Source: Macrostomum lignano (lineage: Eukaryota). From it: 64,000 nt of DNA. The notes under the pieces were generated by a model that worked only from the letters and a program-made list of their open reading frames with translations, was not told the origin of the DNA and did no database searches. The stretch spans positions 142,491-206,490 of the forward strand of contig NIVC01000781.1 in the NCBI GenBank assembly GCA_002269645.1, in the 5' to 3' direction. Both the position numbers and the translations under genes were made by a program. Positions within the stretch are counted from its first letter, which is position 1; every line of letters starts with the position of its first letter. Positions 1-64,000 of this stretch are shown piece after piece.

Positions 1-616
1 GACGGTCGTGCTCGGGTGGGCCTAGCGCTGCCACGTTCGCGGTCGTCATGGCGCCGGCGCCACCTGAGCTGTTTTCTTCCATGGCCTGTGCCTGTTGCTC
101 CGCAGCTTCCCTTGCTCGGATTCGCTTCAGTACGTCAGCTAGACAGATATCGTTCAGCTGAAGGAGCTCCCTTCTGATCTTCTCCGATCGGTAGTGGGCG
201 ACCACCTTGTCCCTGATGAGAGAGTCCCGTAGTTCTCCGAATTCGCATTGATCCGCGGCCTTGCGCAGCCGATGGTACCACGCATCGATGGACTCCCCCT
301 CCTCCTGTCTGCAGGTCTCGAATTGGTACCGGAGGAAGACGACGCTGTTTTTCTGGTCGAAGATCTCTTGTAGCTTTTGGATGAGCTCGTTTGTAGATTT
401 TCCTTTTTGAACACTGTTGTCTTCCATAAAGTCTTCCAACTTCTCTCCCGCTGTGTAGACCAGCAACTCCAGCTGTTGTGTCGCATCTGTGATGCCAGCA
501 GCGCGAATGTAGCTATTGAACCTCCGTGCCCAAGTCTTCCATCTCTGGGCTCGTGTGAGTGGATCGCTATCGATATCAAATGCATCTGGTGCAGTGAGTT
601 GCAAAGCTTGGGCCAT
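1..616 (-). CDS. gag: Retrotransposon Gag (partial, open at window edge)
   Basis: Hand translation from ATG at 616: MAQALQLTAPDAFDIDSDPLTRAQRWKTWARRFNSYIRAAGITD...FLRYQFETCRQEEGESIDAWYHRLRKAADQCEFGELRDSLIRDKVV, a Ty3/Gypsy gag capsid pattern. It has no stop before base 1, so it is absent from the ORF track. Confidence 0.85.
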   Translation of the reverse strand, partial: MAQALQLTAPDAFDIDSDPLTRAQRWKTWARRFNSYIRAAGITDATQQLELLVYTAGEKLEDFMEDNSVQKGKSTNELIQKLQEIFDQKNSVVFLRYQFETCRQEEGESIDAWYHRLRKAADQCEFGELRDSLIRDKVVAHYRSEKIRRELLQLNDICLADVLKRIRAREAAEQQAQAMEENSSGGAGAMTTANVAALGPPEHDR

Positions 617-683
617 GTTTGTGTGGCTGGAACCGCGCTGGGTTAGAGAGTGATGATCAGTCAATAGTTTGCTTGCGACGCCA

Positions 684-871
684 TGTAGTGACTCAGACAA
701 AATCGGAGGGTTTGCGAGTGCACGAAGAATCTTAGAAATGGGCCGACTTGCCCTGCAAGTATATTTATATATGTGAAGAGTAAGTGCGCGTGAGTCTTAC
801 GTAATACATTGCAACACGTGACTAATAATATTTGCGCGCCAATATTGTACATCGCACTGAACTACACTACA
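684..871 (-). repeat. 5' LTR (188 bp)
   Basis: TG...CA ends with a 7-bp inverted terminal repeat; adjacent to the PBS. Confidence 0.8.
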
Positions 872-1490
872 GGATTGATTTGGTCATTGAGCCGAGGTTA
901 ATTTGGTCATTAAGCTGGGATTGATTTGGTCATTGAGCTAGTTTGATTTGTTCATTGAACTGGTATTGATTTGGTCATTGAACTGGTATTGATTTGGTCA
1001 TTGAGCTGGGATTGATTTGGAATCGAGTTGGGATTGATTTGGTCATTGAGCTGGGATTGATTTGGTCATTGAACTGGGATTGATTTGGTCATTGAGCTGG
1101 GATTGATTTGGTCATTGAGCTGAGATTGATTTAGTCATTGAGCTGGGATTTATTTGGTCATTGAGCTGGGATTGATTTGGTCATTGAGCTGGGATTGATT
1201 TGGAATCGAGTTGGGATTGATTTGGTCATTGAGCTGAGATTGATTTGGTCATTGAGCTGGGATTGATTTGGAATCGAGTTGGGATTGATTTGGTCATTGA
1301 GCTGAGATTGATTTGGTCATTTAGCTGGGATTGATTTGGTCATTGAGCTGGGATTGATTTGGTCATTTAGCTGGGATTGATTTGGTCATTGAGCTGGGAT
1401 TGATTTGGTCATTGAGCTGAGATTGATTTGGTCATTGAGCTGGGATTGATTTGGTCATTGAGCTGGGATTGATTTGGAATCGAATTGGAA
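872..1490. repeat. 23-bp minisatellite (GGGATTGATTTGGTCATTGAGCT)n
   Basis: Direct tandem periodicity. Confidence 0.95.
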
Positions 1491-1983
1491 TCGAGCCTGG
1501 GCCGCTGGCACATCATAGCGCCGCGCTAGGTCTAAAAGGCTACGCACACAAATCTCCATAGACTGCAAAAGTTTTAAAATAAACAAATAAGACTGAGTTC
1601 TTTAAGCCGATATAAGCATATCTAATTAAATTGATTGCCAAAAATTGCAAAAATCCTTAACGATGACGTGATCAGAATAACAGAACTCGAATAGCAACTT
1701 TATTGGCTGTGTTTAATTAAGAATCTTCACTTTCTTTTATCAAATAGGAAATTTAGAATTTCGAAAACCACACCGCCAGAATTTTGATGAGCGGGTGGAT
1801 TGAGTTTTGCTCAGAATAAATAAAATTTAGAATAAATAATCCTGGTTGAGTACACGATTCATTAGGGGATAAACAGATAGATAGTGGGACAGAATTATAT
1901 TAACATAGCTTTACTAAATAGTTTATAAGAGAAAGTTCAATCAGATCAATCCTTGTACATGTGAACATCAACAACTATCAACA

Positions 1984-2443
1984 TATGACACAAATGACAC
2001 AAACACACTATGACACAAACACATATGACACAAATATGACACAAACACACTATGACACAAACACATATGACACAAATATGACACAAACACACTATGACAC
2101 AAACACATATGACACAAACACACTATGACACAAACACACTATGACACAAACACACTATGACACAAACACACTATGACACAAACACACTATGACACAAACA
2201 CACTATGACACAAACACATATGACACAAATATGACACAAACACACTATGACACAAACACACTATGACACAAACACACTATGACACAAACACACTATGACA
2301 CAAACACATATGACACAAATATGACACAAACACACTATGACACAAACACACTATGACACAAACACACTATGACACAAACACACTATGACACAAACACACT
2401 ATGACACAAACACACTATGACACAAACACATATGACACAAACA
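1984..2443. repeat. 16-bp minisatellite (ATGACACAAACACACT)n
   Basis: Direct tandem periodicity. Confidence 0.95.
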
Positions 2444-2591
2444 TCAAGCATAATATAAAGTATATTGACTAGACATGCTACCGCAATGACTTAACAATTA
2501 AAGCATTCTTAGTTCAATCGTAATTGAATCAAAAGTGCAGATTAAAAATCTAATGAAAAATAGAACACTGCAATAACAAGAGCAACTTTAA

Positions 2592-3400
2592 TGGCCCACT
2601 GACACCGAATATAATGACCCACTGACACCGAATATAATGACCCACTGACACCGAATATAATGACCCACTGACACCGAATATAATGACCCACTGACACCGA
2701 ATATAATCACCCACAGACACCGAATATAATGACCCACAGACACCGAATATAATGACCCACAGACACCGAATATAAAGACCCACTGACACCGAATATAATG
2801 ACCCACTGACACCGAATATAATGACCCACTGACACCGACTATAATGACCCGCTGACACTGACTTTAATGACCCACAGACACATACTATAATGACCCATAG
2901 ACACAAACTTTTATGACCCACTGACACCTATTTTAATGATCCACTGACATTAACTATAATGACCCACAGACACCAAATATAATGACCCACAGACACCAAA
3001 TATAATGACCCACTGACACCAACTATAATGACCCACAGACACCAAATATAATGACCCACTGACACCAACTATAATGACCCACAGACACCAAATATAATGA
3101 CCCACAGACACCAAATATAATGACCCATAGACACAAACTATAATGACCCACTGACACGAACTATAATGACCCACAGACACCAAATATTATGACCCACTGA
3201 CACCTACTATAATGACCCACAGACACCAAATATAATGACCCACTGACACCAACTATAACGACCCACAGACACCAACTAAATTGACCAACTGACACTATAT
3301 AAACGACACACTGACACAAATTGTAACTACCCACTGACACCAAATTTAACAAGCCTCTGACACCAACTTTTACGACCTGACAGAAATTTGACCAACCCAC
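2592..3400. repeat. 23-bp minisatellite (GACCCACTGACACCGAATATAAT)n, degenerate at the right end
   Basis: Direct tandem periodicity; explains the VSVGHY-repeat ORFs. Confidence 0.95.
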
Positions 3401-3528
3401 TGAAACTAATTTTTACAAATGTTTGAGTGTTCTTTTAACAACGAAGCATCCCAGAGTATTAGTCGAAATAAATCGGTCTTACAGAGCGGTCTAAATTCTA
3501 GACAAACTTTTTAAAGCGTCAGTGCCCA

Positions 3529-6500
3529 CTACTCAGCCGACAGCACAAATATTCGTCGGCCTCGTCTATCGGCCACTAAGAACCGATTAGGCGCCAAGGG
3601 CAGCAAATCCGAGCACTCCTGGCAGCTCTGGTCTCGCCACAGATTGTCGCCTTGCAGAGCCGCCGCTGACTGACTACTGCTAGTAGCTGACGAGTTCGAC
3701 TCAAAGAGCATCTCATCTAGTTGGACGAACACGCGGCTAGACTTGATCAGGTAGATGCTGTTGCCGTCTGGCAGGGTGACGAGGCGCGGCTGGCACTGCG
3801 AGTGACCCACTCGGTGTACACCGCGACTTTTTGGACGCTGCTGCTGCTGCTGTTTGCTGTGTCCAAGCGAACTGAAAACGGAAACGTTGTTTTTTTAAAA
3901 TAAAAATAATAAAAATAATTGATTACATCCTTGTCCCGAATGGGCCAGATGTGCAACCGACAGCTCAGCTATTGCGCGGCGCATCTGAAGGCTGCGTACG
4001 GCTGTTCAGCCCTCAATTACCCGACCTAATGCCGGCACCAATTTTACAGCTGGGTGAGCTGAAGCAATGCAGAGTCAAGTGTCTTGCTCAATACGTACAG
4101 GCACGCACTTACACAGGAGTGCACAGCGGCCCTAACTTTGTTCATCGTTAGGCATGTACACTTCACTGCGGTGACTTAGGGTTGGCCCTCAAAGCCGTTA
4201 ATTGCACGAGCAGAGCCAGAGCACATTCCAATTTAGTCCGAAATTAATGACTGCACTTGGAATCGAGGCCGCTGGCACAGCAGAGCGCCCACGCTGGACC
4301 ACTGGTCCACGGCCCCCATCGTTAGCAAGCCCACTATCCAGATAGGTGTAACACACTGCTAGTTTCAGTAGCTGTAAAATGGGTGCCGGCATTAGCTCGG
4401 GTAATTGAGGACTGAACAGCCGTACGCAGCCTTCAGATGCGCCGCGCGATAGCTGCGGCTGAGCTGTCGGTTGCACATCTGGCCCAATTGGGGCAGGTGT
4501 AATCAGTTATTATTAATATTGTACTTTTTAGTAACTCCACATCAAATTTTCGACGAGCACCTCCTAAAAAATTCTTAGGGCCTATGCATAAAGTGATTTT
4601 TACCTGGAACTGTTGACCAGCAGCATAAGTTCGTCTGGCACCGGGTAGATGGCGATCTCATAGTGCTGCTCAGCCGGCTGCTGCAGCACCAGCAGCGAAT
4701 GACCGCCAGAGTTGCGACTGGGATTCCGGCTGCGAATCCTGCGCTGATGTGGATGCTGCTTTTGCGGCTGCTGCGGCGGCGGCTGCTGCGGCGGCGGCGG
4801 AGGCAGCGACAGAATCGCTCGAACTGGCGAGGCAACGTTCAAATCCGCGACAGGTTGGAACTCCGGCCAGCAGCCACCGCGGTGTCCGGAGCCGCGGTCC
4901 AGCACCAGCAGGCCGGCCCTGGGATAGGCCACCAGTACGAGGCGACCGCCACCTGGACAGGTGATGTCGGCAGGCCGGAAACCGGCGAAACGGCTGTGCC
5001 TGCCCGGTCGAAACTGGCGACGCAAACTGAGAGCGGGGTCAGAGAAGCGGGCTGCGTCAGTTTGGTTTGTCATTCTCTTTTGCAGATTCAGGCTTTTCCT
5101 TTCCTTTGCAACTTCGGTTTGGTAAATTTGCCAGCATTTTGTGAAGCATTTTGATTAAGTTTTTGGAGTTGGTAAAGATCCTTGATGCGAAGGTACAATT
5201 ACCTGACCGCTTCGCTACTGTTTTGCACGTCGTCCACCAGCCCGGATATGCTGTTGCCCAGTTGGTCAAGCACCAGCAACTCGCCACCTCTGCCTTCACT
5301 GACTCCTCCTCCGCCTCCCACGACATCGGCTCCAGCATCCTGACAGAAGGTCAGCCGGCACGGATTAATAGCCCAAGCCGGGTCCAGACGAAAGTCTCGA
5401 AGGAATTTCCCGGCGAACGAGTACACCCCGATACTGTTAGGCGGGCAGCCGTTGGTGAGGTTCTCGGCCAGGTAGATCAGGCGGTGCGGGTCGCCAGTGA
5501 AGGCCATAGACAGCGGGCTGCCGCGAGTTTTAACTGTCCAGTGGACGAATTTCTGCTTCTGACGTCTGCGATGCTGCTGTTGCTGTGGCTGCTGATAATG
5601 ATGATGATGACGCTGCACGTGAATCGGCGGCGAGCCGGAAGCTCGAAGATTGTCGAAATCGTCTATCGAAGCCGCGTCTTCGTCGGTGTCGGTTGAGTCG
5701 GGATCATCTTGGTCGTCGGCATCATTGTCGTCGGCGCAGTTCTGGTCGCAGACGACTAGCGAGTCGGAGGCCAGGCGGCCGAGCTGGTTCACTAGCTGGA
5801 CGGCTTCCTGGCTGTGCAGGCGAAAGCGGAGCCGACTTCGCTGCGAGCTGCCACCGCTGTCACTCTGGCAACAGTCGGCTACGGTAGCTGGAAGCTTCAT
5901 CATTGCCCGGAGCGACTGACAAGCGACCAGGAGCTCCTGGCGTTGGCGGCGTAGCTGACGCTGGCGAATAGAGCTGTCACTGCGTTGAGTGGTAGGGTTT
6001 AAAGACTATGCTCAGGTTTGGGTTTGAGGGCGACTCTGAATGGTTTAGCGCGATTCTAATGATGGTTTTTAGAGGCGATTCTCAGGATGGTTTAGAGGCG
6101 ATTCTCAGGATGGTTTTTAGAGGCGATTCTCAGGATGGTTTAGCGGCGATTCTCAGGATGGTTTAGAGGCGATTCTCAGGATGGTTTAGAGGCGATTCTC
6201 AGGATGGTTTAGAGGCGATTCTAACGATGGGTTGAAGGCTATAAAAATCAAGGCTATAAAAATCTCAGAAAGAATTTTAAACGATTCTCAACGAAATCAA
6301 GGCTTACCGGAGACCGTGACGCAAATGCCTGACGAACATAGGTTTCTGACCCAGTAAAAGGGGGTTAAGTTCCCAGTATAGTGCTACCCAGTGAAAGTGG
6401 GGCAAGTCCCTCACCACATGCACAAACCTCTCGTCGTCGCCCGTCCCGTCCGAGTAACTGGCCGCAGCTTCGGCCGCCATCATCATCTGCTCGACTCGGT

Positions 6501-7008
6501 CGGCCAGCGCCGCCAGGCCCGGCCCGTCCACCGGCGCTAGCTCGGCGGCCACCCGGCCAATCAGTCGGCGCCTGTCGGCCTCCAGCACGTCGGCGGCTGC
6601 GTCGAACGTCGCGTCGATGCCGGCAATGAGGCGACTACGAGCGGCGTCGGCCCGACGAACTCGACGTCTGGCACGTCGGACCAGTCGACGCGGCACCCGG
6701 TCGTCATCATCATCATCATCGTCTTTGTCGACTTGCAGCTTCTCGACAGAGGCGGCTCGTCGGTCCGACGTCGACGGAGGTGACAACAGCTGCTGCTCAG
6801 CAACCGGTGTCTGAGCAGACGACGACGCCCGACTGCTGCTGCGAGCGCCGCGACTATCGACGCTTGAATTGGAGCCGACAGCGCCTTCTGCCTGCCGTTT
6901 GAGCAGGCCTGTCCACCGTTTGCGCCACTTCGGCGTCGTCGAAGACGCATCGTCATCTCCGTTCAAACCAGCAGCTGCGTCGACTGCGGCGCTGCCGGAG
7001 CTACTCAT
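3529..7008 (-). CDS. Uncharacterised spliced gene: N-terminal coiled coil plus NHL/beta-propeller-like repeats; exons 7008-6308, 5979-5203, ~5095-4604, 3871-3529
   Basis: GT-AG junctions join the four track ORFs in one frame (GLR|DSSIRQ...; ...NSS|SLGHSK...GHSQCQP). NHL-like segments: SMAFTGDPHRLIYL, INPCRLTF, ELLVLDQLGNSI, RFLVADRRGRRIFVL. The exon 3 acceptor is ambiguous. Confidence 0.65.
3942..4485. mobile_element. Non-autonomous TIR element (PIF/Harbinger-like MITE), 544 bp, in intron 3
   Basis: ~110-bp inverted arms starting GGGCCAGATGTGCAAC; 3-bp TSD AAT (3939-3941 / 4486-4488). Confidence 0.8.
6065..6230. repeat. 23-bp intronic minisatellite (GGCGATTCTCAGGATGGTTTAGA)n
   Basis: Period 23 (6121, 6144, 6167). 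Confidence 0.9.
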
Positions 7009-7289
7009 CTTGGATTTCTTGCCAGCCTAATCTATAGTCTCAATATCGCGATTTCGAATTTGGTTTAACTTCTTGCTCGTAAAATACGACCTATATAATA
7101 GTAGCATTAAGGCCCGAGCAGTCAATCATTGGACGCCGCAATTTTCGAAACTTTGCTTGTTTAACCGACCAATCAGAAGTCGGATTTTTAAGTATCAGTC
7201 TCTTCAGCACTGAGTGATTTTTGTTGAAATTTTATTCGAAAGGTAAATTCACGGTAGAGACTTAGCGACCTAAGCTGAAGAGTCAGCGG

Positions 7290-8165
7290 GAGGACACCGG
7301 CCTGACCCACGGAGGAGTCAGTGGAAAGACACTGGCCTGACCCACTGAAGAGCCAGATAGGACACTGGCTTTACCCACTAGAGTCAGGACACTGGTCTGA
7401 CCAACTGAAGAGTCAGGACACTGGTCTCACTCAATGAAGAGTCAGGACACTGGTCTCACCCACTGAAGAGTCAGGACACTGGTCTCACCCACTGAAGAGT
7501 CAGGACACTGGTCTCACCCACTGAAGAGTCAGGACACTGGTCTCACCCACTGAAGAGTCAGGACACTGGTCTGACCAACTGAAGAGTCAGGACACTGGTC
7601 TCACCCAATGAAGAGTCAGGACACTGGTCTCACCCACTGAAGAGTCAGGACACTGGTCTCACCCACTGAAGAGTCAGGACACTGGTCTGACCCACTGAAG
7701 AGTCAGGACACTGGTCTGACCCACTGAAGAGTCAGGACACTGGTCTCACCCACTGAAGAGTCAGGACACTGGCCTGACCCACTGAAGAGCCAGATAGGAC
7801 ACTGGTCTGACCCGCTGAAGAGTCAGGACACTGGTCTAACCCACTAAAGAGTCAGGACACTGGTCTGACCCACTGAAGAGTCAGGACACTGGTCTAACCT
7901 ACTAAAGAGTCAGGACACTGGTCTCACCCACTGAAGAGTCAGGACACTGGTCTAACCTACTAAAGAGTCAGGACACTGGTCTAACCTACTGAAGAGTCAG
8001 GACACTGTCTGACCCACTGAAGAGTCAGGACACTGGTTTGACCCACTGAAGAGTCAGAACACTGGTCTGACCCGCTGAATAGTCAGGACACTGGCCTGAC
8101 ACTGAAGAGTCAGGACACTGGCCTGACACTGAAGAGTCAGAGGACACTGGCCTGACATACTGAAG
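7290..8165. repeat. 29-bp minisatellite (GAAGAGTCAGGACACTGGTCTCACCCACT)n
   Basis: Direct tandem periodicity. Confidence 0.95.
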
Positions 8166-8653
8166 ATGTTGCAGATTAAAACAGAATAACCAAAGAAAGA
8201 CACAAAAGCCTCAATAACAAGAATATTTTTAAATCCAGGTTAATCCGACCGAGCAGAAAGCAACACGCAATCAAGTCCTTACAGACAGACACAAAACTGT
8301 CCGCAGGACGCGCTCTCAAGCTGCATAGCAACATATCGGACCATAATGTATTTCAATCTAACCGACAATGTCCAAACAGAGGCTATTATCATCAACTTTT
8401 CCAATCTCAGCACAAACACGCGCACGCCAGAAATCTCAACAAAACAGAGGGAACAAATCGGGACAAAAAAATTAATAAATTTAATGACTTGAAAATTGCG
8501 ACATTCTAAGCATTCTTAACTCACTACTGATGCTAGTAGAAATGTAGACATTTTGCTATCTTTTTTATAATTTTCTAAATAGTGAAAAGTCGCAAATTCG
8601 AGTATTAAATTTATCTATTTATTTGCCTTATCAGTTGAATAATAGTTGTTTAT

Positions 8654-11600
8654 TTAAGCGGCCGCCATGGTGACACCGTAGACGCGGATAACTCCGTCGG
8701 TGTAGCCGGCAAACAGAGTCTGACCGTCGGCGCTCCAGGCCAGGCAGAGACAGTCGGGGCTGGTCGGCTTGCGCTTGGCATCGCCAGTTGAGAACACCTC
8801 GGAGCGCAGATCGTCAACTAGGGATTTGTTCTCCAGATCCCAGATCTTGATAATTGGACCGGCGGCGGCGCACAGCCAGTAGCGATTAGGCGAGAACGCC
8901 ATGGCGTTGATGGTGTTGCCAGCCTCTAAGGTGTACAGATGCTTGCCCTCGTTCAGATCCCACAGCATGGCTTTGCCGTCCTTGCCGCCGGAGGCGCACA
9001 GGCTGCCGTCGGGGCTGATGGCCACGGTGTTGAGGTAGCCATTGTGGCCAATGTGATTGGTGCGCAGCTTGCAGTTGGTCAGGTTCCACACCTGAGGTGA
9101 TAATTCGGATGGATTTTGGATACTTTAGTAACTAAGTATTCTTCGCAGACTACTGTTTGACTTATGACTTCTCTCTCTACCATGACTTCTATCTCTCTCT
9201 ACCCTGACTTCTATCTCTCACTACCATGACTTCTATCTCTCTCTACCATGACTTCTGTCTCTCTCTACCCTGACTTCTGTCCCTCTATACCCTGACTTCT
9301 GTCTCTCTCTACCCTGACTTCTATCTCTCTCTACCCTGCTTCTATCTCTCTCTACCCTGACTTCTATCTCTCTCTACCCTGACTTCCATCTCTCTCTACC
9401 CTGATTTCTATCTCTCTCTACCCTGACTTCCATCTCTCTCTACCCTGACTTCTATCTCTCTCTACCCTGACTTCCATCTCTCTCTACCCTGATTTCTATC
9501 TCTCTCTACCCTGACTTCCATCTCTCTCTACCCTGATTTCTATCTCTCTCTACCCTGACTTCTATCTCTCTCTACCCTGACTTCCATCTCTCTCTACCAT
9601 GACTTCTATCTCTCCCTACCATGACTTCTATCTCTCTCTACCATGACTTCTATCTCTCTCTACCCTGACTTCCATCTCTCTCTACCCTGATTTCTATCTC
9701 TCTCTACCCTGACTTCTATCTCTCTCTCTACCCTGATTTCTATCTCTCTCTACCCTGACTTCTATCTCTCTCTACCATGACTTCTATCTCTCTCTACCCT
9801 GACTTCTATCTCTCTCTACCCTGACTTTTATCTCTCTCTACCCTGATTTTTATCTCTCTCTACCCTCATTTCTATCTCTCTCTACCCTGATTTCTATCTC
9901 TCTCTACCCTGACTTCTATCTCTCTCTACCTCGACTTCTATCTCTCTCTACCCTGACTTCTATCTCTCTCTACCCTGACTTCTATCTCTCTCTACCATGA
10001 CTTTTATCTCTCTCTACCCTGACTTTTATCTCTCTCTACCATGACTTCTATCTCTCTCTACCATGACTTCTATCTCTCTCTACCATGACTTCTATCGCTC
10101 TCTCGTTAATAAAATTTTAGGAATTTTAACCCCCCACTACTACGCATTTTTGAAATGTGCCTCTACCTACTCAGAGTTCAGATTCCTACTGTCAAAAGCA
10201 TTCTAATCAAAGAGAAAGACTCACCTTAACCAGGCGATCAACTCCGGCGCTAACAATGATGGGATTAGCGGCATTAGGCGAGAATCTCACGCAGCTAACC
10301 CAATCGCTGTGACTATCCTCAGTGATAGTGTACTTGCACACGCCCAAACAGTTCCACAATTTGATGGTGCGATCGCGCGAGGCCGACACAATTTGACGAT
10401 TATCGGCGCTGAACGCCACGGAGGTGACGTCCTTAGTGTGACCAATGAACCGGCGGGTGGTGGTGCCGGTGGTCAGGTCCCACAGGCGCAGGGTGCCGTC
10501 CCAGGAGGCGGACAAGGCGAATTGTCCATCAGAGGACATGACAACGTCAGACACGAAGTGGTTATGACCACGCAGAGACTTCTTCGGATAGCCATAGCTG
10601 TCACTGCGGGTCAGATCCCACATGATGAGGCTCTTGTCTGCACATTGGGTTGGGTTGGGGTGGATTTTACTCATTATGTTAATCTTATGCATGCAGTTTT
10701 TTAAGCATTGAACATCTTTATCCTATTTTTCAGATTATCAAGCCACTGCACAACACTGCAACCAGAGCAGTATCTACTTATGGCCATTAATGGTTAGGAG
10801 GCAAAATCCAGATTGTAGGTCCCAGATCTAGCAGTGCTGTCTGGATATAACTAATATTTGACTGATGATATTTGATTTTGCTCATTTTGCCTGCAAGAGA
10901 CACATTATTTGCATTTGTAAGTCATCTTATTCAATTTACCAAGAACAATGATCCAATTTGCATTCAAGTTTAAAAGCTTATTTACACTTACTATCATGAT
11001 AAGATATAGGTTACAATATATACATTCATACATGCGCAACCTCCAAAATTCGGTCGGCCGTGCGACTTAGTTTTAACAAAAAATGCGACGTAGTTTTTGG
11101 CTAAAAATGCGACTTACATGTAAAAAAACCCTAAAGCAAAATTACCGCAACTTTGGGTAAACGGCAGGAGTAACTATGACTGTCTTATTAAGCTAAAATG
11201 CCTCGTCAGCTACTTAGTACTACTGCTTGGGTGTTTTTTCGGGTGGGCATTTTTGCGACTTCTTTGGTTGGCCGCCAAATCGGTCGGCCGGATCGGCCGA
11301 CTCGGCCGACTGTTGCGCATGTATGTATACATTGATGATTATTATGGCTAGTAACCTATTAATAAAGGTTTCTAGTCAATTTGTTTGCTGCCAATTTGGC
11401 TGCTAGCAAATAGTGGCACAGCCAAAAATTTAATTTATTTCAAGGGGGGCATTCAGCAATTTCAGGACAAGGGTTTTTCTATCAATAGTAGAGTGGTATT
11501 TCTCTAGAATTTTGAAAAAGAGAAGGGTGGATTTTTTCTTTCAAATTTTGAGAAAGGGGCCCAGGGCTTAGCTGCACTACAACTAGTATACAAAGCAACC

Positions 11601-14600
11601 AATGGACAAAACTAGCAGATAAATTGACTATGTTATACTCTACATAGGCAAGCATTTAGTTTCCTGCTCTAAACAGTTTTCTTTCAAAATTATTGTCTAG
11701 CATTTTTAGATTAGCAACTTAGCAACCTATTTATATATTCCCAACTTTAAAAAATTACCTAGCAAAATAATAGCAATGTGACTTACTTTTTCACCAAAAA
11801 AATAATTTATCTATAAAAAATCCTAAGCAAAAATTTATTAATTTATTGCTATGATAAATAGCAATAGCTATGACTATAATTAACACAAGTGCCTCATTGT
11901 CTAATTGGTATTATATCTATAATTTCTTGGGTTGGTATTTTTATAATAACTTTACTAGACCTCTTACCATTTGGAAAGATTGGCTAGGTTGCTAGGTGCT
12001 AGGCATATATAAACCTGTTTCACTTTCCTGTTTTGGACTACTACTTTGTGACTTTTTGACTTTTGAATTTTTAGTTTTTATTTGTGACTTTAATATTTTT
12101 ATTGAAAAGAGTTTTAAAAAATCAGGAATAATTTAGAGTAAGACACCAAATGATTACCCTTTATGTATACTACATTAACTATAGAGTGTATAGTAGTAAA
12201 AACATTATAAGTACAAATATATAGCCCTATTTTGCAAAAAGTATAGTAGATTGAATACTCTAGATGAATTAAAGTTAGAAAAATAGAAAAAATATTTGGT
12301 TTGAATTGGTCAAATTTAGTTTGTAGTGTAAATTATTCATTTAATTGCTCATAAAAATAATTTAAAGTCTTGCTAATTACTTTTCTATGCATGTAATATT
12401 TAATTACTATACATACTCTAAAAATGCACCCATACCAAAAAAACACTAATTCAAATTGTCAGTTCAATTAGGTTTTTAGAATCCAGTCTATTTCGGCGAC
12501 AAGTCATTTCGGCAACAACCATTTTGGCGACAAGTCATTTCGGCGACAACCACTTTGGCGACAAACATCGAAACCGCAGTAATAATGGATCTGATAGTGT
12601 TTGCTTATTGAGTATGTAATGTATTTGATTGTTCTACTTCAATCAACCTCACCTGTCTTACTTATAAGTAGCATCGTTTGCCGTCACCAATATTTTATAA
12701 CTAACTCTCGTTCTCTGCACTTTTCTTGTTTACATGTTTACAAATAAAAGTCTTTTACTTTTAATCTTACTTTTAATCTTTTACTTACATTTGTTGCCGA
12801 TTTGTTCCGCGCTTCTGCCGATTTGACGGATTTGTGACTTCTTTTATTCAATTTAAATAAAAGTAAAAAAATATATAAATAAAATAAATTTGTTCCACGA
12901 CTTCAAAAGTATTGTCGCCGAAATGGTTGTCACCGAAATGACTTGTCGCCGAAATGGTTGTCGCCGTAATGGACTGTTTCCGGTTTTTATACCATAAAGT
13001 TCTATTATTGCTTTGTCCAAAAGGACCTGTGTTAGATACCTAGTATTATAATAGTAAATTATAATGATATATTGAATAGATATAAAATTCAATATATCTT
13101 CTTGCAATTAAGTCCCTGACCCTGCCCCTCTTTGCTTAAAAATGCCAGTGCTTTTTCCCCCATATAACACATATATCTGGGCATTTCCGCCAAATAGGGA
13201 CACAAATTGTGTCCGAGTGTGCAAAGAAGAAGAAAAATGTTGAAAACAGGAAATCTAACTAGAATTTGTTATTAAATTTCTTTTTTTATCTTGTAGAAGC
13301 ACAAGAAATTTTCTGGTAACAATAAAAGTTGCCGATAAAAGTTATACTGATATAAGAAGACGATTAATACCGTAGGAGAATAAAATTTTATATTGAGGCG
13401 TAATTGCTTGCTTATAATTAACTTTCTTTCAGTCAATAATTTTTTAATTGTTTCTTAATGCTTTTAATCAACTTTTTAATTCAGATTTTGTTATTTTTGC
13501 GCATAAGTTCATACGATATTTTTTAACTTTGTCAAAATGTTTTTTTCTGCGCGATATACCGAACGTAAATCTCTAATTTTACTTTTCAGTAACTAGCCGA
13601 TCACCGTAATTATTCAGAAGTTCCAGTGCAACTTTGCAAGCAGCAAGAAATGCATATGCTTCCACAATCTAGAGAAAGTTTTTCTGAAGCAATATTACAA
13701 GTAAATGTGGGGAAAATTGATTTAATACTATGTAAATTACTATCTACATACTATAGTGCAAAATGTAAATTACATTTTTATTGATAAATAAACAAGAAAT
13801 TAATGTGAAACTGTTTTATTTTCCAGCTTTTATACCTAATGATAGTCTTGTAAGACTGATTTTGAGAAAAAAACTAGCAAAAATAAAATAAAGGGTACAA
13901 CATGAAAATACATCTCGTGTAAGTAGTGTGCTTACTACATTTAAATGTTAATATTTAAGGTATTTTGACAGATTACGGTTCAGCAGACCACTTTTTGTGA
14001 AGCTCTGTATGTCGGCAATCCATAAATATATTGTTTTCAGCTGATAAAAAGCACTAAAAAAAATTATTGGGTACAACATGAGTACAATCTTGTGGTTAAG
14101 ATGTCACATCGAAAAAAATTAATGTCTTAGAAAAATGTATTAAGCAAATTCTATTGCTAAAAAATATACTGATACATCATCGCAAAGATGTTTTCCTTCA
14201 TTTAAGCTAAAAAACGTGAAGATTGAAAGCCTTATGAGTAAATGAGAGGGTACAACATGAGTACAAATGATGCAAAAACTTACCGTTTATACTTTTTGGT
14301 ATAGCAAGAAAACTGATAAAAATCAATGACTTCTTGCAGGTTTTGTGACGAAAAGGAATGATTTTAACAAAGTTTAATGTGTTTTTTTTCATGAAACAAA
14401 GAGAATTACTATAAGGAATGTTTTCTTCGCTCTTTTATTCAATGTTGAAGTTAAAAATTGTGTGTTTGGACATCCAAAAAAGTGGCGTCTACGTAAGTTT
14501 AAAATGGTTTTTCAACATTAATTTTGCTGATTAACAATCTTCAAATAGCTTTAAATTGAGCAAAAGTGGTTGTATTTTTCAGTTTAAGTCCTTGTTTGAC

Positions 14601-15468
14601 TTCAATTAGCTGGCTTAAGCTACAATTCATCATTTTCTGTTTGTTGAAGTGTAATTTTCCGATAGTGCCTAATTGGCGGAAATGCCCATCTGTTTCTCAA
14701 CATGTTTCAATATTTTTCTAATCACAAACACTTATGCCTACCTAAATCTATGTTTCAAGCCTTCTATTTTTGGTTATTTCCTTCTTCTAAAAAATCCCTC
14801 ATCTTTAATTAATACCTAATAATTACCCACAATCCTTACATTTGATATCTTAACTTGCTTCTTTTTTAATTCTTTACTTATATACTTTTTGATTTGAAGT
14901 TTTAAATAGGCACTCCTTCAAATACTATATTATTGCAAAACTTATACTCTTGAATTATTACTAAATACACTGACATATACTGGCCAAACAGGCTTCTTGC
15001 CTGAGCCAACTTATTACTACTACTAAAAAGTAATTTGACTGTCCTCATAATTACTATTCTACAAATACAGGCAAAAAGGCAGCACAGCAGAAAAATTGAC
15101 TGGATACCTTAGTAAATGGCATGTATATACAACATGGAAGAATTTTATAGTAGACTTGCATAAAAAGACTTGAGTTCAAACTTCAAAATTAAATAATGAA
15201 GAACAGTTTTTACTTTTTGACTTACAGTTACACATTTTGATATGATATTCGAAAAAAAATTTTTACTACTTTCGAAGCGACGAGAAGCTTAATTTTTCAT
15301 GATATTATAAAACTTTTCTTTAAGGTTGGTACAAAAGATTTAGTGCATTCAATACTTACCTCGGCTGGAAGACAGAATCATATCAGGAAATTCAGCATTC
15401 GTTGCGATTTGGGTAACCCATCCATTATGGCCTGTCAATGAACCTTTAAAAGTTAGGTGCTCAGCCAT
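8654..15468 (-). CDS. RACK1: Receptor for activated C kinase 1 (WD40, 40S-associated); exons 15468-15360, 10637-10225, 9091-8654
   Basis: Exon 1 hand-translated [36 protein letters not shown]. It joins in phase to DKSLIMWDL...[29 protein letters not shown] and [39 protein letters not shown]. All introns are GT-AG. Confidence 0.97.
9170..10095. repeat. 22-bp intronic minisatellite (TATCTCTCTCTACCCTGACTTC)n
   Basis: Period 22; fills RACK1 intron 2. Confidence 0.95.
11027..11325. mobile_element. hAT-like MITE, 299 bp
   Basis: 14-bp perfect TIR CATACATGCGCAAC; 8-bp TSD TATACATT (11019-11026 / 11326-11333); subterminal TCGGCCGA motifs. Confidence 0.85.
12479..12981. mobile_element. Foldback-type non-autonomous element with inverted arrays of 15-bp subrepeats (ATTTCGGCGACAACC-like)
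   Basis: Inverted subterminal arrays at ~12490-12565 and ~12912-12970; flanking direct repeat GGTTTTTA (12471-12478 / 12982-12989). Confidence 0.7.
13179..14687. mobile_element. Non-autonomous TIR element, 1.5 kb, 4-bp TSD (Sola-like, superfamily uncertain)
   Basis: TIR GGGCATTTCCGCCAA(A/T)TAGG at both ends; ATCT duplicated at 13175-13178 / 14688-14691. Confidence 0.7.
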
Positions 15469-15490
15469 TGCCTAATTGGGTGAATCGTTC

Positions 15491-15503
15491 GAAAGAGAGA
15501 AGA
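15491..15503 (-). promoter_or_regulatory. Candidate TCT initiator / 5'TOP tract of RACK1
   Basis: Minus-strand TCTTCTCTCTTTC ending 23 nt upstream of the RACK1 ATG; typical of ribosomal-protein gene starts. Confidence 0.55.
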
Positions 15504-16075
15504 CACCTAGTCAATACACCTTAGGTTTTGCTATTGTCGGTAGCAAAGAAGAAAATTTTGCGCACACGGTTTTAGGGCAGAATTCAAAAGTTAGTAAATA
15601 TTTAAGGTTTAAGGTGTTTAAGTTTAAAAAAACAAATTCAATGTTTTTATTACTTTTTATAATTTACATCTATGCGTTGAGGTTCTTTTTTTGAGAAATA
15701 TGTACTTAAGTTTTGTTATTTCTTCCTAACCAATAATAAAACAAAAATTACAACCGCAAAAAGACTTGTTTTTTAATTTTATTCATTAGCTTACATGCTA
15801 TAGATATAAAAATAGGTAATTATACAAATCTTAATTACTTGATTTTCTTGGCCTTTTTAATTTTAATTGTCGTGGTCTCAGTAAAAATTCACAGCTAGAT
15901 TGCATTGTTGGTTTTGCGTTGTGGCCTGGCTGTGAAGTAAATCCACGATACAAACAACGTTCTTTTGCCTTAAGTGTTACTGTATCCATATTAGTTTTAA
16001 ATTAATAAACATCTTTTTCCACTAGGTATTATATTGTTTAAGAGACTTTCTGGACCATTTCTGTGTATTGACACA

Positions 16076-22133
<6,058 letters not shown>

Positions 22134-23039
22134 GGCTGCAATAAAAAATCGCAAATCAAAATTGCAAACGCATCTTACACTACTAGCTAGTACTACTTAG
22201 TGGACAGACGATGCAATACTAAGATCGATCAAAGCGCTTCTTTGCCAAGCCATGATGTCACGTTTTTTATTGTTGTACATTTGTGTTCTATAACTGTTAG
22301 AGCCCTCAACTGTAGTTCTAGCACAATAGGATAATTTATACACATTCTGCTGTTGTTATATAACTTAATATTTATCCATGAATTTTTCTGATCCCTAGCC
22401 CTTTTATTTTATTAGAACTTTTGTAAGGTCTACAGACTCTTAAGTTATAAAGTTAATATAGTTGATCTCTCTCTTGCACCAATTATACTACTAGGCTAAT
22501 TTTAGTAGCAAAGTTGGCCAATTGGCGTTATTTTCTGTCACTCGGTGTGAAATCGTACATTTGAAATATTAAATTTGTGTGCATGTTGTTTGTCCGATTT
22601 TAAGTGTCAGCGTCACTTTCTAGTTATTTTTAGGCTACTCTCGTGTTTATTTGCAATATTATTCAATTTTCTGACTAGCTCATTTTTACTTTAGTTAATT
22701 AATTAGCTGCTCTGGAATAGGAGATTTGGAGATAAATTATTTTTATTGTTAAAACCGTTTTTGATCACAGGCTTTTTGTGTGCTGCACTTTGATATGTTT
22801 ATTTATTTAATATATACTTATATGTACTTTTCGTTTTCATAATTTTGTACTCAATGCTCGGTTAATCATTTTTAACAAATAAACCCTATAATTTGCTTCT
22901 TCTAACTTAACAGGCCGCTTTGCACGTTGCCTGTTTTAAAATATCTGGCCTTTATCTTTGCCGTTTTTTTAAAACTTTTGATAAATCAATGTTCAAAAAT
23001 TGATCGACAGGGATAGAGAGACAGACAGATAAATGCTTA

Positions 23040-23765
23040 AATACATAGATAGATGGATACTTACATAGATAGATAGATGGATAGTTAGATAGATAGATTA
23101 ATAGATGGATAGTTAGATAGGTAGGTAGATTGATAGATGGATAGTCAGATAAGTAAATTAATAGATGGATAGTTAGATAGGTAGGTAGATTAATAGATTG
23201 ATAGATGGATAGTTAGATAGGTAGGTAGATTGATAGATGGATAGTCAAATAGGTAGATTTTAATAGATTGATAGTTAGATAGGTAGGTAGATTGATAGAT
23301 GGATAGTTAGATAGGCACGTAGATTGATAGATGGATAGTTAGATAGATAGATGGATAGTTAGATAGGTAGGTAGATTGATAGATGGATAGTCAAATAGGT
23401 AGATTTTAATAGATGGATAGTTAGATAGGTAGGTAGATTGATAGATGGATAGTCAAATAGGTAGATTTTAATAGATTGATAGTTAGATAGGTAGGTAGAT
23501 TGATAGATGGATAGTAAGATAGGTAGGTAGATTAATAGATGGATAGTTAGATAGGTAGGTAGATTAATAGATTGATAGATGGATAGTTAGATAGGTAGGT
23601 AGATTGATAGATGGATAGTCAAATAGGTAGATTTTAATAGATTGATAGTTAGATAGGTAGGTAGATTGATAGATGGATAGTAAGATAGGTAGGTAGATTA
23701 ATAGATGGATAGTTAGATAGGTAGGTAGATTGATAGATGGATAGTTAGATAGGTAGGTAGATAGG
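23040..23765. repeat. GATA/GGTA-derived compound satellite (ATAGATGGATAGTTAGATAGGTAGGTAGATTG-like)
   Basis: Direct tandem periodicity. Confidence 0.9.
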
Positions 23766-23899
23766 TTTTTTATAAACCAGAAATGTGCGCCTTTTGTAGA
23801 AACTATCTTTAACATTTTCATGCGTCAATCACGGCTTCTGTTGTAATATTGTAATAAAGGAATCAAAACTTCCCCAAAACAGCTTTCCCTCAGCAGGCC

Positions 23900-25856
23900 A
23901 TGGAGCCAGCAGAGATAGAGTTTTTGGCCGAGAATGAGCTGATCGAAATCGTTCCAAATTTTCATCACGGTCCCATGCACCTGCTGTGCGGCACATTTGG
24001 CCCATTCGAACCAGCCGTCCAAATGCAGGTTGGTTTGTTAAGTGTTGTCTAGATACAAGCATTTTGTGCGAATATCTATACACTAGTGGTAGCTGTCTGG
24101 ACATTGTGCGAGTATCTAGTGAAGTAGAACGCTGTTTGCTTCCCGGTTGGCGCCCTCAGGTTAACCTAAATCTCGGGCTCTTCTGTGGGAAGTCTTCTTA
24201 GCTCTCAGTAGCGTAGGTAGTGCTGCCAACAGTTCCTTCAGGTCTCGGCCTTCGGTAAGGTGAGCTTTCCGTCGGAACGAAATAAACAAGTCAACGAACT
24301 CAGCACAGCGTGCAGATTTGCAGATTAATGAACAAGGCGTCCTGGTCAGCAGATCCCGCCGGGCTCAGGGGGTGGCTGGGAAGGCAGTTCTAGCCTCCCT
24401 TAGGCTTGGGCGTCTAAGTTTAGTCAGGCCAATTACAGATAGCTTAAATGGGCAACTGAACGAAGTCTGGAAAACTATACTAAAGAAGCACAATAATAAG
24501 AAGAAAGACTAAGAAGACAAATACGACAACTAGGAGACTCCTTGACTGAACCAAGGGTGAGGGGCACGTATTTATAGGCAGGAAATCCCGCTGCGCCAGT
24601 GTACGCCGGACCTCGTGACTGTTCTATTTTTAGAACTGACGTCACCCTCCGCCTTAGAAAAGGCAGGGTCTGCGGGTAAAGTGCACAGGGCCGCATGACT
24701 CAGTATCTATTTTTAGAAACATGAGTCACCTATTACCTTAGATAAGGCAAGGGCCCCGAAGCACGTGATTCCTCCTGTAAACACGGGCCAACGAGTGCAG
24801 TAAACATGTTTAACTGCACTTTAGGACTTCGAGAAAACAAGACTTGTCAGGTGACTTGCTCACATGACAAGGGAAACGGGCCGCCAGCGTGACCTCAGGA
24901 CAGGAACGAACCGCAGAGCAGGCCACAGCAGAGAAGCTCGTGGCTGCAAGCAAGAGCGCAGAGAAGAGGGGGGCGCCAGAGAACAGGCAGCAAAAGGGGA
25001 GGGAGGCTGCCCAGCGGCAGACAGCAACCCAGGGCAAGGGCGAGGACCAAGGAAGCTGCTGACAAAAGTGCGACGCCTGACACCAAACTAGCGGATCACT
25101 ACACTAGATACTAGTGGTAGCTGTCTGGACATTGTGCGAGTATCTAGACACTAGTGGTAGCTGTGTGGACATTTTGCGAGTATCTAGACACTATTGGTAG
25201 CTGTGTGGACATTGCGCGAGTATCTAGACACTAGTGATAGCTGTGTGGACATTGTACGAGTATCTGGATACTAGTGGTAGCTGTCTGCAAGTGCCTCATC
25301 CCACCTGCGTACCTGCCCCAAGGTACCGCTATGGCTGGCCCTGGCCCTTCGCACCAAGCAGCGCTGCAGGATCACGCCGCCAGACTGGCTCTCCGTTGAG
25401 TCCCTCGCCGAGCTGAAAGAACGCGAAGAATCCGAACAATTATTCACCCCGGTGTCGAGTCCGCATTTCCGAGAAATTGCTTCACTGTTGCTGCAACACG
25501 CCCCGGAAGATGTGCCGCATTCCGAGCGGGTCCGAGGCCTGATCAAGGATATCTGGGATTTGAGGATGAGCAAACTGCGCCTGAGTTTTCAGTTGTTTCT
25601 TAATAGCGACGCCGCATCGGCCAGGCTGACGCATCTCACTAGGATGGAGATCTACACAATGCGCGCGTTTTTAACCAAATCGCTGGATCAGGTGTTCAAG
25701 CTGCGGCATTCGGATAAAACTGTGCCAGCCCTGGCCGCTGAACAGGTTGCTGCCAGCAATGCCAGGACCAGGCGGGCTGCTGCTGCGGCTGCTGCTGCTT
25801 CTGCTGCTTCTTCTAGTAGGGGCGGAGCTGCCGGATCTTCCGGTGTGTCACAATGA
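23900..25856 (+). CDS. GINS2: DNA replication complex GINS subunit Psf2; exons 23900-24028 and 25323-25856
   Basis: MEPAEIEFLAENELIEIVPNFHHGPMHLLCGTFGPFEPAVQMQ|VPLWLALALRTKQRCRITPPDWLSVESL...IKDIWDLRMSKLR...LTRMEI matches the Psf2 pattern; GT-AG intron in phase 0. Confidence 0.93.
24120..25103. mobile_element. Solo LTR (984 bp), Ty3/Gypsy-like, in the GINS2 intron
   Basis: TGAAGT...CACTACA termini; 4-bp TSD CTAG (24116-24119 / 25104-25107); interrupts a 40-bp minisatellite. Confidence 0.75.
25104..25290. repeat. 40-bp minisatellite (CTAGACACTAGTGGTAGCTGTGTGGACATTTTGCGAGTAT)n; also at ~24050-24119
   Basis: Same unit on both sides of the solo LTR. Confidence 0.85.
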
Positions 25857-26884
25857 TCAACTGCTGCTGGCTTACTATTAATAGTAGTTTATTAAGTAGC
25901 TGAGCGTTTGTATTTTTGTGTTTGTAAAGTACATTTTCCAGTTTCTTTATCAACGCGACAAATGCTTATTTAACCCGCTGAAAAGGTTACCGTGACAAGA
26001 ATCGCTAGAGAGTCATTGCAAAAAATTCTCTAGTGACTCCATAGCTACTGCGGGGCGACTCCTGTGACTTTTTAGCGACTCAAACGACTGTTGAGTCACG
26101 AGCGCATCACGTGAGTTGCAGAATGATAAAAGAGTCTTAAAGAAGACGTCCAAGAGTCATTGCGTTAGCGGCGTTAGCGCTTAACTTTCTACTAATTCGT
26201 TTGACACGCGATTCTGATTCATAAAGTGGCGCAGATGCGCTTTAGACGCAACTCAGTGATTCTGCAGCGACTCCAGCACGTCTCAGCTATGACTCTACGG
26301 CCCCAGAGTCTTTGGCTCTTTGACGACTTTTACCGTGACATCTCGTCGGTTTAGAGTCGTCTAAGAATCACTTCCTTCCAGGTTTTACCTGTGTTAGCAG
26401 CAGCGACTCTTGGTGACGCAAGTGACTCGGGATGGTCTAAAGTAGGTACAGTTTTCATCGGTTGGTCTCGTATTTATTGTGCAATAATTCTATTAAAACA
26501 TGCATTTTGTATTTACTTATTAATAAAACGCCTGATTAAATTTACTGTTACCTTTGTTCCATGGCAAATTGTAATAAAGAAAAACTGCAGATATTAATTT
26601 ATTATTTGTTATTGCTCAGACAATAGAGGCCCGTAGACAAGAAAGTAAGGATTGATTGAAATCGGTTAATACTGCGAGCGTAGTAGCTCTGCCAATGAAA
26701 TATTGCTACAAATGGATTTTAAATTGATTCTGAACCAACTACAAATTGGTTTGATACTAGTGGGTAATGCAAACCCGGCCTTTTCTGGAATTAATCAATC
26801 TAGTCTTTGAGCTTAATATCGGTTTATGCTCTATGTACATCATACTTGAGTAGAATGCATGAGGGGGCTTCTGGGACAAAATTT

Positions 26885-27360
26885 TCAACGTCCTCCATAA
26901 TCCCATTAAATCCATGTATATTATCCCCGACAGAATCAGAAAAAAAGGGGGGTCGCACTCGCTCACAAAACCTCCTCCATAATCCACCTAAATCCATCCA
27001 TATTATCCCTGACAGAATCAGAAAAAAGGGGGGGGGTCGCACTCGCTCACAAAACGTCCTCCATAATCCCATTAAATCCATGTATATTATCCCCGACAGA
27101 ATCAGAAAAAAAGGGGGGTCGCACTCGCTCACAAAACCTCCTCCATAATCCACCTAAATCCATCCATATTATCCCTGACAGAATCAGAAAAAAGGGGGGG
27201 GGGTCGCACTCGCTCACAAAACGTCCTCCATAATCCCATTAAATACATCCATATTATCCCTGACAGAATCTTGAAAAAGGGGAGGGGTCGCACTTGCTCT
27301 GAAAACTTCGAACATAATCCTATTAAATCCATCCATATTATCCCCGACAGAATCAGAGCA
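26885..27360. repeat. ~83-bp tandem repeat (about 6 copies, alternating variants) with G7-10 tracts, subterminal in Polinton A
   Basis: Unit starts at 26895, 26977, 27061, 27143, 27228, ~27312. Confidence 0.9.
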
Positions 27361-27566
27361 TAACAAGTGTCCACTGACACCTGTTATGCTCACTGACACT
27401 GACATAAATCCACTGACATTTACCCATAGCATCTTCGAAACAATCAGAAAATAATCTGCATTCTTCTCCCCACATTCAATCCGCAACGTGCTACCAGATC
27501 CCTAAGACTTTAAATAATCAGCACAGGGTCCTCACCCTTTGAAAAAAATTAAATTCTCAATAAAAA

Positions 27567-27806
27567 ATGTTTCCAGTTGTCTCTCCAGGTTCTTATTACA
27601 AAGCGCACGAGCCTAATTACAAGAGCAAGTACCAATGCAAACTTGAATGCAGCGAGTACATGAGAAAATATTGGCCTGGCATTGATATCAATGTCCCTAA
27701 TATTAATCTAGCTCTCCAAAGACACTGGTTTCATAAGTATGGAGTAACCTACGTAAAAGATTACGACAGCTACTATAACTTTGCAGAAATCATTAGGCAA
27801 TTGTAA
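27567..27806 (+). CDS. Polinton A hypothetical 79-aa protein
   Basis: ORF with the TAAAAAATG start context shared with other element genes. Confidence 0.5.
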   Translation: MFPVVSPGSYYKAHEPNYKSKYQCKLECSEYMRKYWPGIDINVPNINLALQRHWFHKYGVTYVKDYDSYYNFAEIIRQL

Positions 27807-27814
27807 TTCTTTTC

Positions 27815-28678
27815 TCACATTCTCTCAATGATCAACGTCAATACAAACTCTTCACCGTTGAAATCAACGCCCATCCCATCTTCAGTCTCAAACTGTAGCA
27901 CAATCTCGTGAATCTCCTTATTACTCAATACAACTCTTTTCACTGGATTTGGTTTCTCTACCACCATCTGTCCTCCAGCTACAGAGTTGGAGATGTTGTA
28001 CAAAATATTAGTTCGCTTTCCCTTAAATACCCAATCAAGACTGAGATTAGTTCTGATTAGAATATTCAAACCCTTTACAATGTCTGCTATATTGGGTGCT
28101 AAGAATAAACCGCGTACACTTTCCCGGGCCATGATAACGGCCCCCGTCGCTTGAGTGACAGTCCGCGCCGCGGATTCTGCATTATAAACTTTCTTCTCGA
28201 ATCCCAATTCCCTATACCAAGTGTCATCTTTAAACTCAACCTCCGCATCTTTGTGAACTTGCATGACCACTCTCATTACAGTGAGGTCATAGGTTAGTTT
28301 TACAGGGAACAGTTTTTTATCTGGCTTACTCGCATCAGGTGTCTCAAAATGGCCTCTTTTAGTAAAGACGTTTTCTAGAAAGTAATTGTAGGTATCCACA
28401 CTTTGCGTGCTAACAGGGAATACCACAGGTTCTGCTGCTGCACCTTTCCATTTGTAATAAAACTTATTATTTGCTGCCGTCACATTGGGAACGTTTGACC
28501 AACCAGTGAAGTCGTTAAGATAGACATGGTAATTAGCACCTGGATCCAGGCGAATCGCCTTCTCTAATTTTTGAATAAATATCCCGTTTGAGTCATTAAT
28601 TCGCCCAGTTATTGTAATAGGAATGCTCTCCTTGGAGTGCGAAATAATATTATTTAGTCTTTCAGCAATCGCTTCTAT
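27815..28678 (-). CDS. Polinton A penton/minor capsid protein (start codon appears mutated to ATA)
   Basis: Frame stays open upstream of the track ORF: (I)EAIAERLNNIISH...AIRLDPGANYHVYLNDFTGWSNVPNV. The C-terminus VDFNGEEFVLTLIIERM parallels B penton YDFDGEEIFINLHVRQI. Confidence 0.7.
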   Translation of the reverse strand: MEAIAERLNNIISHSKESIPITITGRINDSNGIFIQKLEKAIRLDPGANYHVYLNDFTGWSNVPNVTAANNKFYYKWKGAAAEPVVFPVSTQSVDTYNYFLENVFTKRGHFETPDASKPDKKLFPVKLTYDLTVMRVVMQVHKDAEVEFKDDTWYRELGFEKKVYNAESAARTVTQATGAVIMARESVRGLFLAPNIADIVKGLNILIRTNLSLDWVFKGKRTNILYNISNSVAGGQMVVEKPNPVKRVVLSNKEIHEIVLQFETEDGMGVDFNGEEFVLTLIIERM

Positions 28679-28698
28679 TTTTTGTCCTAAAAAAATAT

Positions 28699-29275
28699 TT
28701 AAACTTTACTGGATGAATTGTTGATCATGTTAAGCTTCACCTTCCTCTCAAATGCATAGATAATGTACAGGTCCACGGGTGTTGCGACAGTCCTCTCAAT
28801 GTTAGTCACGATATTCACAGGGCTGTTATCAGTAGGCATTTGTCTGGCAGACACATCAGCGCCAAACATTGGATATAGAGTTCCATATTGAAGAGCAGTG
28901 ATAGCAATTCCGTTGTTCTCTTTCACAGCCAAGTCGACCAACTCGCTGTAAAATTTGCTAATCTTGTTCTGACTGAAATCTCCATTTTGTGGCAGTGCAG
29001 GGTAAAGATTATCACTGATTTCATGCTGAATGGACCGCACGTCTCCATGCATGTAGCGTATAATGCTATTTGGGTTTCTCATATTAATAATGATATACCT
29101 TGGATTGCTGCATGATCCCTCTTTAATGCAGATGTTTGTTCTAGTTTCGTTTCGCTCATCTCGACACATGTAGGCCGTGTATGCAACATCAATTTCCTTC
29201 TCTATTGCCTTGAGATAATCCGCTTTTAGTGCGGTCTTTGGCTCAATGACTTCCAAATACACGATTCCGGTGTAG
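28699..29275 (-). pseudogene. Polinton A major capsid protein, C-terminal half only (5'-truncated)
   Basis: LYPALPQNGDFSQNKISKFYSEL...LYPMFGADVS matches the MCP C-terminal pattern and B MCP; no N-terminal half upstream. Confidence 0.65.
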
Positions 29276-29279
29276 CTTC

Positions 29280-30449
29280 ATAAATGAGGAGCAACAATCC
29301 TACAATGAGTTTGTCCAAGCAGCCACCGAATTTCACAAACCCGGATACACAGAAGCGAAGAAAAACCTCGACACTGTGAAGGAAGCAGTTGATGATATTC
29401 AAGAGAGCCAGTTGCAAAACACATTGGGTACAATCCCATCTTCACCAGGACAACCACAGGCTCAGGAACCAGGACAACCAGAAGCACAACCGGTGCAGAT
29501 GAAAGTGACGGATAACTTTTTTGGCCCCGTAGTGGATGATGGAAAATATATTTTTGGAATTAGCGCCTGGCGAAAATATATTACAGGGGAACCGGCGGAT
29601 TACAACATTGAAGTGACAAAGGAAAATATTTCAATCAATAAAGGCGCAAAAACTAAAAGAATCCAGTTCACTCAAACTTTACTTGATTACATGACTAAAA
29701 ATCTAGAGAAAACGTCTAAAAAGCAGTTCGAAAATTACAAAGATCTTGTTACCTTTGCTCTCGATAGGGACATAGATATGCTCAAGAACAACGATGTTTT
29801 GAAAATTTTACATGAAAACAGGATTGTCTTGAACAATTTTAAAAAATACAAATACTTTAAACAATGGTTTGGTTTACCGGATCAAGAAGAGGTCATAAGA
29901 CAACAAACACAACAACCACCACAACAACCACAACCACATCAGCAGCAACCACAGCAGCAACCACAGCAGCAACCACAACAGCAACAACCACAACAACAGC
30001 AACCACAGCAACAGCAACAACCACAGCAACCTCCGTCTCCACAGCAACAAAAAACCCAGGTTGAACAAGTACTTGATCAACTTGACACTGTAGACCCGAT
30101 TCTTGTTTCGCAGTACAAAGATAGAAACCCTGATACTTGGCGACAATTAGAACAGTTCTCCCCAGAACGAATGAAGCGAATCAATGACAGAGTATTCACA
30201 CCTAGGCTACAGCAACCCTCACCAGGAACATCCTTCTCTGACCAATCATTCGAATCACCACCAAGCTCTTCCGGAAAAGGCATGCCTGAAGTCTACAAGC
30301 GGCTAGTTGTTCTCCTAGGTGCAGCAAAGACTGGAATGAAAGATGAGAATAGAAAAGAGTTCGTTCATATCCTAGACAAAATGCTTGAGAGAAAATACAT
30401 CGATAAGAGGGCGAGAGAGCTTCTGCTTTCGCGGTTCAACAAAATATAA
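29280..30449 (+). CDS. Polinton A conserved protein with poly-Q tract (5'-truncated)
   Basis: Open frame from ~29280 (EEQQSYNEFVQAATEFHKP) to C-terminal YKRLVVLLGAAKTG; homologous to B 57609-58333. Confidence 0.65.
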   Translation: MNEEQQSYNEFVQAATEFHKPGYTEAKKNLDTVKEAVDDIQESQLQNTLGTIPSSPGQPQAQEPGQPEAQPVQMKVTDNFFGPVVDDGKYIFGISAWRKYITGEPADYNIEVTKENISINKGAKTKRIQFTQTLLDYMTKNLEKTSKKQFENYKDLVTFALDRDIDMLKNNDVLKILHENRIVLNNFKKYKYFKQWFGLPDQEEVIRQQTQQPPQQPQPHQQQPQQQPQQQPQQQQPQQQQPQQQQQPQQPPSPQQQKTQVEQVLDQLDTVDPILVSQYKDRNPDTWRQLEQFSPERMKRINDRVFTPRLQQPSPGTSFSDQSFESPPSSSGKGMPEVYKRLVVLLGAAKTGMKDENRKEFVHILDKMLERKYIDKRARELLLSRFNKI

Positions 30450-30468
30450 TTTATTTCAAGTAAAAATG

Positions 30469-30843
30469 CCACTTATTTTTGAAAAAGACATTGACAAATA
30501 CTATGACAAAGATGAACTTAATCTCATTAAACGCGGATCTGGACTTTTCCCTGCAGCCCCCTATCCAAGAAAAGAACGCTCTGGGAATGGCCTTGCCGAT
30601 TTGATCGCTCAGGGGGCCAAGATTTTTAAGGTCATTGGAGAGAACAAAGAGAACATCAAGAACGTTGCCGAAGCGGCCGGCAGTGTAGCCACAGCAGCCA
30701 AAAAGATAAAGGATACTGTAACACCTAAACAAGAGATTCAGCCGCTGGCCCCGTTGGCCCCAAATCCAGACAGTGTGGACCCTGCAGTCTATGAGAAGAT
30801 GAGAGCTAGCATTAAAAAAGGAAGTGGTTTCAAATTTGACTAA
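30469..30843 (+). CDS. Polinton A small amphipathic-helix virion protein candidate
   Basis: MPLIFEK...RGSGL...SGNGLADLIAQGAKIFKVIGENKENIKNVAEAAGSVATAAKKIK...KGSGFKFD; TAAAAATG start. Confidence 0.6.
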   Translation, partial: PLIFEKDIDKYYDKDELNLIKRGSGLFPAAPYPRKERSGNGLADLIAQGAKIFKVIGENKENIKNVAEAAGSVATAAKKIKDTVTPKQEIQPLAPLAPNPDSVDPAVYEKMRASIKKGSGFKFD

Positions 30844-30864
30844 ATGGTACTTTCCGAGGGTACA

Positions 30865-30975
30865 AGACAAGTCCCAAAATGACATATTTAAGTCCCGAAA
30901 TGACACATCTAAGTCCCAAAATGACACATCCAAGTCCCAAAATGACACATCCAAGTCCCAAAATGACACATCTTC
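30865..30975. repeat. 21-bp tandem repeat (AAGTCCCAAAATGACACATCC)n
   Basis: About 5 copies between ORFs. Confidence 0.85.
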
Positions 30976-31011
30976 TAAATGATTTATTATTTAATTTTTT
31001 TTCATCATAGA

Positions 31012-31815
31012 AAAATGGACTTTTCAAACGACTTCAATCCTCACTGGACGCGTAATCAGATTAAGTTTTCTCATCACGAGTCAATCCCGAGTCACTTCAG
31101 ATGCATTGTTGTTGGTTCATCAGGTTCAGGTAAAACATTCAGAGTCTTTAACATGCTTCTTAGACCTGGCTTTATCGACTATGACACTCTGCACATCTAC
31201 TCTCCCACACTGTATCAAGATGAGTATAAAATGCTGATTTCTGGATTGCAAAACAAACTGAACAAAGAGGACATTATTCAATGTTTTAATAACCAACAAA
31301 ACCTTCCCAGTAACCCAGAAATGGTTGCTGCCGAATATGCAAAGCACCTTAAAGACAATGAAAAATGGCAGAACATCAAAGTGTTCACCTATGGAGATCC
31401 GCAGGCTGATCCAAAGACCAAACTTCTACCCCAACCAGATGAGCTAGAAAAGGGGAGAAAGCATTTGATCGTCTTTGATGATTGTATGACAGGCCCACAG
31501 AAGCAGATAGAAAACTATTTTACAAGAGGGCGACATAACAATTGTAATGTAATTTACATTGCACAGAACTGGTTCGAGCTCCCGAACAAAACAATTCGTG
31601 GGAACTGCAATCTGATTCTCCTGTTTCCAACCATTCCACAGGACAGGCTAAAAAGATTTTACAATGAGGTCATTGCGCCTGCCTATTTTATAAATTCAAC
31701 AAAAAACTCAAACAGAAAGATTTCACAAGAGGAATTCGTTAACCTCTGCTACGAAAAGTGGAACCAACCCTATCAGTTTGTCATGTTCAACAAGGAGAAA
31801 AGAACTGTAATTTAA
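31012..31815 (+). CDS. Polinton A A32/FtsK-HerA-like DNA packaging ATPase
   Basis: Walker A GSSGSGKT, Walker B LIVFDD, RGRH arginine-finger motif, YIAQ. Confidence 0.92.
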   Translation, partial: KMDFSNDFNPHWTRNQIKFSHHESIPSHFRCIVVGSSGSGKTFRVFNMLLRPGFIDYDTLHIYSPTLYQDEYKMLISGLQNKLNKEDIIQCFNNQQNLPSNPEMVAAEYAKHLKDNEKWQNIKVFTYGDPQADPKTKLLPQPDELEKGRKHLIVFDDCMTGPQKQIENYFTRGRHNNCNVIYIAQNWFELPNKTIRGNCNLILLFPTIPQDRLKRFYNEVIAPAYFINSTKNSNRKISQEEFVNLCYEKWNQPYQFVMFNKEKRTVI

Positions 31816-31831
31816 AATTTGCTATTAAAAG

Positions 31832-32593
31832 ATGTCTATTAATTTTGCAGGTGAATCCATTTCTGGCAACAACGCTCTTACATCAGCTCAAATATCCATC
31901 CTTGACAGGCGATATATCAACAGCGACGAAAAGATCCCAGAGATCAAACTGAATAAAAACAGACTGAAACAATTAGAGCGCTCCATGCACCAGTTGCAAA
32001 TAAACATGGAAGATCTTAGGCTTAAAGTAGCTAGGCAGAAGTTTGAAAGTGATAAGCTTTATGTACAGGTTGTACACGCAACTAATGAACTAAGGTCAAA
32101 AATAACTTCGATAGTCTCGCTAATCAACGGCTTGAGATCATCAGTTAATCTCCTGGGAAATTCCACTGATAGACGGATGCGTATTCTTGAAGGAGGGGTT
32201 TTCACAAACACAGCTAAAGTAAATAATTTAGAAGAGTTCATGAACCAGTCAACAGCGTTGCATGATAGAATTAAAGAAAACGTCGCAACCAACACAGGTA
32301 AAGTGAGGAATTTAGAAGAGTTCATGACTCAGTCAACAGCGTTGCATGATAGAATTAAAGAAAGACTTGCAGCATTAGAGAGAAAGGATGTATCACACAG
32401 TAGCTATCTAAACGGAATGTATAGCTCTTGGGGTAAAATACTAAGGAGGCTTGATCGTCTGGAGAGAACACTCAATCTTCGTGATATTGCTATTGATGAA
32501 GCAGAATCTACTGCTCGTCCGGTCATTTCTACAGATGAAATTATCAAATTTCATCAAAATCAAATCAAATCAAAAGAAAACAGATCTTTTTAA
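31832..32593 (+). CDS. Polinton A coiled-coil protein, putative fibre/spike
   Basis: N-terminal LDRRYINSDE resembles B fibre ADDRYINENE; internal duplication TNT(A/G)KVxNLEEFMxQSTALHDRIKE; same gene neighbourhood as B fibre. Confidence 0.5.
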   Translation: MSINFAGESISGNNALTSAQISILDRRYINSDEKIPEIKLNKNRLKQLERSMHQLQINMEDLRLKVARQKFESDKLYVQVVHATNELRSKITSIVSLINGLRSSVNLLGNSTDRRMRILEGGVFTNTAKVNNLEEFMNQSTALHDRIKENVATNTGKVRNLEEFMTQSTALHDRIKERLAALERKDVSHSSYLNGMYSSWGKILRRLDRLERTLNLRDIAIDEAESTARPVISTDEIIKFHQNQIKSKENRSF

Positions 32594-32636
32594 AACCGGA
32601 TAGTTTTATAATTTTTTATTTTTTCTACGGAAAAAA

Positions 32637-33356
32637 ATGGCCCAACAAAATTCTCTATACGATCAGTCTCAATACGCTGAACCTAAAATACCGACAGCAC
32701 CAAACTCAATGGCACCGAATTCGAACACACAAAGCCTGAATGCACCGAATCTGAATGCACCTCAATATGAGCAACAAAAACTCTACCCCATCATTTCTTG
32801 TAACTCTCAACAATTTCGATTGGTGGAGATTCAAAAAATGCGAGATGACATTGAAAAAAATATTTTCCACAACACAAAGAAAATTGAGCGCTATAACAGC
32901 CACTGTAAATTTTTCGACTACAGCAATATGATTCTAGGATCTGTGTCTGTTCTATCTGGATCTGCTGCGGCTGTCTCAACGTTGCCAGTCATCACAGCCC
33001 CAATCGCAATCCCGCTCAGCTCTGTGGGTGCTGCGTGTGGACTTATTTCAGCAATTACTGGAGCATTAGCGCGAAATAGGCGAAAAAAACTAAAGCAGCT
33101 ACAGGAGAAGCAAGTAAAAGAGAAAGGGGTGCACACATCAATCATAGGGTACATTTCAAGGGCAATCGAACATAAGTTCATTTCAGAGGATGAGTTCAAA
33201 ACCATTCAGGATCTTTATGAACAAACAATTCGAATGAACTTGAACATGGTCGGTACTGATGACATGAGTCAGTTGAGAAATGAACTCGAGAAAGTTCTTC
33301 AACATTATGCGGAAAGAAAGTCGGCAAGAAGGAGGGTGAGAAATGCGCCACAATGA
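32637..33356 (+). CDS. Polinton A conserved membrane protein (hydrophobic helical hairpin) with PTAP and LYP motifs
   Basis: KLYP...FRLVEIQ, then hydrophobic ILGSVSVLSGSAAAV...IAIPLSSVGAACGLISAITG; homologous to B 54231-54971. Confidence 0.7.
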   Translation: MAQQNSLYDQSQYAEPKIPTAPNSMAPNSNTQSLNAPNLNAPQYEQQKLYPIISCNSQQFRLVEIQKMRDDIEKNIFHNTKKIERYNSHCKFFDYSNMILGSVSVLSGSAAAVSTLPVITAPIAIPLSSVGAACGLISAITGALARNRRKKLKQLQEKQVKEKGVHTSIIGYISRAIEHKFISEDEFKTIQDLYEQTIRMNLNMVGTDDMSQLRNELEKVLQHYAERKSARRRVRNAPQ

Positions 33357-33360
33357 ACCC

Positions 33361-33762
33361 CTATGAAACACAGCCAAGAATAATTTCCTTGTAGGTCTTT
33401 CGTGTTTTGGTCATTGCATACAAAACAGTCATGCACAGCTCACCGCAAATATCACTGCTAAGACCTTGGAGAATAAAGTCTGAGCGATAAATTTTTTTAT
33501 TATTTTTCCCCTTCATATAATTTCTTAGCTCTTCTGGTACTGCCGTCCCATAGCTATCGAAGTAATAACACTTGTGCTTGCGATCGGGATCAATCACCCA
33601 GCAAACCCAATGAGATCCTGGCTTATCGGTGGTGTCAAAGTTCATGATGCCGCATTCTTTTCTTAGAGGAAAATCAGGCAGAGTGTCCCTCGTAAATATT
33701 CCTCTAAAGTTTGGGATTTCCAGTTCGTTAGCCAAATCTTCAAGAAAGTTATTTGTCGTCAT
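33361..33762 (-). CDS. Polinton A adenain-family cysteine protease
   Basis: GSHW (His), YFDSYG (Asp), Q-x5-CG (Gln/Cys) catalytic motifs intact. Confidence 0.92.
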   Translation of the reverse strand: MTTNNFLEDLANELEIPNFRGIFTRDTLPDFPLRKECGIMNFDTTDKPGSHWVCWVIDPDRKHKCYYFDSYGTAVPEELRNYMKGKNNKKIYRSDFILQGLSSDICGELCMTVLYAMTKTRKTYKEIILGCVS

Positions 33763-33932
33763 TTTTATGTCATTTTTATGAGGTTTATTAAACTTTATCT
33801 TAAACCTAAACCCAACCTCCAGTGGCCGACCCTAATCTCCAGCTCCTAAACCTAATCTCCACCTCCTAAACCTAATCTCCACCTCCTAAACCTAATCTCC
33901 AGTGCCCGAACCTAACCTCCACCTCCTAAACC

Positions 33933-36900
33933 TTATCTCCAGTGCCCGAACGGTAGACTGTTAATATTGTCATCAAAAATGAATCTCTTGTTATCTGCAC
34001 CCGACAGTCCAATCTTCTTTTGCTGAATTGTGTGAATAATATGGTTTTTAGATTGTAGCTTTGAGAACTCATGTGATGTCTTTTTGTTGCAATTCAAGGC
34101 GTCCCTGTATTCAGCTTCATTAATTTCCTTCCTAACCACACGTTTCGGAATTCCCTTTGATTTTTTTATTGGGTCTGACGACTCACATTTTACAAAATAG
34201 GACTTTGCTCTCAACCCAATGAATTCCGTGATTATGTCACCAGCAATCTCGTCCTTCATTTTCCCAATCACTTTCTTGTTAGTAGCGTCAAACACTTGAT
34301 CGCCATTCTGTGTCCTGAAAGATTCATCATACTCAGACAAGTCAAACAAATCTTTTTGCTGCAGCATGTCCTGATAAATGTCTTCTGTTTGAATGTCCAT
34401 AATAAAACTGTCTGTGTCAGTGTACAAGAGTTTCATTTTATCCTTGTACTGCTGCTTCATGCCATAGAAGAACTGGTACATCAGACGTTTTGATTCGTCG
34501 AGAACAATGACACCTGTATAGATCTGCTTGCGCAGTGTCACCTTGGTTTTGTAAAATATGATCACACCCAAGTAGCTATTAAAGATATGGAGTTCTTTGA
34601 ATGTTGGCTTTGACATATTTGCTTGAATAACAGCAGGCTCTGATGAGGTAACAAGTTTCAGGTTTGTTCTTTTCCGCTCATTCTCAAGAGTCTTGCCATA
34701 GACAGAGTTGTTGGCCAACTTAAAGAGGTTCTTGTCAAACTCGTTGGTTGCTTTGGTCCTAAACTGGGTGTTCTTATCAATGTAGGGTTTCATCCACGCT
34801 TCCTCTGTAAATGTAAGAGCCCTGTGAACTTTGGTGACCCTGCAACCAAGTGAGATAAAATACTGAAGCAGTTTGTAATGGATTTTGTAACGTGTCTTGT
34901 TGTTTAGATTCTGTGTTAGTTTCTCTGTATGTTCTTTTTCTGTTCCTGACAGGCGCCAAGTTCCATTGGGAGTTTCGATTATTTTCGGACACTTGATGTT
35001 CCCTGGGAAGGGTGGAAAGTCAGGGAAATAGTCGTGAAGCTCTGGTGGAATGTAAACATCAACCTCATAAATGGCAGCCAATGAAAAGTCCCATTTGAAT
35101 TCTGATGAGGGTAGCCATCGAAAATCTCTAACTGGAAGATCTTGACTCATCGCCCACCCGTAGAGATTATTAGCGTCCAAGTAAGTAATGTAGTTTGAGG
35201 GCTGCTCCTTATTGTAAGATTCAATGTAGGGATTGTTCGCTTTTGCATACCTGTTAACACAAATTGAGATCCCCCCTCGCTTTGACGATTCGACAAAATT
35301 GTACATTTCAATATCTGTAAGAAGTTCAATGTACCAATCTGGATCTTGATCCCATTTCATTTTAAGCAAAGATTCCCAGCTAGTGGCAGGCAGAGACACA
35401 TAATGTGCTGGATCGAAGCCATATGCTGTGTACCAGGTGTATCTGAAAGTTTCAAACACATCGGCCAGCAGAAACACATCTGTGAAGAGGTAAAGCAGGT
35501 GATACTGGAAGAAGTTTTGACAATTAAAGTAATTATAGACATGCTTCGCGTGCTCATAGTCTTTGTCAGAGATTCCAGAGTCTGTTAGCTTTGAAAAGAA
35601 CTTCTCCTGTGGTGGTAAACCTTCTTCAAATACGTGATAACGAGTAATATTCTCATAGGGGTAGAAGCCTTTCTTTCTTAAAAGTTTAAATGATTCATCA
35701 GTGTTGTTAATTTTACTTGCAAATATCTTTGTATATGTACATTGTTCATCTTTTAGATTCTTGCTTAGTTCGTCTAGACTGGCAGCTAGAAATTGATATG
35801 AATCCTTCAGTCTTATTTTACCTTTACTGTTACCCGAATTATCCTGTTTAATATCAACACACTTAAACTTCTCCTTGTTCTCTGCGATGCAGTCAAGGTG
35901 TATGTCTGGAATCATGCCGATTTTTTCAACTATTAAATGCATGTCATAGTTCTTTGCGTTGTGACAAAATATCGTTAGATCATGAATGTTGGATTTTAGC
36001 TTTAGATTACAGGTGTTATGCGCTGCACCTCTAAATTTCCCAGTAAAGTGGCAGTGGTCCCTAACGGTTGGGTTTTTAATATCAGTGCAAGTTAACTGTT
36101 TCCTACAGATGTAGCAATGAGTTGCTGATAGGAAATTGCTTTCATCCTCCTCAGACATAATTATTGGAACAGGCTGAAGGGTGCTAATTACTCTTTGCAA
36201 CTCTAACATTCTGGCAATAAACTGCTCCACACACTGGTCTCCAAAGAAATAATTATACTCATCAAGTCCTTTTGTATTAATAAAGGCATATGCTACTGAA
36301 TTGAGGACATGTCTTTGAGTTTGAGTTTGTTTTTGAGTTTCTGGCATGATTGAGCATTCGAAATCAGCATATACAACAAATGGGAGCTTCTCCATCTTGT
36401 GATAGTTCTTAAAACGGAGATACTTTTCTTCAGCTGAAGGAAGAGAGCAGTTGGTCGGGTGATCCTCACATGATAATTCATGCTCTGCTAGTTTTTCAAT
36501 GCGCTCAGGTCCACTGTAATGCTTAAGGCACAAGCGGCAGATGGCAACAGCCTCGTGATGATTATTCAACTGCTTGTGAATGAGTATTGAAAGATCTTTA
36601 ATCCAAACATAGTGAGCCTCCTCTAGTAAATTACCAATCACTAGAAGATCAACCTCAGTCCGCCTTTTCCCCTCAGGATCTAAAACGTCTTTGCTACATC
36701 TGACCGGTTGAACTTTCTCAGTTTTTTCACTCCACTCAAAGACTGTGATTCTAATTTTGTTATTAAACACTTCTTCTAGTTTTGGAATCTGAGAGATCGC
36801 CAAGCCTCCTTTGTCAAACCTGATCCCCTTCTTTTCACATTCGATAAGATAGTACTTGAAATAATTTTGATAATTTGAGGTTCTTTCGGGGTGGTGAGGG

Positions 36901-37329
36901 ACACTATCATGATGAAGTGCAGAAAGAACTGCCCATAGAGCACAGCAATTGTCTTTATTTTTAACATTTATGCAAGCTTTTTTGCCGGCTAGCTTATGTG
37001 GGAGCTCTATATAAGAGGAGGCTTTAAGTGGGTCATATTTCATGACCATGACAGTAGCTCTTTGAATCCCTCCCACGACCCATCCGGAACCTCTGGATGT
37101 AAACGCTTCAATTTTCTTAGTGACATCTTGAAGGAAAGGATCCAGCGTGTCTGTAGGGGTGAATGGCTTTGCCTTTGTTGTCATGTAATACTCGAGATGC
37201 TCAGTGGGTTTCGCAGGCATATAAAACGCAATCTTGAATGATATCTGTAGTTTAAAAGTCTTGCGTGTTTTAAGTGTGTGATCAACAACTGATTGGATGC
37301 TGTCTTTATAGTCGTAGATGTTTGCGGTG
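33933..37329 (-). CDS. polB: Polinton A protein-primed DNA polymerase B, 5'-truncated by the Polinton B insertion
   Basis: YADFE, HNAKNYD, YLDANNLYG, KLANNSVYGK, YTDTDS, and an EndoVII-like CYIC...HCH...CN segment. The frame stays open from the track start (37220) up to the insertion at 37329. Confidence 0.95.
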
Positions 37330-38093
37330 AGTAGTATAGGAAAAGTAGGTTTGAGCGCAACCCATTTTGAAAAATCACAAAAAACAGATAAAAATCGACT
37401 AAAAACAGGTGAAAATTGTCTGAAAACAGTGATTTTAGTGATTTTTCAAAAGTTTTGAAAAATTGCTTTTTGCGCGATTTCGTGAGTAAAACCACAAGAA
37501 ATTTTTGATTCGTGGGTTAAAATAACCTATTTTCAGGTTTCATCATTTCAAAACTAGCATCAAATTTAATAATAGTCTTTTCTCCCATTGCATAACGCCC
37601 TTCAATAAGCCAATCTTACTAGCTTTGCTTTTAACGATCAGTCAGCTACCATCTATGCATAAAAATGGTCCACTCGAGGCATACAATGCTTTTACAAAAG
37701 TCAATAATTTGCTCCTGCACATTCGCTTTGTCCCGAGGCTTTGAAATGGCTTTAATGCTGTTCTAGATTTGTACTTAAAGATAATAGAAGACATTCAAGA
37801 ACATGGAGCGCTAATTTAAATTTTTCGTGGCAAGCATACTCGACTACTAGAGCACTAACCGCAGCACTCAACATTTCTATTGGCTGCCAAAATTTCTGCC
37901 AAAACCAAAATTTTTGCCAAAATTTCTGCCAAAAAGTGTTTGGTTTTGGCATCCAATAGGAGTGGCTCGTGCAAATCTTTTGTGTTCACCCTCTATCTAG
38001 CTGTAAAAAAAGACATAAAGTGGGCCACGCAAGTTACAAACGAACAATGCTCGCGACCCTACCTACGGACGATTTCACTAACCCTTTTCTAAA
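37330..38093 (+). repeat. Polinton B left TIR, part 1 (continues at 47260-47395)
   Basis: Near-identical reverse complement of 63231-63997. Confidence 0.95.
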
Positions 38094-38709
38094 TCCTATA
38101 TACTAAAAATGGTCTGTCTGTGTCTATCTATCTATGTGATAGATTAGAGAAAAAATGGCTGGACCGATTTTGTTCGAACTTGCACTGTTCGATCAGAAAT
38201 TTTCCCGTGACTGTACATGCATCGTGGCTAAGAAATTGCTCGATGCTAAAGGCATTAAATATTCGAAAAACATGCTTTTTTGCAAAGGTCAAGCAGCTCT
38301 TTCGACTTGAAATGCATTGTAAGAATGCTAGAGAAAAAACTGACTGGTTGAATTCTGATTCTGAAATGATTGCATCATAACTGAATTGTAACTCCGACTT
38401 GAATTGAAAATGCAGTGTGGAAGCATAGCACCAGACTTGATTTAAATTGCGTAACCATATTGTTAACTGATACTGACTGACTGAGAAACTGATTATGTCA
38501 TAACTGTTTCGTGTGATTTACTCTATGCTTGGATTTTAAAGTGTTGAATTATATAAGTGCAAAATTTGATGTTATCAAAACGATGAGAGCTAGCCTAGAG
38601 GTGAACAAACTGAACTGCTAAATGCAGCGACGATGGTTCGAATTTTCATAGAGTATAATTTTTTTAATTAAAGCTTTTCAACGTCAGGAAAACTAAAAGA
38701 CTTTTTAAA

Positions 38710-41700
38710 AAGAAGCGTCATGTAAAAATCATAGATGCGTCATTTAAAAAAATCATAGAAGCGTCATGTAAAATATCATAGAAGCGTCATGTAAACAATC
38801 ATAGAAGCGTCATGTAAACAATCATAGAAGCGTCATGTAAACAATCATAGAAGCGTCATGTAAACAATCATAGAAGCGTCATGTAAACAATCATAGATGC
38901 GTCATTTAAAAAATCATAGAAGCGTCATGTAAAATATCATAGAAGCGTCATGTAAACAATCATAGAAGCGTCATGTAAACAATCATAGATGCGTCATTTA
39001 AAAAATCATAGAAGCGTCATGTAAAATATCATAGAAGCGTCATGTAAACAATCATAGAAGCGTCATGTAAACAATCATAGAAGCGTCATGTAAAAAATCA
39101 TAGAAGCGTCATGTTAACAATCATAGAAGCGTCATGTAAAAAATCGTAGAAGCGTCATGTAAAATATCATAGAAGCGTCATGTAAACAATCATAGAAGCG
39201 TCATGTAAAAATCATAGAAGCGTCATGTAAAATATCATAGAAGCGTCATGTAAAAAAATCATAGAAGCGTCATGTAAAAAATCGTAGAAGCGTCATGTAA
39301 AATATCATAGAAGCGTCATGTGAACAATCATAGAAGCGTCATGTAAAAATCATAGAAGCGTCATGTAAAAAATCATAGAAGCGTCATGTAAAAAAATCAT
39401 AAAAGCGTCATGTAAAAAATAATAGAAGCGTCATGTAAAAAATCAGAGAAGCGTCATGTAAACAATCATAGAAGCGTCATATAAAAATCATAGAAGCGTC
39501 ATGTAAACAATCATAGAAGCGTCATATAAAAATCATAGAAGCGTCATGTATAAAATCATAGAAGCGTCATGTAAAGATCATAGAAGCGTCATGTAAGCAA
39601 TCATAGAAGCGTCATGTAAAAATCATAGAAGCGTCATGTTAACAATCATAGAAGCGTCATGTAAAATATCATAGAAGCGTCATGTGAACAATCATAGAAG
39701 CGTCATGTAAAAATCATAGAAGCGTCATGTAAAAAATCATAGAAGCGTCATGTAAAAAAATCATAGTAGCGTCATGTAAACAATCATAGAAGCGTCATGT
39801 AAACAATCATAGAAGCGTCATGTAAACAATCATAGAAGCGTCATGTAAACAATCATAGATGCGTCATTTAAAAAATCATAGAAGCGTCATATAAAAATCA
39901 TAGATGCTTCATTTAAAAAATCATAGAAGCGTCATGTAAAATATCATAGAAGCGTCATGTAAACAATCATAGAAGCGTCATGTAAAAAACCATAGAAGCG
40001 TCATGTTAACAATCATAGAAGCGTCATGTAAACAATCATAGAAGCGTCATGTAAACAATCATAGAAGCGTCATGTAAACAATCATAGAAGCGTCATGTAA
40101 ACAATCATAGATGCGTCATTTAAAAAATCATAGAAGCGTCATATAAAAATCATAGATGCGTCATTTAAAAAATCATAGAAGCGTCATGTAAAATATCATA
40201 GAAGCGTCATGTAAACAATCATAGAAGCGTCATGTAAAAAATCATAGAAGCGTCATGTTAACAATCATAGAAGCGTCATGTAAACAATCATAGAAGCGTC
40301 ATGTAAACAATCATAGAAGCGTCATGTAAACAATCATAAAAGCGTCATGTAAACAATCATAGATGCGTCATTTAAAAAATCATAGAAGCGTCATGTAAAA
40401 AATCGTAGAAGCGTCATATAAAAATCATAGAAGCGTCATTTAAAAAATCATAGAAGCGTCATGTAAAATATCATAGAAGCGTCATGTAAAATATCATAGA
40501 AGCGTCATGTAAACAATCATAGAAGCGTCATGTAAACAATCATAGAAGCGTCATGTAAAAAATCGTAGAAGCGTCATATAAAAATCATAGAAGCGTCATT
40601 TAAAAAATCATAGAAGCGTCATGTAAAATATCATAGAAGCGTCATGTAAACAATCATAGAAGCGTCATGTAAACAATCATAGAAGCGTCATGTAAAAAAT
40701 CGTAGAAGCGTCATGTAAAATATCATAGAAGCGTCATGTGAACAATCATAGAAGCGTCATGTAAAAATCATAGAAGCGTCATGTAAAAAATCATAGAAGC
40801 GTCATGTAAAAAAATCATAGAAGCGTCATGTAAAAAATAATAGAAGCGTCATGTAAAAAATCAGAGAAGCGTCATGTAAACAATCATAGAAGCGTTATAT
40901 AAAAATCATAGAAGCGTCATGTAAACAATCATAGAAGCGTCATATAAAAATCATAGAAGCGTCATGTATAAAATCATAGAAGCGTCATGTAAAGATCATA
41001 GAAGCGTCATGTAAGCAATCATAGAAGCGCCATGTAAAAATCATAGAAGCGTCATGTTAACAATCATAGAAGCGTCATGTAAACAATCATAGAAGCGTCA
41101 TGTAAAATATCATAGAAGCGTCATGTAAACAATCATAGAAGCGTCATGTAAACAATCATAGAAGCGTCATGTAAACAATCATAGAAGCGTCATGTAAACA
41201 ATCATAGAAGCGTCATGTAAACAATCATAGAAGTGTCATGTAAACAATAATAGAAGCGTCATGTAAACAATCATAGAAGCGTCATGTAAACAATCATAGA
41301 AGCGTCATGTAAACAATCATAGAAGCGTCATGTAAACAATCATAGATGCGTCATTTAAACAATCATAGAAGCGTCATATAAAAATCATAGATGCGTCATT
41401 TAAAAAATCATAGAAGCGTCATGTAAAATATCATAGAAGCGTCATGTAAACAATCATAGAAGCGTCATGTAAAAAATCATAGAAGCGTCATGTTAACAAT
41501 CATAGAAGCGTCATGTTAACAATCATAGAAGCGTCATATAAAAATCATAAAAGCGTCATGTAAACAATCATAGAAGCGTCATGTAAACAATCATAGAAGC
41601 GTCATGTAAACAATCATAGAAGTGTCATGTAAACAATCATAGAAGCGTCATGTAAACAATCATAGAAGCGTCATGTAAACAATCATAGAAGCGTCATGTA

Positions 41701-42560
41701 AACAATCATAGAAGCGTCATGTAAAAAATCGTAGAAGCGTCATATAAAAATCATAGAAGCGTCATTTAAAAAATCATAGAAGCGTCATTTAAAAAATCAT
41801 AGAAGCGTAATGTAAACAATCATAGAAGCGTCATGTAAAAAATCATAGAAGCGGCATTTCAAAAATCATAGGAGCGTCATGTAAACAATCATAGAAGCGT
41901 CATGTAAAAAATCGTAGAAGCGTCATGTAAAATATCATAGAAGCGTCATGTAAACAATCATAGAAGCGTCATGTAAAAATCATAGAAGCGTCATGTAAAA
42001 TATCATAGAAGCGTCATGTAAAAAAATCATAGAAGCGTCATGTAAAAAATCGTAGAAGCGTCATGTAAAATATCATAGAAGCGTCATGTAAACAATCATA
42101 GAAGCGTCATATAAAAATCATAGAAGCGTCATGTATAAAATCATAGAAGCGTCATGTAAAGATCATAGAAGCGTCATGTAAGCAATCATAGAAGCGCCAT
42201 GTAAAAATCATAGAAGCGTCATGTAAACAATCATAGAAGCGTCATGTAAACAATCATAGAAGCGTCATGTAAAATATCATAGAAGCGTCATGTAAACAAT
42301 CATAGAAGCGTCATGTAAACAATCATAGAAGCGTCATGTAAAAAATCATAGAAGCGTCATGTAAAAAATCATAGAAGCGTCATGTAAAAAATCATAGAAG
42401 CGTCATGTAAAAAATCAGATAAGCGTCATGTAAACAATCATAGAAGCGTCATGTAAACAATCATAGAAGCATTATGTAAACAATCATAGAAACGTCATGT
42501 AAAAATCATAGAAGCGTCATGTAAAAAATCATAGAAGCCTTATTTAAAAACTAATGAAAG
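38710..42560. repeat. 23-bp satellite (ATCATAGAAGCGTCATGTAAACA)n inside Helitron copy 1
   Basis: Period 23 over ~3.85 kb. Confidence 0.97.
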
Positions 42561-43480
42561 TGTCATTTAAAAAATTAGGAAGCATCATGGTAGAATAAAA
42601 GAAGCATCATGGTAGAATAAAAGAAGCATCATGTCAGACATGAAGGGTGTCATGTAAAAATTAAATGCAGCTATAATGCTGTGCTGGGGAGAAAAACTGA
42701 GACGTCAAGGCTCTCAGAGAATAACTGAGATTATGGGTGGGGGGGGGTTTCTGAAATTCTGTGATGTCAAAGCAAAAGTCAGAAGCTACTTCAAAGTTCA
42801 TGTACTTTACTCAATTTTTTATTGCATTCTTTGTTGGCTCGCCACGGGGGGGGCGCTGATAGAAGAAGAGTCATGTAAAAAATAAAAGTAGCACTACGTA
42901 TACATAAAAGAAAAGTCATGTCGAAGTTAAAAGATTCATTTGGGAATTGCTACGAGGTCAAAGCTTGGTGGAAATCGTTATAGTGCTGTGATTCTTAAAG
43001 AAGGAATCACTAAAATGTCAAGGCTTAGGGGAGAAGAATTGCTGAGATTTCAAGGCTTTAGGTTGGGTTAAAGTTAGGTTTAGGTCAGGTGTGGGTTGAG
43101 GGTTATATTTTATCGGGTTTCAAGGTTAACGGGGGATTTTTCAGATTTCAAGGTTTATGGGGGCCATCGCTGACATGTTAAGGCTTACGGGGGGAATAGC
43201 TGAGATGTCAAGGCTCACGGGGGTATAAATAAGATTTCAAGGCTAAAGTCAGAAGCTACATGTAGTTTATTGAAAAATTTTTATTACATTATTTGATGCC
43301 TCCTCAGGGGAGGGATCGCTGATAAAAAAGCGTAATGTAAAAAATAAAAGAAGCTTCATTTCGAAGTTAAGAGATTCATTTGGGAATCCCTACGATGTCG
43401 AGGCTTGCAGGGAATCACTATAATGCTGTAGTAGTGCTATAATGACTCTTAGAGAGAATTATTACTGAAATTTCAATGCT

Positions 43481-43547
43481 TTAGGGTTAGGTTAGGGTTA
43501 GGGTTAGGGTTAGGGTTAGGGTTAGGGTTAGGCTAGGGTTAGGGTTA
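43481..43547 (+). repeat. Interstitial (TTAGGG)n inside Helitron copy 1
   Basis: About 11 near-perfect units. Confidence 0.9.
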
Positions 43548-44344
43548 GAAGGTTGACAGATATTTTTAGATTTCCAAGGCTTATTGGGGGCATTGCTGAG
43601 ATGTCAAGGGGGGGGAATTACTGACATGTCAAGGCTTACAAGGTTTGACAAGAGATTTTTTAAGATTTCAAGGATACATGTAGCTTATTAAAAAAAATGT
43701 GTATTGCATTTCTTTGGCTCCCCAACGGGGGGCGTAGATTGCTAGTCCAATATACTAAAAATGGTCTGTCTGTGTCTATCTATCTATCTATGTGATTGAT
43801 TAGAGAAAAAATGGCTGGACCGATTTTTTTCAAACTTGCACTGTTCGATCTGAAATTTTCCCGTGACTGTACATGCATCGTGGCTAAGAAATTGCTCGAT
43901 GCTAAAGGCATTAAATATTCGAAAAACATGCTTTTTTGCAAAGGTCAAGCAAACTTTTCGACTTGAAATGCATTGTAAGAATTCTAGAGAAAAAAAAACT
44001 GACTGGTTGAATTCTGATTCTGAAATAGATTGCATCATAACTGAATTGTAACTCCGACTTGAATTGAAAATGCAGTGTGGAAGCGTAGTATCAGATTTAA
44101 CTGATACTGACTGACTGAGAAATTGATTATGTCATAACTGCTTCGTGTGATTTACTCTATGCTTGGATTTAAAAGTGTTGAATTAAATAAGTGAAAAATT
44201 TGATGTTATCAAAACGATGAGAGCTAGCCTAGAGGTGAACAAACTGAACTGCTAAATGCAGCGACGATGGTTCGAATTTTCATAGAGTATAATTTTTTTA
44301 ATTAAAGCTTTTCAATGTCAGGAAAACTAAAAGACTTTTTAAAA

Positions 44345-46100
44345 AGAAGCGTCATGTAAAAATCTTCTAGAAGCGTCATGTAAAAAATCGTGGAAGCGTC
44401 ATTTAAAAAATCATAGAAGCGTCATTTAAAAAATCATGGAAGCGTCATATAAAAATCATAGATGCGTCATTTAAAAAATCAAAGATGCGTCATTTAAAAA
44501 ATCATAGAAGCGCCATGTAAACAATCATAAAATCGTCATTTAAAAAATCATAAAAGCGTCATGTAAAAATCATAGAAGCGTCATGTAAACAATCATAAAA
44601 GCGTCATGTAAAAAATCATAGAAGCGTCATGCAAACAATCATAGAAGCGTCATATAAAAATCATAAAAGCGTCATGTAAACAATCATAGAAGCGTCATGT
44701 AAACAATCATAGAAGCGTCATGTAAACAATCATAGAAGTGTCATGTAAACAATCATAGAAGCGTCATGTAAACAATCATAGAAGCGTCATGTAAACAATC
44801 ATAGAAGCGTCATGTAAACAATCATAGAAGCGTCATGTAAACAATCATAGAAGCGTCATGTAAACAATTATAGAAGCGTCAAGAAAAAATCATAGAGGCC
44901 TCATTTAAAAAACATAGAAGCGTCATTTAAAAAATCATAGAAGCGTCATGTAAAAAATCAGAGAATCGTCATGTAAACAATCATAAAAGCGTCATTTCAA
45001 AAATCATAGAAGCGTCATATAAAAATTATAGATGCGTCATTTCAACAATCATAGAAGCGTCACAAAAAAATCATAGAAGCGTCATGTAAAAAATCATAGA
45101 AGTGTCATGTAAAAATCGTAGAAGCGTCATGCAAAAAATCATAGAAGCGTCATGTAAAAAATCATAGAAGCGTCATGTAAACAATCATAGAAGCGTCATG
45201 TGAAAAATCGTAGAAGCGTCATTTTAAAATCATGGAAGCATCATTTAAAAAATCATAGAAGCGTCATGTAAACAATCATAGAAGCGTCATGTAAACAATC
45301 ATAGAAGCGCCATGTAAAAAATCATAGAAGCGTCATCTAAAAAATCATGGAAGCGTCATTTAAAAAATCATAGAAGCGTCATGTAAAAAATCATAGAAGC
45401 GTCATGTAAAAAATCATAGAAGCGTCATGTAAACAATCATAGAAGCCTCATGTAAACAATCATAAAAGCGTCATGTAAACAATCATAGAAGCGTCATGTA
45501 AAAAATCAGAGAAGCGTCATGTAAACAATCATAGAAGTGTCATGTAAACAATCATAGAAGCGTCATGTAAACAATCATAGAAGCGTCATGTAAACAATCA
45601 TAGAAGCGTCATGTAAAAAATCAGAGAAGCGTCATGTAAAAAATCATAGAAGCGTCATGTAACAATCATAGAAGCGTCATGTAAAAATCATAAAAGCGTC
45701 ATGTAAAAATCATAGAAGCGTCATGTAAACAATCATAGAAGCGTCATTTAAAAAAGTCATAAAAGCGTCATGTAAAAAATCATAGAAGCGTCATGTAAAC
45801 AATCATAGAAGCGTCATGTAAACAATCATAGAAGCGTCATGTAAAAAATCATAGAAGCATCGTGTAAACAATCATAGAAGCGTCATGTAAACAATCATAG
45901 AAGCGTCATGTAAACAATCATAGAAGCGTCATGTAAAAAATCAGAGAAGCGTCATGGAAACAATCATAGAAGCGTCATGTAACAATCATAGAAGCGTCAT
46001 TTAAAAAATCATAGAAGCGTCATGTAAACAATCATAGAAGCGTCATATAAAAATCATAGAAGCGTCAAGAAAAAATCATAGAAGCCTCATTTAAAAACTA
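44345..46100. repeat. 23-bp satellite inside Helitron copy 2
   Basis: Same unit as 38710-42560, ~1.75 kb. Confidence 0.97.
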
Positions 46101-46992
46101 ATGAGTGTCATTTAAAAAATTAAGAAGCATCATGGTGGAATAAAAGAAGCGTCATGTCAGACATGAAGGGTGTCATGTAAAAATAAATGCAGCTATAATG
46201 CTGTGCTGGGTAGAAAAACTGAGACGTAAAGGCTCTCAGAGAATAACTGAGATTACGGGGGGGGGGGGGGTTCTGAGATGTCAAAGCAAAAGTCAGAAGC
46301 TACTTCAAAGTTCATGTACTTTACTCAATTTTTTATTGCATTCTTTGTTGGCTCGCCACGGGGGGGGGTCGCTGATAGAAGAAGAGTCATGTAAAAAATA
46401 AAAGTAGCACTATGTATACATAAAAGAAAAGTCATGTCGAAGTTAAAAGATTCATTTGGGAATTGCTACGATGTCAAAGCTTGGTGGAAATCGTTATAGT
46501 GCTGTGATTCTTAAAGAAGGAATCACTAAAATGTCAAGGCTTAGGGGAGAAGAATTGCTGAGATTTCAAGGCTTTAGGTTGGGTTAAAGTTAGGTTTAGG
46601 TCAGGTGTGGGTTGAGGGTTATATTTTATCGAGTTTCAAGGTTAACAGGGGATTTTTTAGATTTCAAGGTTTATGGGGGCCATCGCTGACATGTCAAGGC
46701 TTACGGGGGGAATAGCTGAGATGTCAAGGCTCACGGGGGTATAAATGAGATTTCAAGGCTAAAGTCAGAAGCTACATGTAGTTTATTGAAAACTTTTATT
46801 ACATTATTTGATGCCTCCTCAGGGGAGGGATCGCTGATAAAAAAAGCGTAATGTAAAAAATAAAAGAAGCTTCATGTCGAAGTTAAGATATTCATTTGGG
46901 AATCCCAACGATGTCGAGGCTTGCAGGGAATCGCTATAATGCTGTAGTAGTGCTATAATGACTCTTAGAGAGAATTACTGAAATTTCAATGC

Positions 46993-47062
46993 TTTAGGGT
47001 TGGGTTAGGGTTAGGGTTAGGGTTAGGGTTAGGGTTAGGGTTAGGCTATAGGGTTAGGGTTA
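46993..47062 (+). repeat. Interstitial (TTAGGG)n inside Helitron copy 2
   Basis: About 11 near-perfect units. Confidence 0.9.
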
Positions 47063-47259
47063 GAAGGTTGACAGATATTTTTAGATTTCCAAGGCTTATT
47101 GGGGGCATTGCTGAGATGTCAAGGGGGGGGAATTACTGACATGTCAAGGCTTACAAGGTTTGACAAGAGATTTTTTAAGATTTCAAGGATACATGTAGCT
47201 TATTAAAAAAACGTGTATTGCATTTCTTTGGCTCCCCAACGGGGGGCGTAGATTGCTAG

Positions 47260-47395
47260 TTATGTATCTTAAAAATGGAACAAATAGCAGGAGAAGTTCT
47301 CCTCAAAGCAATTTTTATATTGTGACTCAGCTTTAACGTCGTGCGAAACCCACACTGAGTGAAGCGTATGGTCAAATAGGCTCTCGCAGGAACTC
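47260..47395 (+). repeat. Polinton B left TIR, part 2
   Basis: Reverse complement of 63095-63230; resumes exactly where part 1 stops (CTAAA|TTATGTATC). Confidence 0.92.
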
Positions 47396-47710
47396 TAAAA
47401 ATTGGTCAAGGACAGCTTCCATTACACAAAGTTAAATTTAATTCACGTAAATCAAAATTGCTATAATGAAAATTAATTATAAAAAATTAAAAAAGATAAC
47501 AGCTCCTTAAAATCCGTTTTTAGGATACACTTCGCATAACTTATGCAAATAATAATAATGGTTTTGTATTTTAAATATTGAAGTAGTGATTATTAAAACA
47601 GTAACAAAAAGTCCTCAAACGCCTATGAAGAACAAAATTAAAACATTAGAGCAATTTATTAATATTGACAAATTAGTCCATGATCGCCACAAGTCATCAA
47701 TCATCTAGTT

Positions 47711-48148
47711 TTAGTTAGCTGATGAAGCAGCAGTACCTCGGTTGTCAGCAGTGCCTTGGATGTCAGCAGTGCCTCGGTTGTCAGCAGTGCCTCGGTTGTC
47801 AGCAGTGCCTCGGTTGTCAGCAGCGATCTCATAGGGTGGTGGAAGGCTATCATCTTCAGTATCCAAATCACCAATCGCTTGCATGGCTTGAGCTTGGTTT
47901 TGATAGGATAGTGCAATAGCTTGCATGCTTTTTCTTTTTGCCACATTTTCCTTCAGAAGCTTCAGGAGCTTATCCTCCTCCGTAAAGGACTTGAATGTAT
48001 CTAAACCTTGTAGCTTATTGATTAGTCTCTCAGAACCTAGATCTGCAAATATAGTTAATGGCATGAGCCTTCGAATCTTTTGCTTTGTGAGTTCGAATTC
48101 CTTTCGATGATCCCTATATCTCTTGCGAAGTTCCTTTTCGGATGGCAT
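47711..48148 (-). CDS. Polinton B hypothetical protein with PPPY motif and (ADNRGT)n tail
   Basis: 145-aa ORF; 18-bp coding repeat. Confidence 0.55.
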   Translation of the reverse strand: MPSEKELRKRYRDHRKEFELTKQKIRRLMPLTIFADLGSERLINKLQGLDTFKSFTEEDKLLKLLKENVAKRKSMQAIALSYQNQAQAMQAIGDLDTEDDSLPPPYEIAADNRGTADNRGTADNRGTADIQGTADNRGTAASSAN

Positions 48149-48855
48149 GTCTATTAAAGCTTTTTATTGTTGCAATGAATTTGGAGAGAATTATCAGCCA
48201 TCTTTCCAAATTCATTCCTGTATTAATATTATGTGAAAATACAAAAGCAGCGCATAACCTCAATTCTCATTGGTGTCTCATTGATGACAACCAATGAGAA
48301 AGCGACACCGGGTGAATGGAATGCAACTTTGCAGGCTCATGCCAGATGCAGAAAAAATTCTATCCACATGAGTCAGAATTGTAGTTACTTGAGATGCATG
48401 GCATCGCACTGCACAATGCACACTGAAAGAAACTATGTTCCTTTTTTCTTTAAAGCAGAATGACTCAACATTCTTTCTAGCTTTTCACATCAAGAATGAA
48501 GCAAAGCAACTAACCTAACCCTAACAGTTTAGCAGTTGAGTCAATAAGAATTTATTGTTCCTTTATCAATAGGTTTTGAATATCAGCATGCTGCAGCAGG
48601 AATTGAGCACCTCTTAAACCCCAACTCTAAAGCACGGCCATGGCAGTTTTTTCTCTATTTTCATGACTCAATGCGCATGTAAGAAGTCGCTTAGGTGGCT
48701 TGATAAAAACCCGCTTTAGTTTTGGAAGCAATACAACACACGTTTATCAGACAGACTAAAGCAAACAGAGTGAACATATAAATCACACAACTCAGCAACA
48801 ACGAAAAGGTAAGAAATAAGTGTTCTTGTGTTTATTTTGATACCAAATAGTTATA

Positions 48856-49491
48856 ATGCCCTACATTTTAGAATCCCGTATGGAGGCAGCAATGGCATCA
48901 TTCGAATCCGACCTCGATAGTCTTATCAAGGAGATTTTTTGTAGTGGGGATTTAAAGCATTGTAAGAAATGGATAGGAGAATATAACAAGGTTGCTAGAA
49001 AATTTAATAGGAAGAAGTTTGCTATTCCAACTTTTCGAGGTAGATTGGAGAGAGTGGACAAGACAAAGGAACGAATAGCAGAAGCTGCTAAAATACTGCG
49101 GGATTCGATGGAGCATCAAGAGCCGGGAGAGATTAATGAATTTATGGACGGAGAATATCAATTTCAGGATGCAATTACAGAACTTAATTCCATTGATAAA
49201 ATGATAAACGAGCTACAGTGCCGGGGCTTGCAGTATGGAATTAAGTCTGGTCAGATATTAATAAGAATGAAGCTTTCATTGAGTGACGAGGAGTATAAAG
49301 TTTTTTTGTCTAGACTACGCTTTAAGTCCGCGTGGGGGAACTATTTAGTCCGAGTGGCTCGTCTAAGCACAGCACATCCAATTCTGTGGCGTTGTGGCAT
49401 CTCACTGTTTCGCCTACGTTCTATAATCAAGTACGCTGAGAAAGCCCTGGAGATGCTGGAGGATGAGGAGGAAGATGCACTTCTGATCTGA
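48856..49491 (+). CDS. Polinton B hypothetical protein (possible DUF3102-like helical domain)
   Basis: 211-aa ORF; GQILIRMK...EYKVFL...WGNYLVRVARL pattern recognised from memory only. Confidence 0.55.
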   Translation: MPYILESRMEAAMASFESDLDSLIKEIFCSGDLKHCKKWIGEYNKVARKFNRKKFAIPTFRGRLERVDKTKERIAEAAKILRDSMEHQEPGEINEFMDGEYQFQDAITELNSIDKMINELQCRGLQYGIKSGQILIRMKLSLSDEEYKVFLSRLRFKSAWGNYLVRVARLSTAHPILWRCGISLFRLRSIIKYAEKALEMLEDEEEDALLI

Positions 49492-49554
49492 TGAAAATCT
49501 TATTGCGCGCGTTGTGAATCATAACATCTGACTCTCATTATGCTGACTATTCTT

Positions 49555-49960
49555 ATTCACATCGAATACTGCAGTATCTGGTTCTTTTTTGCTCGTTGCT
49601 TTTTCACATCGAATACTGCAGTATCTGGTTCTTTTTTGCTCGTTGCTTTTCACATCGAATACTGCAGTATCTGGTTCTTTTTTGCTCGTTGCTTTTCACA
49701 TCGAATACTGCAGTATCTGGTTCTTTTTTGCTCGTTGCTTTTCACATCGAATACTGCAGTATCTGGTTCTTTTTTGCTCGTTGCTTTTCACATCGAATAC
49801 TGCAGTATCTGGTTCTTTTTTGCTCGTTGCTTTTCACATCGAATACTGCAGTATCTGGTTCTTTTTTGCTCGTTGCTTTTCACATCGAATACTGCAGTAT
49901 CTGGTTCTTTTTTGGTCGCTGCTTTTTCACATCGAATACTGCAGTATCTGGTTCTTTTTC
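49555..49960. repeat. 46-bp tandem repeat upstream of pPolB
   Basis: Period 46 (49621, 49667); no spacers. Confidence 0.95.
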
Positions 49961-50069
49961 TGCCTATTGTAATATCGCTTATACATTTCTAATTGCTTAA
50001 TCCTGTGGATGCCACAATAAATTTATAACGTCATTACATAATTTTCCTGCTAAATTTATTTTATAAAAA

Positions 50070-53000
50070 ATGGAACAACTCAGAAAGATTAGTGATGAAG
50101 AATTTGAACAATACATTCAAGCTGAGCGGTTTCGGCGTCAGCAGCAAAAGCACACAGATAATGAGCCTATAGCGGAGTCCAAAGAAGATGAAGTGGCAGC
50201 TCCGCAGATTGGTGATGAAATAATACTATATAAATCCTTTAGAGAGAAGTATAATAAGAAGTCAGAAATTTCAGAGTATGTCATTAGGAATGTTAATGAA
50301 GGTTATATAACAAAGGTTTTTATTCAGTATAAAGATGCAATTAAAGCAGTGTTAGAGAAAGTTAGAGATGGTGGACGGAGTAAGTTCAACTTGCATTTTG
50401 AACTAGAATTCAAAAAGAATTTTAACGAAGACATTCCTCCCTTCACAGTCTATGACAATGAAAGTGGATTCTACAATATTCAGTCAGATTCACAGTATGA
50501 CACTGCCCTTAGCGAAAGACAGGAGACATTGGAAAAGTTCATTGATGAGTTCTGTGAGAAGGGATCAGATAATGTCTTTGTGCAGATAAAATCTATCTAC
50601 ATCAGAGTTGCCAAGGTTTCTAGCATTCAGGGAGGATCCTTCTTTACTAACAATGAAATTAAAAAATGTCGATCAATTCTTAACATTCAGAATGATGATG
50701 AGAAATGCTTCCTCTGGTGTGTATTAGCTGTTAAACATCCACAAAATAAAGATGGTTATCGAGTGTCAAAATATAAACCATATGAAAAAGAACTTAATCT
50801 CACCGATATCCAATTCCCCATGAGAATAAAAGATATAAAAAAGTTTGAAAGACTAAATGAAGAGTTTGCTGTTAATGTGCTGTATTATGAAGGTAAATTC
50901 CCAGATACACTACAACATCTCTATGTCTCACCTCATAATCAACGAACTTATGTAGTAGATTTACTATACCTGGAGGAAGATGGTAACACTCATTATTGTC
51001 TGATAAAAAATCTTACAACATTAGTTTCAAAACAAACTGGAAAGCGTGTAAATCACAAGTCATTTTTATGCAGAACATGCATGACTGTTTACACAAGTGA
51101 AAACGTGTTGGCCGAGCACTCAAGGTTGTGCGGTAAAAATGCACCCGGTCTTTATATATTACCCAAGGAAGAATCGAAGCTGAAATTTAAGAATCATATA
51201 TTCAAACTAAAGCTACCCATCGCTATCTATGCTGACTTTGAAGCAACAACTGAACCCATTGAAGCACAAAGTAAAAGCTTCACTAAGATTTTAGACAAAG
51301 AGTCATATACTCTAAAAGTAGCAAATCAGAACGCAATAGCTTACGGTTTTTATATCCATTCTGAGTTACCCAAGGTAATTAAATCGAAGTATGAAGGATA
51401 TTGTGGCACAGATGCCAAGGAAAAATATGTTGATAGAATGGTTGAAATTTATCAACAAATTAAGAATGGTCTGAAGGAGCCTAAGCATATTAATCATAAT
51501 TTGACATCGCAAGAGGAGGCTTCTTTCTGTAAGGCTAAACAATGCTACATATGCGAGAAGGAGTTTGATATGGTTCCAGATATGAAGGTGCATGTGAAGG
51601 AAATTGACAGTAAAGTTACTATAGAATCTTGGTGCAAAAAATGTCTGAACAAGAGCAATAATATAAGTAAATATAAGATCACAAAGCAACAATGGAAAGA
51701 GTTTTACAGGGCTGAAAAATGTGCGAATTGTAAAAATGACTTTACACTTAAGCTAGGTAAGGTAAGAGAACATTGTCACTATAGTGGCAAATATAGAGGG
51801 GCTGCCTGTAAATCCTGCAATGCTCTCGAGAGTAAGAAGCGAGTAATCCCAATCTACTTCCAGAATGGATCCCACTATGACTTTCACTTCTTAGTGACAC
51901 ATTTAAAGAGCAAAGAGACCATGGAGGATAAGTTATTTCCTCCACTATCTAAAACTTCTGAAGAGTACATTTCTCTGGAGTTTGGTTGTAACAAAGTAGT
52001 ACTGAGGTTCCTAGATTCATACAGGTTCTTGGCTTCCTCGCTGGATATCTGCGCAAAGTCCCTGAAGGATGAAGACTTCATCATAACAAAGAAATACTTT
52101 AAAAACGACAGCGATTTTCAATATGTTAAGCGCAAGGGGGTGTTACCATATGAGTATATCAACAGCTTTGGAAGATTAGCAGAAACTGAGTTACCACCAT
52201 TGAAAGAGTTTTACTCGAGGTTGAAAGGTGAAGACATTTCTTCAGATGAATATGATTTTGCAAAACAAATGTGGAAAACTTTTAGTTGTAAGAATTTGGA
52301 GGATTATATGATGCTGTATCTTAAGGTTGACGTTCTATTATTAGCAGATGTATTCGAACGCTATAGAACATTCTTCCTGAAACACTTTGAGATTGATCCA
52401 GCCAGATGCTTCTCAGCACCAGGATTGAGTTGGAATGCTGGGTTGAAGAAAAGTAAAGTTGAGTTAGACTTGCTGGCGGATATCGATATGATTCATATGA
52501 TTGATAGTGGAATAAGAGGTGGATTTAGCGGAGTTCTAGGGTCACGATATGTAAAGGCAAATAATCCTTATCTTCCAGGCTATGATTTAGAAAAACCAAC
52601 TTCCTACTTACTTTACGTTGATTGTACAAATCTCTATGGTTATAGTATGTTGGAACCCCTTCCTTTTTCTGACTTTAAATGGGAAGCTGATTCCAACTAT
52701 TATAAAAATCCTCCTGAAGGACGGGGCTGTCTTGTTGAATGTGATCTTGAATATACAAAAGAATCAAAAAAGAAAACGTATGCCTTCCCATTAGCACCTG
52801 AAAGTACAACTGTGTCAGAAAGTGAATTGAGTGAATATCAGAAAGGATGTCTAGAAGTCGAAATGAAAAAGATTGGAAAAGTTCCTAAATTGATCCTTAA
52901 TTTAAAAAATAAAACAAAATATATCGTACATCATAAGCTATTGCGATTCTATGAAGAGATGGGCTTGAAAGTGACAAAAGTACATAGGACGATTTCATTC

Positions 53001-53897
53001 AATGAAAAGCCATGGTTAAAGGAGTATATCGAGTTTAATACGATAGAAAGAAAGAAGGCAAAAGAAGCAAAAATTGAGTTCGAAGACAGTCAGTTCAAAA
53101 TGCTTAATGTAAGCATCTTTGGCAAGACAATGGAGGATGTTAAAAAGAGAAAGCGATTTGAGTTGCTGACAAGTGAGGATGAGATATCTAAGATAATATC
53201 CAAGCCAGATTTCATAGACTTCAAAATCTTCAATGAAAATCTAATTTGCATTCACCAGCGACCTAAGAATATCCCTCTTGGAACAAAGCCAACATACGCT
53301 GGACAAGCAATTCTGGATCTCTCGAAATTGCATATGTATGAAACATTTTACAAAGTTTTCAAGTCCAAATGGGGGGATAATGTTGAGATTGTTACCTCTG
53401 ACACCGACTCATTCATTCTTCATATAAAGACAGAAAATATTTATAAAGACATTGCTCAGATGAAGGAGAGTTTCGATTTGTCGCTGTATACAAAAAATTT
53501 TCCGATTGATTTACATGATATGACTAATTGTGGAAAGCTGGGAACATTCAAGGATGAATTGGCAAAATATGATTGCATAATGACAGAAGTAACCGCTCTA
53601 AGATCGAAAGCATATTCATTTAAAACAGTTTATGTCAGCACTCAAAAGGAAGGGAAGGAAGAGAAAAAATTAAAGGGAATCTCAAAGTCAACAGTGAAGC
53701 ATCATGTACAATATGATGACTATAGAAATATACTACTTGATTATAACGAACCAGTCTATAGGAAAGTGTATAGCCTTAGATCAGACAAGCATAACATGAC
53801 TTTAATAGAACAAAATAAGAAGGCTATTAGTCCTTTCGATGACAAAAGATACATTGAATCCAATGGAATTATAACACATCCTCATGGATTCAAATAA
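50070..53897 (+). CDS. polB: Polinton B protein-primed DNA polymerase B (1275 aa, intact)
   Basis: YADFE, NGSHYD, DSYRFL, YVDCTNLYG, KMLNVSIFGK, TSDTDS; EndoVII-like Zn segment. Confidence 0.96.
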   Translation: MEQLRKISDEEFEQYIQAERFRRQQQKHTDNEPIAESKEDEVAAPQIGDEIILYKSFREKYNKKSEISEYVIRNVNEGYITKVFIQYKDAIKAVLEKVRDGGRSKFNLHFELEFKKNFNEDIPPFTVYDNESGFYNIQSDSQYDTALSERQETLEKFIDEFCEKGSDNVFVQIKSIYIRVAKVSSIQGGSFFTNNEIKKCRSILNIQNDDEKCFLWCVLAVKHPQNKDGYRVSKYKPYEKELNLTDIQFPMRIKDIKKFERLNEEFAVNVLYYEGKFPDTLQHLYVSPHNQRTYVVDLLYLEEDGNTHYCLIKNLTTLVSKQTGKRVNHKSFLCRTCMTVYTSENVLAEHSRLCGKNAPGLYILPKEESKLKFKNHIFKLKLPIAIYADFEATTEPIEAQSKSFTKILDKESYTLKVANQNAIAYGFYIHSELPKVIKSKYEGYCGTDAKEKYVDRMVEIYQQIKNGLKEPKHINHNLTSQEEASFCKAKQCYICEKEFDMVPDMKVHVKEIDSKVTIESWCKKCLNKSNNISKYKITKQQWKEFYRAEKCANCKNDFTLKLGKVREHCHYSGKYRGAACKSCNALESKKRVIPIYFQNGSHYDFHFLVTHLKSKETMEDKLFPPLSKTSEEYISLEFGCNKVVLRFLDSYRFLASSLDICAKSLKDEDFIITKKYFKNDSDFQYVKRKGVLPYEYINSFGRLAETELPPLKEFYSRLKGEDISSDEYDFAKQMWKTFSCKNLEDYMMLYLKVDVLLLADVFERYRTFFLKHFEIDPARCFSAPGLSWNAGLKKSKVELDLLADIDMIHMIDSGIRGGFSGVLGSRYVKANNPYLPGYDLEKPTSYLLYVDCTNLYGYSMLEPLPFSDFKWEADSNYYKNPPEGRGCLVECDLEYTKESKKKTYAFPLAPESTTVSESELSEYQKGCLEVEMKKIGKVPKLILNLKNKTKYIVHHKLLRFYEEMGLKVTKVHRTISFNEKPWLKEYIEFNTIERKKAKEAKIEFEDSQFKMLNVSIFGKTMEDVKKRKRFELLTSEDEISKIISKPDFIDFKIFNENLICIHQRPKNIPLGTKPTYAGQAILDLSKLHMYETFYKVFKSKWGDNVEIVTSDTDSFILHIKTENIYKDIAQMKESFDLSLYTKNFPIDLHDMTNCGKLGTFKDELAKYDCIMTEVTALRSKAYSFKTVYVSTQKEGKEEKKLKGISKSTVKHHVQYDDYRNILLDYNEPVYRKVYSLRSDKHNMTLIEQNKKAISPFDDKRYIESNGIITHPHGFK

Positions 53898-53899
53898 GT

Positions 53900-54205
53900 T
53901 TAAAAAACCAAACAATTCAATTGCTTAAGAAGTTTCTTGCGCTGATCATTAAACTCAACATACTTCCTGATCTCTTTTATTTTTTTAACTAACTTGTCGA
54001 TTTCATCTTCAATAAATGCTTCTGCAAAAACAATAGCAGTTTCAAGAAAACATTTGCGATCACTTAATTTATCAATATATCCATAATCCGGTTCTATTAT
54101 TCCACAATGTGTACGCACCTCCCTAAAGTTATTTATTTGTATTTCTCTATCAATGCGCTTTATTTCATCTTGGTATGCATTTAGGAGAACTTTTATTGCA
54201 GCCAT
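53900..54205 (-). CDS. Polinton B hypothetical 101-aa protein
   Basis: ORF with AAAATG start, convergent with pPolB. Confidence 0.5.
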   Translation of the reverse strand: MAAIKVLLNAYQDEIKRIDREIQINNFREVRTHCGIIEPDYGYIDKLSDRKCFLETAIVFAEAFIEDEIDKLVKKIKEIRKYVEFNDQRKKLLKQLNCLVF

Positions 54206-54230
54206 TTTCTAGAAAAAAAATTATACAATA

Positions 54231-54971
54231 TTAATTGTAGGGAGGTGCACTTGGAGCATTTGATTGAAGATTGAGTGTTGCCGAGTACTCTTTTGGCTTA
54301 TCAGCTAGACCCAATTTTTCTCTCAGATCTTTTTCTAGTAATTCCTTTTTAATTTTTTCCTTCGCTGAATGACCAAGTCTACTCTCTTTGAGGATTTTAT
54401 CAACGACTTCCGAATGGTTAACTTCTTCAGGCGCAACACAGGCGTCTAACAATTGATCTCTTTTTTCTCTGTATTCTGAATAAATTGCAGCAGCTGCTTG
54501 AACCTCTTCAAGAGTTAATCTATAATCATCAACTGCTTTTTGGGAGTAAATATACAATCTCTCTCTGTATTGATTTGCCAGATCTCTGAGAACAATGTAT
54601 TTTGCCTTCTGCTTTTGGCAATGAATTTTCACAGTTGCAAACAACGACGTGGATTTTACAGCTTCAAAACCACTCATTGCCCCGATTACTACTCCAATAA
54701 CTAAGGGATTCAATGTCAGTATCGATGTTGCTATGCCAATTCCTGTAGCAGCCAAGAGACTTACATTTCCTGTCACAATGTTGATCCAATTTATCCTGCT
54801 ACTTTGCCGTTTGTACTTTTTTACCTTTTTGCTATAAATTGTAAGATCTTTAGTAATGCATTCAATACTGCCTTTGATTTCACCCTTTCTCTGATTGAAA
54901 TAGTCCCGCTCCCTCAAATCTGCTTCATGCAGCTCAACCACAGGATAGATGTGTTCATTTTTTTCATTCAT
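54231..54971 (-). CDS. Polinton B conserved membrane protein with YPx3L and PSAP motifs
   Basis: Likely true start MNEKNEHIYPVVEL (TAAAAATG at 54971); hydrophobic hairpin NIVTGNVSLLAATGIGIATSILTLNPLVIGVVIG; C-terminal APSAPPYN. Confidence 0.7.
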   Translation of the reverse strand: MNEKNEHIYPVVELHEADLRERDYFNQRKGEIKGSIECITKDLTIYSKKVKKYKRQSSRINWINIVTGNVSLLAATGIGIATSILTLNPLVIGVVIGAMSGFEAVKSTSLFATVKIHCQKQKAKYIVLRDLANQYRERLYIYSQKAVDDYRLTLEEVQAAAAIYSEYREKRDQLLDACVAPEEVNHSEVVDKILKESRLGHSAKEKIKKELLEKDLREKLGLADKPKEYSATLNLQSNAPSAPPYN

Positions 54972-54973
54972 TT

Positions 54974-56379
54974 TTATGTGGCGATTATGTCTAAAATCGG
55001 ATAAAGTTGAAAGCCTGAAACAATAAGAACGTTGATCCTTCAGTGGCTGAATTAATATGCACTCTATAACGGAGAATTTTTCGGTGGAAGCTACTTCAAA
55101 ATATTTCATGACTCCAGGAACTAAACCAGCGTTTTCGGTAGAAAAAATATTCCTAAAGTCTCTCTTGTTATTGCTCCCTTTCAGAATAAAACTTTTTGGT
55201 TGATTTTTTATAATTTCACTACCTACTGCTTTGGTTCCTTTCAATCCGAATTTCCAAATTTGAATAGACTCGGGAAGTTGTACTTCAATGTAAGAATTGG
55301 GTTCATTCCTCGATGCCCATTCTGAATTAGATACTATATAACCCCAATTATCTGACGTTTCAAATGCTCCTGATGACGCTACATTGAAACCCCTTTCTCT
55401 ATAGTTTTGACGTGTTGCTAGTGAGGGAATATATCCTGTATAAGATTTGAAACCTAGTCCCCGCCTTAGTCGCAGCTCCACTGATTCAAGTGCATTGTCT
55501 ACGTATAGCTTTGGTACAGCTTGAAGTCTATCTATAGGCCACACTAAATCATTAACCACTGTTTGTCTCTCAAGTAATTCAACTTTTGTAAGCTTTACGG
55601 AACCAGAAAAATTAAGAGAATAATGGAAATAATATGAGGGATTGGGTATTTTTTTCCTAAGATGTGCATTGCCCTTCGTAGTTCAATGGGTGCACTTTGT
55701 TCAACAGGTGTCCAGTTTGTTCCATTTAGGCTCACACTAACAGACCAACCAGGCCACACCTCTCCTTCCAACTTTATCTCTACAACTTTCCTAGCTCTTT
55801 TCAAAAATTGAAATCGTATCCACTTGTCTGAGTCATCTACACTGCTCCATCTGAAGCTGGGTTTGAATCTGCAACATGATATGCTGCTGAAGAGTTATGA
55901 GAAGCGGTCACTTTCATGTCAGAATGGGAAGCGTTTGAAGTCAGTAATGAAAGAATATTGACTAATTTCGAACTCTCTGTACCTCCCGCAGTACCTTGCC
56001 TTTCTGCTAACAAAGTGTCAATTTCGGTTTTAGAATACATCTTAGTGTCAATTTCGGTTTTAGAATACATCTTAGTGTCAATCTCAGTTTTAGAATACAT
56101 CTTAGTGTCAGTTTCGGTTTTTGTGTAGACATTGTTTACGCGCCCATGAGCATCGTCAATTAATTGTAGCATGGTGATATTCATTGCGTCACTATCTTCC
56201 TTTGAATAAGAGTCTGAAACATTTCTCTTTGCTAACAATAAATTATCTATTTCCTCTCTCTTATATCCTTCATTTTCATTGATGTATCGATCATCAGCTA
56301 ACGCTATTGTTATTCCAGGTGCTATATCATTTGAATTTGACGAGTAACCAAATTGATTGGCAGTATTCTTGTAACTCAT
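54974..56379 (-). pseudogene. Polinton B fibre/receptor-binding protein (YSKTEIDTK repeats plus two discoidin/F5-8-like domains), broken by ~4 frameshifts
   Basis: Reconstructed: ...AYHVADS/PSFRWSSVDDSDKWIRFQF.../NPSYYFHYSLNF...VNDLVWP...WASRNEPNSYIEVQLP...FS/YRVHINSATEGSTF/IVSGFQLYPILDIIAT*. Confidence 0.7.
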
Positions 56380-56806
56380 TTTAATTGCTGCAAAATTTCA
56401 TTATAGCTATCTCCTTTATCGATTCGGTGTAAAAAGTACAGCGACATTTGACCACAAATTTCTTATCAAAAGTTTGAATTTGTTCTTCCATGTCTCCACA
56501 TATTCTATTCTTTGTGTGATTAAACTTTTCCATAATTTCCAGTGTGGGCGGTAGTGCATAGGAATCAAAAAAATAAACCTTATCAGGAGCTGAAAATATA
56601 GCTGAATGATGTATACCCCGTTCTTTCGAAGTGTGAATATTTGTCATAAAGTAACCATACTGTGGTAAATCAACAATTTCATCTCTCATGGCATAGCGAA
56701 ATGGTTTTAACTTGAGATATTTTGCCCAATTTATCAGATCAATATTAGTCGTAGTGTCAGTCCCAAACTTTTGTTTAAATGCATTCCATGTCTCAGCTTC
56801 GCTCAT
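56376..56806 (-). pseudogene. Polinton B adenain protease with one frameshift before the catalytic Cys
   Basis: GIHHSA, FFDSY, QIQ. Adding one T at AAATTTGTGG (~56455) restores KFCGQMSLYFLYRIDKGDSYNEILQQLK*. Confidence 0.85.
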
Positions 56807-56815
56807 TTTTAACAC

Positions 56816-57606
56816 TCATATTTGTCGTACGTGTAGATTTATAAATATTTCCTCGCCATCAAAGTCGTATAGAACACCAGACTCATCTTCGATGACAAAG
56901 TCGAATGTGCTCAACATGTTTGTAGTTAGTGGTAGGTACACAGGATTTGCAGGCTCTTGAATAATTTTACTTCCCATTGGGACAGAGAACGATGGAATTG
57001 AAAGAAGTATTTGCTTATCAATTAAATGATTTCCATTAGCTGGATCAGTGATAAACCCCCTTTGATATTTAGACAACGAACCATGATCGCACTTCTAGCT
57101 CCGTCTATCCGAGCTGGATTTGGAGCTCTCTCAAATGGTTTCAAATACACTTCCGAATTGAATCCCAACAGTCTTCTAAAGTTATTGGAATGTGCATCCC
57201 TGAAATCAACTTGATAATCTGTGGCTAACCGTAACTCAACTCTACGCGTGTCTAGGCTTGCACTGAAAACAATAGCCCCCTCTTTCCAATCATTTGCAGC
57301 TGTTAGCAATCTTTGAATCTCGCTTGACAGACTTTTAACTTCCCAAGATCCCGCTTGAATCTTTATTTTTTTCCATGTTCTACCACTATCCCTCGAGTAT
57401 CGCAACTCATTATTGCCTCCTTCAATATTGTTAATAGCATCAAAGACTGCAAACTTTTTTATACCAGCTTCGTATTCTCGATCTTCATACAAATTTATCG
57501 GAGTGCCTAGAGTTTGTCGAAATGGGTTTTTAATTGAAAAGAAGTCAAATGTGCGTTGAAACTTTTTACTCAAGAGGATGTTGACTTTTTCTATTTCTTT
57601 TTCCAT
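56816..57606 (-). pseudogene. Polinton B penton/minor capsid protein, one frameshift at a G run (~57056)
   Basis: Track ORFs 57022-57606 and 56816-57076 join at NIKGG/FITDPANG. Confidence 0.75.
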
Positions 57607-57608
57607 TT

Positions 57609-58333
57609 TTAAGCAAGTAATTCTGCTAGCTCTTTATCAACATTGTTATGTCCTCTGCTTGCGGCTATAAGTTAACACTCTTTCACTGAGTCCAGATCCC
57701 GGTTTTACTCGATATCCTGGTGGATTATCTTTCAATATCCTTACTGCTTGCTTATAATTCCCACTTGATTTGGCCGCTGGATTTTTACAATGTTCAATGA
57801 GGTTAACATAATCCTGCAATGTTTGCATCTTGAATTGCTTCAGCTCTTCACCATTTTCAGTTACTTTAGGCATTTTGAACAACTCTTCAAGATCTTCAGA
57901 AAATGGCATTCGAAATTCGTTGACAATGATGTCTCGACCTTGTTCATGGAATTCAACATCTATTACAGATGATCCAAATATATATCCAGCATCAGTTTTT
58001 TGAATCCGTATACTAGGCGCTGGTCTTTGAGTTATTGGAATCTTTCCAATTTCTTCAATTATTTTGTCAAATACTTCAGGGTTCAAATCGGCCTTTTGGT
58101 GTACTTGATTGCGGAACTGGAACTTTTTGATTCTGAAGTTTATCAACAAGGTTGGCATTGACATCAATAAATTCATCGAGCTTTTCTGTGACAGGTTTTT
58201 GAGCTAATGGAGCCACTCTTGCATATAAACTCTCTTCTCCAATTTTCAAATAGCGTTGAGCATCATTTCTGGATTTGTACATTTCTCGCTGCTTTGCTAA
58301 ATTAATGAGTTCTCTTATATATTCATTAGTCAT
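57609..58333 (-). pseudogene. Polinton B conserved protein (homolog of A 29280-30449), frameshifted
   Basis: MTNEYIREL...EESLYARVAPLAQKP, then ...PGSGLSERVL/LIAASRGHNNVDKELAELLA*. Confidence 0.65.
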
Positions 58334-58335
58334 TT

Positions 58336-59109
58336 TTACAATGGGATTTTAGTTAGAACATCCTTATACAAATCTTGCTCATCCTCATCAGCTCTTGTAT
58401 TTATATAGATATAGCCATACTTCTTTTTCCAAGCCTCTCTACATTTAGCCTTGAATATAGCGGGTTCATAATTCGTTTCTATATTTCTAGCAATGTGATT
58501 TAAGTTTGTATCTTTTTGTTTAAAGATTATGTAACATGTCGTATTCTCCCTGACAGTATTGCGATCTAGTTTGGTAAAATTTTGAGCTAGATAAAAACCA
58601 CAACAGTTTCCATGCCTGCCTCTCTGAAACAGACTTTCCTGAAATGTTTGATTAGCCTCTCCCAAAACATCATCCAATATCACACATGTCTTTAGTCCAT
58701 TATGAAAAATTTCTTCATTTGGAGTATGGGAAAGAGTGACAGGAATTTTCTCTATTACTTCTGAATTTTCTGATGTGCTTTGCACTCGACCAGGGTTGGC
58801 TGCCTCTCGACAAATATGTCTAATATCTTCAGGAGATGCATCCTCACTCACCTGGTAGACATGATAGAGTGAGTTGATAAGAGAAGGTGGGAGACCATTT
58901 TCAAAGCCATATTTTAGAAACTGATACTCTGGATCCATTTGAGATGCTCTGGGAACATATAAAACTAACTCATTAAAGTCAACTAGTTTTTCAGGACTTG
59001 TAAGAATATGGAATAGTAAATATGTTTTACCCGTATTTGTAGCGCCGATAATACAACATAAAAGAGGATTAGGGAAAATAGGATCATGCTGAAATTTTAC
59101 TTTGGGCAT
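58336..59109 (-). CDS. Polinton B A32/FtsK-HerA-like packaging ATPase
   Basis: Walker A GATNTGKT, Walker B CVILDD, RGRH, YLAQ. Confidence 0.92.
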   Translation of the reverse strand: MPKVKFQHDPIFPNPLLCCIIGATNTGKTYLLFHILTSPEKLVDFNELVLYVPRASQMDPEYQFLKYGFENGLPPSLINSLYHVYQVSEDASPEDIRHICREAANPGRVQSTSENSEVIEKIPVTLSHTPNEEIFHNGLKTCVILDDVLGEANQTFQESLFQRGRHGNCCGFYLAQNFTKLDRNTVRENTTCYIIFKQKDTNLNHIARNIETNYEPAIFKAKCREAWKKKYGYIYINTRADEDEQDLYKDVLTKIPL

Positions 59110-59130
59110 TTAAAAAAAGAAAAAATGACC

Positions 59131-60490
59131 TTATTCGACGCGGGTCATTTGATATTCACTGGTAACTTTTATTACATTCTTTGTTTGTTCAAGAATTAGT
59201 GCAAAAGCAGTCAGCTCAACATTTGTTGACTTCTTGATAAATAATTGAATATTCACTCCACTCTTGACAGAAACTCATCTGAGCTGTTAGATCAAAGCAA
59301 AAGATTGGATAGATGGTTAGAAAGTCTTGTTTATTGAATGGAGGAGTTACACCGAAACGGCTGCAGATGTCTCGTACATTTCATACGCTCTGTGAATGTC
59401 TTGAGCTACTGGATCAATTTCAACATAATCATTCGGATACATCACCTGATTTAATCTGACTTGAAGCTGGGTTATTTTCACTGCATTTGCTCCAGTTTTG
59501 TAAGACACATACTTGTGATCATTAACTATATATGATGGGTTGTTTACGTCATATTTGAAAGCTACAAAGATTGCAAGTGGCATATTGGAGATGTTGGCTA
59601 TGTTCCATGTATATGGACTTCCTTGAATGAGTTGTGGCGGAACCGTTACCCTCTCTGGAAATGATACTGTAATGTCCTTGTTGAGTGATTTTAGAAAAGC
59701 TGCTTCAGCACTGGGTGACAAAGTAATAGCAGGGATCCAAATCTCAAAGCTATTAATAGTTAACTTAGCTTCCGTCCCGGCAGCTCCAAAGAAAATTTCA
59801 GCATCGTTAGTCTTTCTTGTCCATGTGAATTTATATTTAATTCCTTTGCTAATCTTCTGCCAATCAAGGAACCCAATGAGGGTGTTAATGATAGTTTGAT
59901 TGTTCCACCTCTGTTTGGAGCATTAGTGACATTGTTATAATTTTCAAGCCTCCTAATGTATCCAGTATTCGAATCCTTCTTATTGAGTCTATTTTTCATA
60001 GCGATTGCTGCAGTTCTCACAGCTTCAGCATCTGCGTTGTTTGCTAGAGTATATCAGAAACAGTCCCAGCATCTCCAGTGTCTGGAATCCATCCGTATGC
60101 TTCTCCAACTTCATTCATTAATTTTGAGTACATTACGGACTTTAAGATTGTGTCATACTCTCCAGGATCATTATAGACTTTCTTTGTTCCTCCAATGTCA
60201 ACTATGAGTTGAGAGAAAAGTCTCATAGGCCAATTATGTTCTAGAGTAATGTTCGTATTCAAGTCGGTGTTATCTCGTTGTGTTATTGAGTATTTTATAC
60301 AACCGAATGCCTCTGACATGAGAATGTATGACTCTGTTGAATTGACTTCATGAACTATTTGACCTCCTGCAACATTGAGATTATTAGTGCTACCTGGAGT
60401 TGGAGAAATCTTAATATAGTCTTCTTTCTTTTTGAAAAAGCTAAAAGTTTTGTCCTCATATAGATTCAGTATATCCTTTTTGTTCTCCAT
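59131..60490 (-). pseudogene. Polinton B major capsid protein (double jelly-roll type), several frameshifts
   Basis: Track ORFs 60044-60490, 59760-60020 and 59347-59721 plus hand-read segments (IGFLDWQKISKGIKYKFTWTRK; NHPIFCFDLTAQ; SGVNIQLFIKK...TRVE*) total ~450 codons. Confidence 0.8.
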
Positions 60491-60509
60491 TTTTATAGAG
60501 AAATTTCAA

Positions 60510-60962
60510 CTAAGCTTCATGAGGTCTAAGAATTATCCCATTACCCTGTTTCTCCTTTTCAACTTTAAAAGTCTTTAGCAGCCACTTGACTGCTTCGCTG
60601 GGTACTTGTTCGACTCTTTTAGCCGCATCAACTAATACTCCACTCCCTTGAGCCTTTTTCAACTCTTCTAGTTTTTGCCGTTCAATGCTTTCTATTGTCT
60701 TATTATGCTTAGCATTGTTGGCTGTATTAACACTTTTTGCAATCATTGTACCAACTCCTGAGGCTGCTCCGATACCACCCAAAATTGCTGGTAGTAAGCC
60801 TAATAGAGGAATTATTCCACCTTCATGTTCTTTCTGTTTCTCTTGCAATTCTCGAATCTTCTCTTTAGAAAGATATTGCTTTTGCTTATTTACAGTAACA
60901 TATCTTGGTTTTCCCTCTCGAACATATCGATTGAGTCTTGCTTCAGTGTTTTTCTCGCTCAT
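60510..60962 (-). CDS. Polinton B adenovirus pX-like/membrane-active protein candidate
   Basis: GGIIPLLGLLPAILGGIGAASGVG resembles the adenoviral pX GG-hydrophobic C-terminal segment. Confidence 0.6.
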   Translation of the reverse strand: MSEKNTEARLNRYVREGKPRYVTVNKQKQYLSKEKIRELQEKQKEHEGGIIPLLGLLPAILGGIGAASGVGTMIAKSVNTANNAKHNKTIESIERQKLEELKKAQGSGVLVDAAKRVEQVPSEAVKWLLKTFKVEKEKQGNGIILRPHEA

Positions 60963-60970
60963 TTTTAAGG

Positions 60971-61393
60971 TCAGAATTTCTTCAAACCATTGCCTTGTCT
61001 CAAAGACACTTGAGACTGTTCTGCTGTTCCTAGAGCCTTTTTAACAATATCTTGAATAGCCTTATTTGATTGAGAAGCTATCTGTTGCTCTTCTTCCATT
61101 CTTTTCTTTGCTTCTTTATCTCTACGTTTCTTTTTAATATATTCCAGTTCCTCACCTGCTTTAGACATGTCACTGTATGATTTCTTCGCATCGAATATGT
61201 TCTTCGCTGTGGTAGCTGTTTTACCTATTGCATCAGCTCCACTCACAATTTTACTTCCATGATTTGATAAAAAGTTTGTGACACCACTGATCATATCACC
61301 AATTCCTTCACCCTCTTTATCAGCTAGTAGTTGTGAATCAGACGTTTCAATCTGACCTTTCGCCCGTTTGCAGTTTGTTCGATAGGCGCTCAT
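60971..61393 (-). CDS. Polinton B small amphipathic-helix virion protein candidate
   Basis: Likely start MSAYRT (TAAAAATG at 61393); EGEGIGDMISGVTNFLSNHGSKIVSG; similar to A 30469-30843. Confidence 0.6.
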   Translation of the reverse strand: MSAYRTNCKRAKGQIETSDSQLLADKEGEGIGDMISGVTNFLSNHGSKIVSGADAIGKTATTAKNIFDAKKSYSDMSKAGEELEYIKKKRRDKEAKKRMEEEQQIASQSNKAIQDIVKKALGTAEQSQVSLRQGNGLKKF

Positions 61394-62705
61394 TTTTAGT
61401 TGAAAAATTTGCTGGTAGAAGCTGGGATTTGTAAAATGATCCAATGATTTCTTCTCCATTCTCATCCTCAATAATGTAGGTTATGGGATTGGAGTAAACT
61501 ATTTTCTTTATCCTAAACACTTCTGAAATTTTCCAATATCCTCTTCGACCCTTTTCAAAGTGCTCCTTATATCTATAGATATGAACTTTGTCACCTACTT
61601 TGAAGTTTGGTTTCTCATTTGAATACTCGAAAGTTGGCTTTGGTACTCGCTCAGGATGTTTAGATGCTTCTGAAGGAGTTATCAGAATCTCAGAATGGAT
61701 TGTGTTGTTGTATTTTTCAACAATAGCTGGCAATGTGTGGAGCCACTTCTGATTACCCTGTAGATCAAATTCAAACCAGAGTTTATTTGTGAGAGTACGA
61801 TTGAACCTCTCAATCATTGCATTCTTGGACTCGCCATAAATTGAAAACATCTTGTTAATATATTCACCCCTTTCATCCTTCTTTCTAATGTTGTCTTTTG
61901 AAAACGAGTATAGCTTGTACATATGCTGATTATAAAACTCCTTGCCTTCATCTACACAAAGTCTCTCTGATCGTCTTCCTGATTCCTTAAATACTTTTTG
62001 GAAAGCTTCTGCAACTTCCGCTCCCGTCTTTGTTTTCAAAGGAACTGCCCAGGCGTAACGTGTAAAACCATCTATGATAGTGAGAGCATATTTGTAACCT
62101 CTTTCGGGCGGTAGGATAATGATATCTGCATGCCAAATTGTGTCTTTTGCATAGTGAATCATTTTTCTAAATACTCTTGGCTTTCTGTATTCCCTATGCA
62201 ATTTTACTGCATCTTCATAGCTAAGACCCTTACCATAAATTGTTAGACAGTCTATACAATTGTTGGGGTTGTGAGTATGAATTCCTAATCCAAACCGAAC
62301 TTTAGCATTGATAATACGCTTTACTAGATTTCTAATGAGTCTCTCCTTTACCGACAAGTCGCTGGTTGGAATAGCATCTAAATCAGCTATCATTTTTTCA
62401 TCAGCAATATGCTTCTTTGCTAGGGCTTCCTCTGGAGTTGAAGACGTCTTTTCAGCATCTCTATAGCTTTTGTCATGATAGTAAGCAGTCCAATCAATTG
62501 GATTAATTGGTAGACTATCATACCGAGGCCAGTCTGTAATTGGATTGAGTCTCTTGTCTAAATTTGTACCTGGGCCAGTGAAAGAATACCCTGGAATATG
62601 AAATTCGCCAGGATATTTTCCAGTGGCGAAGATGGGTGGTAGTTTTGTTATAGCTGACTGAATATCCAATGCAGAACCTAGAAATAATGGTTTACTGAAG
62701 GCCAT
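61347..62705 (-). CDS. Polinton B parvovirus-type phospholipase A2 domain fused to retroviral-like DDE integrase
   Basis: GYSFTGPGT and DWTAYYHDKSY (PLA2 Ca-loop and HD dyad); WHADI, CVDEG, IERFNRT (DDE); FKVGDKV C-terminal domain. Confidence 0.92.
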   Translation of the reverse strand: MAFSKPLFLGSALDIQSAITKLPPIFATGKYPGEFHIPGYSFTGPGTNLDKRLNPITDWPRYDSLPINPIDWTAYYHDKSYRDAEKTSSTPEEALAKKHIADEKMIADLDAIPTSDLSVKERLIRNLVKRIINAKVRFGLGIHTHNPNNCIDCLTIYGKGLSYEDAVKLHREYRKPRVFRKMIHYAKDTIWHADIIILPPERGYKYALTIIDGFTRYAWAVPLKTKTGAEVAEAFQKVFKESGRRSERLCVDEGKEFYNQHMYKLYSFSKDNIRKKDERGEYINKMFSIYGESKNAMIERFNRTLTNKLWFEFDLQGNQKWLHTLPAIVEKYNNTIHSEILITPSEASKHPERVPKPTFEYSNEKPNFKVGDKVHIYRYKEHFEKGRRGYWKISEVFRIKKIVYSNPITYIIEDENGEEIIGSFYKSQLLPANFSTKNERLSNKLQTGERSD

Positions 62706-62738
62706 TTTTATAAAAATAAATTTAAGTAATCTACAGAC

Positions 62739-62906
62739 TTAGGCTGCGTTAACTGCTGTAGCAATAGAGCCTGCTGCTGCACCTGCCTGTTCTATGAAAG
62801 GTAGATTTGTCTTTTACTAAGTTGGATATGGTGCTTATAGTATCAAAAAAGACCTTCTCCATTATACTCTAGTGGTTCGCCTATTGTATAGTCTCTTATC
62901 TTGCAT
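62739..62906 (-). pseudogene. Degraded second amphipathic-protein paralog (not in the ORF track)
   Basis: Two shifts give MQDKRLYN.../PLEYNGEGLFDTISTISNLVKDKSTF/IEQAGAAAGSIATAVNAA*, similar to A GNGLADLIA...AEAAGSVATA. Confidence 0.5.
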
Positions 62907-63094
62907 GATTCTGTAACGTGGTGCGCTTCGTGTCTTTTTAGAAAGGGGGTGAACACAATAGACTAGCATGAGACGCTCCTATTGGTTGCCAAAACCAAAA
63001 CTTTTTTGGCAGAAATTTTGGTCGCAAGATTTGGCAGAAATTTTGGCAGCCAATAGCAATGTTCAGTGCTGCGGTTATGTATAGTTAGTTTGGT

Positions 63095-63997
63095 GAGTTC
63101 CTGCGAGAGCCTATTTGACCATACGCTTCACTCAGTGTGGGTTTCGCACGACGTTAAAGCTGAGTCACAATATAAAAATTGCTTTGAGGAGAATTTCTCC
63201 TGCTATTTGTTCCATTTTTAAGATACATAATTTAGAAAAGGGTTAGTGAAATCGTCCGTAGGTAGGGTCGCGAGAGCATTGTTCGTTTGTAACTTGCGTG
63301 GCCCACTTCATGTCTTTTTTTACAGCTAGATAGAGGGTGAACACAAAAGATTTGCACGAGCCACTCCTATTGGATGCCAAAACCAAACACTTTTTGGCAG
63401 AAATTTTGGCAAAAATTTTGGTTTTGGCAGAAATTTTGGCAGCCAATAGAAATGTTGAGTGCTGCGGTTAGTGCTCTAGTAGTCGAGTATGCATGCCACG
63501 AAAAATTTAAATTAGCGCTCCATGTTCTTGAATGTCTTCTATTATCTTTAAGTACAAATCTAGAACAGCATTAAAGCCATTTCAAAGCCTCGGGACAAAG
63601 CGAATGTGCAGGAGCAAATTATTGACTTTTGTAAAAGCATTGTATGCCTCGAGTGGACAATTTTTATGCATAGATGGTAGCTGACTGATCGTTAAAAGCA
63701 AAGCTAGTAAGATTGGCTTATTGAAGGGCGTTATGCAATGGGAGAAAAGACTATTATTAAATTTGATGCTAGTTTTGAAATGATGAAACCTGAAAATAGG
63801 TTATTTTAACCCACGAATCAAAAATTTCTTGTGGTTTTACTCACGAAATCGCGCAAAAAGCAATTTTTCAAAACTTTTGAAAAATCACTAAAATCACTGT
63901 TTTCAGACAATTTTCACCTGTTTTTAGTCGATTTTTATCTGTTTTTTTGTGATTTTTCAAAATGGGTTGCGCTCAAACCTACTTTTCCTATACTACT
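63095..63997 (-). repeat. Polinton B right TIR (903 bp)
   Basis: Reverse complement of 37330-38093 plus 47260-47395 with few differences. Confidence 0.95.
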
Positions 63998-64000
63998 GCG

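Follow-up and report, generated by a model that had tools for sequence, protein, structure and literature searches.

Late-domain-type motifs in the tails of a Polinton hairpin protein family suggest recruitment of host ESCRT

Whether Polintons make particles at all, and how they would move from cell to cell, is a long-standing open question. The window analyzed here, 64,000 nucleotides of the Macrostomum lignano genome (contig NIVC01000781.1, positions 142,491 to 206,490), contains a small gene that bears on it. In a preliminary description, its product was read as a conserved Polinton membrane protein with TSG101- and ALIX-binding motifs of the kind used in viral budding, and ESCRT-dependent budding or quasi-envelopment of presumed non-enveloped capsids was proposed. 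We asked whether the motifs are more than chance, whether the protein could recruit ESCRT, and to what end. The gene and its landmarks are as follows.

32637..33356, + strand: element A hairpin protein (P0001), 239 aa (open reading frame translation, AlphaFold2, genome matches)
32691..32702, + strand: PTAP, TSG101-UEV-type motif, residues 19-22 (sequence and family enrichment)
32781..32795, + strand: LYPII, ALIX-type YPx-hydrophobic motif, residues 49-53 (sequence and family enrichment)
32814..32822, + strand: FRL, residues 60-62, where the conserved core helix begins; R61 is present in 95% of the family (family alignment)
32919..33071, + strand: uncharged Gly/Ala/Ser-rich hairpin, residues 95-145 (51 residues), with basic flanks on both sides (sequence, AlphaFold2)
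33171..33197, + strand: conserved helix-loop-helix turn, residues 179-187, family pattern D-G/N-x-I-S-x-x-E-F (alignment, AlphaFold2)

The PTAP first described at residues 19-22 is exact in the translation. KLYP likewise lies upstream of FRL (residues 48-51), but the full motif, LYPII, eight residues N-terminal of FRL, has I at the position where canonical YPxL has L, and strict YPx(1-3)L is unmatched. AlphaFold2 predicted a disordered tail at residues 1-54 (pLDDT 50-59; mean for the protein 83.5), followed by a helix at 55-114, a 6-residue turn at 115-120, and helices at 121-179 and 184-235; a coiled coil lies between the motif-bearing tail and the uncharged hairpin. The hydrophobic hairpin of the preliminary description was thus recovered as an uncharged stretch and a two-helix model, but its hydrophobicity is only moderate: one 19-residue window above 1.6 on the Kyte-Doolittle scale was found in 116 of 147 aligned members, two such windows in 29, and none in 2. 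For this reason we treat the membrane hairpin as putative. A hairpin with basic flanks fits membrane insertion with both tails in the cytosol, and because both tails of such a hairpin would face one side, a PSAP would be usable from either end of the protein. The D-G/N-x-I-S-x-x-E-F turn is the best-conserved core motif and resembles the second half of an EF-hand loop; calcium binding by it is doubtful, since the first and third loop positions are non-acidic. A sequence search of solved structures with the hairpin protein gave no match below E 0.8, and Foldseek found none at E<=0.001; fold comparison returned generic coiled coils, the best Z in VIA (11.7) being one of many ties. Contigs from four sequencing runs span the entire element, but these runs are only presumed to be RNA and are uninformative on transcription.

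The gene sits among putative virion genes of one Polinton (element A) that is interrupted by a second (element B).

27815..28705, - strand: element A probable penton (assigned from its location and from 24% identity with a gene of a sister family; no Pfam match)
28699..29277, - strand: element A major capsid gene, 3' part, the 5' part being lost in this copy (sister copies)
30979..31815, + strand: element A packaging ATPase, Pox_A32 (Pfam)
31832..32593, + strand: upstream neighbor of the hairpin gene, a coiled-coil and presumably fiber-like protein with RYINxxE near its N terminus
33361..33762, - strand: element A adenovirus-type protease (Pfam)
33933..37220, - strand: element A protein-primed DNA polymerase B (Pfam)
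37330..63997, unstranded: element B, between terminal inverted repeats with AGT ends (inverted-repeat comparison)

The gene set that marks a Polinton was found across the two elements and their relatives: polymerase, ATPase and protease in A, integrase in B, and capsid in the sisters of A. A 428-aa capsid gene was present in all four sister copies of element A examined (its double-jelly-roll match, at E 5.7e-5, is weaker than the curated cut-off) and integrase-like genes in three of the four. Element B encodes a polymerase B and an ATPase, and its integrase is fused to a phospholipase A2-like domain. It lies directly upstream of the element A polymerase, where sister A copies continue to an integrase; the contig stops 3 bases past B, before the far end of A. 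Several observations on these elements stand on their own. Element B is nested in A, and inside its left end a 23-bp tandem repeat extends over ~9 kb (~38600-47200). Its phospholipase A2-like domain and integrase form one 452-aa frame (61347-62705, - strand); in sister A copies they are separate genes on opposite strands. The gene adjoining the capsid gene (29499-30449, + strand) has a glutamine/proline repeat whose length varies among copies, and this copy is without the N-terminal part present in sister copies. The element A major capsid protein itself has LYPAL, a YPxL match, at residue 327 of 428 (28699-29169, - strand; L022:5021-6304, L025:3651-4934).

In three Polinton families of this genome (A, B and a third, C), the hairpin gene adjoins the protease, together with capsid and ATPase genes. 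RYINxxE recurs near the N terminus of its neighbor in all three (31832-32593, + strand; 55837-56379, - strand; L062:1984-4026), and the fiber-like neighbor in family C carries an F5/8 type C carbohydrate-binding (lectin) domain; these neighbors may be exchangeable fiber genes with a common anchor motif. Two scans of public viral contigs and a phage collection gave no hairpin-gene locus. The alignments were too diverse for pattern search, and the gene context therefore comes from the three families in the M. lignano genome.

To measure motif enrichment, we used a core-only profile of eight sequences from which every motif column had been excluded. Searched against 1.84 billion cluster representatives, it gave 541 matches at E<=1e-3, the best 150 of which were used; removal of eight (one 2011-aa repeat protein and seven partial matches) left 142 relatives, one of them (P0011) a profile seed. 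Among these 142, drawn from the best 150 of 541, P(S/T)AP occurred in 49 (46 in the N-tail, 0 in the core and 3 in the C-tail), against 0.55 expected from tail shuffles (maximum 4 in 1000 shuffles) and 0.32 from whole-protein shuffles (maximum 3 in 200 shuffles). The pattern [LIVM]YPx[LIVM] occurred in 95 (94 in the N-tail, 0 in the core), against 0.85 (maximum 4) and 1.41 (maximum 6), respectively, and strict YPxL in 71, against 1.5-2.1 in shuffles; the +3 position of the 110 YP sites in the family is L in 71, I in 16 and V in 14. Both motif classes were found together in 38 relatives. Enrichment over composition-matched shuffles, the test proposed in the preliminary description, therefore held for these two classes but not for PPxY, which was seen in 7 tails of the 142 relatives against 2.5 in tail shuffles (maximum 10). 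Lacking enrichment over tail shuffles, PPxY was rejected as a third late-domain motif, and the APPY of element B was set aside because it does not match PPxY. Single PPxY occurrences, PPPY and PPGY, are present in two further element B proteins (47711-48148 and 57646-58176, both - strand).

Nearly all motifs fall in the tails, although these make up only ~3,300 of 28,300 residues. Within the 118 tails of at least 12 residues, each position of the motifs appeared constrained: P-x-A-P had S in 31 cases, T in 15 and another residue in 3; P-(S/T)-A-x ended in P in 46 of 48; hydrophobic-x-P-x-hydrophobic had Y in 95 of 103; and hydrophobic-Y-x-x-hydrophobic had P in 95 of 96. Eleven anagrams of PSAP were tried, and only overlapping ones were found (SAPP 15, PPSA 3, APPS 1, against 31 for PSAP). 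The shuffles and anagrams exclude a chance origin of the motifs. As expected of ESCRT late domains, P(S/T)AP and YPXnL-type motifs lie, above chance, in a tail that is predicted to be disordered and accessible. A further profile, which did include the motif columns and whose result we therefore did not count as a test, gave 117 close relatives; of the 115 retained, 70 had P(S/T)AP and 106 the YP motif. Atlas points to homologs in molluscs and Nucleocytoviricota, on few records; of 10 homolog clusters looked up, 9 carried no name and one was a "hypothetical protein".

We also observed relatives without the motifs. Neither motif was found in any tail of 35 of the 142 (11 with tails of at least 12 residues and 24 with shorter ones; some of the 24 perhaps have miscalled starts). 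The C-tails of motif-bearing members were longer than those of motif-less ones (median 45 versus 25-30; p 6e-8, ignoring kinship), and this longer C-tail is a candidate contact for cargo, with the C-terminal helix as a candidate contact for the capsid.

The motifs are mobile. P(S/T)AP and the YP motif stand 17:17 in either order, and their distance from the core varies from 7 to 48 residues. In a quick core tree, in which 62 of 139 inner branches were unresolved, a minimum of 9 switches of order was needed for 42 rows, 12 switches between S and T for 49 rows, and 30 gains or losses of P(S/T)AP for 118 rows; the three C-terminal P(S/T)AP cases fell in three separate places. Common descent does not explain the enrichment of the motifs, because their order, spacing, S/T choice and presence change repeatedly. 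Position independence and interchange, which are hallmarks of late domains, are thus seen here through natural variation.

Retention was also evident among genome copies. Across the 764 Mb of the M. lignano genome we counted at least 151 matches to the element A core and examined 60 of them (ranks 1-20 and 40 further down). The tail was intact in 44; the other 16 were frameshifted or without a start. LYPxI is retained in all 44 intact tails, which belong to two distinct types, and each of them also has between one and four P(S/T)AP; in 19 there is tandem expansion to 2-4 P(S/T)AP. The host TSG101 and ALIX genes each lie on three contigs (L030, L031, L032 and L034, L035, L036), so the assembly contains triplicated regions and element copy counts are inflated to some extent.

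The divergent element B homolog, said beforehand to carry such motifs at other positions, does so.

54231..54971, - strand: element B homolog, probable start M47 of the listed open reading frame 54231-55109 (start matched to relatives)
54930..54950, - strand: IYPVVEL, YPx3L-type, near the probable start (sequence)
54243..54254, - strand: PSAP, three residues from the C-terminal end (sequence)
L058:7868-8521, L059:3302-3955 and L062:4412-5065: family C motif-less hairpin gene (genome loci)

The A and B proteins are 21% identical over 98 aa (E 5e-7). The start in B is probably the second methionine, because relatives start there. LYPx3L or IYPx3L is present in all five close relatives of the element B protein and a C-terminal PSAP in four of the five; among 20 genome copies examined, the YP motif was kept in 20 and a terminal P(S/T)AP in 18. 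Family C is different. Its 218-aa hairpin protein, ~39% identical to the element B version, has a 9-residue tail with neither motif in the seven loci examined, and a search for a hidden upstream motif exon in three frames, 450 bases upstream at 3 loci, found none. Counted by eye, family C accounts for ~100 of the 150 genome matches listed. The motifs are therefore dispensable for multiplication of a family in a genome, and the core must do something in their absence, since this abundant family carries the core alone. On one contig, family C has two protease-fiber-hairpin blocks ~5 kb apart, whose fiber-like genes differ (509 and 682 aa).

The host encodes the partners that such motifs would need. 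M. lignano has TSG101 UEV genes (E 1e-44 to human TSG101) and ALIX-type V-domain exons. In the host protein, the residues that we take to line the UEV pocket are kept at T92, Y68, N69, M95, P139 and V141 and differ at Y63 and F142. Given the motif enrichment, we consider recruitment of ESCRT, through TSG101 and ALIX, very probable for the hairpin protein. The non-canonical position in the element A YP motif leaves some room for the motifs to bind a non-ESCRT proline-motif reader or a viral partner, or to be by-products of proline-rich tails. We think this highly improbable: chance is excluded by the shuffles and anagrams, and both motifs match two known ESCRT ligands, down to the S/T and YPxL/YPx3L alternations (PMC8402826).

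What ESCRT would be recruited for is less certain, and known systems offer a guide. Retroviral late domains (PTAP and YPXnL in HIV-1 p6; PSAP and LYPAL in MLV) comprise the same two classes in one disordered segment, and their pairing, interchange of position and YPxL/YPx3L alternation are described (PMC8402826); in retroviruses, however, they sit on the capsid precursor, whereas here a hairpin protein distinct from it carries them. Among known systems, orbivirus NS3/NS3A comes nearest in layout and motif logic, as an analogy. In bluetongue virus, which is non-enveloped, TSG101 is bound by the PSAP of NS3, and this motif drives virus release without lysis (PMC6949946); Polinton capsids are likewise presumed to be without a lipid envelope. 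The likeness extends to a protein of ~200-240 aa here with N-terminal late domains, a coiled coil, a basic patch and a two-helix hydrophobic segment. In NS3, however, the partner of PSAP is PPRY and a glycosylated loop separates the two membrane helices, whereas in the Polinton family the partner of P(S/T)AP is YPxL and the helices are linked by a turn of ~6 residues. We found no firm case for homology to NS3: the Pfam model Orbi_NS3 (PF01616) matched 1 of 147 members at E 0.002, the Atlas score was 0.75, NS3 was absent among the 50 matches listed in each of two viral fold searches, and the PPxY and lumenal glycosylated loop expected of NS3 did not hold for the family. Toxoplasma GRA14 is also a membrane protein whose late-domain motifs engage host ESCRT, as proposed here, but they serve uptake at the vacuole rather than exit, so such motifs need not mean particle budding; its motifs drive release of virus-like particles yet are dispensable for its natural job (PMC8700025).

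The core of the protein suggests other uses. SLATT (2TM) proteins of PLVs, adintoviruses and giant viruses likewise have a helix-hydrophobic hairpin-helix core and a Polinton context, and SLATT is labeled on adintovirus maps (PMC8502044, Fig. S2). At E<=0.01, NCBIfam SLATT_1 matched 35 of 147 members (best 2.7e-7) and SLATT_4 matched 10, all as sub-threshold similarity; Pfam SLATT_5 and SLATT_1 matched 1 of 147 each, and the element A protein had no SLATT match at that threshold in Pfam or NCBIfam. SLATT-annotated giant-virus proteins recurred in both viral fold searches. The PADLOC model LeoBC matched 72 of 147, more than the SLATT models, so the similarity may be that of hairpins in general; and the two-membrane-helix layout of SLATT is mirrored by a predicted helical hairpin, but only 29 of 147 members have two strongly hydrophobic windows. 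Overall, the core appears weakly SLATT-like. PLV SLATT proteins have been hypothesized to be entry pores for endosomal escape (PMC12220804), and a preprint proposes that such proteins act in abortive infection or in exit by lysis (10.64898/2026.10.13.758929); late domains are not mentioned in the parts of those accounts that were available, and in the available part of 10.64898/2026.06.19.733378 SLATT appears only in figure keys. The adintovirus names GasderminX, Cupiennin and SLATT (Starrett et al., PMC8502044) and the vertebrate Maverick names PW, PZ and PM (Barreat and Katzourakis, PMC8097293) may bear on the naming of the hairpin family; 10.1101/2025.02.07.637071, in its available part, only uses these names, and that of PMC11296320 holds nothing on the hairpin protein. 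No gasdermin family was among the Pfam matches listed for the hairpin family and the elements.

The family could accordingly be read as a SLATT-like pore or lysis protein whose motifs direct the protein itself to endosomes or extracellular vesicles, so that its toxicity is limited or timed, while capsids exit by lysis. The SLATT matches and the suggested abortive or lytic roles agree with this, as do the motif-less members, whose shared core implies an ESCRT-free job. We nevertheless consider it unlikely, as a pore is putative for every member of the family, and the 2-4 P(S/T)AP of 19 out of 44 copies and the two classes in 38 of 142 relatives resemble budding proteins, although these are compatible with self-sorting too. 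Alternatively, the protein might be carried in the particle and insert in the endosome membrane, where ALIX/ESCRT-I would help the genome reach the cytosol. Endosomal escape has been hypothesized for the PLV proteins, the gene lies among virion genes, and the ALIX-type motif is the commoner (95 versus 49 of 142 relatives, from the best 150 of 541). Tails inside an endosome, however, would be out of reach of cytosolic ESCRT unless translocated, a phospholipase A2-like gene for entry is already present in these elements, and inspection by eye found no protease-site motif like those of neighboring core proteins; we regard a role in entry as quite unlikely.

The best viral fold matches for both models were the invertebrate iridovirus proteins S6DF61, A0A5B8RH66 and A0A068QKD3, all uncharacterized and compared here by their cores; these homologs are 25-26% identical to a typical family member (E 2-4e-8). 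They bear on a further reading, in which ALIX/ESCRT-III is recruited at the nuclear envelope so that capsids assembled in the nucleus can cross it, as in herpesvirus nuclear egress, on which a review involving ESCRT is said to exist. Nuclear assembly, as in adenoviruses, is expected of Polintons, and the ALIX-type motif dominates. Yet P(S/T)AP is strongly selected, although TSG101/ESCRT-I is chiefly cytosolic and endosomal, and the homologs occur in iridoviruses, which complete assembly in the cytoplasm; nuclear exit is in our judgment very unlikely. Iridovirus budding through ESCRT has been reported, the ESCRT-binding proteins there being those of a frog virus (PMC4880917).

We favor an exit mechanism in which the hairpin protein would insert in a host membrane with both tails facing the cytosol, the tails would recruit TSG101 via P(S/T)AP and ALIX via YPx(L/I/V), and assembled capsids, perhaps contacted by the C-terminal helix, would bud from the cell without lysis, as with orbivirus NS3. 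In its favor are the enrichment and mobility of the motifs, their retention in 44 of 44 intact element A tails, the virion-gene setting, and the host TSG101 and ALIX genes. Against it are the 35 of 142 motif-less relatives, the motif-less high-copy family C, the unenriched PPxY, the I for canonical L in the element A copy, and the moderately hydrophobic hairpin. By analogy, we give about an even chance to the motifs serving to let capsids out, be it at the cell surface or at the endosome, and the whole chain, from hairpin protein and membrane through TSG101/ALIX recruitment to capsid budding, is our best explanation but one on which we are evenly divided. Of the exit proposal in the preliminary description, ESCRT recruitment therefore stands as very likely on the enrichment, whereas capsid exit stays conjectural, with family C carrying no motifs. 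More tentatively, and with somewhat less than even expectation, many animal Polintons may be quasi-enveloped, with the hairpin protein as an NS3-like exit factor, common to invertebrate iridoviruses, that bridges capsids to TSG101 and ALIX.

Two reviews reportedly mention both polinton and ESCRT, the latter once each. A literature search with coverage of few subscription journals gave nothing tying Polintons to late domains or SLATT to ESCRT, in line with the earlier statement that no such role was known to be assigned to Polintons, and nothing on Polinton budding was among the matches listed in broader searches. Maverick particles are reported to be unobserved so far (PMC8097293), which counts against the exit mechanism. 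Two independently selected ESCRT-type signals provide a specific and cheap handle on particle formation and movement, with named host partners and residues. If the exit mechanism is true, the difficulty of seeing particles would be explained, as vesicles would conceal them; the SLATT-like viral protein group common to Polintons and iridoviruses would have its first mechanistic lead; and elements could pass from soma to germline, and horizontally, by traveling within host membrane from one living cell or host to another.

Follow-up and report, generated by a model that had tools for sequence, protein, structure and literature searches.

A Polinton interrupting pPolB in a distantly related Polinton, with the break inside a predicted terminal-protein domain

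The locus described here raises the question of what follows when one Polinton lands in the polymerase gene of another, and whether such an event points to chance, to target preference or to interference between the two elements. The window, i.e. the whole 64-kb stretch of DNA that was analysed, is a repeat-rich eukaryotic region which holds a host frame, part of one Polinton (A) and the whole of a second (B), and its last base (64000) lies three bases past the terminus of B (63997). It contains three tiers of mobile DNA, namely A, then B and then a Helitron-like element, layered within one 37-kb stretch, in a window that was picked for its nested elements and is thereby biased toward nesting. 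The features of the locus are as follows.

25281-25853: host frame, GINS2/Psf2-like (Pfam), about 2 kb from the last gene of A
27815-37329: genes of Polinton A, only part of which lies inside the window
27815-28705, minus strand: A, likely minor capsid protein (judged from its position and a weak resemblance to that of B; no Pfam match)
28699-29277, minus strand: A, major capsid protein, C-terminal ~190 residues only (by likeness to capsid relatives)
29250-30449, 30466-30843, 31832-32593 and 32637-33356, plus strand: A, other genes around the ATPase
30979-31815, plus strand: A, packaging ATPase (PF04665)
33361-33762, minus strand: A, adenain-like protease (PF00770, E 2.2e-4; 21.4 bits against a cut-off of 21.3)
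33933-37329, minus strand: A, 3' part of pPolB, 1131 codons (PF03175, E 6e-17), with vOTU, exonuclease and polymerase motifs
37324-37329: left copy of the predicted 6-bp duplication, GCGGTG, the last bases of A before the break
37330-63997: Polinton B, complete, with ends AGTAGT//ACTACT
37330-38093, plus strand: B, outer part of the left terminal inverted repeat, starting with AGTAGT
38094-47259, plus strand: Helitron-like insert, 9166 bp, non-coding, splitting the left repeat of B
47260-47395, plus strand: B, inner part of the left terminal inverted repeat
50070-53897, plus strand: B, pPolB, open, 1275 aa, in the order terminal protein-vOTU-exonuclease-polymerase
56340-57606, minus strand: B, protease and likely minor capsid protein, one frame break each
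58336-59109, minus strand: B, packaging ATPase, open, 257 aa (PF04665)
59134-60490, minus strand: B, major capsid protein (PF21738), in pieces
61347-62705, minus strand: B, rve integrase, open, 452 aa (PF00665, E 7e-10; N-terminal PF08398, E 1.3e-8)
63095-63997, minus strand: B, right terminal inverted repeat, uninterrupted, ending with ACTACT
63998-64000: first three bases, GCG, of the right copy of the predicted duplication, where the window ends

The initial annotation had described a pPolB frame of A that stays open up to 37329 and there meets the AGTAGT terminus of B. This was confirmed: the minus-strand frame is open over 1131 codons (33936-37329), contains the peptide that had been quoted from it and abuts the first base of B. 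The frame reads on into the repeat of B, with a stop near 37446, and the first in-frame ATG of the A piece is at 37220. The ends given for B, AGTAGT at 37330 and ACTACT at 63997, are backed by matched terminal inverted repeats of about 900 bp that are 99% alike (3 substitutions and 2 indel events over 764/767 bp, then a single substitution over another 136 bp), a length within the 100-1500 bp expected of Polintons. At 4 substitutions and 2 indels per ~900 bp between the repeats, the insertion of B is likely to be recent. Ends of the form (AGT)2//(ACT)2, long terminal repeats and a 6-bp duplication characterize Mavericks in the available portions of PMC8097293, 10.1101/2023.08.22.554363 and PMC8502044. 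The 6-bp duplication that had been read at this site (GCGGTG on the left, GCG on the right) is the sole fit to the flanks when lengths of 3-9 are compared (1 of 7 lengths), and the chance of the three-base match, computed from the base composition of A, is 0.0076. The duplication thus appears likely, yet it is half seen, with three of the six right-flank bases visible and matching.

Several comparisons bear out the earlier statement that the event joins clearly divergent Polinton lineages. The pPolBs of A and B are 31% identical over 1168 columns, their packaging ATPases 28% identical over 200 columns and the closest full-length capsid relatives of the two 22% identical, and their gene orders differ. 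A midpoint-rooted FastTree was built from A, B and 59 representatives, chosen at 55% identity from 196 pPolB proteins of at least 1050 aa (out of 239, the 43 shorter ones having been set aside). Four relatives cluster with B at a support of 1.0, and by distance from each other A and B take ranks 59 and 60 of 60, which rules out that they belong to one family. The best pPolB relatives of either element in the protein collection are 27-39% identical, and none were found in the viral contigs or metagenome contigs searched. As far as the window shows, these comparisons support that B interrupts a pPolB gene belonging to another Polinton lineage.

The assignment of A to the Polintons/Mavericks is based on its pPolB, ATPase and protease (PF03175, PF04665 and PF00770) together with the capsid piece, all of which were found; the half of A with its integrase would lie beyond base 64000. 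For B, the ATPase (PF04665), capsid (PF21738) and integrase (PF00665) score above the Pfam cut-off, while the pPolB is recognized by its 31% identity to the PF03175-positive pPolB of A, the presence of the motifs and viral fold matches to adintovirus/MELD PolB; the protease and minor capsid protein have no Pfam match and show weak likeness to those of A (E 4e-5 and 8e-8 when 1.5 kb was searched). The capsid piece of A is 64-76% identical to six PF21738 capsid proteins of 360-438 aa. In all six the match covers only the C-terminal part, residues ~232-438 in the five full-length proteins and from residue 174 in the 360-aa relative, and by comparison with these six relatives the N-terminal ~240 of ~430 residues are nowhere in the window. 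By this measure the copy of A is independently defective through its half-missing capsid gene. The capsid gene and the gene on the opposite strand meet head to head with no space between them (29250-29280), and the capsid loss and the 5' truncation of the neighbour, judged by eye, look as if they came from one internal deletion. The plus-strand frame at 29250 gave no usable match in the ESM Atlas, nothing useful in NCBIfam and no likeness to the gene of B at 57649. No AGTAGT that could mark the left end of A occurs between 25889 and 37329, nor was an informative inverted repeat found; an 84-bp array at 26887-27357 is perhaps part of the terminal repeat of A, with AGTAGA at 26849-26854 as a candidate end.

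Apart from this deletion, the copy of A has the look of a young element. Over 36000-37329 it differs from other copies at 24 or more positions, and among the 21 near-fixed differences (carried by nearly all of the depth) that were kept, 16 fall at third codon positions (P 7e-5). This bias indicates divergence of a sub-lineage under selection, as opposed to decay in place, and thus a young copy; it also rules out sequencing error or decay as the source of the differences.

To place the break within the protein we used a predicted model of residues 1-400 of the B pPolB (mean pLDDT 82). Residues 49-184 of the model resemble the little-finger domains of Y-family polymerases (Z 7.5-7.8, rmsd 2.6-4.4, 94-107 residues aligned) and residues 194-317 resemble OTU proteases (Z up to 7.3), with all these values under 8 and hence modest, within the range called common. 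Both domains agree with the terminal protein and vOTU arrangement of pPolB described in the available text of 10.1101/2024.03.18.585575, from which we place the terminal-protein domain; its marks are a four-stranded sheet with two helices in a little-finger-like fold, followed by the vOTU, and Cys/His motifs are present in both A and B. The surviving pPolB of A starts, by alignment, at about residue 68-84 of B, i.e. at the first helix, with the first strand(s) missing, and the ATG at 37220 lies after the second strand of the predicted domain. The initial annotation had aligned the first residues of A by eye with a helix and strand of B, and a 73-sequence alignment reproduced this; pairwise BLAST of the two proteins begins only at A67/B152. 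Relatives of the pPolB have a median of 150 extra residues ahead of the start of A in the 95 of 240 rows with an end-to-end alignment, with a range of -10 to 188 in rows that are highly redundant. On this model the break would fall inside the predicted terminal-protein domain, with the vOTU, exonuclease and polymerase motifs intact downstream. In both pPolBs (33933-37329 and 50070-53897), as in many of their relatives, there is a match to Endonuclease VII (PF02945) inside the exonuclease region.

Since the gene start has been separated and the predicted terminal-protein domain cut, priming in cis is likely lost. To this extent the earlier claim that the insertion disables the replicase of the resident element stands; it must be tempered in that the catalytic motifs are intact downstream, the copy is independently defective and the deeper A family could supply the enzyme. 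The claim is further weakened by Polintons whose polB was lost to other transposons and which, in the available portion of 10.1101/2025.02.07.637071, seem to be still mobile. Moreover, with half the capsid gene missing and A far deeper in reads than the ends of B, loss of this copy likely costs the A family nothing.

The third tier, which the initial annotation had overlooked at this site, splits the left repeat of B. The insert begins with TC, ends with CTAG, has a hairpin near the 3' end (-5.3 kcal/mol, computed without a shuffle control) and lies between A and T with no duplication, the end marks of canonical Helitrons. A RepHel gene is missing from the insert, in which a single stop-free frame reaches 120 codons or more (129), and the element is thus non-autonomous. 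Most of it consists of a 23-bp satellite, in blocks at 38711-42589 and 44345-46134. The 9-kb satellite block is ruled out as part of B's own sequence, because the right repeat runs on without interruption at the corresponding point. The 5' end of the insert was found in 13-15 contigs with unlike flanks in three of four sequencing runs, at very high depth. The Helitron-like element most likely arrived after B. Two similar end blocks with ~12 TTAGGG units each (43481-43548 and 46994-47063) are seen in the insert, which may consist of two tandem elements or of one element inside another. It shares with non-autonomous canonical Helitrons the 5' TC, 3' CTRR, subterminal hairpin, A/T insertion and absence of duplication (as given in the available part of PMC8969392), and departs from canonical Helitrons in having no RepHel, in its 9.2-kb length and in being mostly 23-bp satellite with short TTAGGG tracts.

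At least 20 of the 24 listed sequencing runs, from seven studies, contain half or more of the sampled words of 34000-38090; no RNA run is among the holders listed, which says nothing about expression. Read contigs over 36000-38200 were compared from four runs, representing at most three samples, one of which is possibly the source of the assembly. Among the contigs listed, loose ends behind 37329 occur in two of the four runs (three contigs in X1 and one in X9); these A contigs continue past 37329 with letters that match nothing in 36000-38200, implying A copies without B at this site. Contigs of the B repeat start exactly at 37330 in three of the four runs (X1, X9 and X13), as expected if the end of B has several flanks. 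No contig among those listed for this interval bridges the joint 37329/37330 in the four runs, which proves nothing, since contigs built from short reads stop at repeat ends by their construction. Depth on the pPolB of A exceeds that on the repeat of B by 45-, 43-, 31- and 11-fold in the four runs (median bin), and by 6.3-fold when single long contigs are compared (X13); summed read depth is no copy number and shows only that A is the more abundant family. Contigs of 2.2-4.5 kb from several runs match pieces of the B repeat (37370-37619 and 37939-38061) at ~86-90%, which suggests that the organism has another, diverged family related to B.

Based on these observations we propose, with good though not full confidence, that B was recently inserted, without targeting, by its own integrase into an abundant and tolerant A, and that a Helitron-like element followed. 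The retrovirus-like integrase of B would have joined its AGTAGT ends to a staggered 6-bp cut in A, and repair would have duplicated GCGGTG, a step suggested by knowledge of the family and the three visible bases. The cut would fall between the first strand(s) and the first helix of the predicted terminal-protein domain of A, leaving a copy that is likely unable to prime its own replication, and in which the coding for the vOTU, exonuclease and polymerase would remain; the loss of half the capsid gene would cripple this copy as well. Later, the non-autonomous Helitron-like element would have entered the left repeat of B, giving the order A, B, Helitron-like element, all presumably recent.

Insertions in repeats escape selection, and because A is likely an abundant repeat where insertions do the host no harm, specific targeting is not likely to have been involved. 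The odds of a random hit range from 0.4 to 45% if A is assumed to make up 0.1-2% of the genome and B to number 4-30 copies. At a share of 0.1-0.2% with ~4 copies they are only 0.4-0.8%, and odds this low would make some target preference possible. The pPolB takes up 36% of the visible length of A, so that an insertion in this gene is unremarkable. To our knowledge, hardly anything has been established about which targets Polinton integrases prefer.

In a competing explanation, which we regard as unlikely, B prefers Polintons: its integrase or a partner would recognize Polinton DNA or chromatin, or B would integrate into freely replicating A genomes at a site of replication common to both, making it a hyperparasite or competitor with broken virion genes. 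Such a lifestyle would agree with the six frame breaks of B, which are all in virion genes, none being in the pPolB, integrase or ATPase (0.0008 under uniform chance). Four of them are frame changes in the capsid gene relative to a 477-aa protein (near 60050, 59890, 59370 and 59280), and the minor capsid and protease genes have one each, the latter judged by eye. However, the six breaks lie within 3.8 kb, outside the 36000-38200 covered by read contigs, and could stem from misassembly of this region or from decay once B was in place. The absence of decay in place in A would put both insertions close in time, as such a preference would have it, and B did land in the priming domain of A. A random hit in A would also be rare if the lowest of the assumed values hold. 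There is also a precedent for targeted hyperparasitism in the Ngaro elements of EMALEs. Nevertheless, this is a single event in a gene that makes up over a third of visible A, and the contigs of B that break exactly at its end indicate several flanks of unspecified kind. The distance between the virion proteins of A and B (22% for capsid relatives, 28% for the ATPase) would make cross-packaging unlikely, and B has no evident gain from knocking out a single, already defective copy in a family of such abundance and depth. With one event at hand, nothing here supports targeting or interference, which the initial annotation had itself, rightly, put forward as inference. Still less credible, in our estimate, is the fuller scenario of a B lineage that has no virion genes of its own, keeps its polymerase, integrase and ATPase, and prefers Polintons as targets, cutting their priming domain, so that one Polinton would parasitize or suppress others in the animal germ line.

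Two further explanations concern the integrity of the locus itself. That the junction is an assembly chimera, in which a collapsed end of B was joined to a copy of A, has in our view a very small probability. It could account for the joint 37329/37330 being unbridged among the contigs listed, with multi-copy sequence on both sides, and for a window that stops three bases after the end of B, and the indel-type breaks in B suggest an imperfect consensus. Against this, the joint is base-exact at the terminus of B with no sequence shared by A and B that might mislead an assembler, three bases at a distance of 26.7 kb match the first half of the left hexamer (0.0076, with only the canonical length of six fitting), and breaks at repeat ends are built into short-read contigs. 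Scarcely more probable is that B did insert in A, but in an A that was a dead fragment before B came, its far half being later lost or rearranged, so that a short remnant at most, or unrelated DNA, would follow base 64000. The large internal capsid loss already present, the lack of a canonical AGTAGT left end between the host gene and 27815 and the 96% of vertebrate-genome Mavericks that are degraded (available text of PMC8097293) would fit such a fragment; the remaining open genes of A and its mostly third-position differences fit a young copy instead, and the three visible bases fit an intact duplication. We accordingly retain an untargeted, recent insertion of B as the preferred explanation.

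Among known systems, the two elements come nearest to the Polintons/Mavericks (polintoviruses, adintoviruses) of animals, which have a pPolB with terminal protein and vOTU, an rve integrase, an A32-like ATPase, a double jelly-roll capsid protein, an adenain protease and long terminal repeats; what sets this locus apart is that two distant lineages are nested in one place. Nesting of Polinton-like viruses (PLVs) and virophages within each other is already published, and what is new here is the break inside the predicted terminal-protein domain. The available portion of 10.64898/2026.07.28.741278 reports five PLVs and nine virophages inside other viral elements of Halocafeteria seosinensis, in multi-tier nests where, as here, one integrating Polisuviricotina element lies inside a different kind and transposons lie inside these, one of them disrupting a replication gene; there the nests lie in a protist and are made up of virophages and PLVs, whereas both elements here are canonical Polintons. 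Tandem Polinton/PLV integrations in sea anemones likewise bring two divergent elements together at one animal locus, though in tandem and not inside a pPolB gene; such loci are proposed, in the part available of 10.64898/2026.10.13.758929, as a substrate for swapping replication and capsid modules between lineages, and the present locus is of that kind.

Mobile elements of other classes also enter endogenous DNA viruses. Retrotransposons nest in PLVs (available passages of PMC12220804), and Ngaro elements lie inside the EMALE virophages of Cafeteria, in one instance in pPolB. The accessible text of PMC8547959 shows statistically the preference of Ngaro, a tyrosine-recombinase retrotransposon (91% for type 1); the present locus provides a single event. 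For EMALEs themselves, which are virophage elements with an rve integrase, no sequence-specific integration has been seen. A search of the literature, limited in coverage and with preprint supplements aside, found no report of a canonical Polinton inside the pPolB of another in an animal. Read as an untargeted nest, the locus cleanly illustrates how two distant Polinton lineages were both mobile in one genome not long ago, and it supplies a dated three-tier order of insertion. Were B-family insertions enriched in Polintons it would matter far more, and one locus cannot show enrichment.

Some minor observations concern the rest of the window. The open frame of the B integrase also encodes an N-terminal phospholipase A2-like domain of the parvovirus type, whereas the PLA2-like genes in the available text of PMC8502044 are joined to a pX-like domain; no report of a PLA2-integrase fusion was found in the literature searched, mostly outside subscription journals. 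A fibre-like gene of B (55100-56379) has by eye about three more frame breaks. Just upstream of the pPolB of B is a 46-bp array of 8.7 copies that are 98% alike (49556-49959), and just inside its right end an 83%-alike copy of part of the B repeat (62939-63089). At the start of the window (2-796) there is a Gag-like frame with a weak PNMA match.

Follow-up and report, generated by a model that had tools for sequence, protein, structure and literature searches.

Late domains are established links between viral proteins and the ESCRT machinery, in which P[ST]AP motifs bind TSG101 and YPXnL motifs bind ALIX (PMC8402826). The orbivirus protein NS3 contains two transmembrane (TM) helices, basic motifs before the first of them, and PSAP and PPRY late domains, and it serves a non-lytic exit; NS3 of bluetongue virus bridges non-enveloped capsids to ESCRT (PMC7409164). 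A bare match to such a motif is weak evidence, because more than 20 motif-bearing proteins of tiger frog virus were tested and only three bound (PMC4880917). Virions of Mavericks (Polintons) are so far unobserved (PMC8097293). Nematode elements have been proposed to be enveloped on account of a fusogen (10.1101/2022.07.12.499685, 10.1101/2023.08.22.554363), and envelopment of other elements is stated as an open question (10.1101/2023.08.22.554363). In the literature searched, we found no paper that connects ESCRT or late domains to Mavericks (Polintons); the family described below may be annotated in subscription journals or in some supplements (the slides of PMC8502044, bioRxiv). In the accessible text of PMC8502044, 10.1101/2024.03.25.586562, PMC12220804, 10.1101/2022.07.12.499685, and two 2026 preprints including 10.64898/2026.10.13.758929, a keyword search for ESCRT gave no occurrence.

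The window, by which we mean the whole stretch of 64,000 nucleotides analysed, contains two Mavericks, element A and element B, and element B sits inside element A, about 110 bp upstream of the start of the A polymerase. Element B is a Maverick/Polinton. The arms of its terminal inverted repeats (TIRs) are 99% complementary over 677 nt, and its ends read AGTAGT...ACTACT, the AGT-repeat end motif of Mavericks described in PMC8097293. It contains an integrase (Pfam rve, E 7e-10), an A32-type packaging ATPase (Pox_A32, E 7e-6), a piece of a double jelly-roll (DJR) capsid gene (E 0.001), and a family B polymerase, a 1275-aa ORF whose only Pfam match is to Endonuclease_7 and which carries the polymerase-like motifs YVDCTNLYG and DTDS. 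Of a possible 6-bp target-site duplication, three right-flank bases are visible at the edge of the window, and they match a 6-bp left flank. Judging by the type of element and the repeat-rich flanks, the host is probably an animal. The features discussed below are listed in Table 1.

Table 1 Positions in the window of element B, the two hairpin-protein genes, and their predicted features
Feature	Position	Strand	Basis
Maverick/Polinton element B, carrying the P0001 gene	37330..63997	.	TIRs, Pfam genes
Homologous gene of element A (P0002, 239 aa)	32637..33356	(+)	translation, alignment
PTAP, residues 19-22, in the N-terminal leader of P0002	32691..32702	(+)	
LYPII, residues 49-53, YP motif of the n=1 type in P0002	32781..32795	(+)	
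Predicted hairpin membrane protein gene of element B (P0001, 246 aa)	54231..54971	(-)	translation, relatives, model
IYPVVEL, residues 8-14 of P0001, candidate ALIX-binding YPXnL motif, n=3	54930..54950	(-)	close alignment
PSAP, residues 240-243 of P0001, candidate TSG101-binding motif at the end of an unstructured tail	54243..54254	(-)	conserved
Uncharged 43-aa segment, residues 60-102 of P0001, predicted helix-turn-helix membrane hairpin with basic flanks	54666..54794	(-)	
C-terminal helix, residues 186-219 of P0001, then unstructured tail	54315..54416	(-)	model; kept in close relatives

Several other observations concern the build of the two elements. Directly after its left TIR, element B contains ~8 kb of 23-bp tandem repeats (window 38711-47149), and a block containing (TTAGGG)n occurs twice in the same interval; element B is thereby 26.7 kb long. 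Shorter arrays adjoin the two polymerase genes, one of 46-bp repeats upstream of that of element B (window 49556-49959) and one of 20-bp repeats downstream of that of element A (window 33805-33951). The capsid, minor capsid, protease, and fibre-like genes of element B are in pieces (window 55000-60500, minus strand), despite 99% identical TIRs and an intact polymerase ORF, and this may be real decay or the result of assembly errors. On the same strand, the integrase core shares one reading frame with a phospholipase A2 domain of the parvovirus type (window 61347-62705), as a fusion or a frame artefact. A 145-aa ORF (window 47711-48148, minus strand) has coiled-coil character and a PPPY near its repeat-rich C-terminus, and it is a possible NEDD4-binding partner in the same pathway as the motifs studied here. 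Before the capsid gene, a 150-aa ORF (window 60510-60962, minus strand) contains a glycine-rich amphipathic stretch, which we take to be similar to membrane-lytic peptides, and lies in the position described for the Maverick gene PW. PW is located between two capsid genes (PMC8097293), and the gene that is the subject of this study differs from it, as compared by position. In both elements, this gene is found at the end of the virion-gene block, after or beside a fibre-like or coiled-coil gene.

The gene of element B is translated into 246 residues and a stop, with MNEKNEHIYPVVEL at the N-terminus and NAPSAPPYN at the C-terminus. Its frame remains open for 196 further codons upstream, so that a 442-aa ORF could be read from 55559. 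The initial annotation took the Met at 54971 as the likely true start, and we agree, because the extra stretch upstream of it weakly matches discoidin (F5/8 type C, E 0.003, window 55083-55436, minus strand) and the close relatives begin within a few residues of that Met (5/5). The 442-aa reading was rejected, as its upstream part resembles a separate, broken discoidin-like gene. The weak discoidin match suggests a fibre with a sugar-binding tip. The proteins of elements A and B are homologous by a weak alignment (21% identity over 98 aa, E 3e-7), which is the comparison that the initial annotation had proposed.

The translation confirms the two motifs that had been noted in the element B protein, a YPx3L near the N-terminus and a PSAP near the C-terminus, and also the contrast drawn with element A, in which PTAP is N-terminal. 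Five close relatives share 64-69% identity with the element B protein. YPx3L is kept in all five, and Y9, P10, and L14 are invariant in the six rows of the close alignment, with variation at residues 11-13. The C-terminal PSAP is found in four of the five, and the fifth ends before the tail; the tetrapeptide is identical in all four full-length relatives, and the three residues preceding it match in 0/4. A further fragment (P0020) also has the C-terminal PSAP. In P0027, a more remote member of the B clade (32% identity, 176 aa), neither motif is present. The proposed pair of motifs therefore withstands comparison with close B relatives, with P0027 as the exception.

Of 100,000 shuffles of the element B protein, 6.5% contained YPxxx[LI] alone, 0.14% contained P[ST]AP, and 0.004% combined P[ST]AP with a hydrophobic-YP-x1/3-[LI] motif. 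Among 27 other listed element ORFs (6,929 aa), there was no P[ST]AP and there were two YPxnL-type matches. We also considered reading the tail sequence PSAPPY as a PPxY motif and rejected it, since the pattern PP.Y has no match in the protein. The extended context of long-form YPXnL motifs (ELM) has L or M before the Tyr and a further L or I three residues past the last Leu. The element B protein has Ile before the Tyr and Ala at the later position, where three of the five relatives have L or I.

The motifs were then counted across the protein family. A profile of 15 proteins matched at least 669 clusters (50% identity) at E<=0.001; the best 150 of 669 were taken, and we analysed the 142 representatives with a hydrophobic segment and an intact leader, dropping 8 fragments. 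These are helix/hydrophobic-hairpin/helix proteins, and all 142 pass on the core alone (E<=1e-5). On the N-side, before the hairpin, P[ST]AP is found in 53/142 (500 shuffles: mean 0.21, maximum 2) and [LIMVF]YPx[LI], with the x position free, in 94/142 (mean 0.74, maximum 4), frequencies that are inflated because the query profile included YP columns and favoured motif carriers, and that are set against shuffles which ignore kinship. In the lowest third by core-only score, the counts of the YP motif and of P[ST]AP were 38 and 27 of 48, and in the upper two thirds 56 and 29 of 94. A second set of 112 more redundant matches showed the same pattern, with the n=1 motif in 107 and P[ST]AP in 40, and among eight relatives of the element A protein an N-terminal P[ST]AP was found in seven and a hydrophobic-YP motif in all eight, in six of them as YPx[LI]. 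Neither YPx3[LI] (7 of the 142; shuffle mean 3.4, maximum 11) nor PPxY (6; shuffle maximum 7) is enriched. The remaining 33 representatives carry no motif and are shorter (median 178 vs 209 aa), and some of them may be truncated. No relative was found in the phage collection, and close-clade patterns gave 600 pattern matches in prokaryotic genomes, none of which was confirmed.

When P[ST]AP is counted anywhere in the protein, 56/142 representatives carry it, with Ser in 40 and Thr in 16 at the second position, and P[^ST]AP is found in only 3. Ten of the 11 other arrangements of the P[ST]AP letters score 0-3; the eleventh, [ST]APP, scores 26 and overlaps P[ST]AP itself. Both motifs are present together in 49 proteins, where P[ST]AP stands before YP in 20, after it in 26, and on the C-terminal side in 3; order and spacing vary across the family, with offsets from -22 to +18. 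It could be argued that proline-rich tails gave rise to the motifs by chance, or that the motifs bind non-ESCRT partners, and the YPx3[LI] of element B, taken alone, lends itself to this explanation through its frequency in the shuffles of the protein and its lack of enrichment in the family. For P[ST]AP and the n=1 motif, chance is excluded by the composition-preserving shuffles and the anagram controls, and the pattern of fixed and free positions would fit two independent ESCRT ligands. We therefore regard this explanation as highly improbable.

The two motifs appear to have different histories. In the alignment, IYPVVEL of the element B protein corresponds to LYPxL of the element A relatives, which is the N-terminal n=1 motif of the family. 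The likeness to the YPx3L of HIV p6 pointed out in the initial annotation holds within the B clade, where n=3 is found in 6/6 close rows, and does not extend to the family, whose norm is n=1. The n=3 spacing is a state of the B clade and the weakest part of the late-domain claim; the last Leu (L14) may be held because the first modelled helix (H11-81) starts there. We built a core-only FastTree tree, which is weakly supported, and an IQ-TREE tree of 28 of 147 rows with 200 bootstraps; the trees are unrooted. The placement of PSAP takes at least 13 changes on the weakly supported core-only tree. A C-terminal PSAP is found in three lineages (the B clade, P0060, and P0094) and takes three changes in 200/200 bootstrap trees of the 28-row subset. 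A single clade for it is rejected with p-AU 0.0002, in an AU test weakened because the grouping was defined with the first tree already in view. The B clade is placed among n=1 proteins, and its sister row P0136 (96/93) has an N-terminal LYPDI plus PSAP. These observations suggest that the C-terminal placement of PSAP arose more than once, and that in the B lineage PSAP came to sit in the C-terminal tail rather than in the leader, with a change of the YP motif from n=1 to n=3. Position independence, claimed at the outset for the motifs in general, thus applies to PSAP, according to the 20/26/3 split and the AU test, and not to the YP motif, which was inherited in place according to its frequency and the alignment. 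As the position independence of PSAP is seen across the family, the argument is stronger than a comparison of elements A and B alone could make it. Conservation and repeated re-placement of the motifs would raise the odds of binding above those of a bare motif match.

An AlphaFold2 model of the element B protein made with 147 sequences has a mean pLDDT of 82 and contains helices H11-81, H90-149, H154-179, and H186-219, followed by coil in an unstructured tail. The turn between the first two helices is ~8 residues long (82-89) and has no sequon. It is spanned by the uncharged segment, which has 8 K/R upstream and 4 downstream within 20 aa. The hydropathy of the second hairpin helix is 2.1 and that of the first only 0.75; the first helix is weakly hydrophobic throughout the B clade (0.75-1.2). 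Of the 142 representatives, 140 have a net positive charge ahead of the hydrophobic segment and 141 have one behind it; their K/R-free stretch measures a median of 54 aa, enough for two helices. No N-terminal hydrophobic signal was found among 15 proteins checked, and sequons show no enrichment and no clear depletion on either side of the segment (87 vs 93 and 64 vs 73 expected). The charges and the hairpin point to a membrane hairpin with both termini in the cytosol, so the motifs are predicted on the side where ESCRT could reach them rather than on the luminal side, which had been named as the outcome that would speak against late domains. A single-pass topology, which the weak first helix makes conceivable, would place the PSAP of element B in the lumen.

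The best fold matches of the model in BFVD were the invertebrate iridovirus proteins S6DF61, A0A5B8RH66, and A0A068QKD3 (E 3e-5 to 2e-4); together with Q06VM1, the matches comprise iridovirus proteins and one unnamed entry. Foldseek gave no match to solved structures at E<=0.001, and sequence searches of the PDB gave nothing specific (best E 0.11 and 0.0012). An ESCRT-III-like fold was considered and rejected: VIA-align, run on a first and weaker model, returned the generic helical bundles BAR, IST1, and CHMP3 with Z up to 10.1, which is in the uninformative range.

These searches bear on the possibility that the protein acts mainly as a pore or viroporin of the SLATT type, serving lysis or escape from endosomes, with ESCRT motifs that merely route the protein or tune membrane repair. 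Pore functions are proposed for the SLATT genes of polinton-like viruses in PMC12220804 and 10.64898/2026.10.13.758929, and there are weak SLATT matches in the family (SLATT_1 in 6/147 members and SLATT_5 in 2/147, best E 3.4e-6), as well as Foldseek matches to giant-virus SLATT proteins at E 0.1-0.2 and, from the sequence searches of the PDB, a match to the translocator AopB at E 0.0012. The element B protein scores 14.9 bits with the SLATT_1 model, below its cutoff of 26.3, and the scattered weak matches in the family probably come from a generic combination of coiled coil and hydrophobic hairpin. A pore alone would also leave unexplained two ESCRT motifs that are kept and re-placed family-wide. 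We consider a pore as the main function improbable, and note that it overlaps with the exit function preferred here, as NS3 is thought to do both jobs (PMC7409164).

We propose that the family consists of Maverick-encoded, membrane-anchored ESCRT adaptors that would engage TSG101 and probably ALIX. The building blocks found by sequence or model are a long helix, a hydrophobic hairpin, a return helix, and unstructured tails with P[ST]AP and YPXnL-type motifs. The hairpin would lie in a host membrane with both tails facing the cytosol. There, as late domains do, P[ST]AP would engage TSG101 (ESCRT-I) through its UEV domain, and the YP motif would engage ALIX through its V domain. TSG101 and ALIX would then recruit ESCRT-III, which would cut a bud directed away from the cytosol. 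By analogy with orbivirus NS3, the adaptor would mark the budding site of non-enveloped Maverick capsids, into endosomes or through the plasma membrane; the capsids might be held by its C-terminal helices, and the outcome would be a non-lytic, membrane-cloaked release. The confidence differs between the parts of this proposal. Binding of ESCRT by the family is very probable, and the PSAP of element B is likely to be functional, whereas its YPx3L may or may not still bind ALIX, with even odds. We estimate a probability of roughly 55% that capsid release is the purpose of the family protein.

The motifs would be equally at home in a protein that binds ESCRT solely for its own sorting, or that of bound host proteins, into multivesicular bodies and exosomes, in the service of turnover, receptor down-regulation, or signalling, with no release of capsids. 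All of the motif evidence fits this explanation equally well, no capsid-binding surface has been identified, and no fusogen was recognised by Pfam in element A or element B. The last point also weighs against capsid release, and hepatitis A virus shows that a fusogen is dispensable for such release (10.1101/2022.04.26.489493). Sorting alone would not account for the location of the gene within the virion-gene block of both elements, and the pairing of two different types of late domain is a typical feature of budding proteins (PMC8402826). On balance, sorting without capsid release seems unlikely, with some real chance of being right.

If Mavericks resemble adenoviruses, they should assemble in the nucleus, and ALIX takes part in the nuclear egress of herpesviruses. 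The protein might accordingly recruit ESCRT at the nuclear envelope for the exit of capsids from the nucleus, or it might sequester ESCRT against a co-infecting enveloped giant virus. Interference of the latter kind would be consistent with iridoviruses, which bud through ESCRT (PMC4880917) and have been proposed as Maverick activators (PMC8097293), and with the invertebrate iridovirus proteins being the best fold matches. The presence of a similar protein in the iridoviruses themselves would fit a pro-egress role better than interference, and we judge nuclear exit or interference decidedly improbable.

A widespread protein with two candidate ESCRT-recruiting motifs offers a concrete exit route and suggests looking for particles in vesicle fractions rather than naked-particle fractions. 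The family would also provide a natural series of late-domain rearrangements across hundreds of divergent proteins. The element B protein is an unusual member that suggests that PSAP is able to shift to the other end, and the main value lies in the family-wide signal. More tentatively, and with somewhat less than even odds, animal Mavericks of many lineages may encode a dedicated NS3-like exit protein, independent of that of orbiviruses and with a fold shared with invertebrate iridoviruses, by which their capsids bud through ESCRT. In that case Mavericks would spread as quasi-enveloped particles, cloaked in membrane and with no need of a fusogen; this might account both for their virions having gone unnoticed and for the passage of the elements between cells and into germ lines.

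The family resembles known systems in different respects. The uncharacterised invertebrate iridovirus proteins named above share its fold (TM about 0.5, 16-20% identity). In polinton-like viruses and adintoviruses, two-TM proteins of the SLATT type similarly combine a two-helix membrane hairpin with cytosolic helices after it. They differ in that the element B protein falls below the Pfam cutoffs, and the SLATT papers, in their accessible text, propose pores without mention of ESCRT or late domains; the label 'SLATT' on some adintovirus maps may denote the family described here (Starrett et al. 2021, PMC8502044; supplementary Fig. S2). Retroviral late domains (PTAP and YPX3L of HIV-1 p6, YPXL of EIAV p9) belong to the same motif classes and can likewise occur in one protein, independent of position (PMC8402826), but their carrier is Gag rather than an integral membrane hairpin. 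The n=1 spacing of EIAV is the norm of the family, with n=3 only in the B clade. Hepatitis A virus (YPX1/3L in VP2, and pX) is similar in its non-enveloped capsid, its non-lytic ESCRT release, and the lack of a viral fusogen on the vesicle (10.1101/2022.04.26.489493), but carries its signals on capsid proteins and not on a separate membrane protein.

The closest parallel is orbivirus NS3 (bluetongue virus; PF01616). NS3, which belongs to a non-enveloped icosahedral virus, is a protein of ~200-250 aa. It has a pair of membrane helices with basic residues ahead of the first, a predicted coiled coil, and PSAP in a cytosolic tail (PMC7409164); the predicted architecture of the family likewise has a hydrophobic hairpin preceded by a basic motif, and a tail that carries a late domain. 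Differences are also evident. NS3 pairs PSAP with PPRY, whereas the family pairs it with YPXnL; NS3 has a 21-aa glycosylated loop in place of the short turn without a sequon; and NS3 comes from a dsRNA virus rather than a dsDNA integrating element. PF01616 has no match in the element B protein at E<=0.5 and matches 3/147 members at a best E of 0.0022, which is not significant, and NS3 atlas scores of 0.75-0.76 lie in the chance range. On the best reading of this comparison, which is by analogy, the element B protein would work like NS3 without being a member of the NS3 family.

Follow-up and report, generated by a model that had tools for sequence, protein, structure and literature searches.

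A Polinton gene of Macrostomum lignano joins a phospholipase A2-like domain to a retrovirus-type integrase across a conserved GxG motif

A single reading frame in a 64-kb stretch of Macrostomum lignano DNA joins a phospholipase A2 (PLA2)-like domain to a retrovirus-type integrase. The whole stretch of 64,000 nucleotides is referred to as the window. Counting from the right end of a Polinton/adintovirus element, designated element B, the fusion ORF is the first gene, and it represents a real, conserved and apparently undescribed variant of Polinton gene organisation. The two domains lie in one frame, both active sites are conserved, and a [KR]-(L/F)-G-x-G motif sits at the domain boundary and is repeated in small ORFs. 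The ORF is probably the normal integrase gene of a Polinton lineage, encoding a packaged PLA2-integrase precursor that is cut by the maturation protease. For animal Polintons with a retrovirus-type integrase, the fusion family offers a concrete and testable answer to how integrase is loaded into the particle and delivered to the incoming genome, as it supplies a precursor, a candidate cut site and a candidate protease.

The fusion ORF is sequentially composed of the following parts.

61347..62705 (-): PLA2-integrase fusion ORF, 452 aa, 52.7 kDa, stop-free
62292..62606 (-): PLA2-like domain, matched by Pfam at aa 34-110 and with helices in the model up to aa 137-138
62280..62297 (-): candidate cleavage site 1, R-F-G-L|G-I, aa 137-142, conserved family-wide
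62247..62273 (-): His/CxxC spacer separating the GxG motifs of sites 1 and 2, aa 145-153, clade-specific
62223..62240 (-): candidate site 2, I-Y-G-K|G-L, clade-specific, P4 not conserved
61410..62222 (-): rve integrase; D194, D252 and E299 invariant in 30 homologues, followed by a C-terminal beta-strand domain

The earlier note on this DNA had described one uninterrupted ORF for PLA2 and a DDE integrase, and both this description and its motif positions hold. The frame runs through 452 aa with no stop, and both Pfam domains score above the curated cut-offs: Phospholip_A2_4 (PF08398) at aa 34-110 with an E of 1.3e-8, and rve (PF00665) at aa 186-262 with an E of 7.1e-10. A calcium-loop-like GYSFTGPG lies at 62591-62568 (-) in the PLA2 domain, which also contains DxxAxxHDxxY. 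FGLGI is found at 62294-62280 and IYGKGL at 62240-62223. In the model of the fusion protein (mean pLDDT 75), two folded parts are joined by a low-confidence connector at aa 139-158 (pLDDT <50). A frameshift signal at the Macrostomum lignano locus was considered and rejected, since the fusion is in frame and its linker holds neither a slippery heptamer nor a homopolymer run.

Judged by its residues, the PLA2 half has the active-site set of a secreted-type PLA2, namely a His-Asp pair, a tyrosine, a second aspartate and a calcium loop. The motif D71-x-x-A74-x-x-H77-D78-x-x-Y81 is present. H77, D78, Y81 and D102 are invariant in an alignment of 50 proteins, D71 is also invariant in an alignment of 30 homologues, and the HD pair is kept in 60 of 62 in-frame fusions. 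The domain resembles the VP1-unique PLA2 of parvoviruses in belonging to PF08398 and in possessing the GxG calcium-loop motif and the HD pair. However, its calcium loop has a phenylalanine where parvovirus VP1 has a tyrosine, and it is attached to an integrase, whereas the parvovirus PLA2 is attached to a capsid protein. Structural matches of the PLA2 are weak. When the domain was folded alone, the top match was rice PLA2 (2wg7_A; Z 7.4, rmsd 3.8, 90 aligned residues), tied with helical pairs, and Foldseek returned an E of 0.63 only. A sequence search against solved structures gave nothing significant, with parvovirus VP1 (9me0_A) aligning weakly at E 0.66.

The integrase half matches foamy virus integrase (4bac, E 7e-15) and the integrases of MELD virus (E 1.5e-19) and mavirus (E 2.2e-14) in Foldseek. 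Its DDE spacing is lengthened by a subclade insertion. No Chromo domain was detected in the fusion ORF by Pfam, nor did the last 117 aa yield a match with the threshold relaxed to E 10, and close relatives in the alignment of 30 homologues terminate at the same point. The C-terminal part is occupied by the integrase, and neither the fusion ORF nor the neighbouring ORFs match a pX-like domain.

Element B is inserted in the polymerase gene of a second Polinton, element A, forming a nested insertion. The main features of the two elements are:

33361..33762 (-): protease of element A in an open frame, bearing His, Asp, Gln and Cys motifs; Peptidase_C5, E 1.3e-4
33933..37329 (-): PolB of element A, into which element B has inserted; frame open up to the B terminal repeat
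37324..37329 (+): probable 6-bp target-site duplication GCGGTG, left flank; GCG on the right side at 63998-64000, where the window ends
37330..38112 (unstranded): left terminal inverted repeat of element B, starting AGTAGT; resumes at 47260-47395 after a 9-kb insertion
50070..53897 (+): element B PolB, open, 1275 aa; 31% identical to element A PolB (1168 aa, E 1e-151)
56381..56815 (-): adenain/Ulp1-like maturation protease of element B, frameshifted, with its similarity spread over two frames
58336..59109 (-): element B A32-type packaging ATPase; Pox_A32, E 6.9e-6
59347..60505 (-): element B major capsid protein gene, broken across three frames; DJR-like, E 6e-11, in the last piece
60510..61471 (-): two small ORFs with no significant Pfam match and repeated GxG-hydrophobic motifs
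63212..63997 (unstranded): right terminal inverted repeat of element B, ending ACTACT; similarity continues to 63095

Gene content identifies element B as a Polinton / Maverick / adintovirus, with PolB, rve integrase, DJR capsid, ATPase, cysteine protease and long inverted repeats. The repeat arms are about 780 bp long and identical at 775 of 783 aligned bases. A 6-bp target-site duplication is a feature of Polintons. The net length of the element is about 17.5 kb, because the 9-kb insertion splits its left repeat. The two small ORFs at 60510..61471 are probable core-protein precursors. At 61347-61471 (-), the last part of the fusion ORF and the upstream part of the following reading frame (60971-61471) occupy the same DNA, and the first ATG of that frame lies in the overlap region. 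Element A, at 27815-37329, contains an ATPase, an intact protease, capsid-like ORFs and PolB, the last matching DNA_pol_B_2 in Pfam. The 64-kb window holds no further PLA2 or integrase sequence.

Like the adintoviruses of Starrett et al. 2021 (PMC8502044), element B combines a VP1-like PLA2, an rve integrase, an adenain, an FtsK/A32 ATPase, PolB, a hexon and inverted repeats. There, adintovirus PLA2X is a gene of its own with a C-terminal pX-like domain; the fusion ORF differs in having the integrase in the place of the pX-like domain and no chromodomain. The lack of a C-terminal chromodomain also sets it apart from the adintovirus integrase as defined by Buck et al. 2024 (PMC11071296). The terms "fused", "fusion" and "cleav" are absent from the main text of PMC8502044, whose genome-map figures could still show a fused gene. 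The -1 frameshifts put forward in the accessible portion of PMC11071296 concern Penton and Hexon-Adenain and leave PLA2-integrase out. A full-text literature search found no description of a PLA2-integrase fusion or its recoding, which preprint supplements, subscription papers or Repbase may mention. None was found in the available portions of PMC3671162, 10.64898/2026.06.19.733378, 10.64898/2026.10.13.758929, PMC5803895, PMC11131425, 10.1101/2023.08.22.554363, PMC11161782 and PMC11296320. Clusters with this architecture, under automatically assigned names, already exist in databases.

Domain searches indicate that the arrangement is common and not peculiar to the Macrostomum lignano locus. 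Both Pfam domains occur in 28 of 100 homologues. Profiles built here detect PLA2 plus integrase in 66 of 247 proteins from three pooled homologue sets, the query included, and three Atlas clusters with PLA2 plus rve have 184, 111 and 72 members. The in-frame homologues span 30 to 79% identity. Those at 76-79% make an assembly artefact very unlikely.

A stop loss or an assembly indel in a decaying copy might have merged two neighbouring genes by accident. Other genes of the element B copy are indeed frameshifted, and in-frame forms are rare in a sister group dominated by PLA2-only ORFs: among the best 120 of 583 matches to the PLA2 of protein P0141, in-frame clusters represent 28 member sequences and PLA2-only clusters 5268. 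However, the homologues mentioned above retain the frame through linkers of 31 to 103 aa (62 in-frame fusions), and the stretch from aa 105 to 182 of the fusion ORF lacks a Met from which a separate integrase could start. The counts of 28/100 homologues, 66/247 proteins and three Atlas clusters therefore lead us to reject an accidental join at the locus, which is largely refuted and extremely improbable.

The fusion may have arisen more than once. On a tree of 56 chosen integrase domains, the PLA2 label appears in several places and requires 7 changes, at least 3 of them forced by strong branches, which suggests independent repeated origin. AU tests did not reject a single origin for the PLA2 fusions (p 0.054) or for a set of protease fusions described below (p 0.185). 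Among 53 candidates for short stand-alone relatives of the query PLA2, just 2 fragments turned up, and an Atlas search with rve clusters left out gave only scores <0.9. Named eukaryotic relatives of the P0141 PLA2, among the matches listed, belong to Mya arenaria and Nymphon striatum. A tblastn search of phages and plasmids was negative, and no relative came up in either of two scans across bacterial and archaeal genomes.

The linker was compared in 62 of the 66 fusions, excluding two reversed fusions and two with internal deletions. A GxG is present in 54 of the 62 linkers. By comparison, shuffled linkers contain it in 9.1 cases on average and 19 at most (1000 shuffles), and integrase windows of equal length predict 0.3. 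After dereplication at 50% identity, 22 of 24 linkers have the GxG. When GG is counted as well, 56 of 62 linkers follow the mavirus-type GX|G / GG|X rule at the domain boundary. The family-wide motif is (K/R)(L/F)Gx|G; among the 54 linkers that have it, P4 is K/R in 46 and P3 is L/F in 47. In the query this motif is site 1, RFGL|GI, which is located directly after the last PLA2 helix of the model, where the low-confidence linker starts. G139 is invariant and G141 is found in at least 90% of 30 aligned homologues. With K/R at P4, the conserved upstream site departs from the M/I/L P4 rule of adenoviruses.

The earlier note had instead placed the cut at site 2, reading IYGK|GL as an adenain-consensus site, and had named FGLGI second. 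The match is exact in the query, and a GxG-hydrophobic sequence occupies the same position in five of six close relatives, always behind the short His/CxxC spacer. The spacer is found in the query, P0001, P0003, P0004, P0009 and P0102. P0002, which is 79% identical to the query, lacks both the spacer and an IYGK|G-type site. The site is thus confined to the closest clade, and its P4 varies among N, I, S, L and H. A strict adenovirus-type (M/I/L) site of any kind is present in just 13 of 62 linkers. Shuffling shows how readily such a site arises by chance: a 33-aa linker contains one in 2.7% of cases when the whole protein is shuffled and in 12% when the linker alone is, and 34% of shuffles have one somewhere in the protein. 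Taken alone, the IYGK|G match is weak evidence. In the small ORFs of the elements, the M/I/L form is not enriched (1 found vs 0.57 expected). A potential GK|G site in the mavirus protein MV13, reported in PMC6048507, speaks for the IYGK|G version. On balance, a functional cut at IYGK|G under an adenovirus-like (M/I/L)xGx|G rule is doubtful, and the conserved boundary motif is the one that had been named second.

Several comparisons bear on whether the boundary motif is a protease signal. Six small ORFs of elements A and B together contain 7 copies of the [KR]xGxG-hydrophobic form where 0.17 would be expected (0 of 5000 shuffles). These ORFs lie around the capsid and ATPase genes and have no Pfam names, and the group was defined after the motifs had been seen. 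Capsid and enzyme ORFs, 4229 aa in total, contain none. In addition, nine integrases (P0051, P0055, P0057, P0059, P0062, P0063, P0119, P0140 and P0195) are fused to an adenain-like protease instead of PLA2, with weak Peptidase_C5 matches in eight. A GG or GxG is present at the junction in all nine, compared with one of 15 unfused integrases whose N-terminus is long enough. These protease-integrase-chromo fusions occupy two separate places in the tree. Two reversed integrase-chromo-PLA2 fusions, P0161 and P0244, both carry a GxG at the junction, and the motif at their free PLA2 C-terminus is degenerate or lost, a comparison of two related proteins.

Mavirus provides a precedent. According to Born et al. 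2018 (PMC6048507), the mavirus protease MVP cuts GG|X and GX|G, and the virions carry the integrase MV02 and the lipase-like hydrolase MV13. MV13 was found there as two fragments with the potential GK|G site between them, and two GXG sites stayed uncut. The proteases of mavirus and element B are related. Mavirus differs from the fusion ORF in having separate integrase and hydrolase genes, an alpha/beta-fold hydrolase and a protist host.

The small ORFs, the protease fusions, the reversed fusions and the mavirus precedent, each indirectly, all point to a protease signal. Alternatively, the fusion could be real but function without being cut. The GxG would then cap the PLA2 helix structurally or act as a hinge where it ends, and the PLA2 would serve the intact integrase as a tag for packaging or membrane targeting. 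The motif marks the end of the PLA2 domain and could therefore be a helix cap inherited with it. The uncut reading fits the 8 of 62 in-frame fusions whose linkers lack a GxG, most of which keep the first Gly, and the linkers of P0034 and P0040, which place the motif only a few residues ahead of the integrase. It also fits the PLA2-only ORFs, where the motif again accompanies the PLA2 (100 of 102, among the best 120 of 583). However, an uncut fusion would not account for the enrichment of the same motif in unrelated small ORFs, for GG/GxG at protease-integrase junctions that contain no PLA2, or for loss of the motif in the two cases where PLA2 is C-terminal. We regard it as unlikely, and cleavage of the precursor as the better reading. 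The literature searched yielded no protease specificity for an animal Polinton. The motif counts suggest a Polinton-specific cleavage motif, [KR]xGx|G-hydrophobic, which predicts processing of the small, unannotated core proteins.

The sister group was recovered by searching with the PLA2 of P0141, which yielded 583 proteins. The best 120 were examined, and the 119 new ones include 102 PLA2-only proteins and 17 in-frame fusions. All but two of the PLA2-only proteins end in the same GxG motif followed by a short, usually Lys-rich tail. Fifty-six distinct tails start at the Lys run, and 39 of these have at least 5 positions. For 14 of the 39, reading the tail in a shifted frame can yield the junction peptide of an in-frame sibling, with every position matching or only one failing, against 7% of random tails. 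Examples match at 16/16, 11/11 and 10/10 positions in -1 and at 8/8 in +1. Both registers thus occur in the sister group, and the two largest clusters have tails too short for this test. An earlier position-profile test of the tails was weak, with 10 of 75 significant in -1 and 10 of 75 in +1. A last-residue test found 7 against 27.8 expected, a result exaggerated by the position of the Lys runs near the start of the tails. The -1/+1 classes in the same analysis were hand-written patterns, drawn up once the data had been seen.

Read in this way, many of the tails are starts of integrase in a shifted frame, so the integrase coding sequence would often begin inside the end of the PLA2 ORF, displaced by one base. 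Many PLA2-only proteins then look like out-of-frame fusions, and the PLA2-only set is not an independent control for the motif. The junctions are consistent with programmed frameshifting or slippage and hint at Gag-Pol-like recoding; decay or homopolymer errors are possible sources of the shifted-frame tails. Should the shifted junctions be programmed, many PLA2 and integrase genes that count as "separate" in animal genomes would form a single recoded gene. A GG or GxG also directly precedes the PLA2 in 95 of the 102 PLA2-only proteins (best 120 of 583), and together with the motif behind the domain this raises the possibility that the lipase is trimmed at both ends. The corresponding stretch near aa 11 in the fusion protein of the window is degenerate. 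In P0248-P0366 (best 120 of 583), a Cys-rich N-terminal domain, DUF5679, lies ahead of the PLA2.

The fusion may be how Polinton-like viruses bring integrase into the particle. The precursor would be packaged through its PLA2/core part and cut by the adenain-like protease at RFGL|GI during maturation. If both GxG sites were cut, the second at IYGK|GL, the 19-aa His/Cys spacer peptide, which contains Cys, would also be released. On entry, the freed PLA2 (~15 kDa) would act on the endosomal membrane, and the basic integrase (~35 kDa, pI 9.4) would stay with the genome and integrate it, generating a 6-bp duplication. Element B has broken protease and capsid genes, so processing would need the protease of another copy. 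The earlier note had likewise proposed that the integrase is packaged together with an endosome-escape lipase and freed by the maturation protease, which would couple entry to integration. This logic is plausible. Its polyprotein idea gains support from the linker GxG and the mavirus precedent, and the predicted cut moves from IYGK|G to RFGL|GI.

The endosomal role would follow that of parvovirus VP1, as described in PMC8502044. The cleaved PLA2 could instead serve egress, passage of the nuclear envelope or remodelling of the host cell, in which case entry and integration would not be coupled. In favour of such a role, the entry function is taken over from VP1, and the literature searched contained no assay of a Polinton PLA2. 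It is nevertheless very unlikely, given that the catalytic residues are conserved as in parvovirus VP1 and that 10.64898/2026.06.19.733378 lists a phospholipase as a capsid-associated gene of the virus group.

The proposed processing invites comparison with retroviruses. In retroviral Gag-Pol, the integrase forms the tail of a precursor that brings it into the particle, and the viral protease releases it. The integrase of the fusion ORF shares its fold with retroviral integrase, as seen in the foamy virus match. In contrast to Gag-Pol, element B is of a DNA virus type, its cysteine protease is encoded by a separate gene, the carrier is a lipase rather than Gag, and the fusion ORF is in frame with no slippery site at the Macrostomum lignano locus. 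We tentatively raise the possibility that Polintons have converged on a Gag-Pol strategy, in which integrase is loaded as a fusion to a virion-core partner and released at [KR]xGx|G, and the junction sets the lipase:integrase ratio. The partner would be PLA2, in either order, or the protease itself. The ratio would be fixed at 1:1 in the lineage of the query. The abundant sister lineage would use programmed frameshifting or polymerase slippage at the Lys/A-rich run, and its two parts would be annotated as separate genes.

Additional features were observed in the window. Related ORFs at 54231-55559 (-) in element B and 32637-33356 (+) in element A share a hydrophobic segment (21% identity over 98 aa, E 9.5e-6) and possibly encode a second membrane-active protein. 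The 9-kb insertion in the left repeat of element B (about 38092-47259) consists of two related units in tandem, and each of them contains a 23-nt satellite array. It starts with TC and ends in a hairpin plus CTAG, and we take it to resemble a non-autonomous Helitron. Pieces of host genes sit among many minisatellite arrays: WD40 repeats at 10207-10692 (-), a calcineurin-like phosphatase at 19341-19859 (+), and a GINS subunit of the Sld5 family at 25452-25856 (+; E 2e-9).
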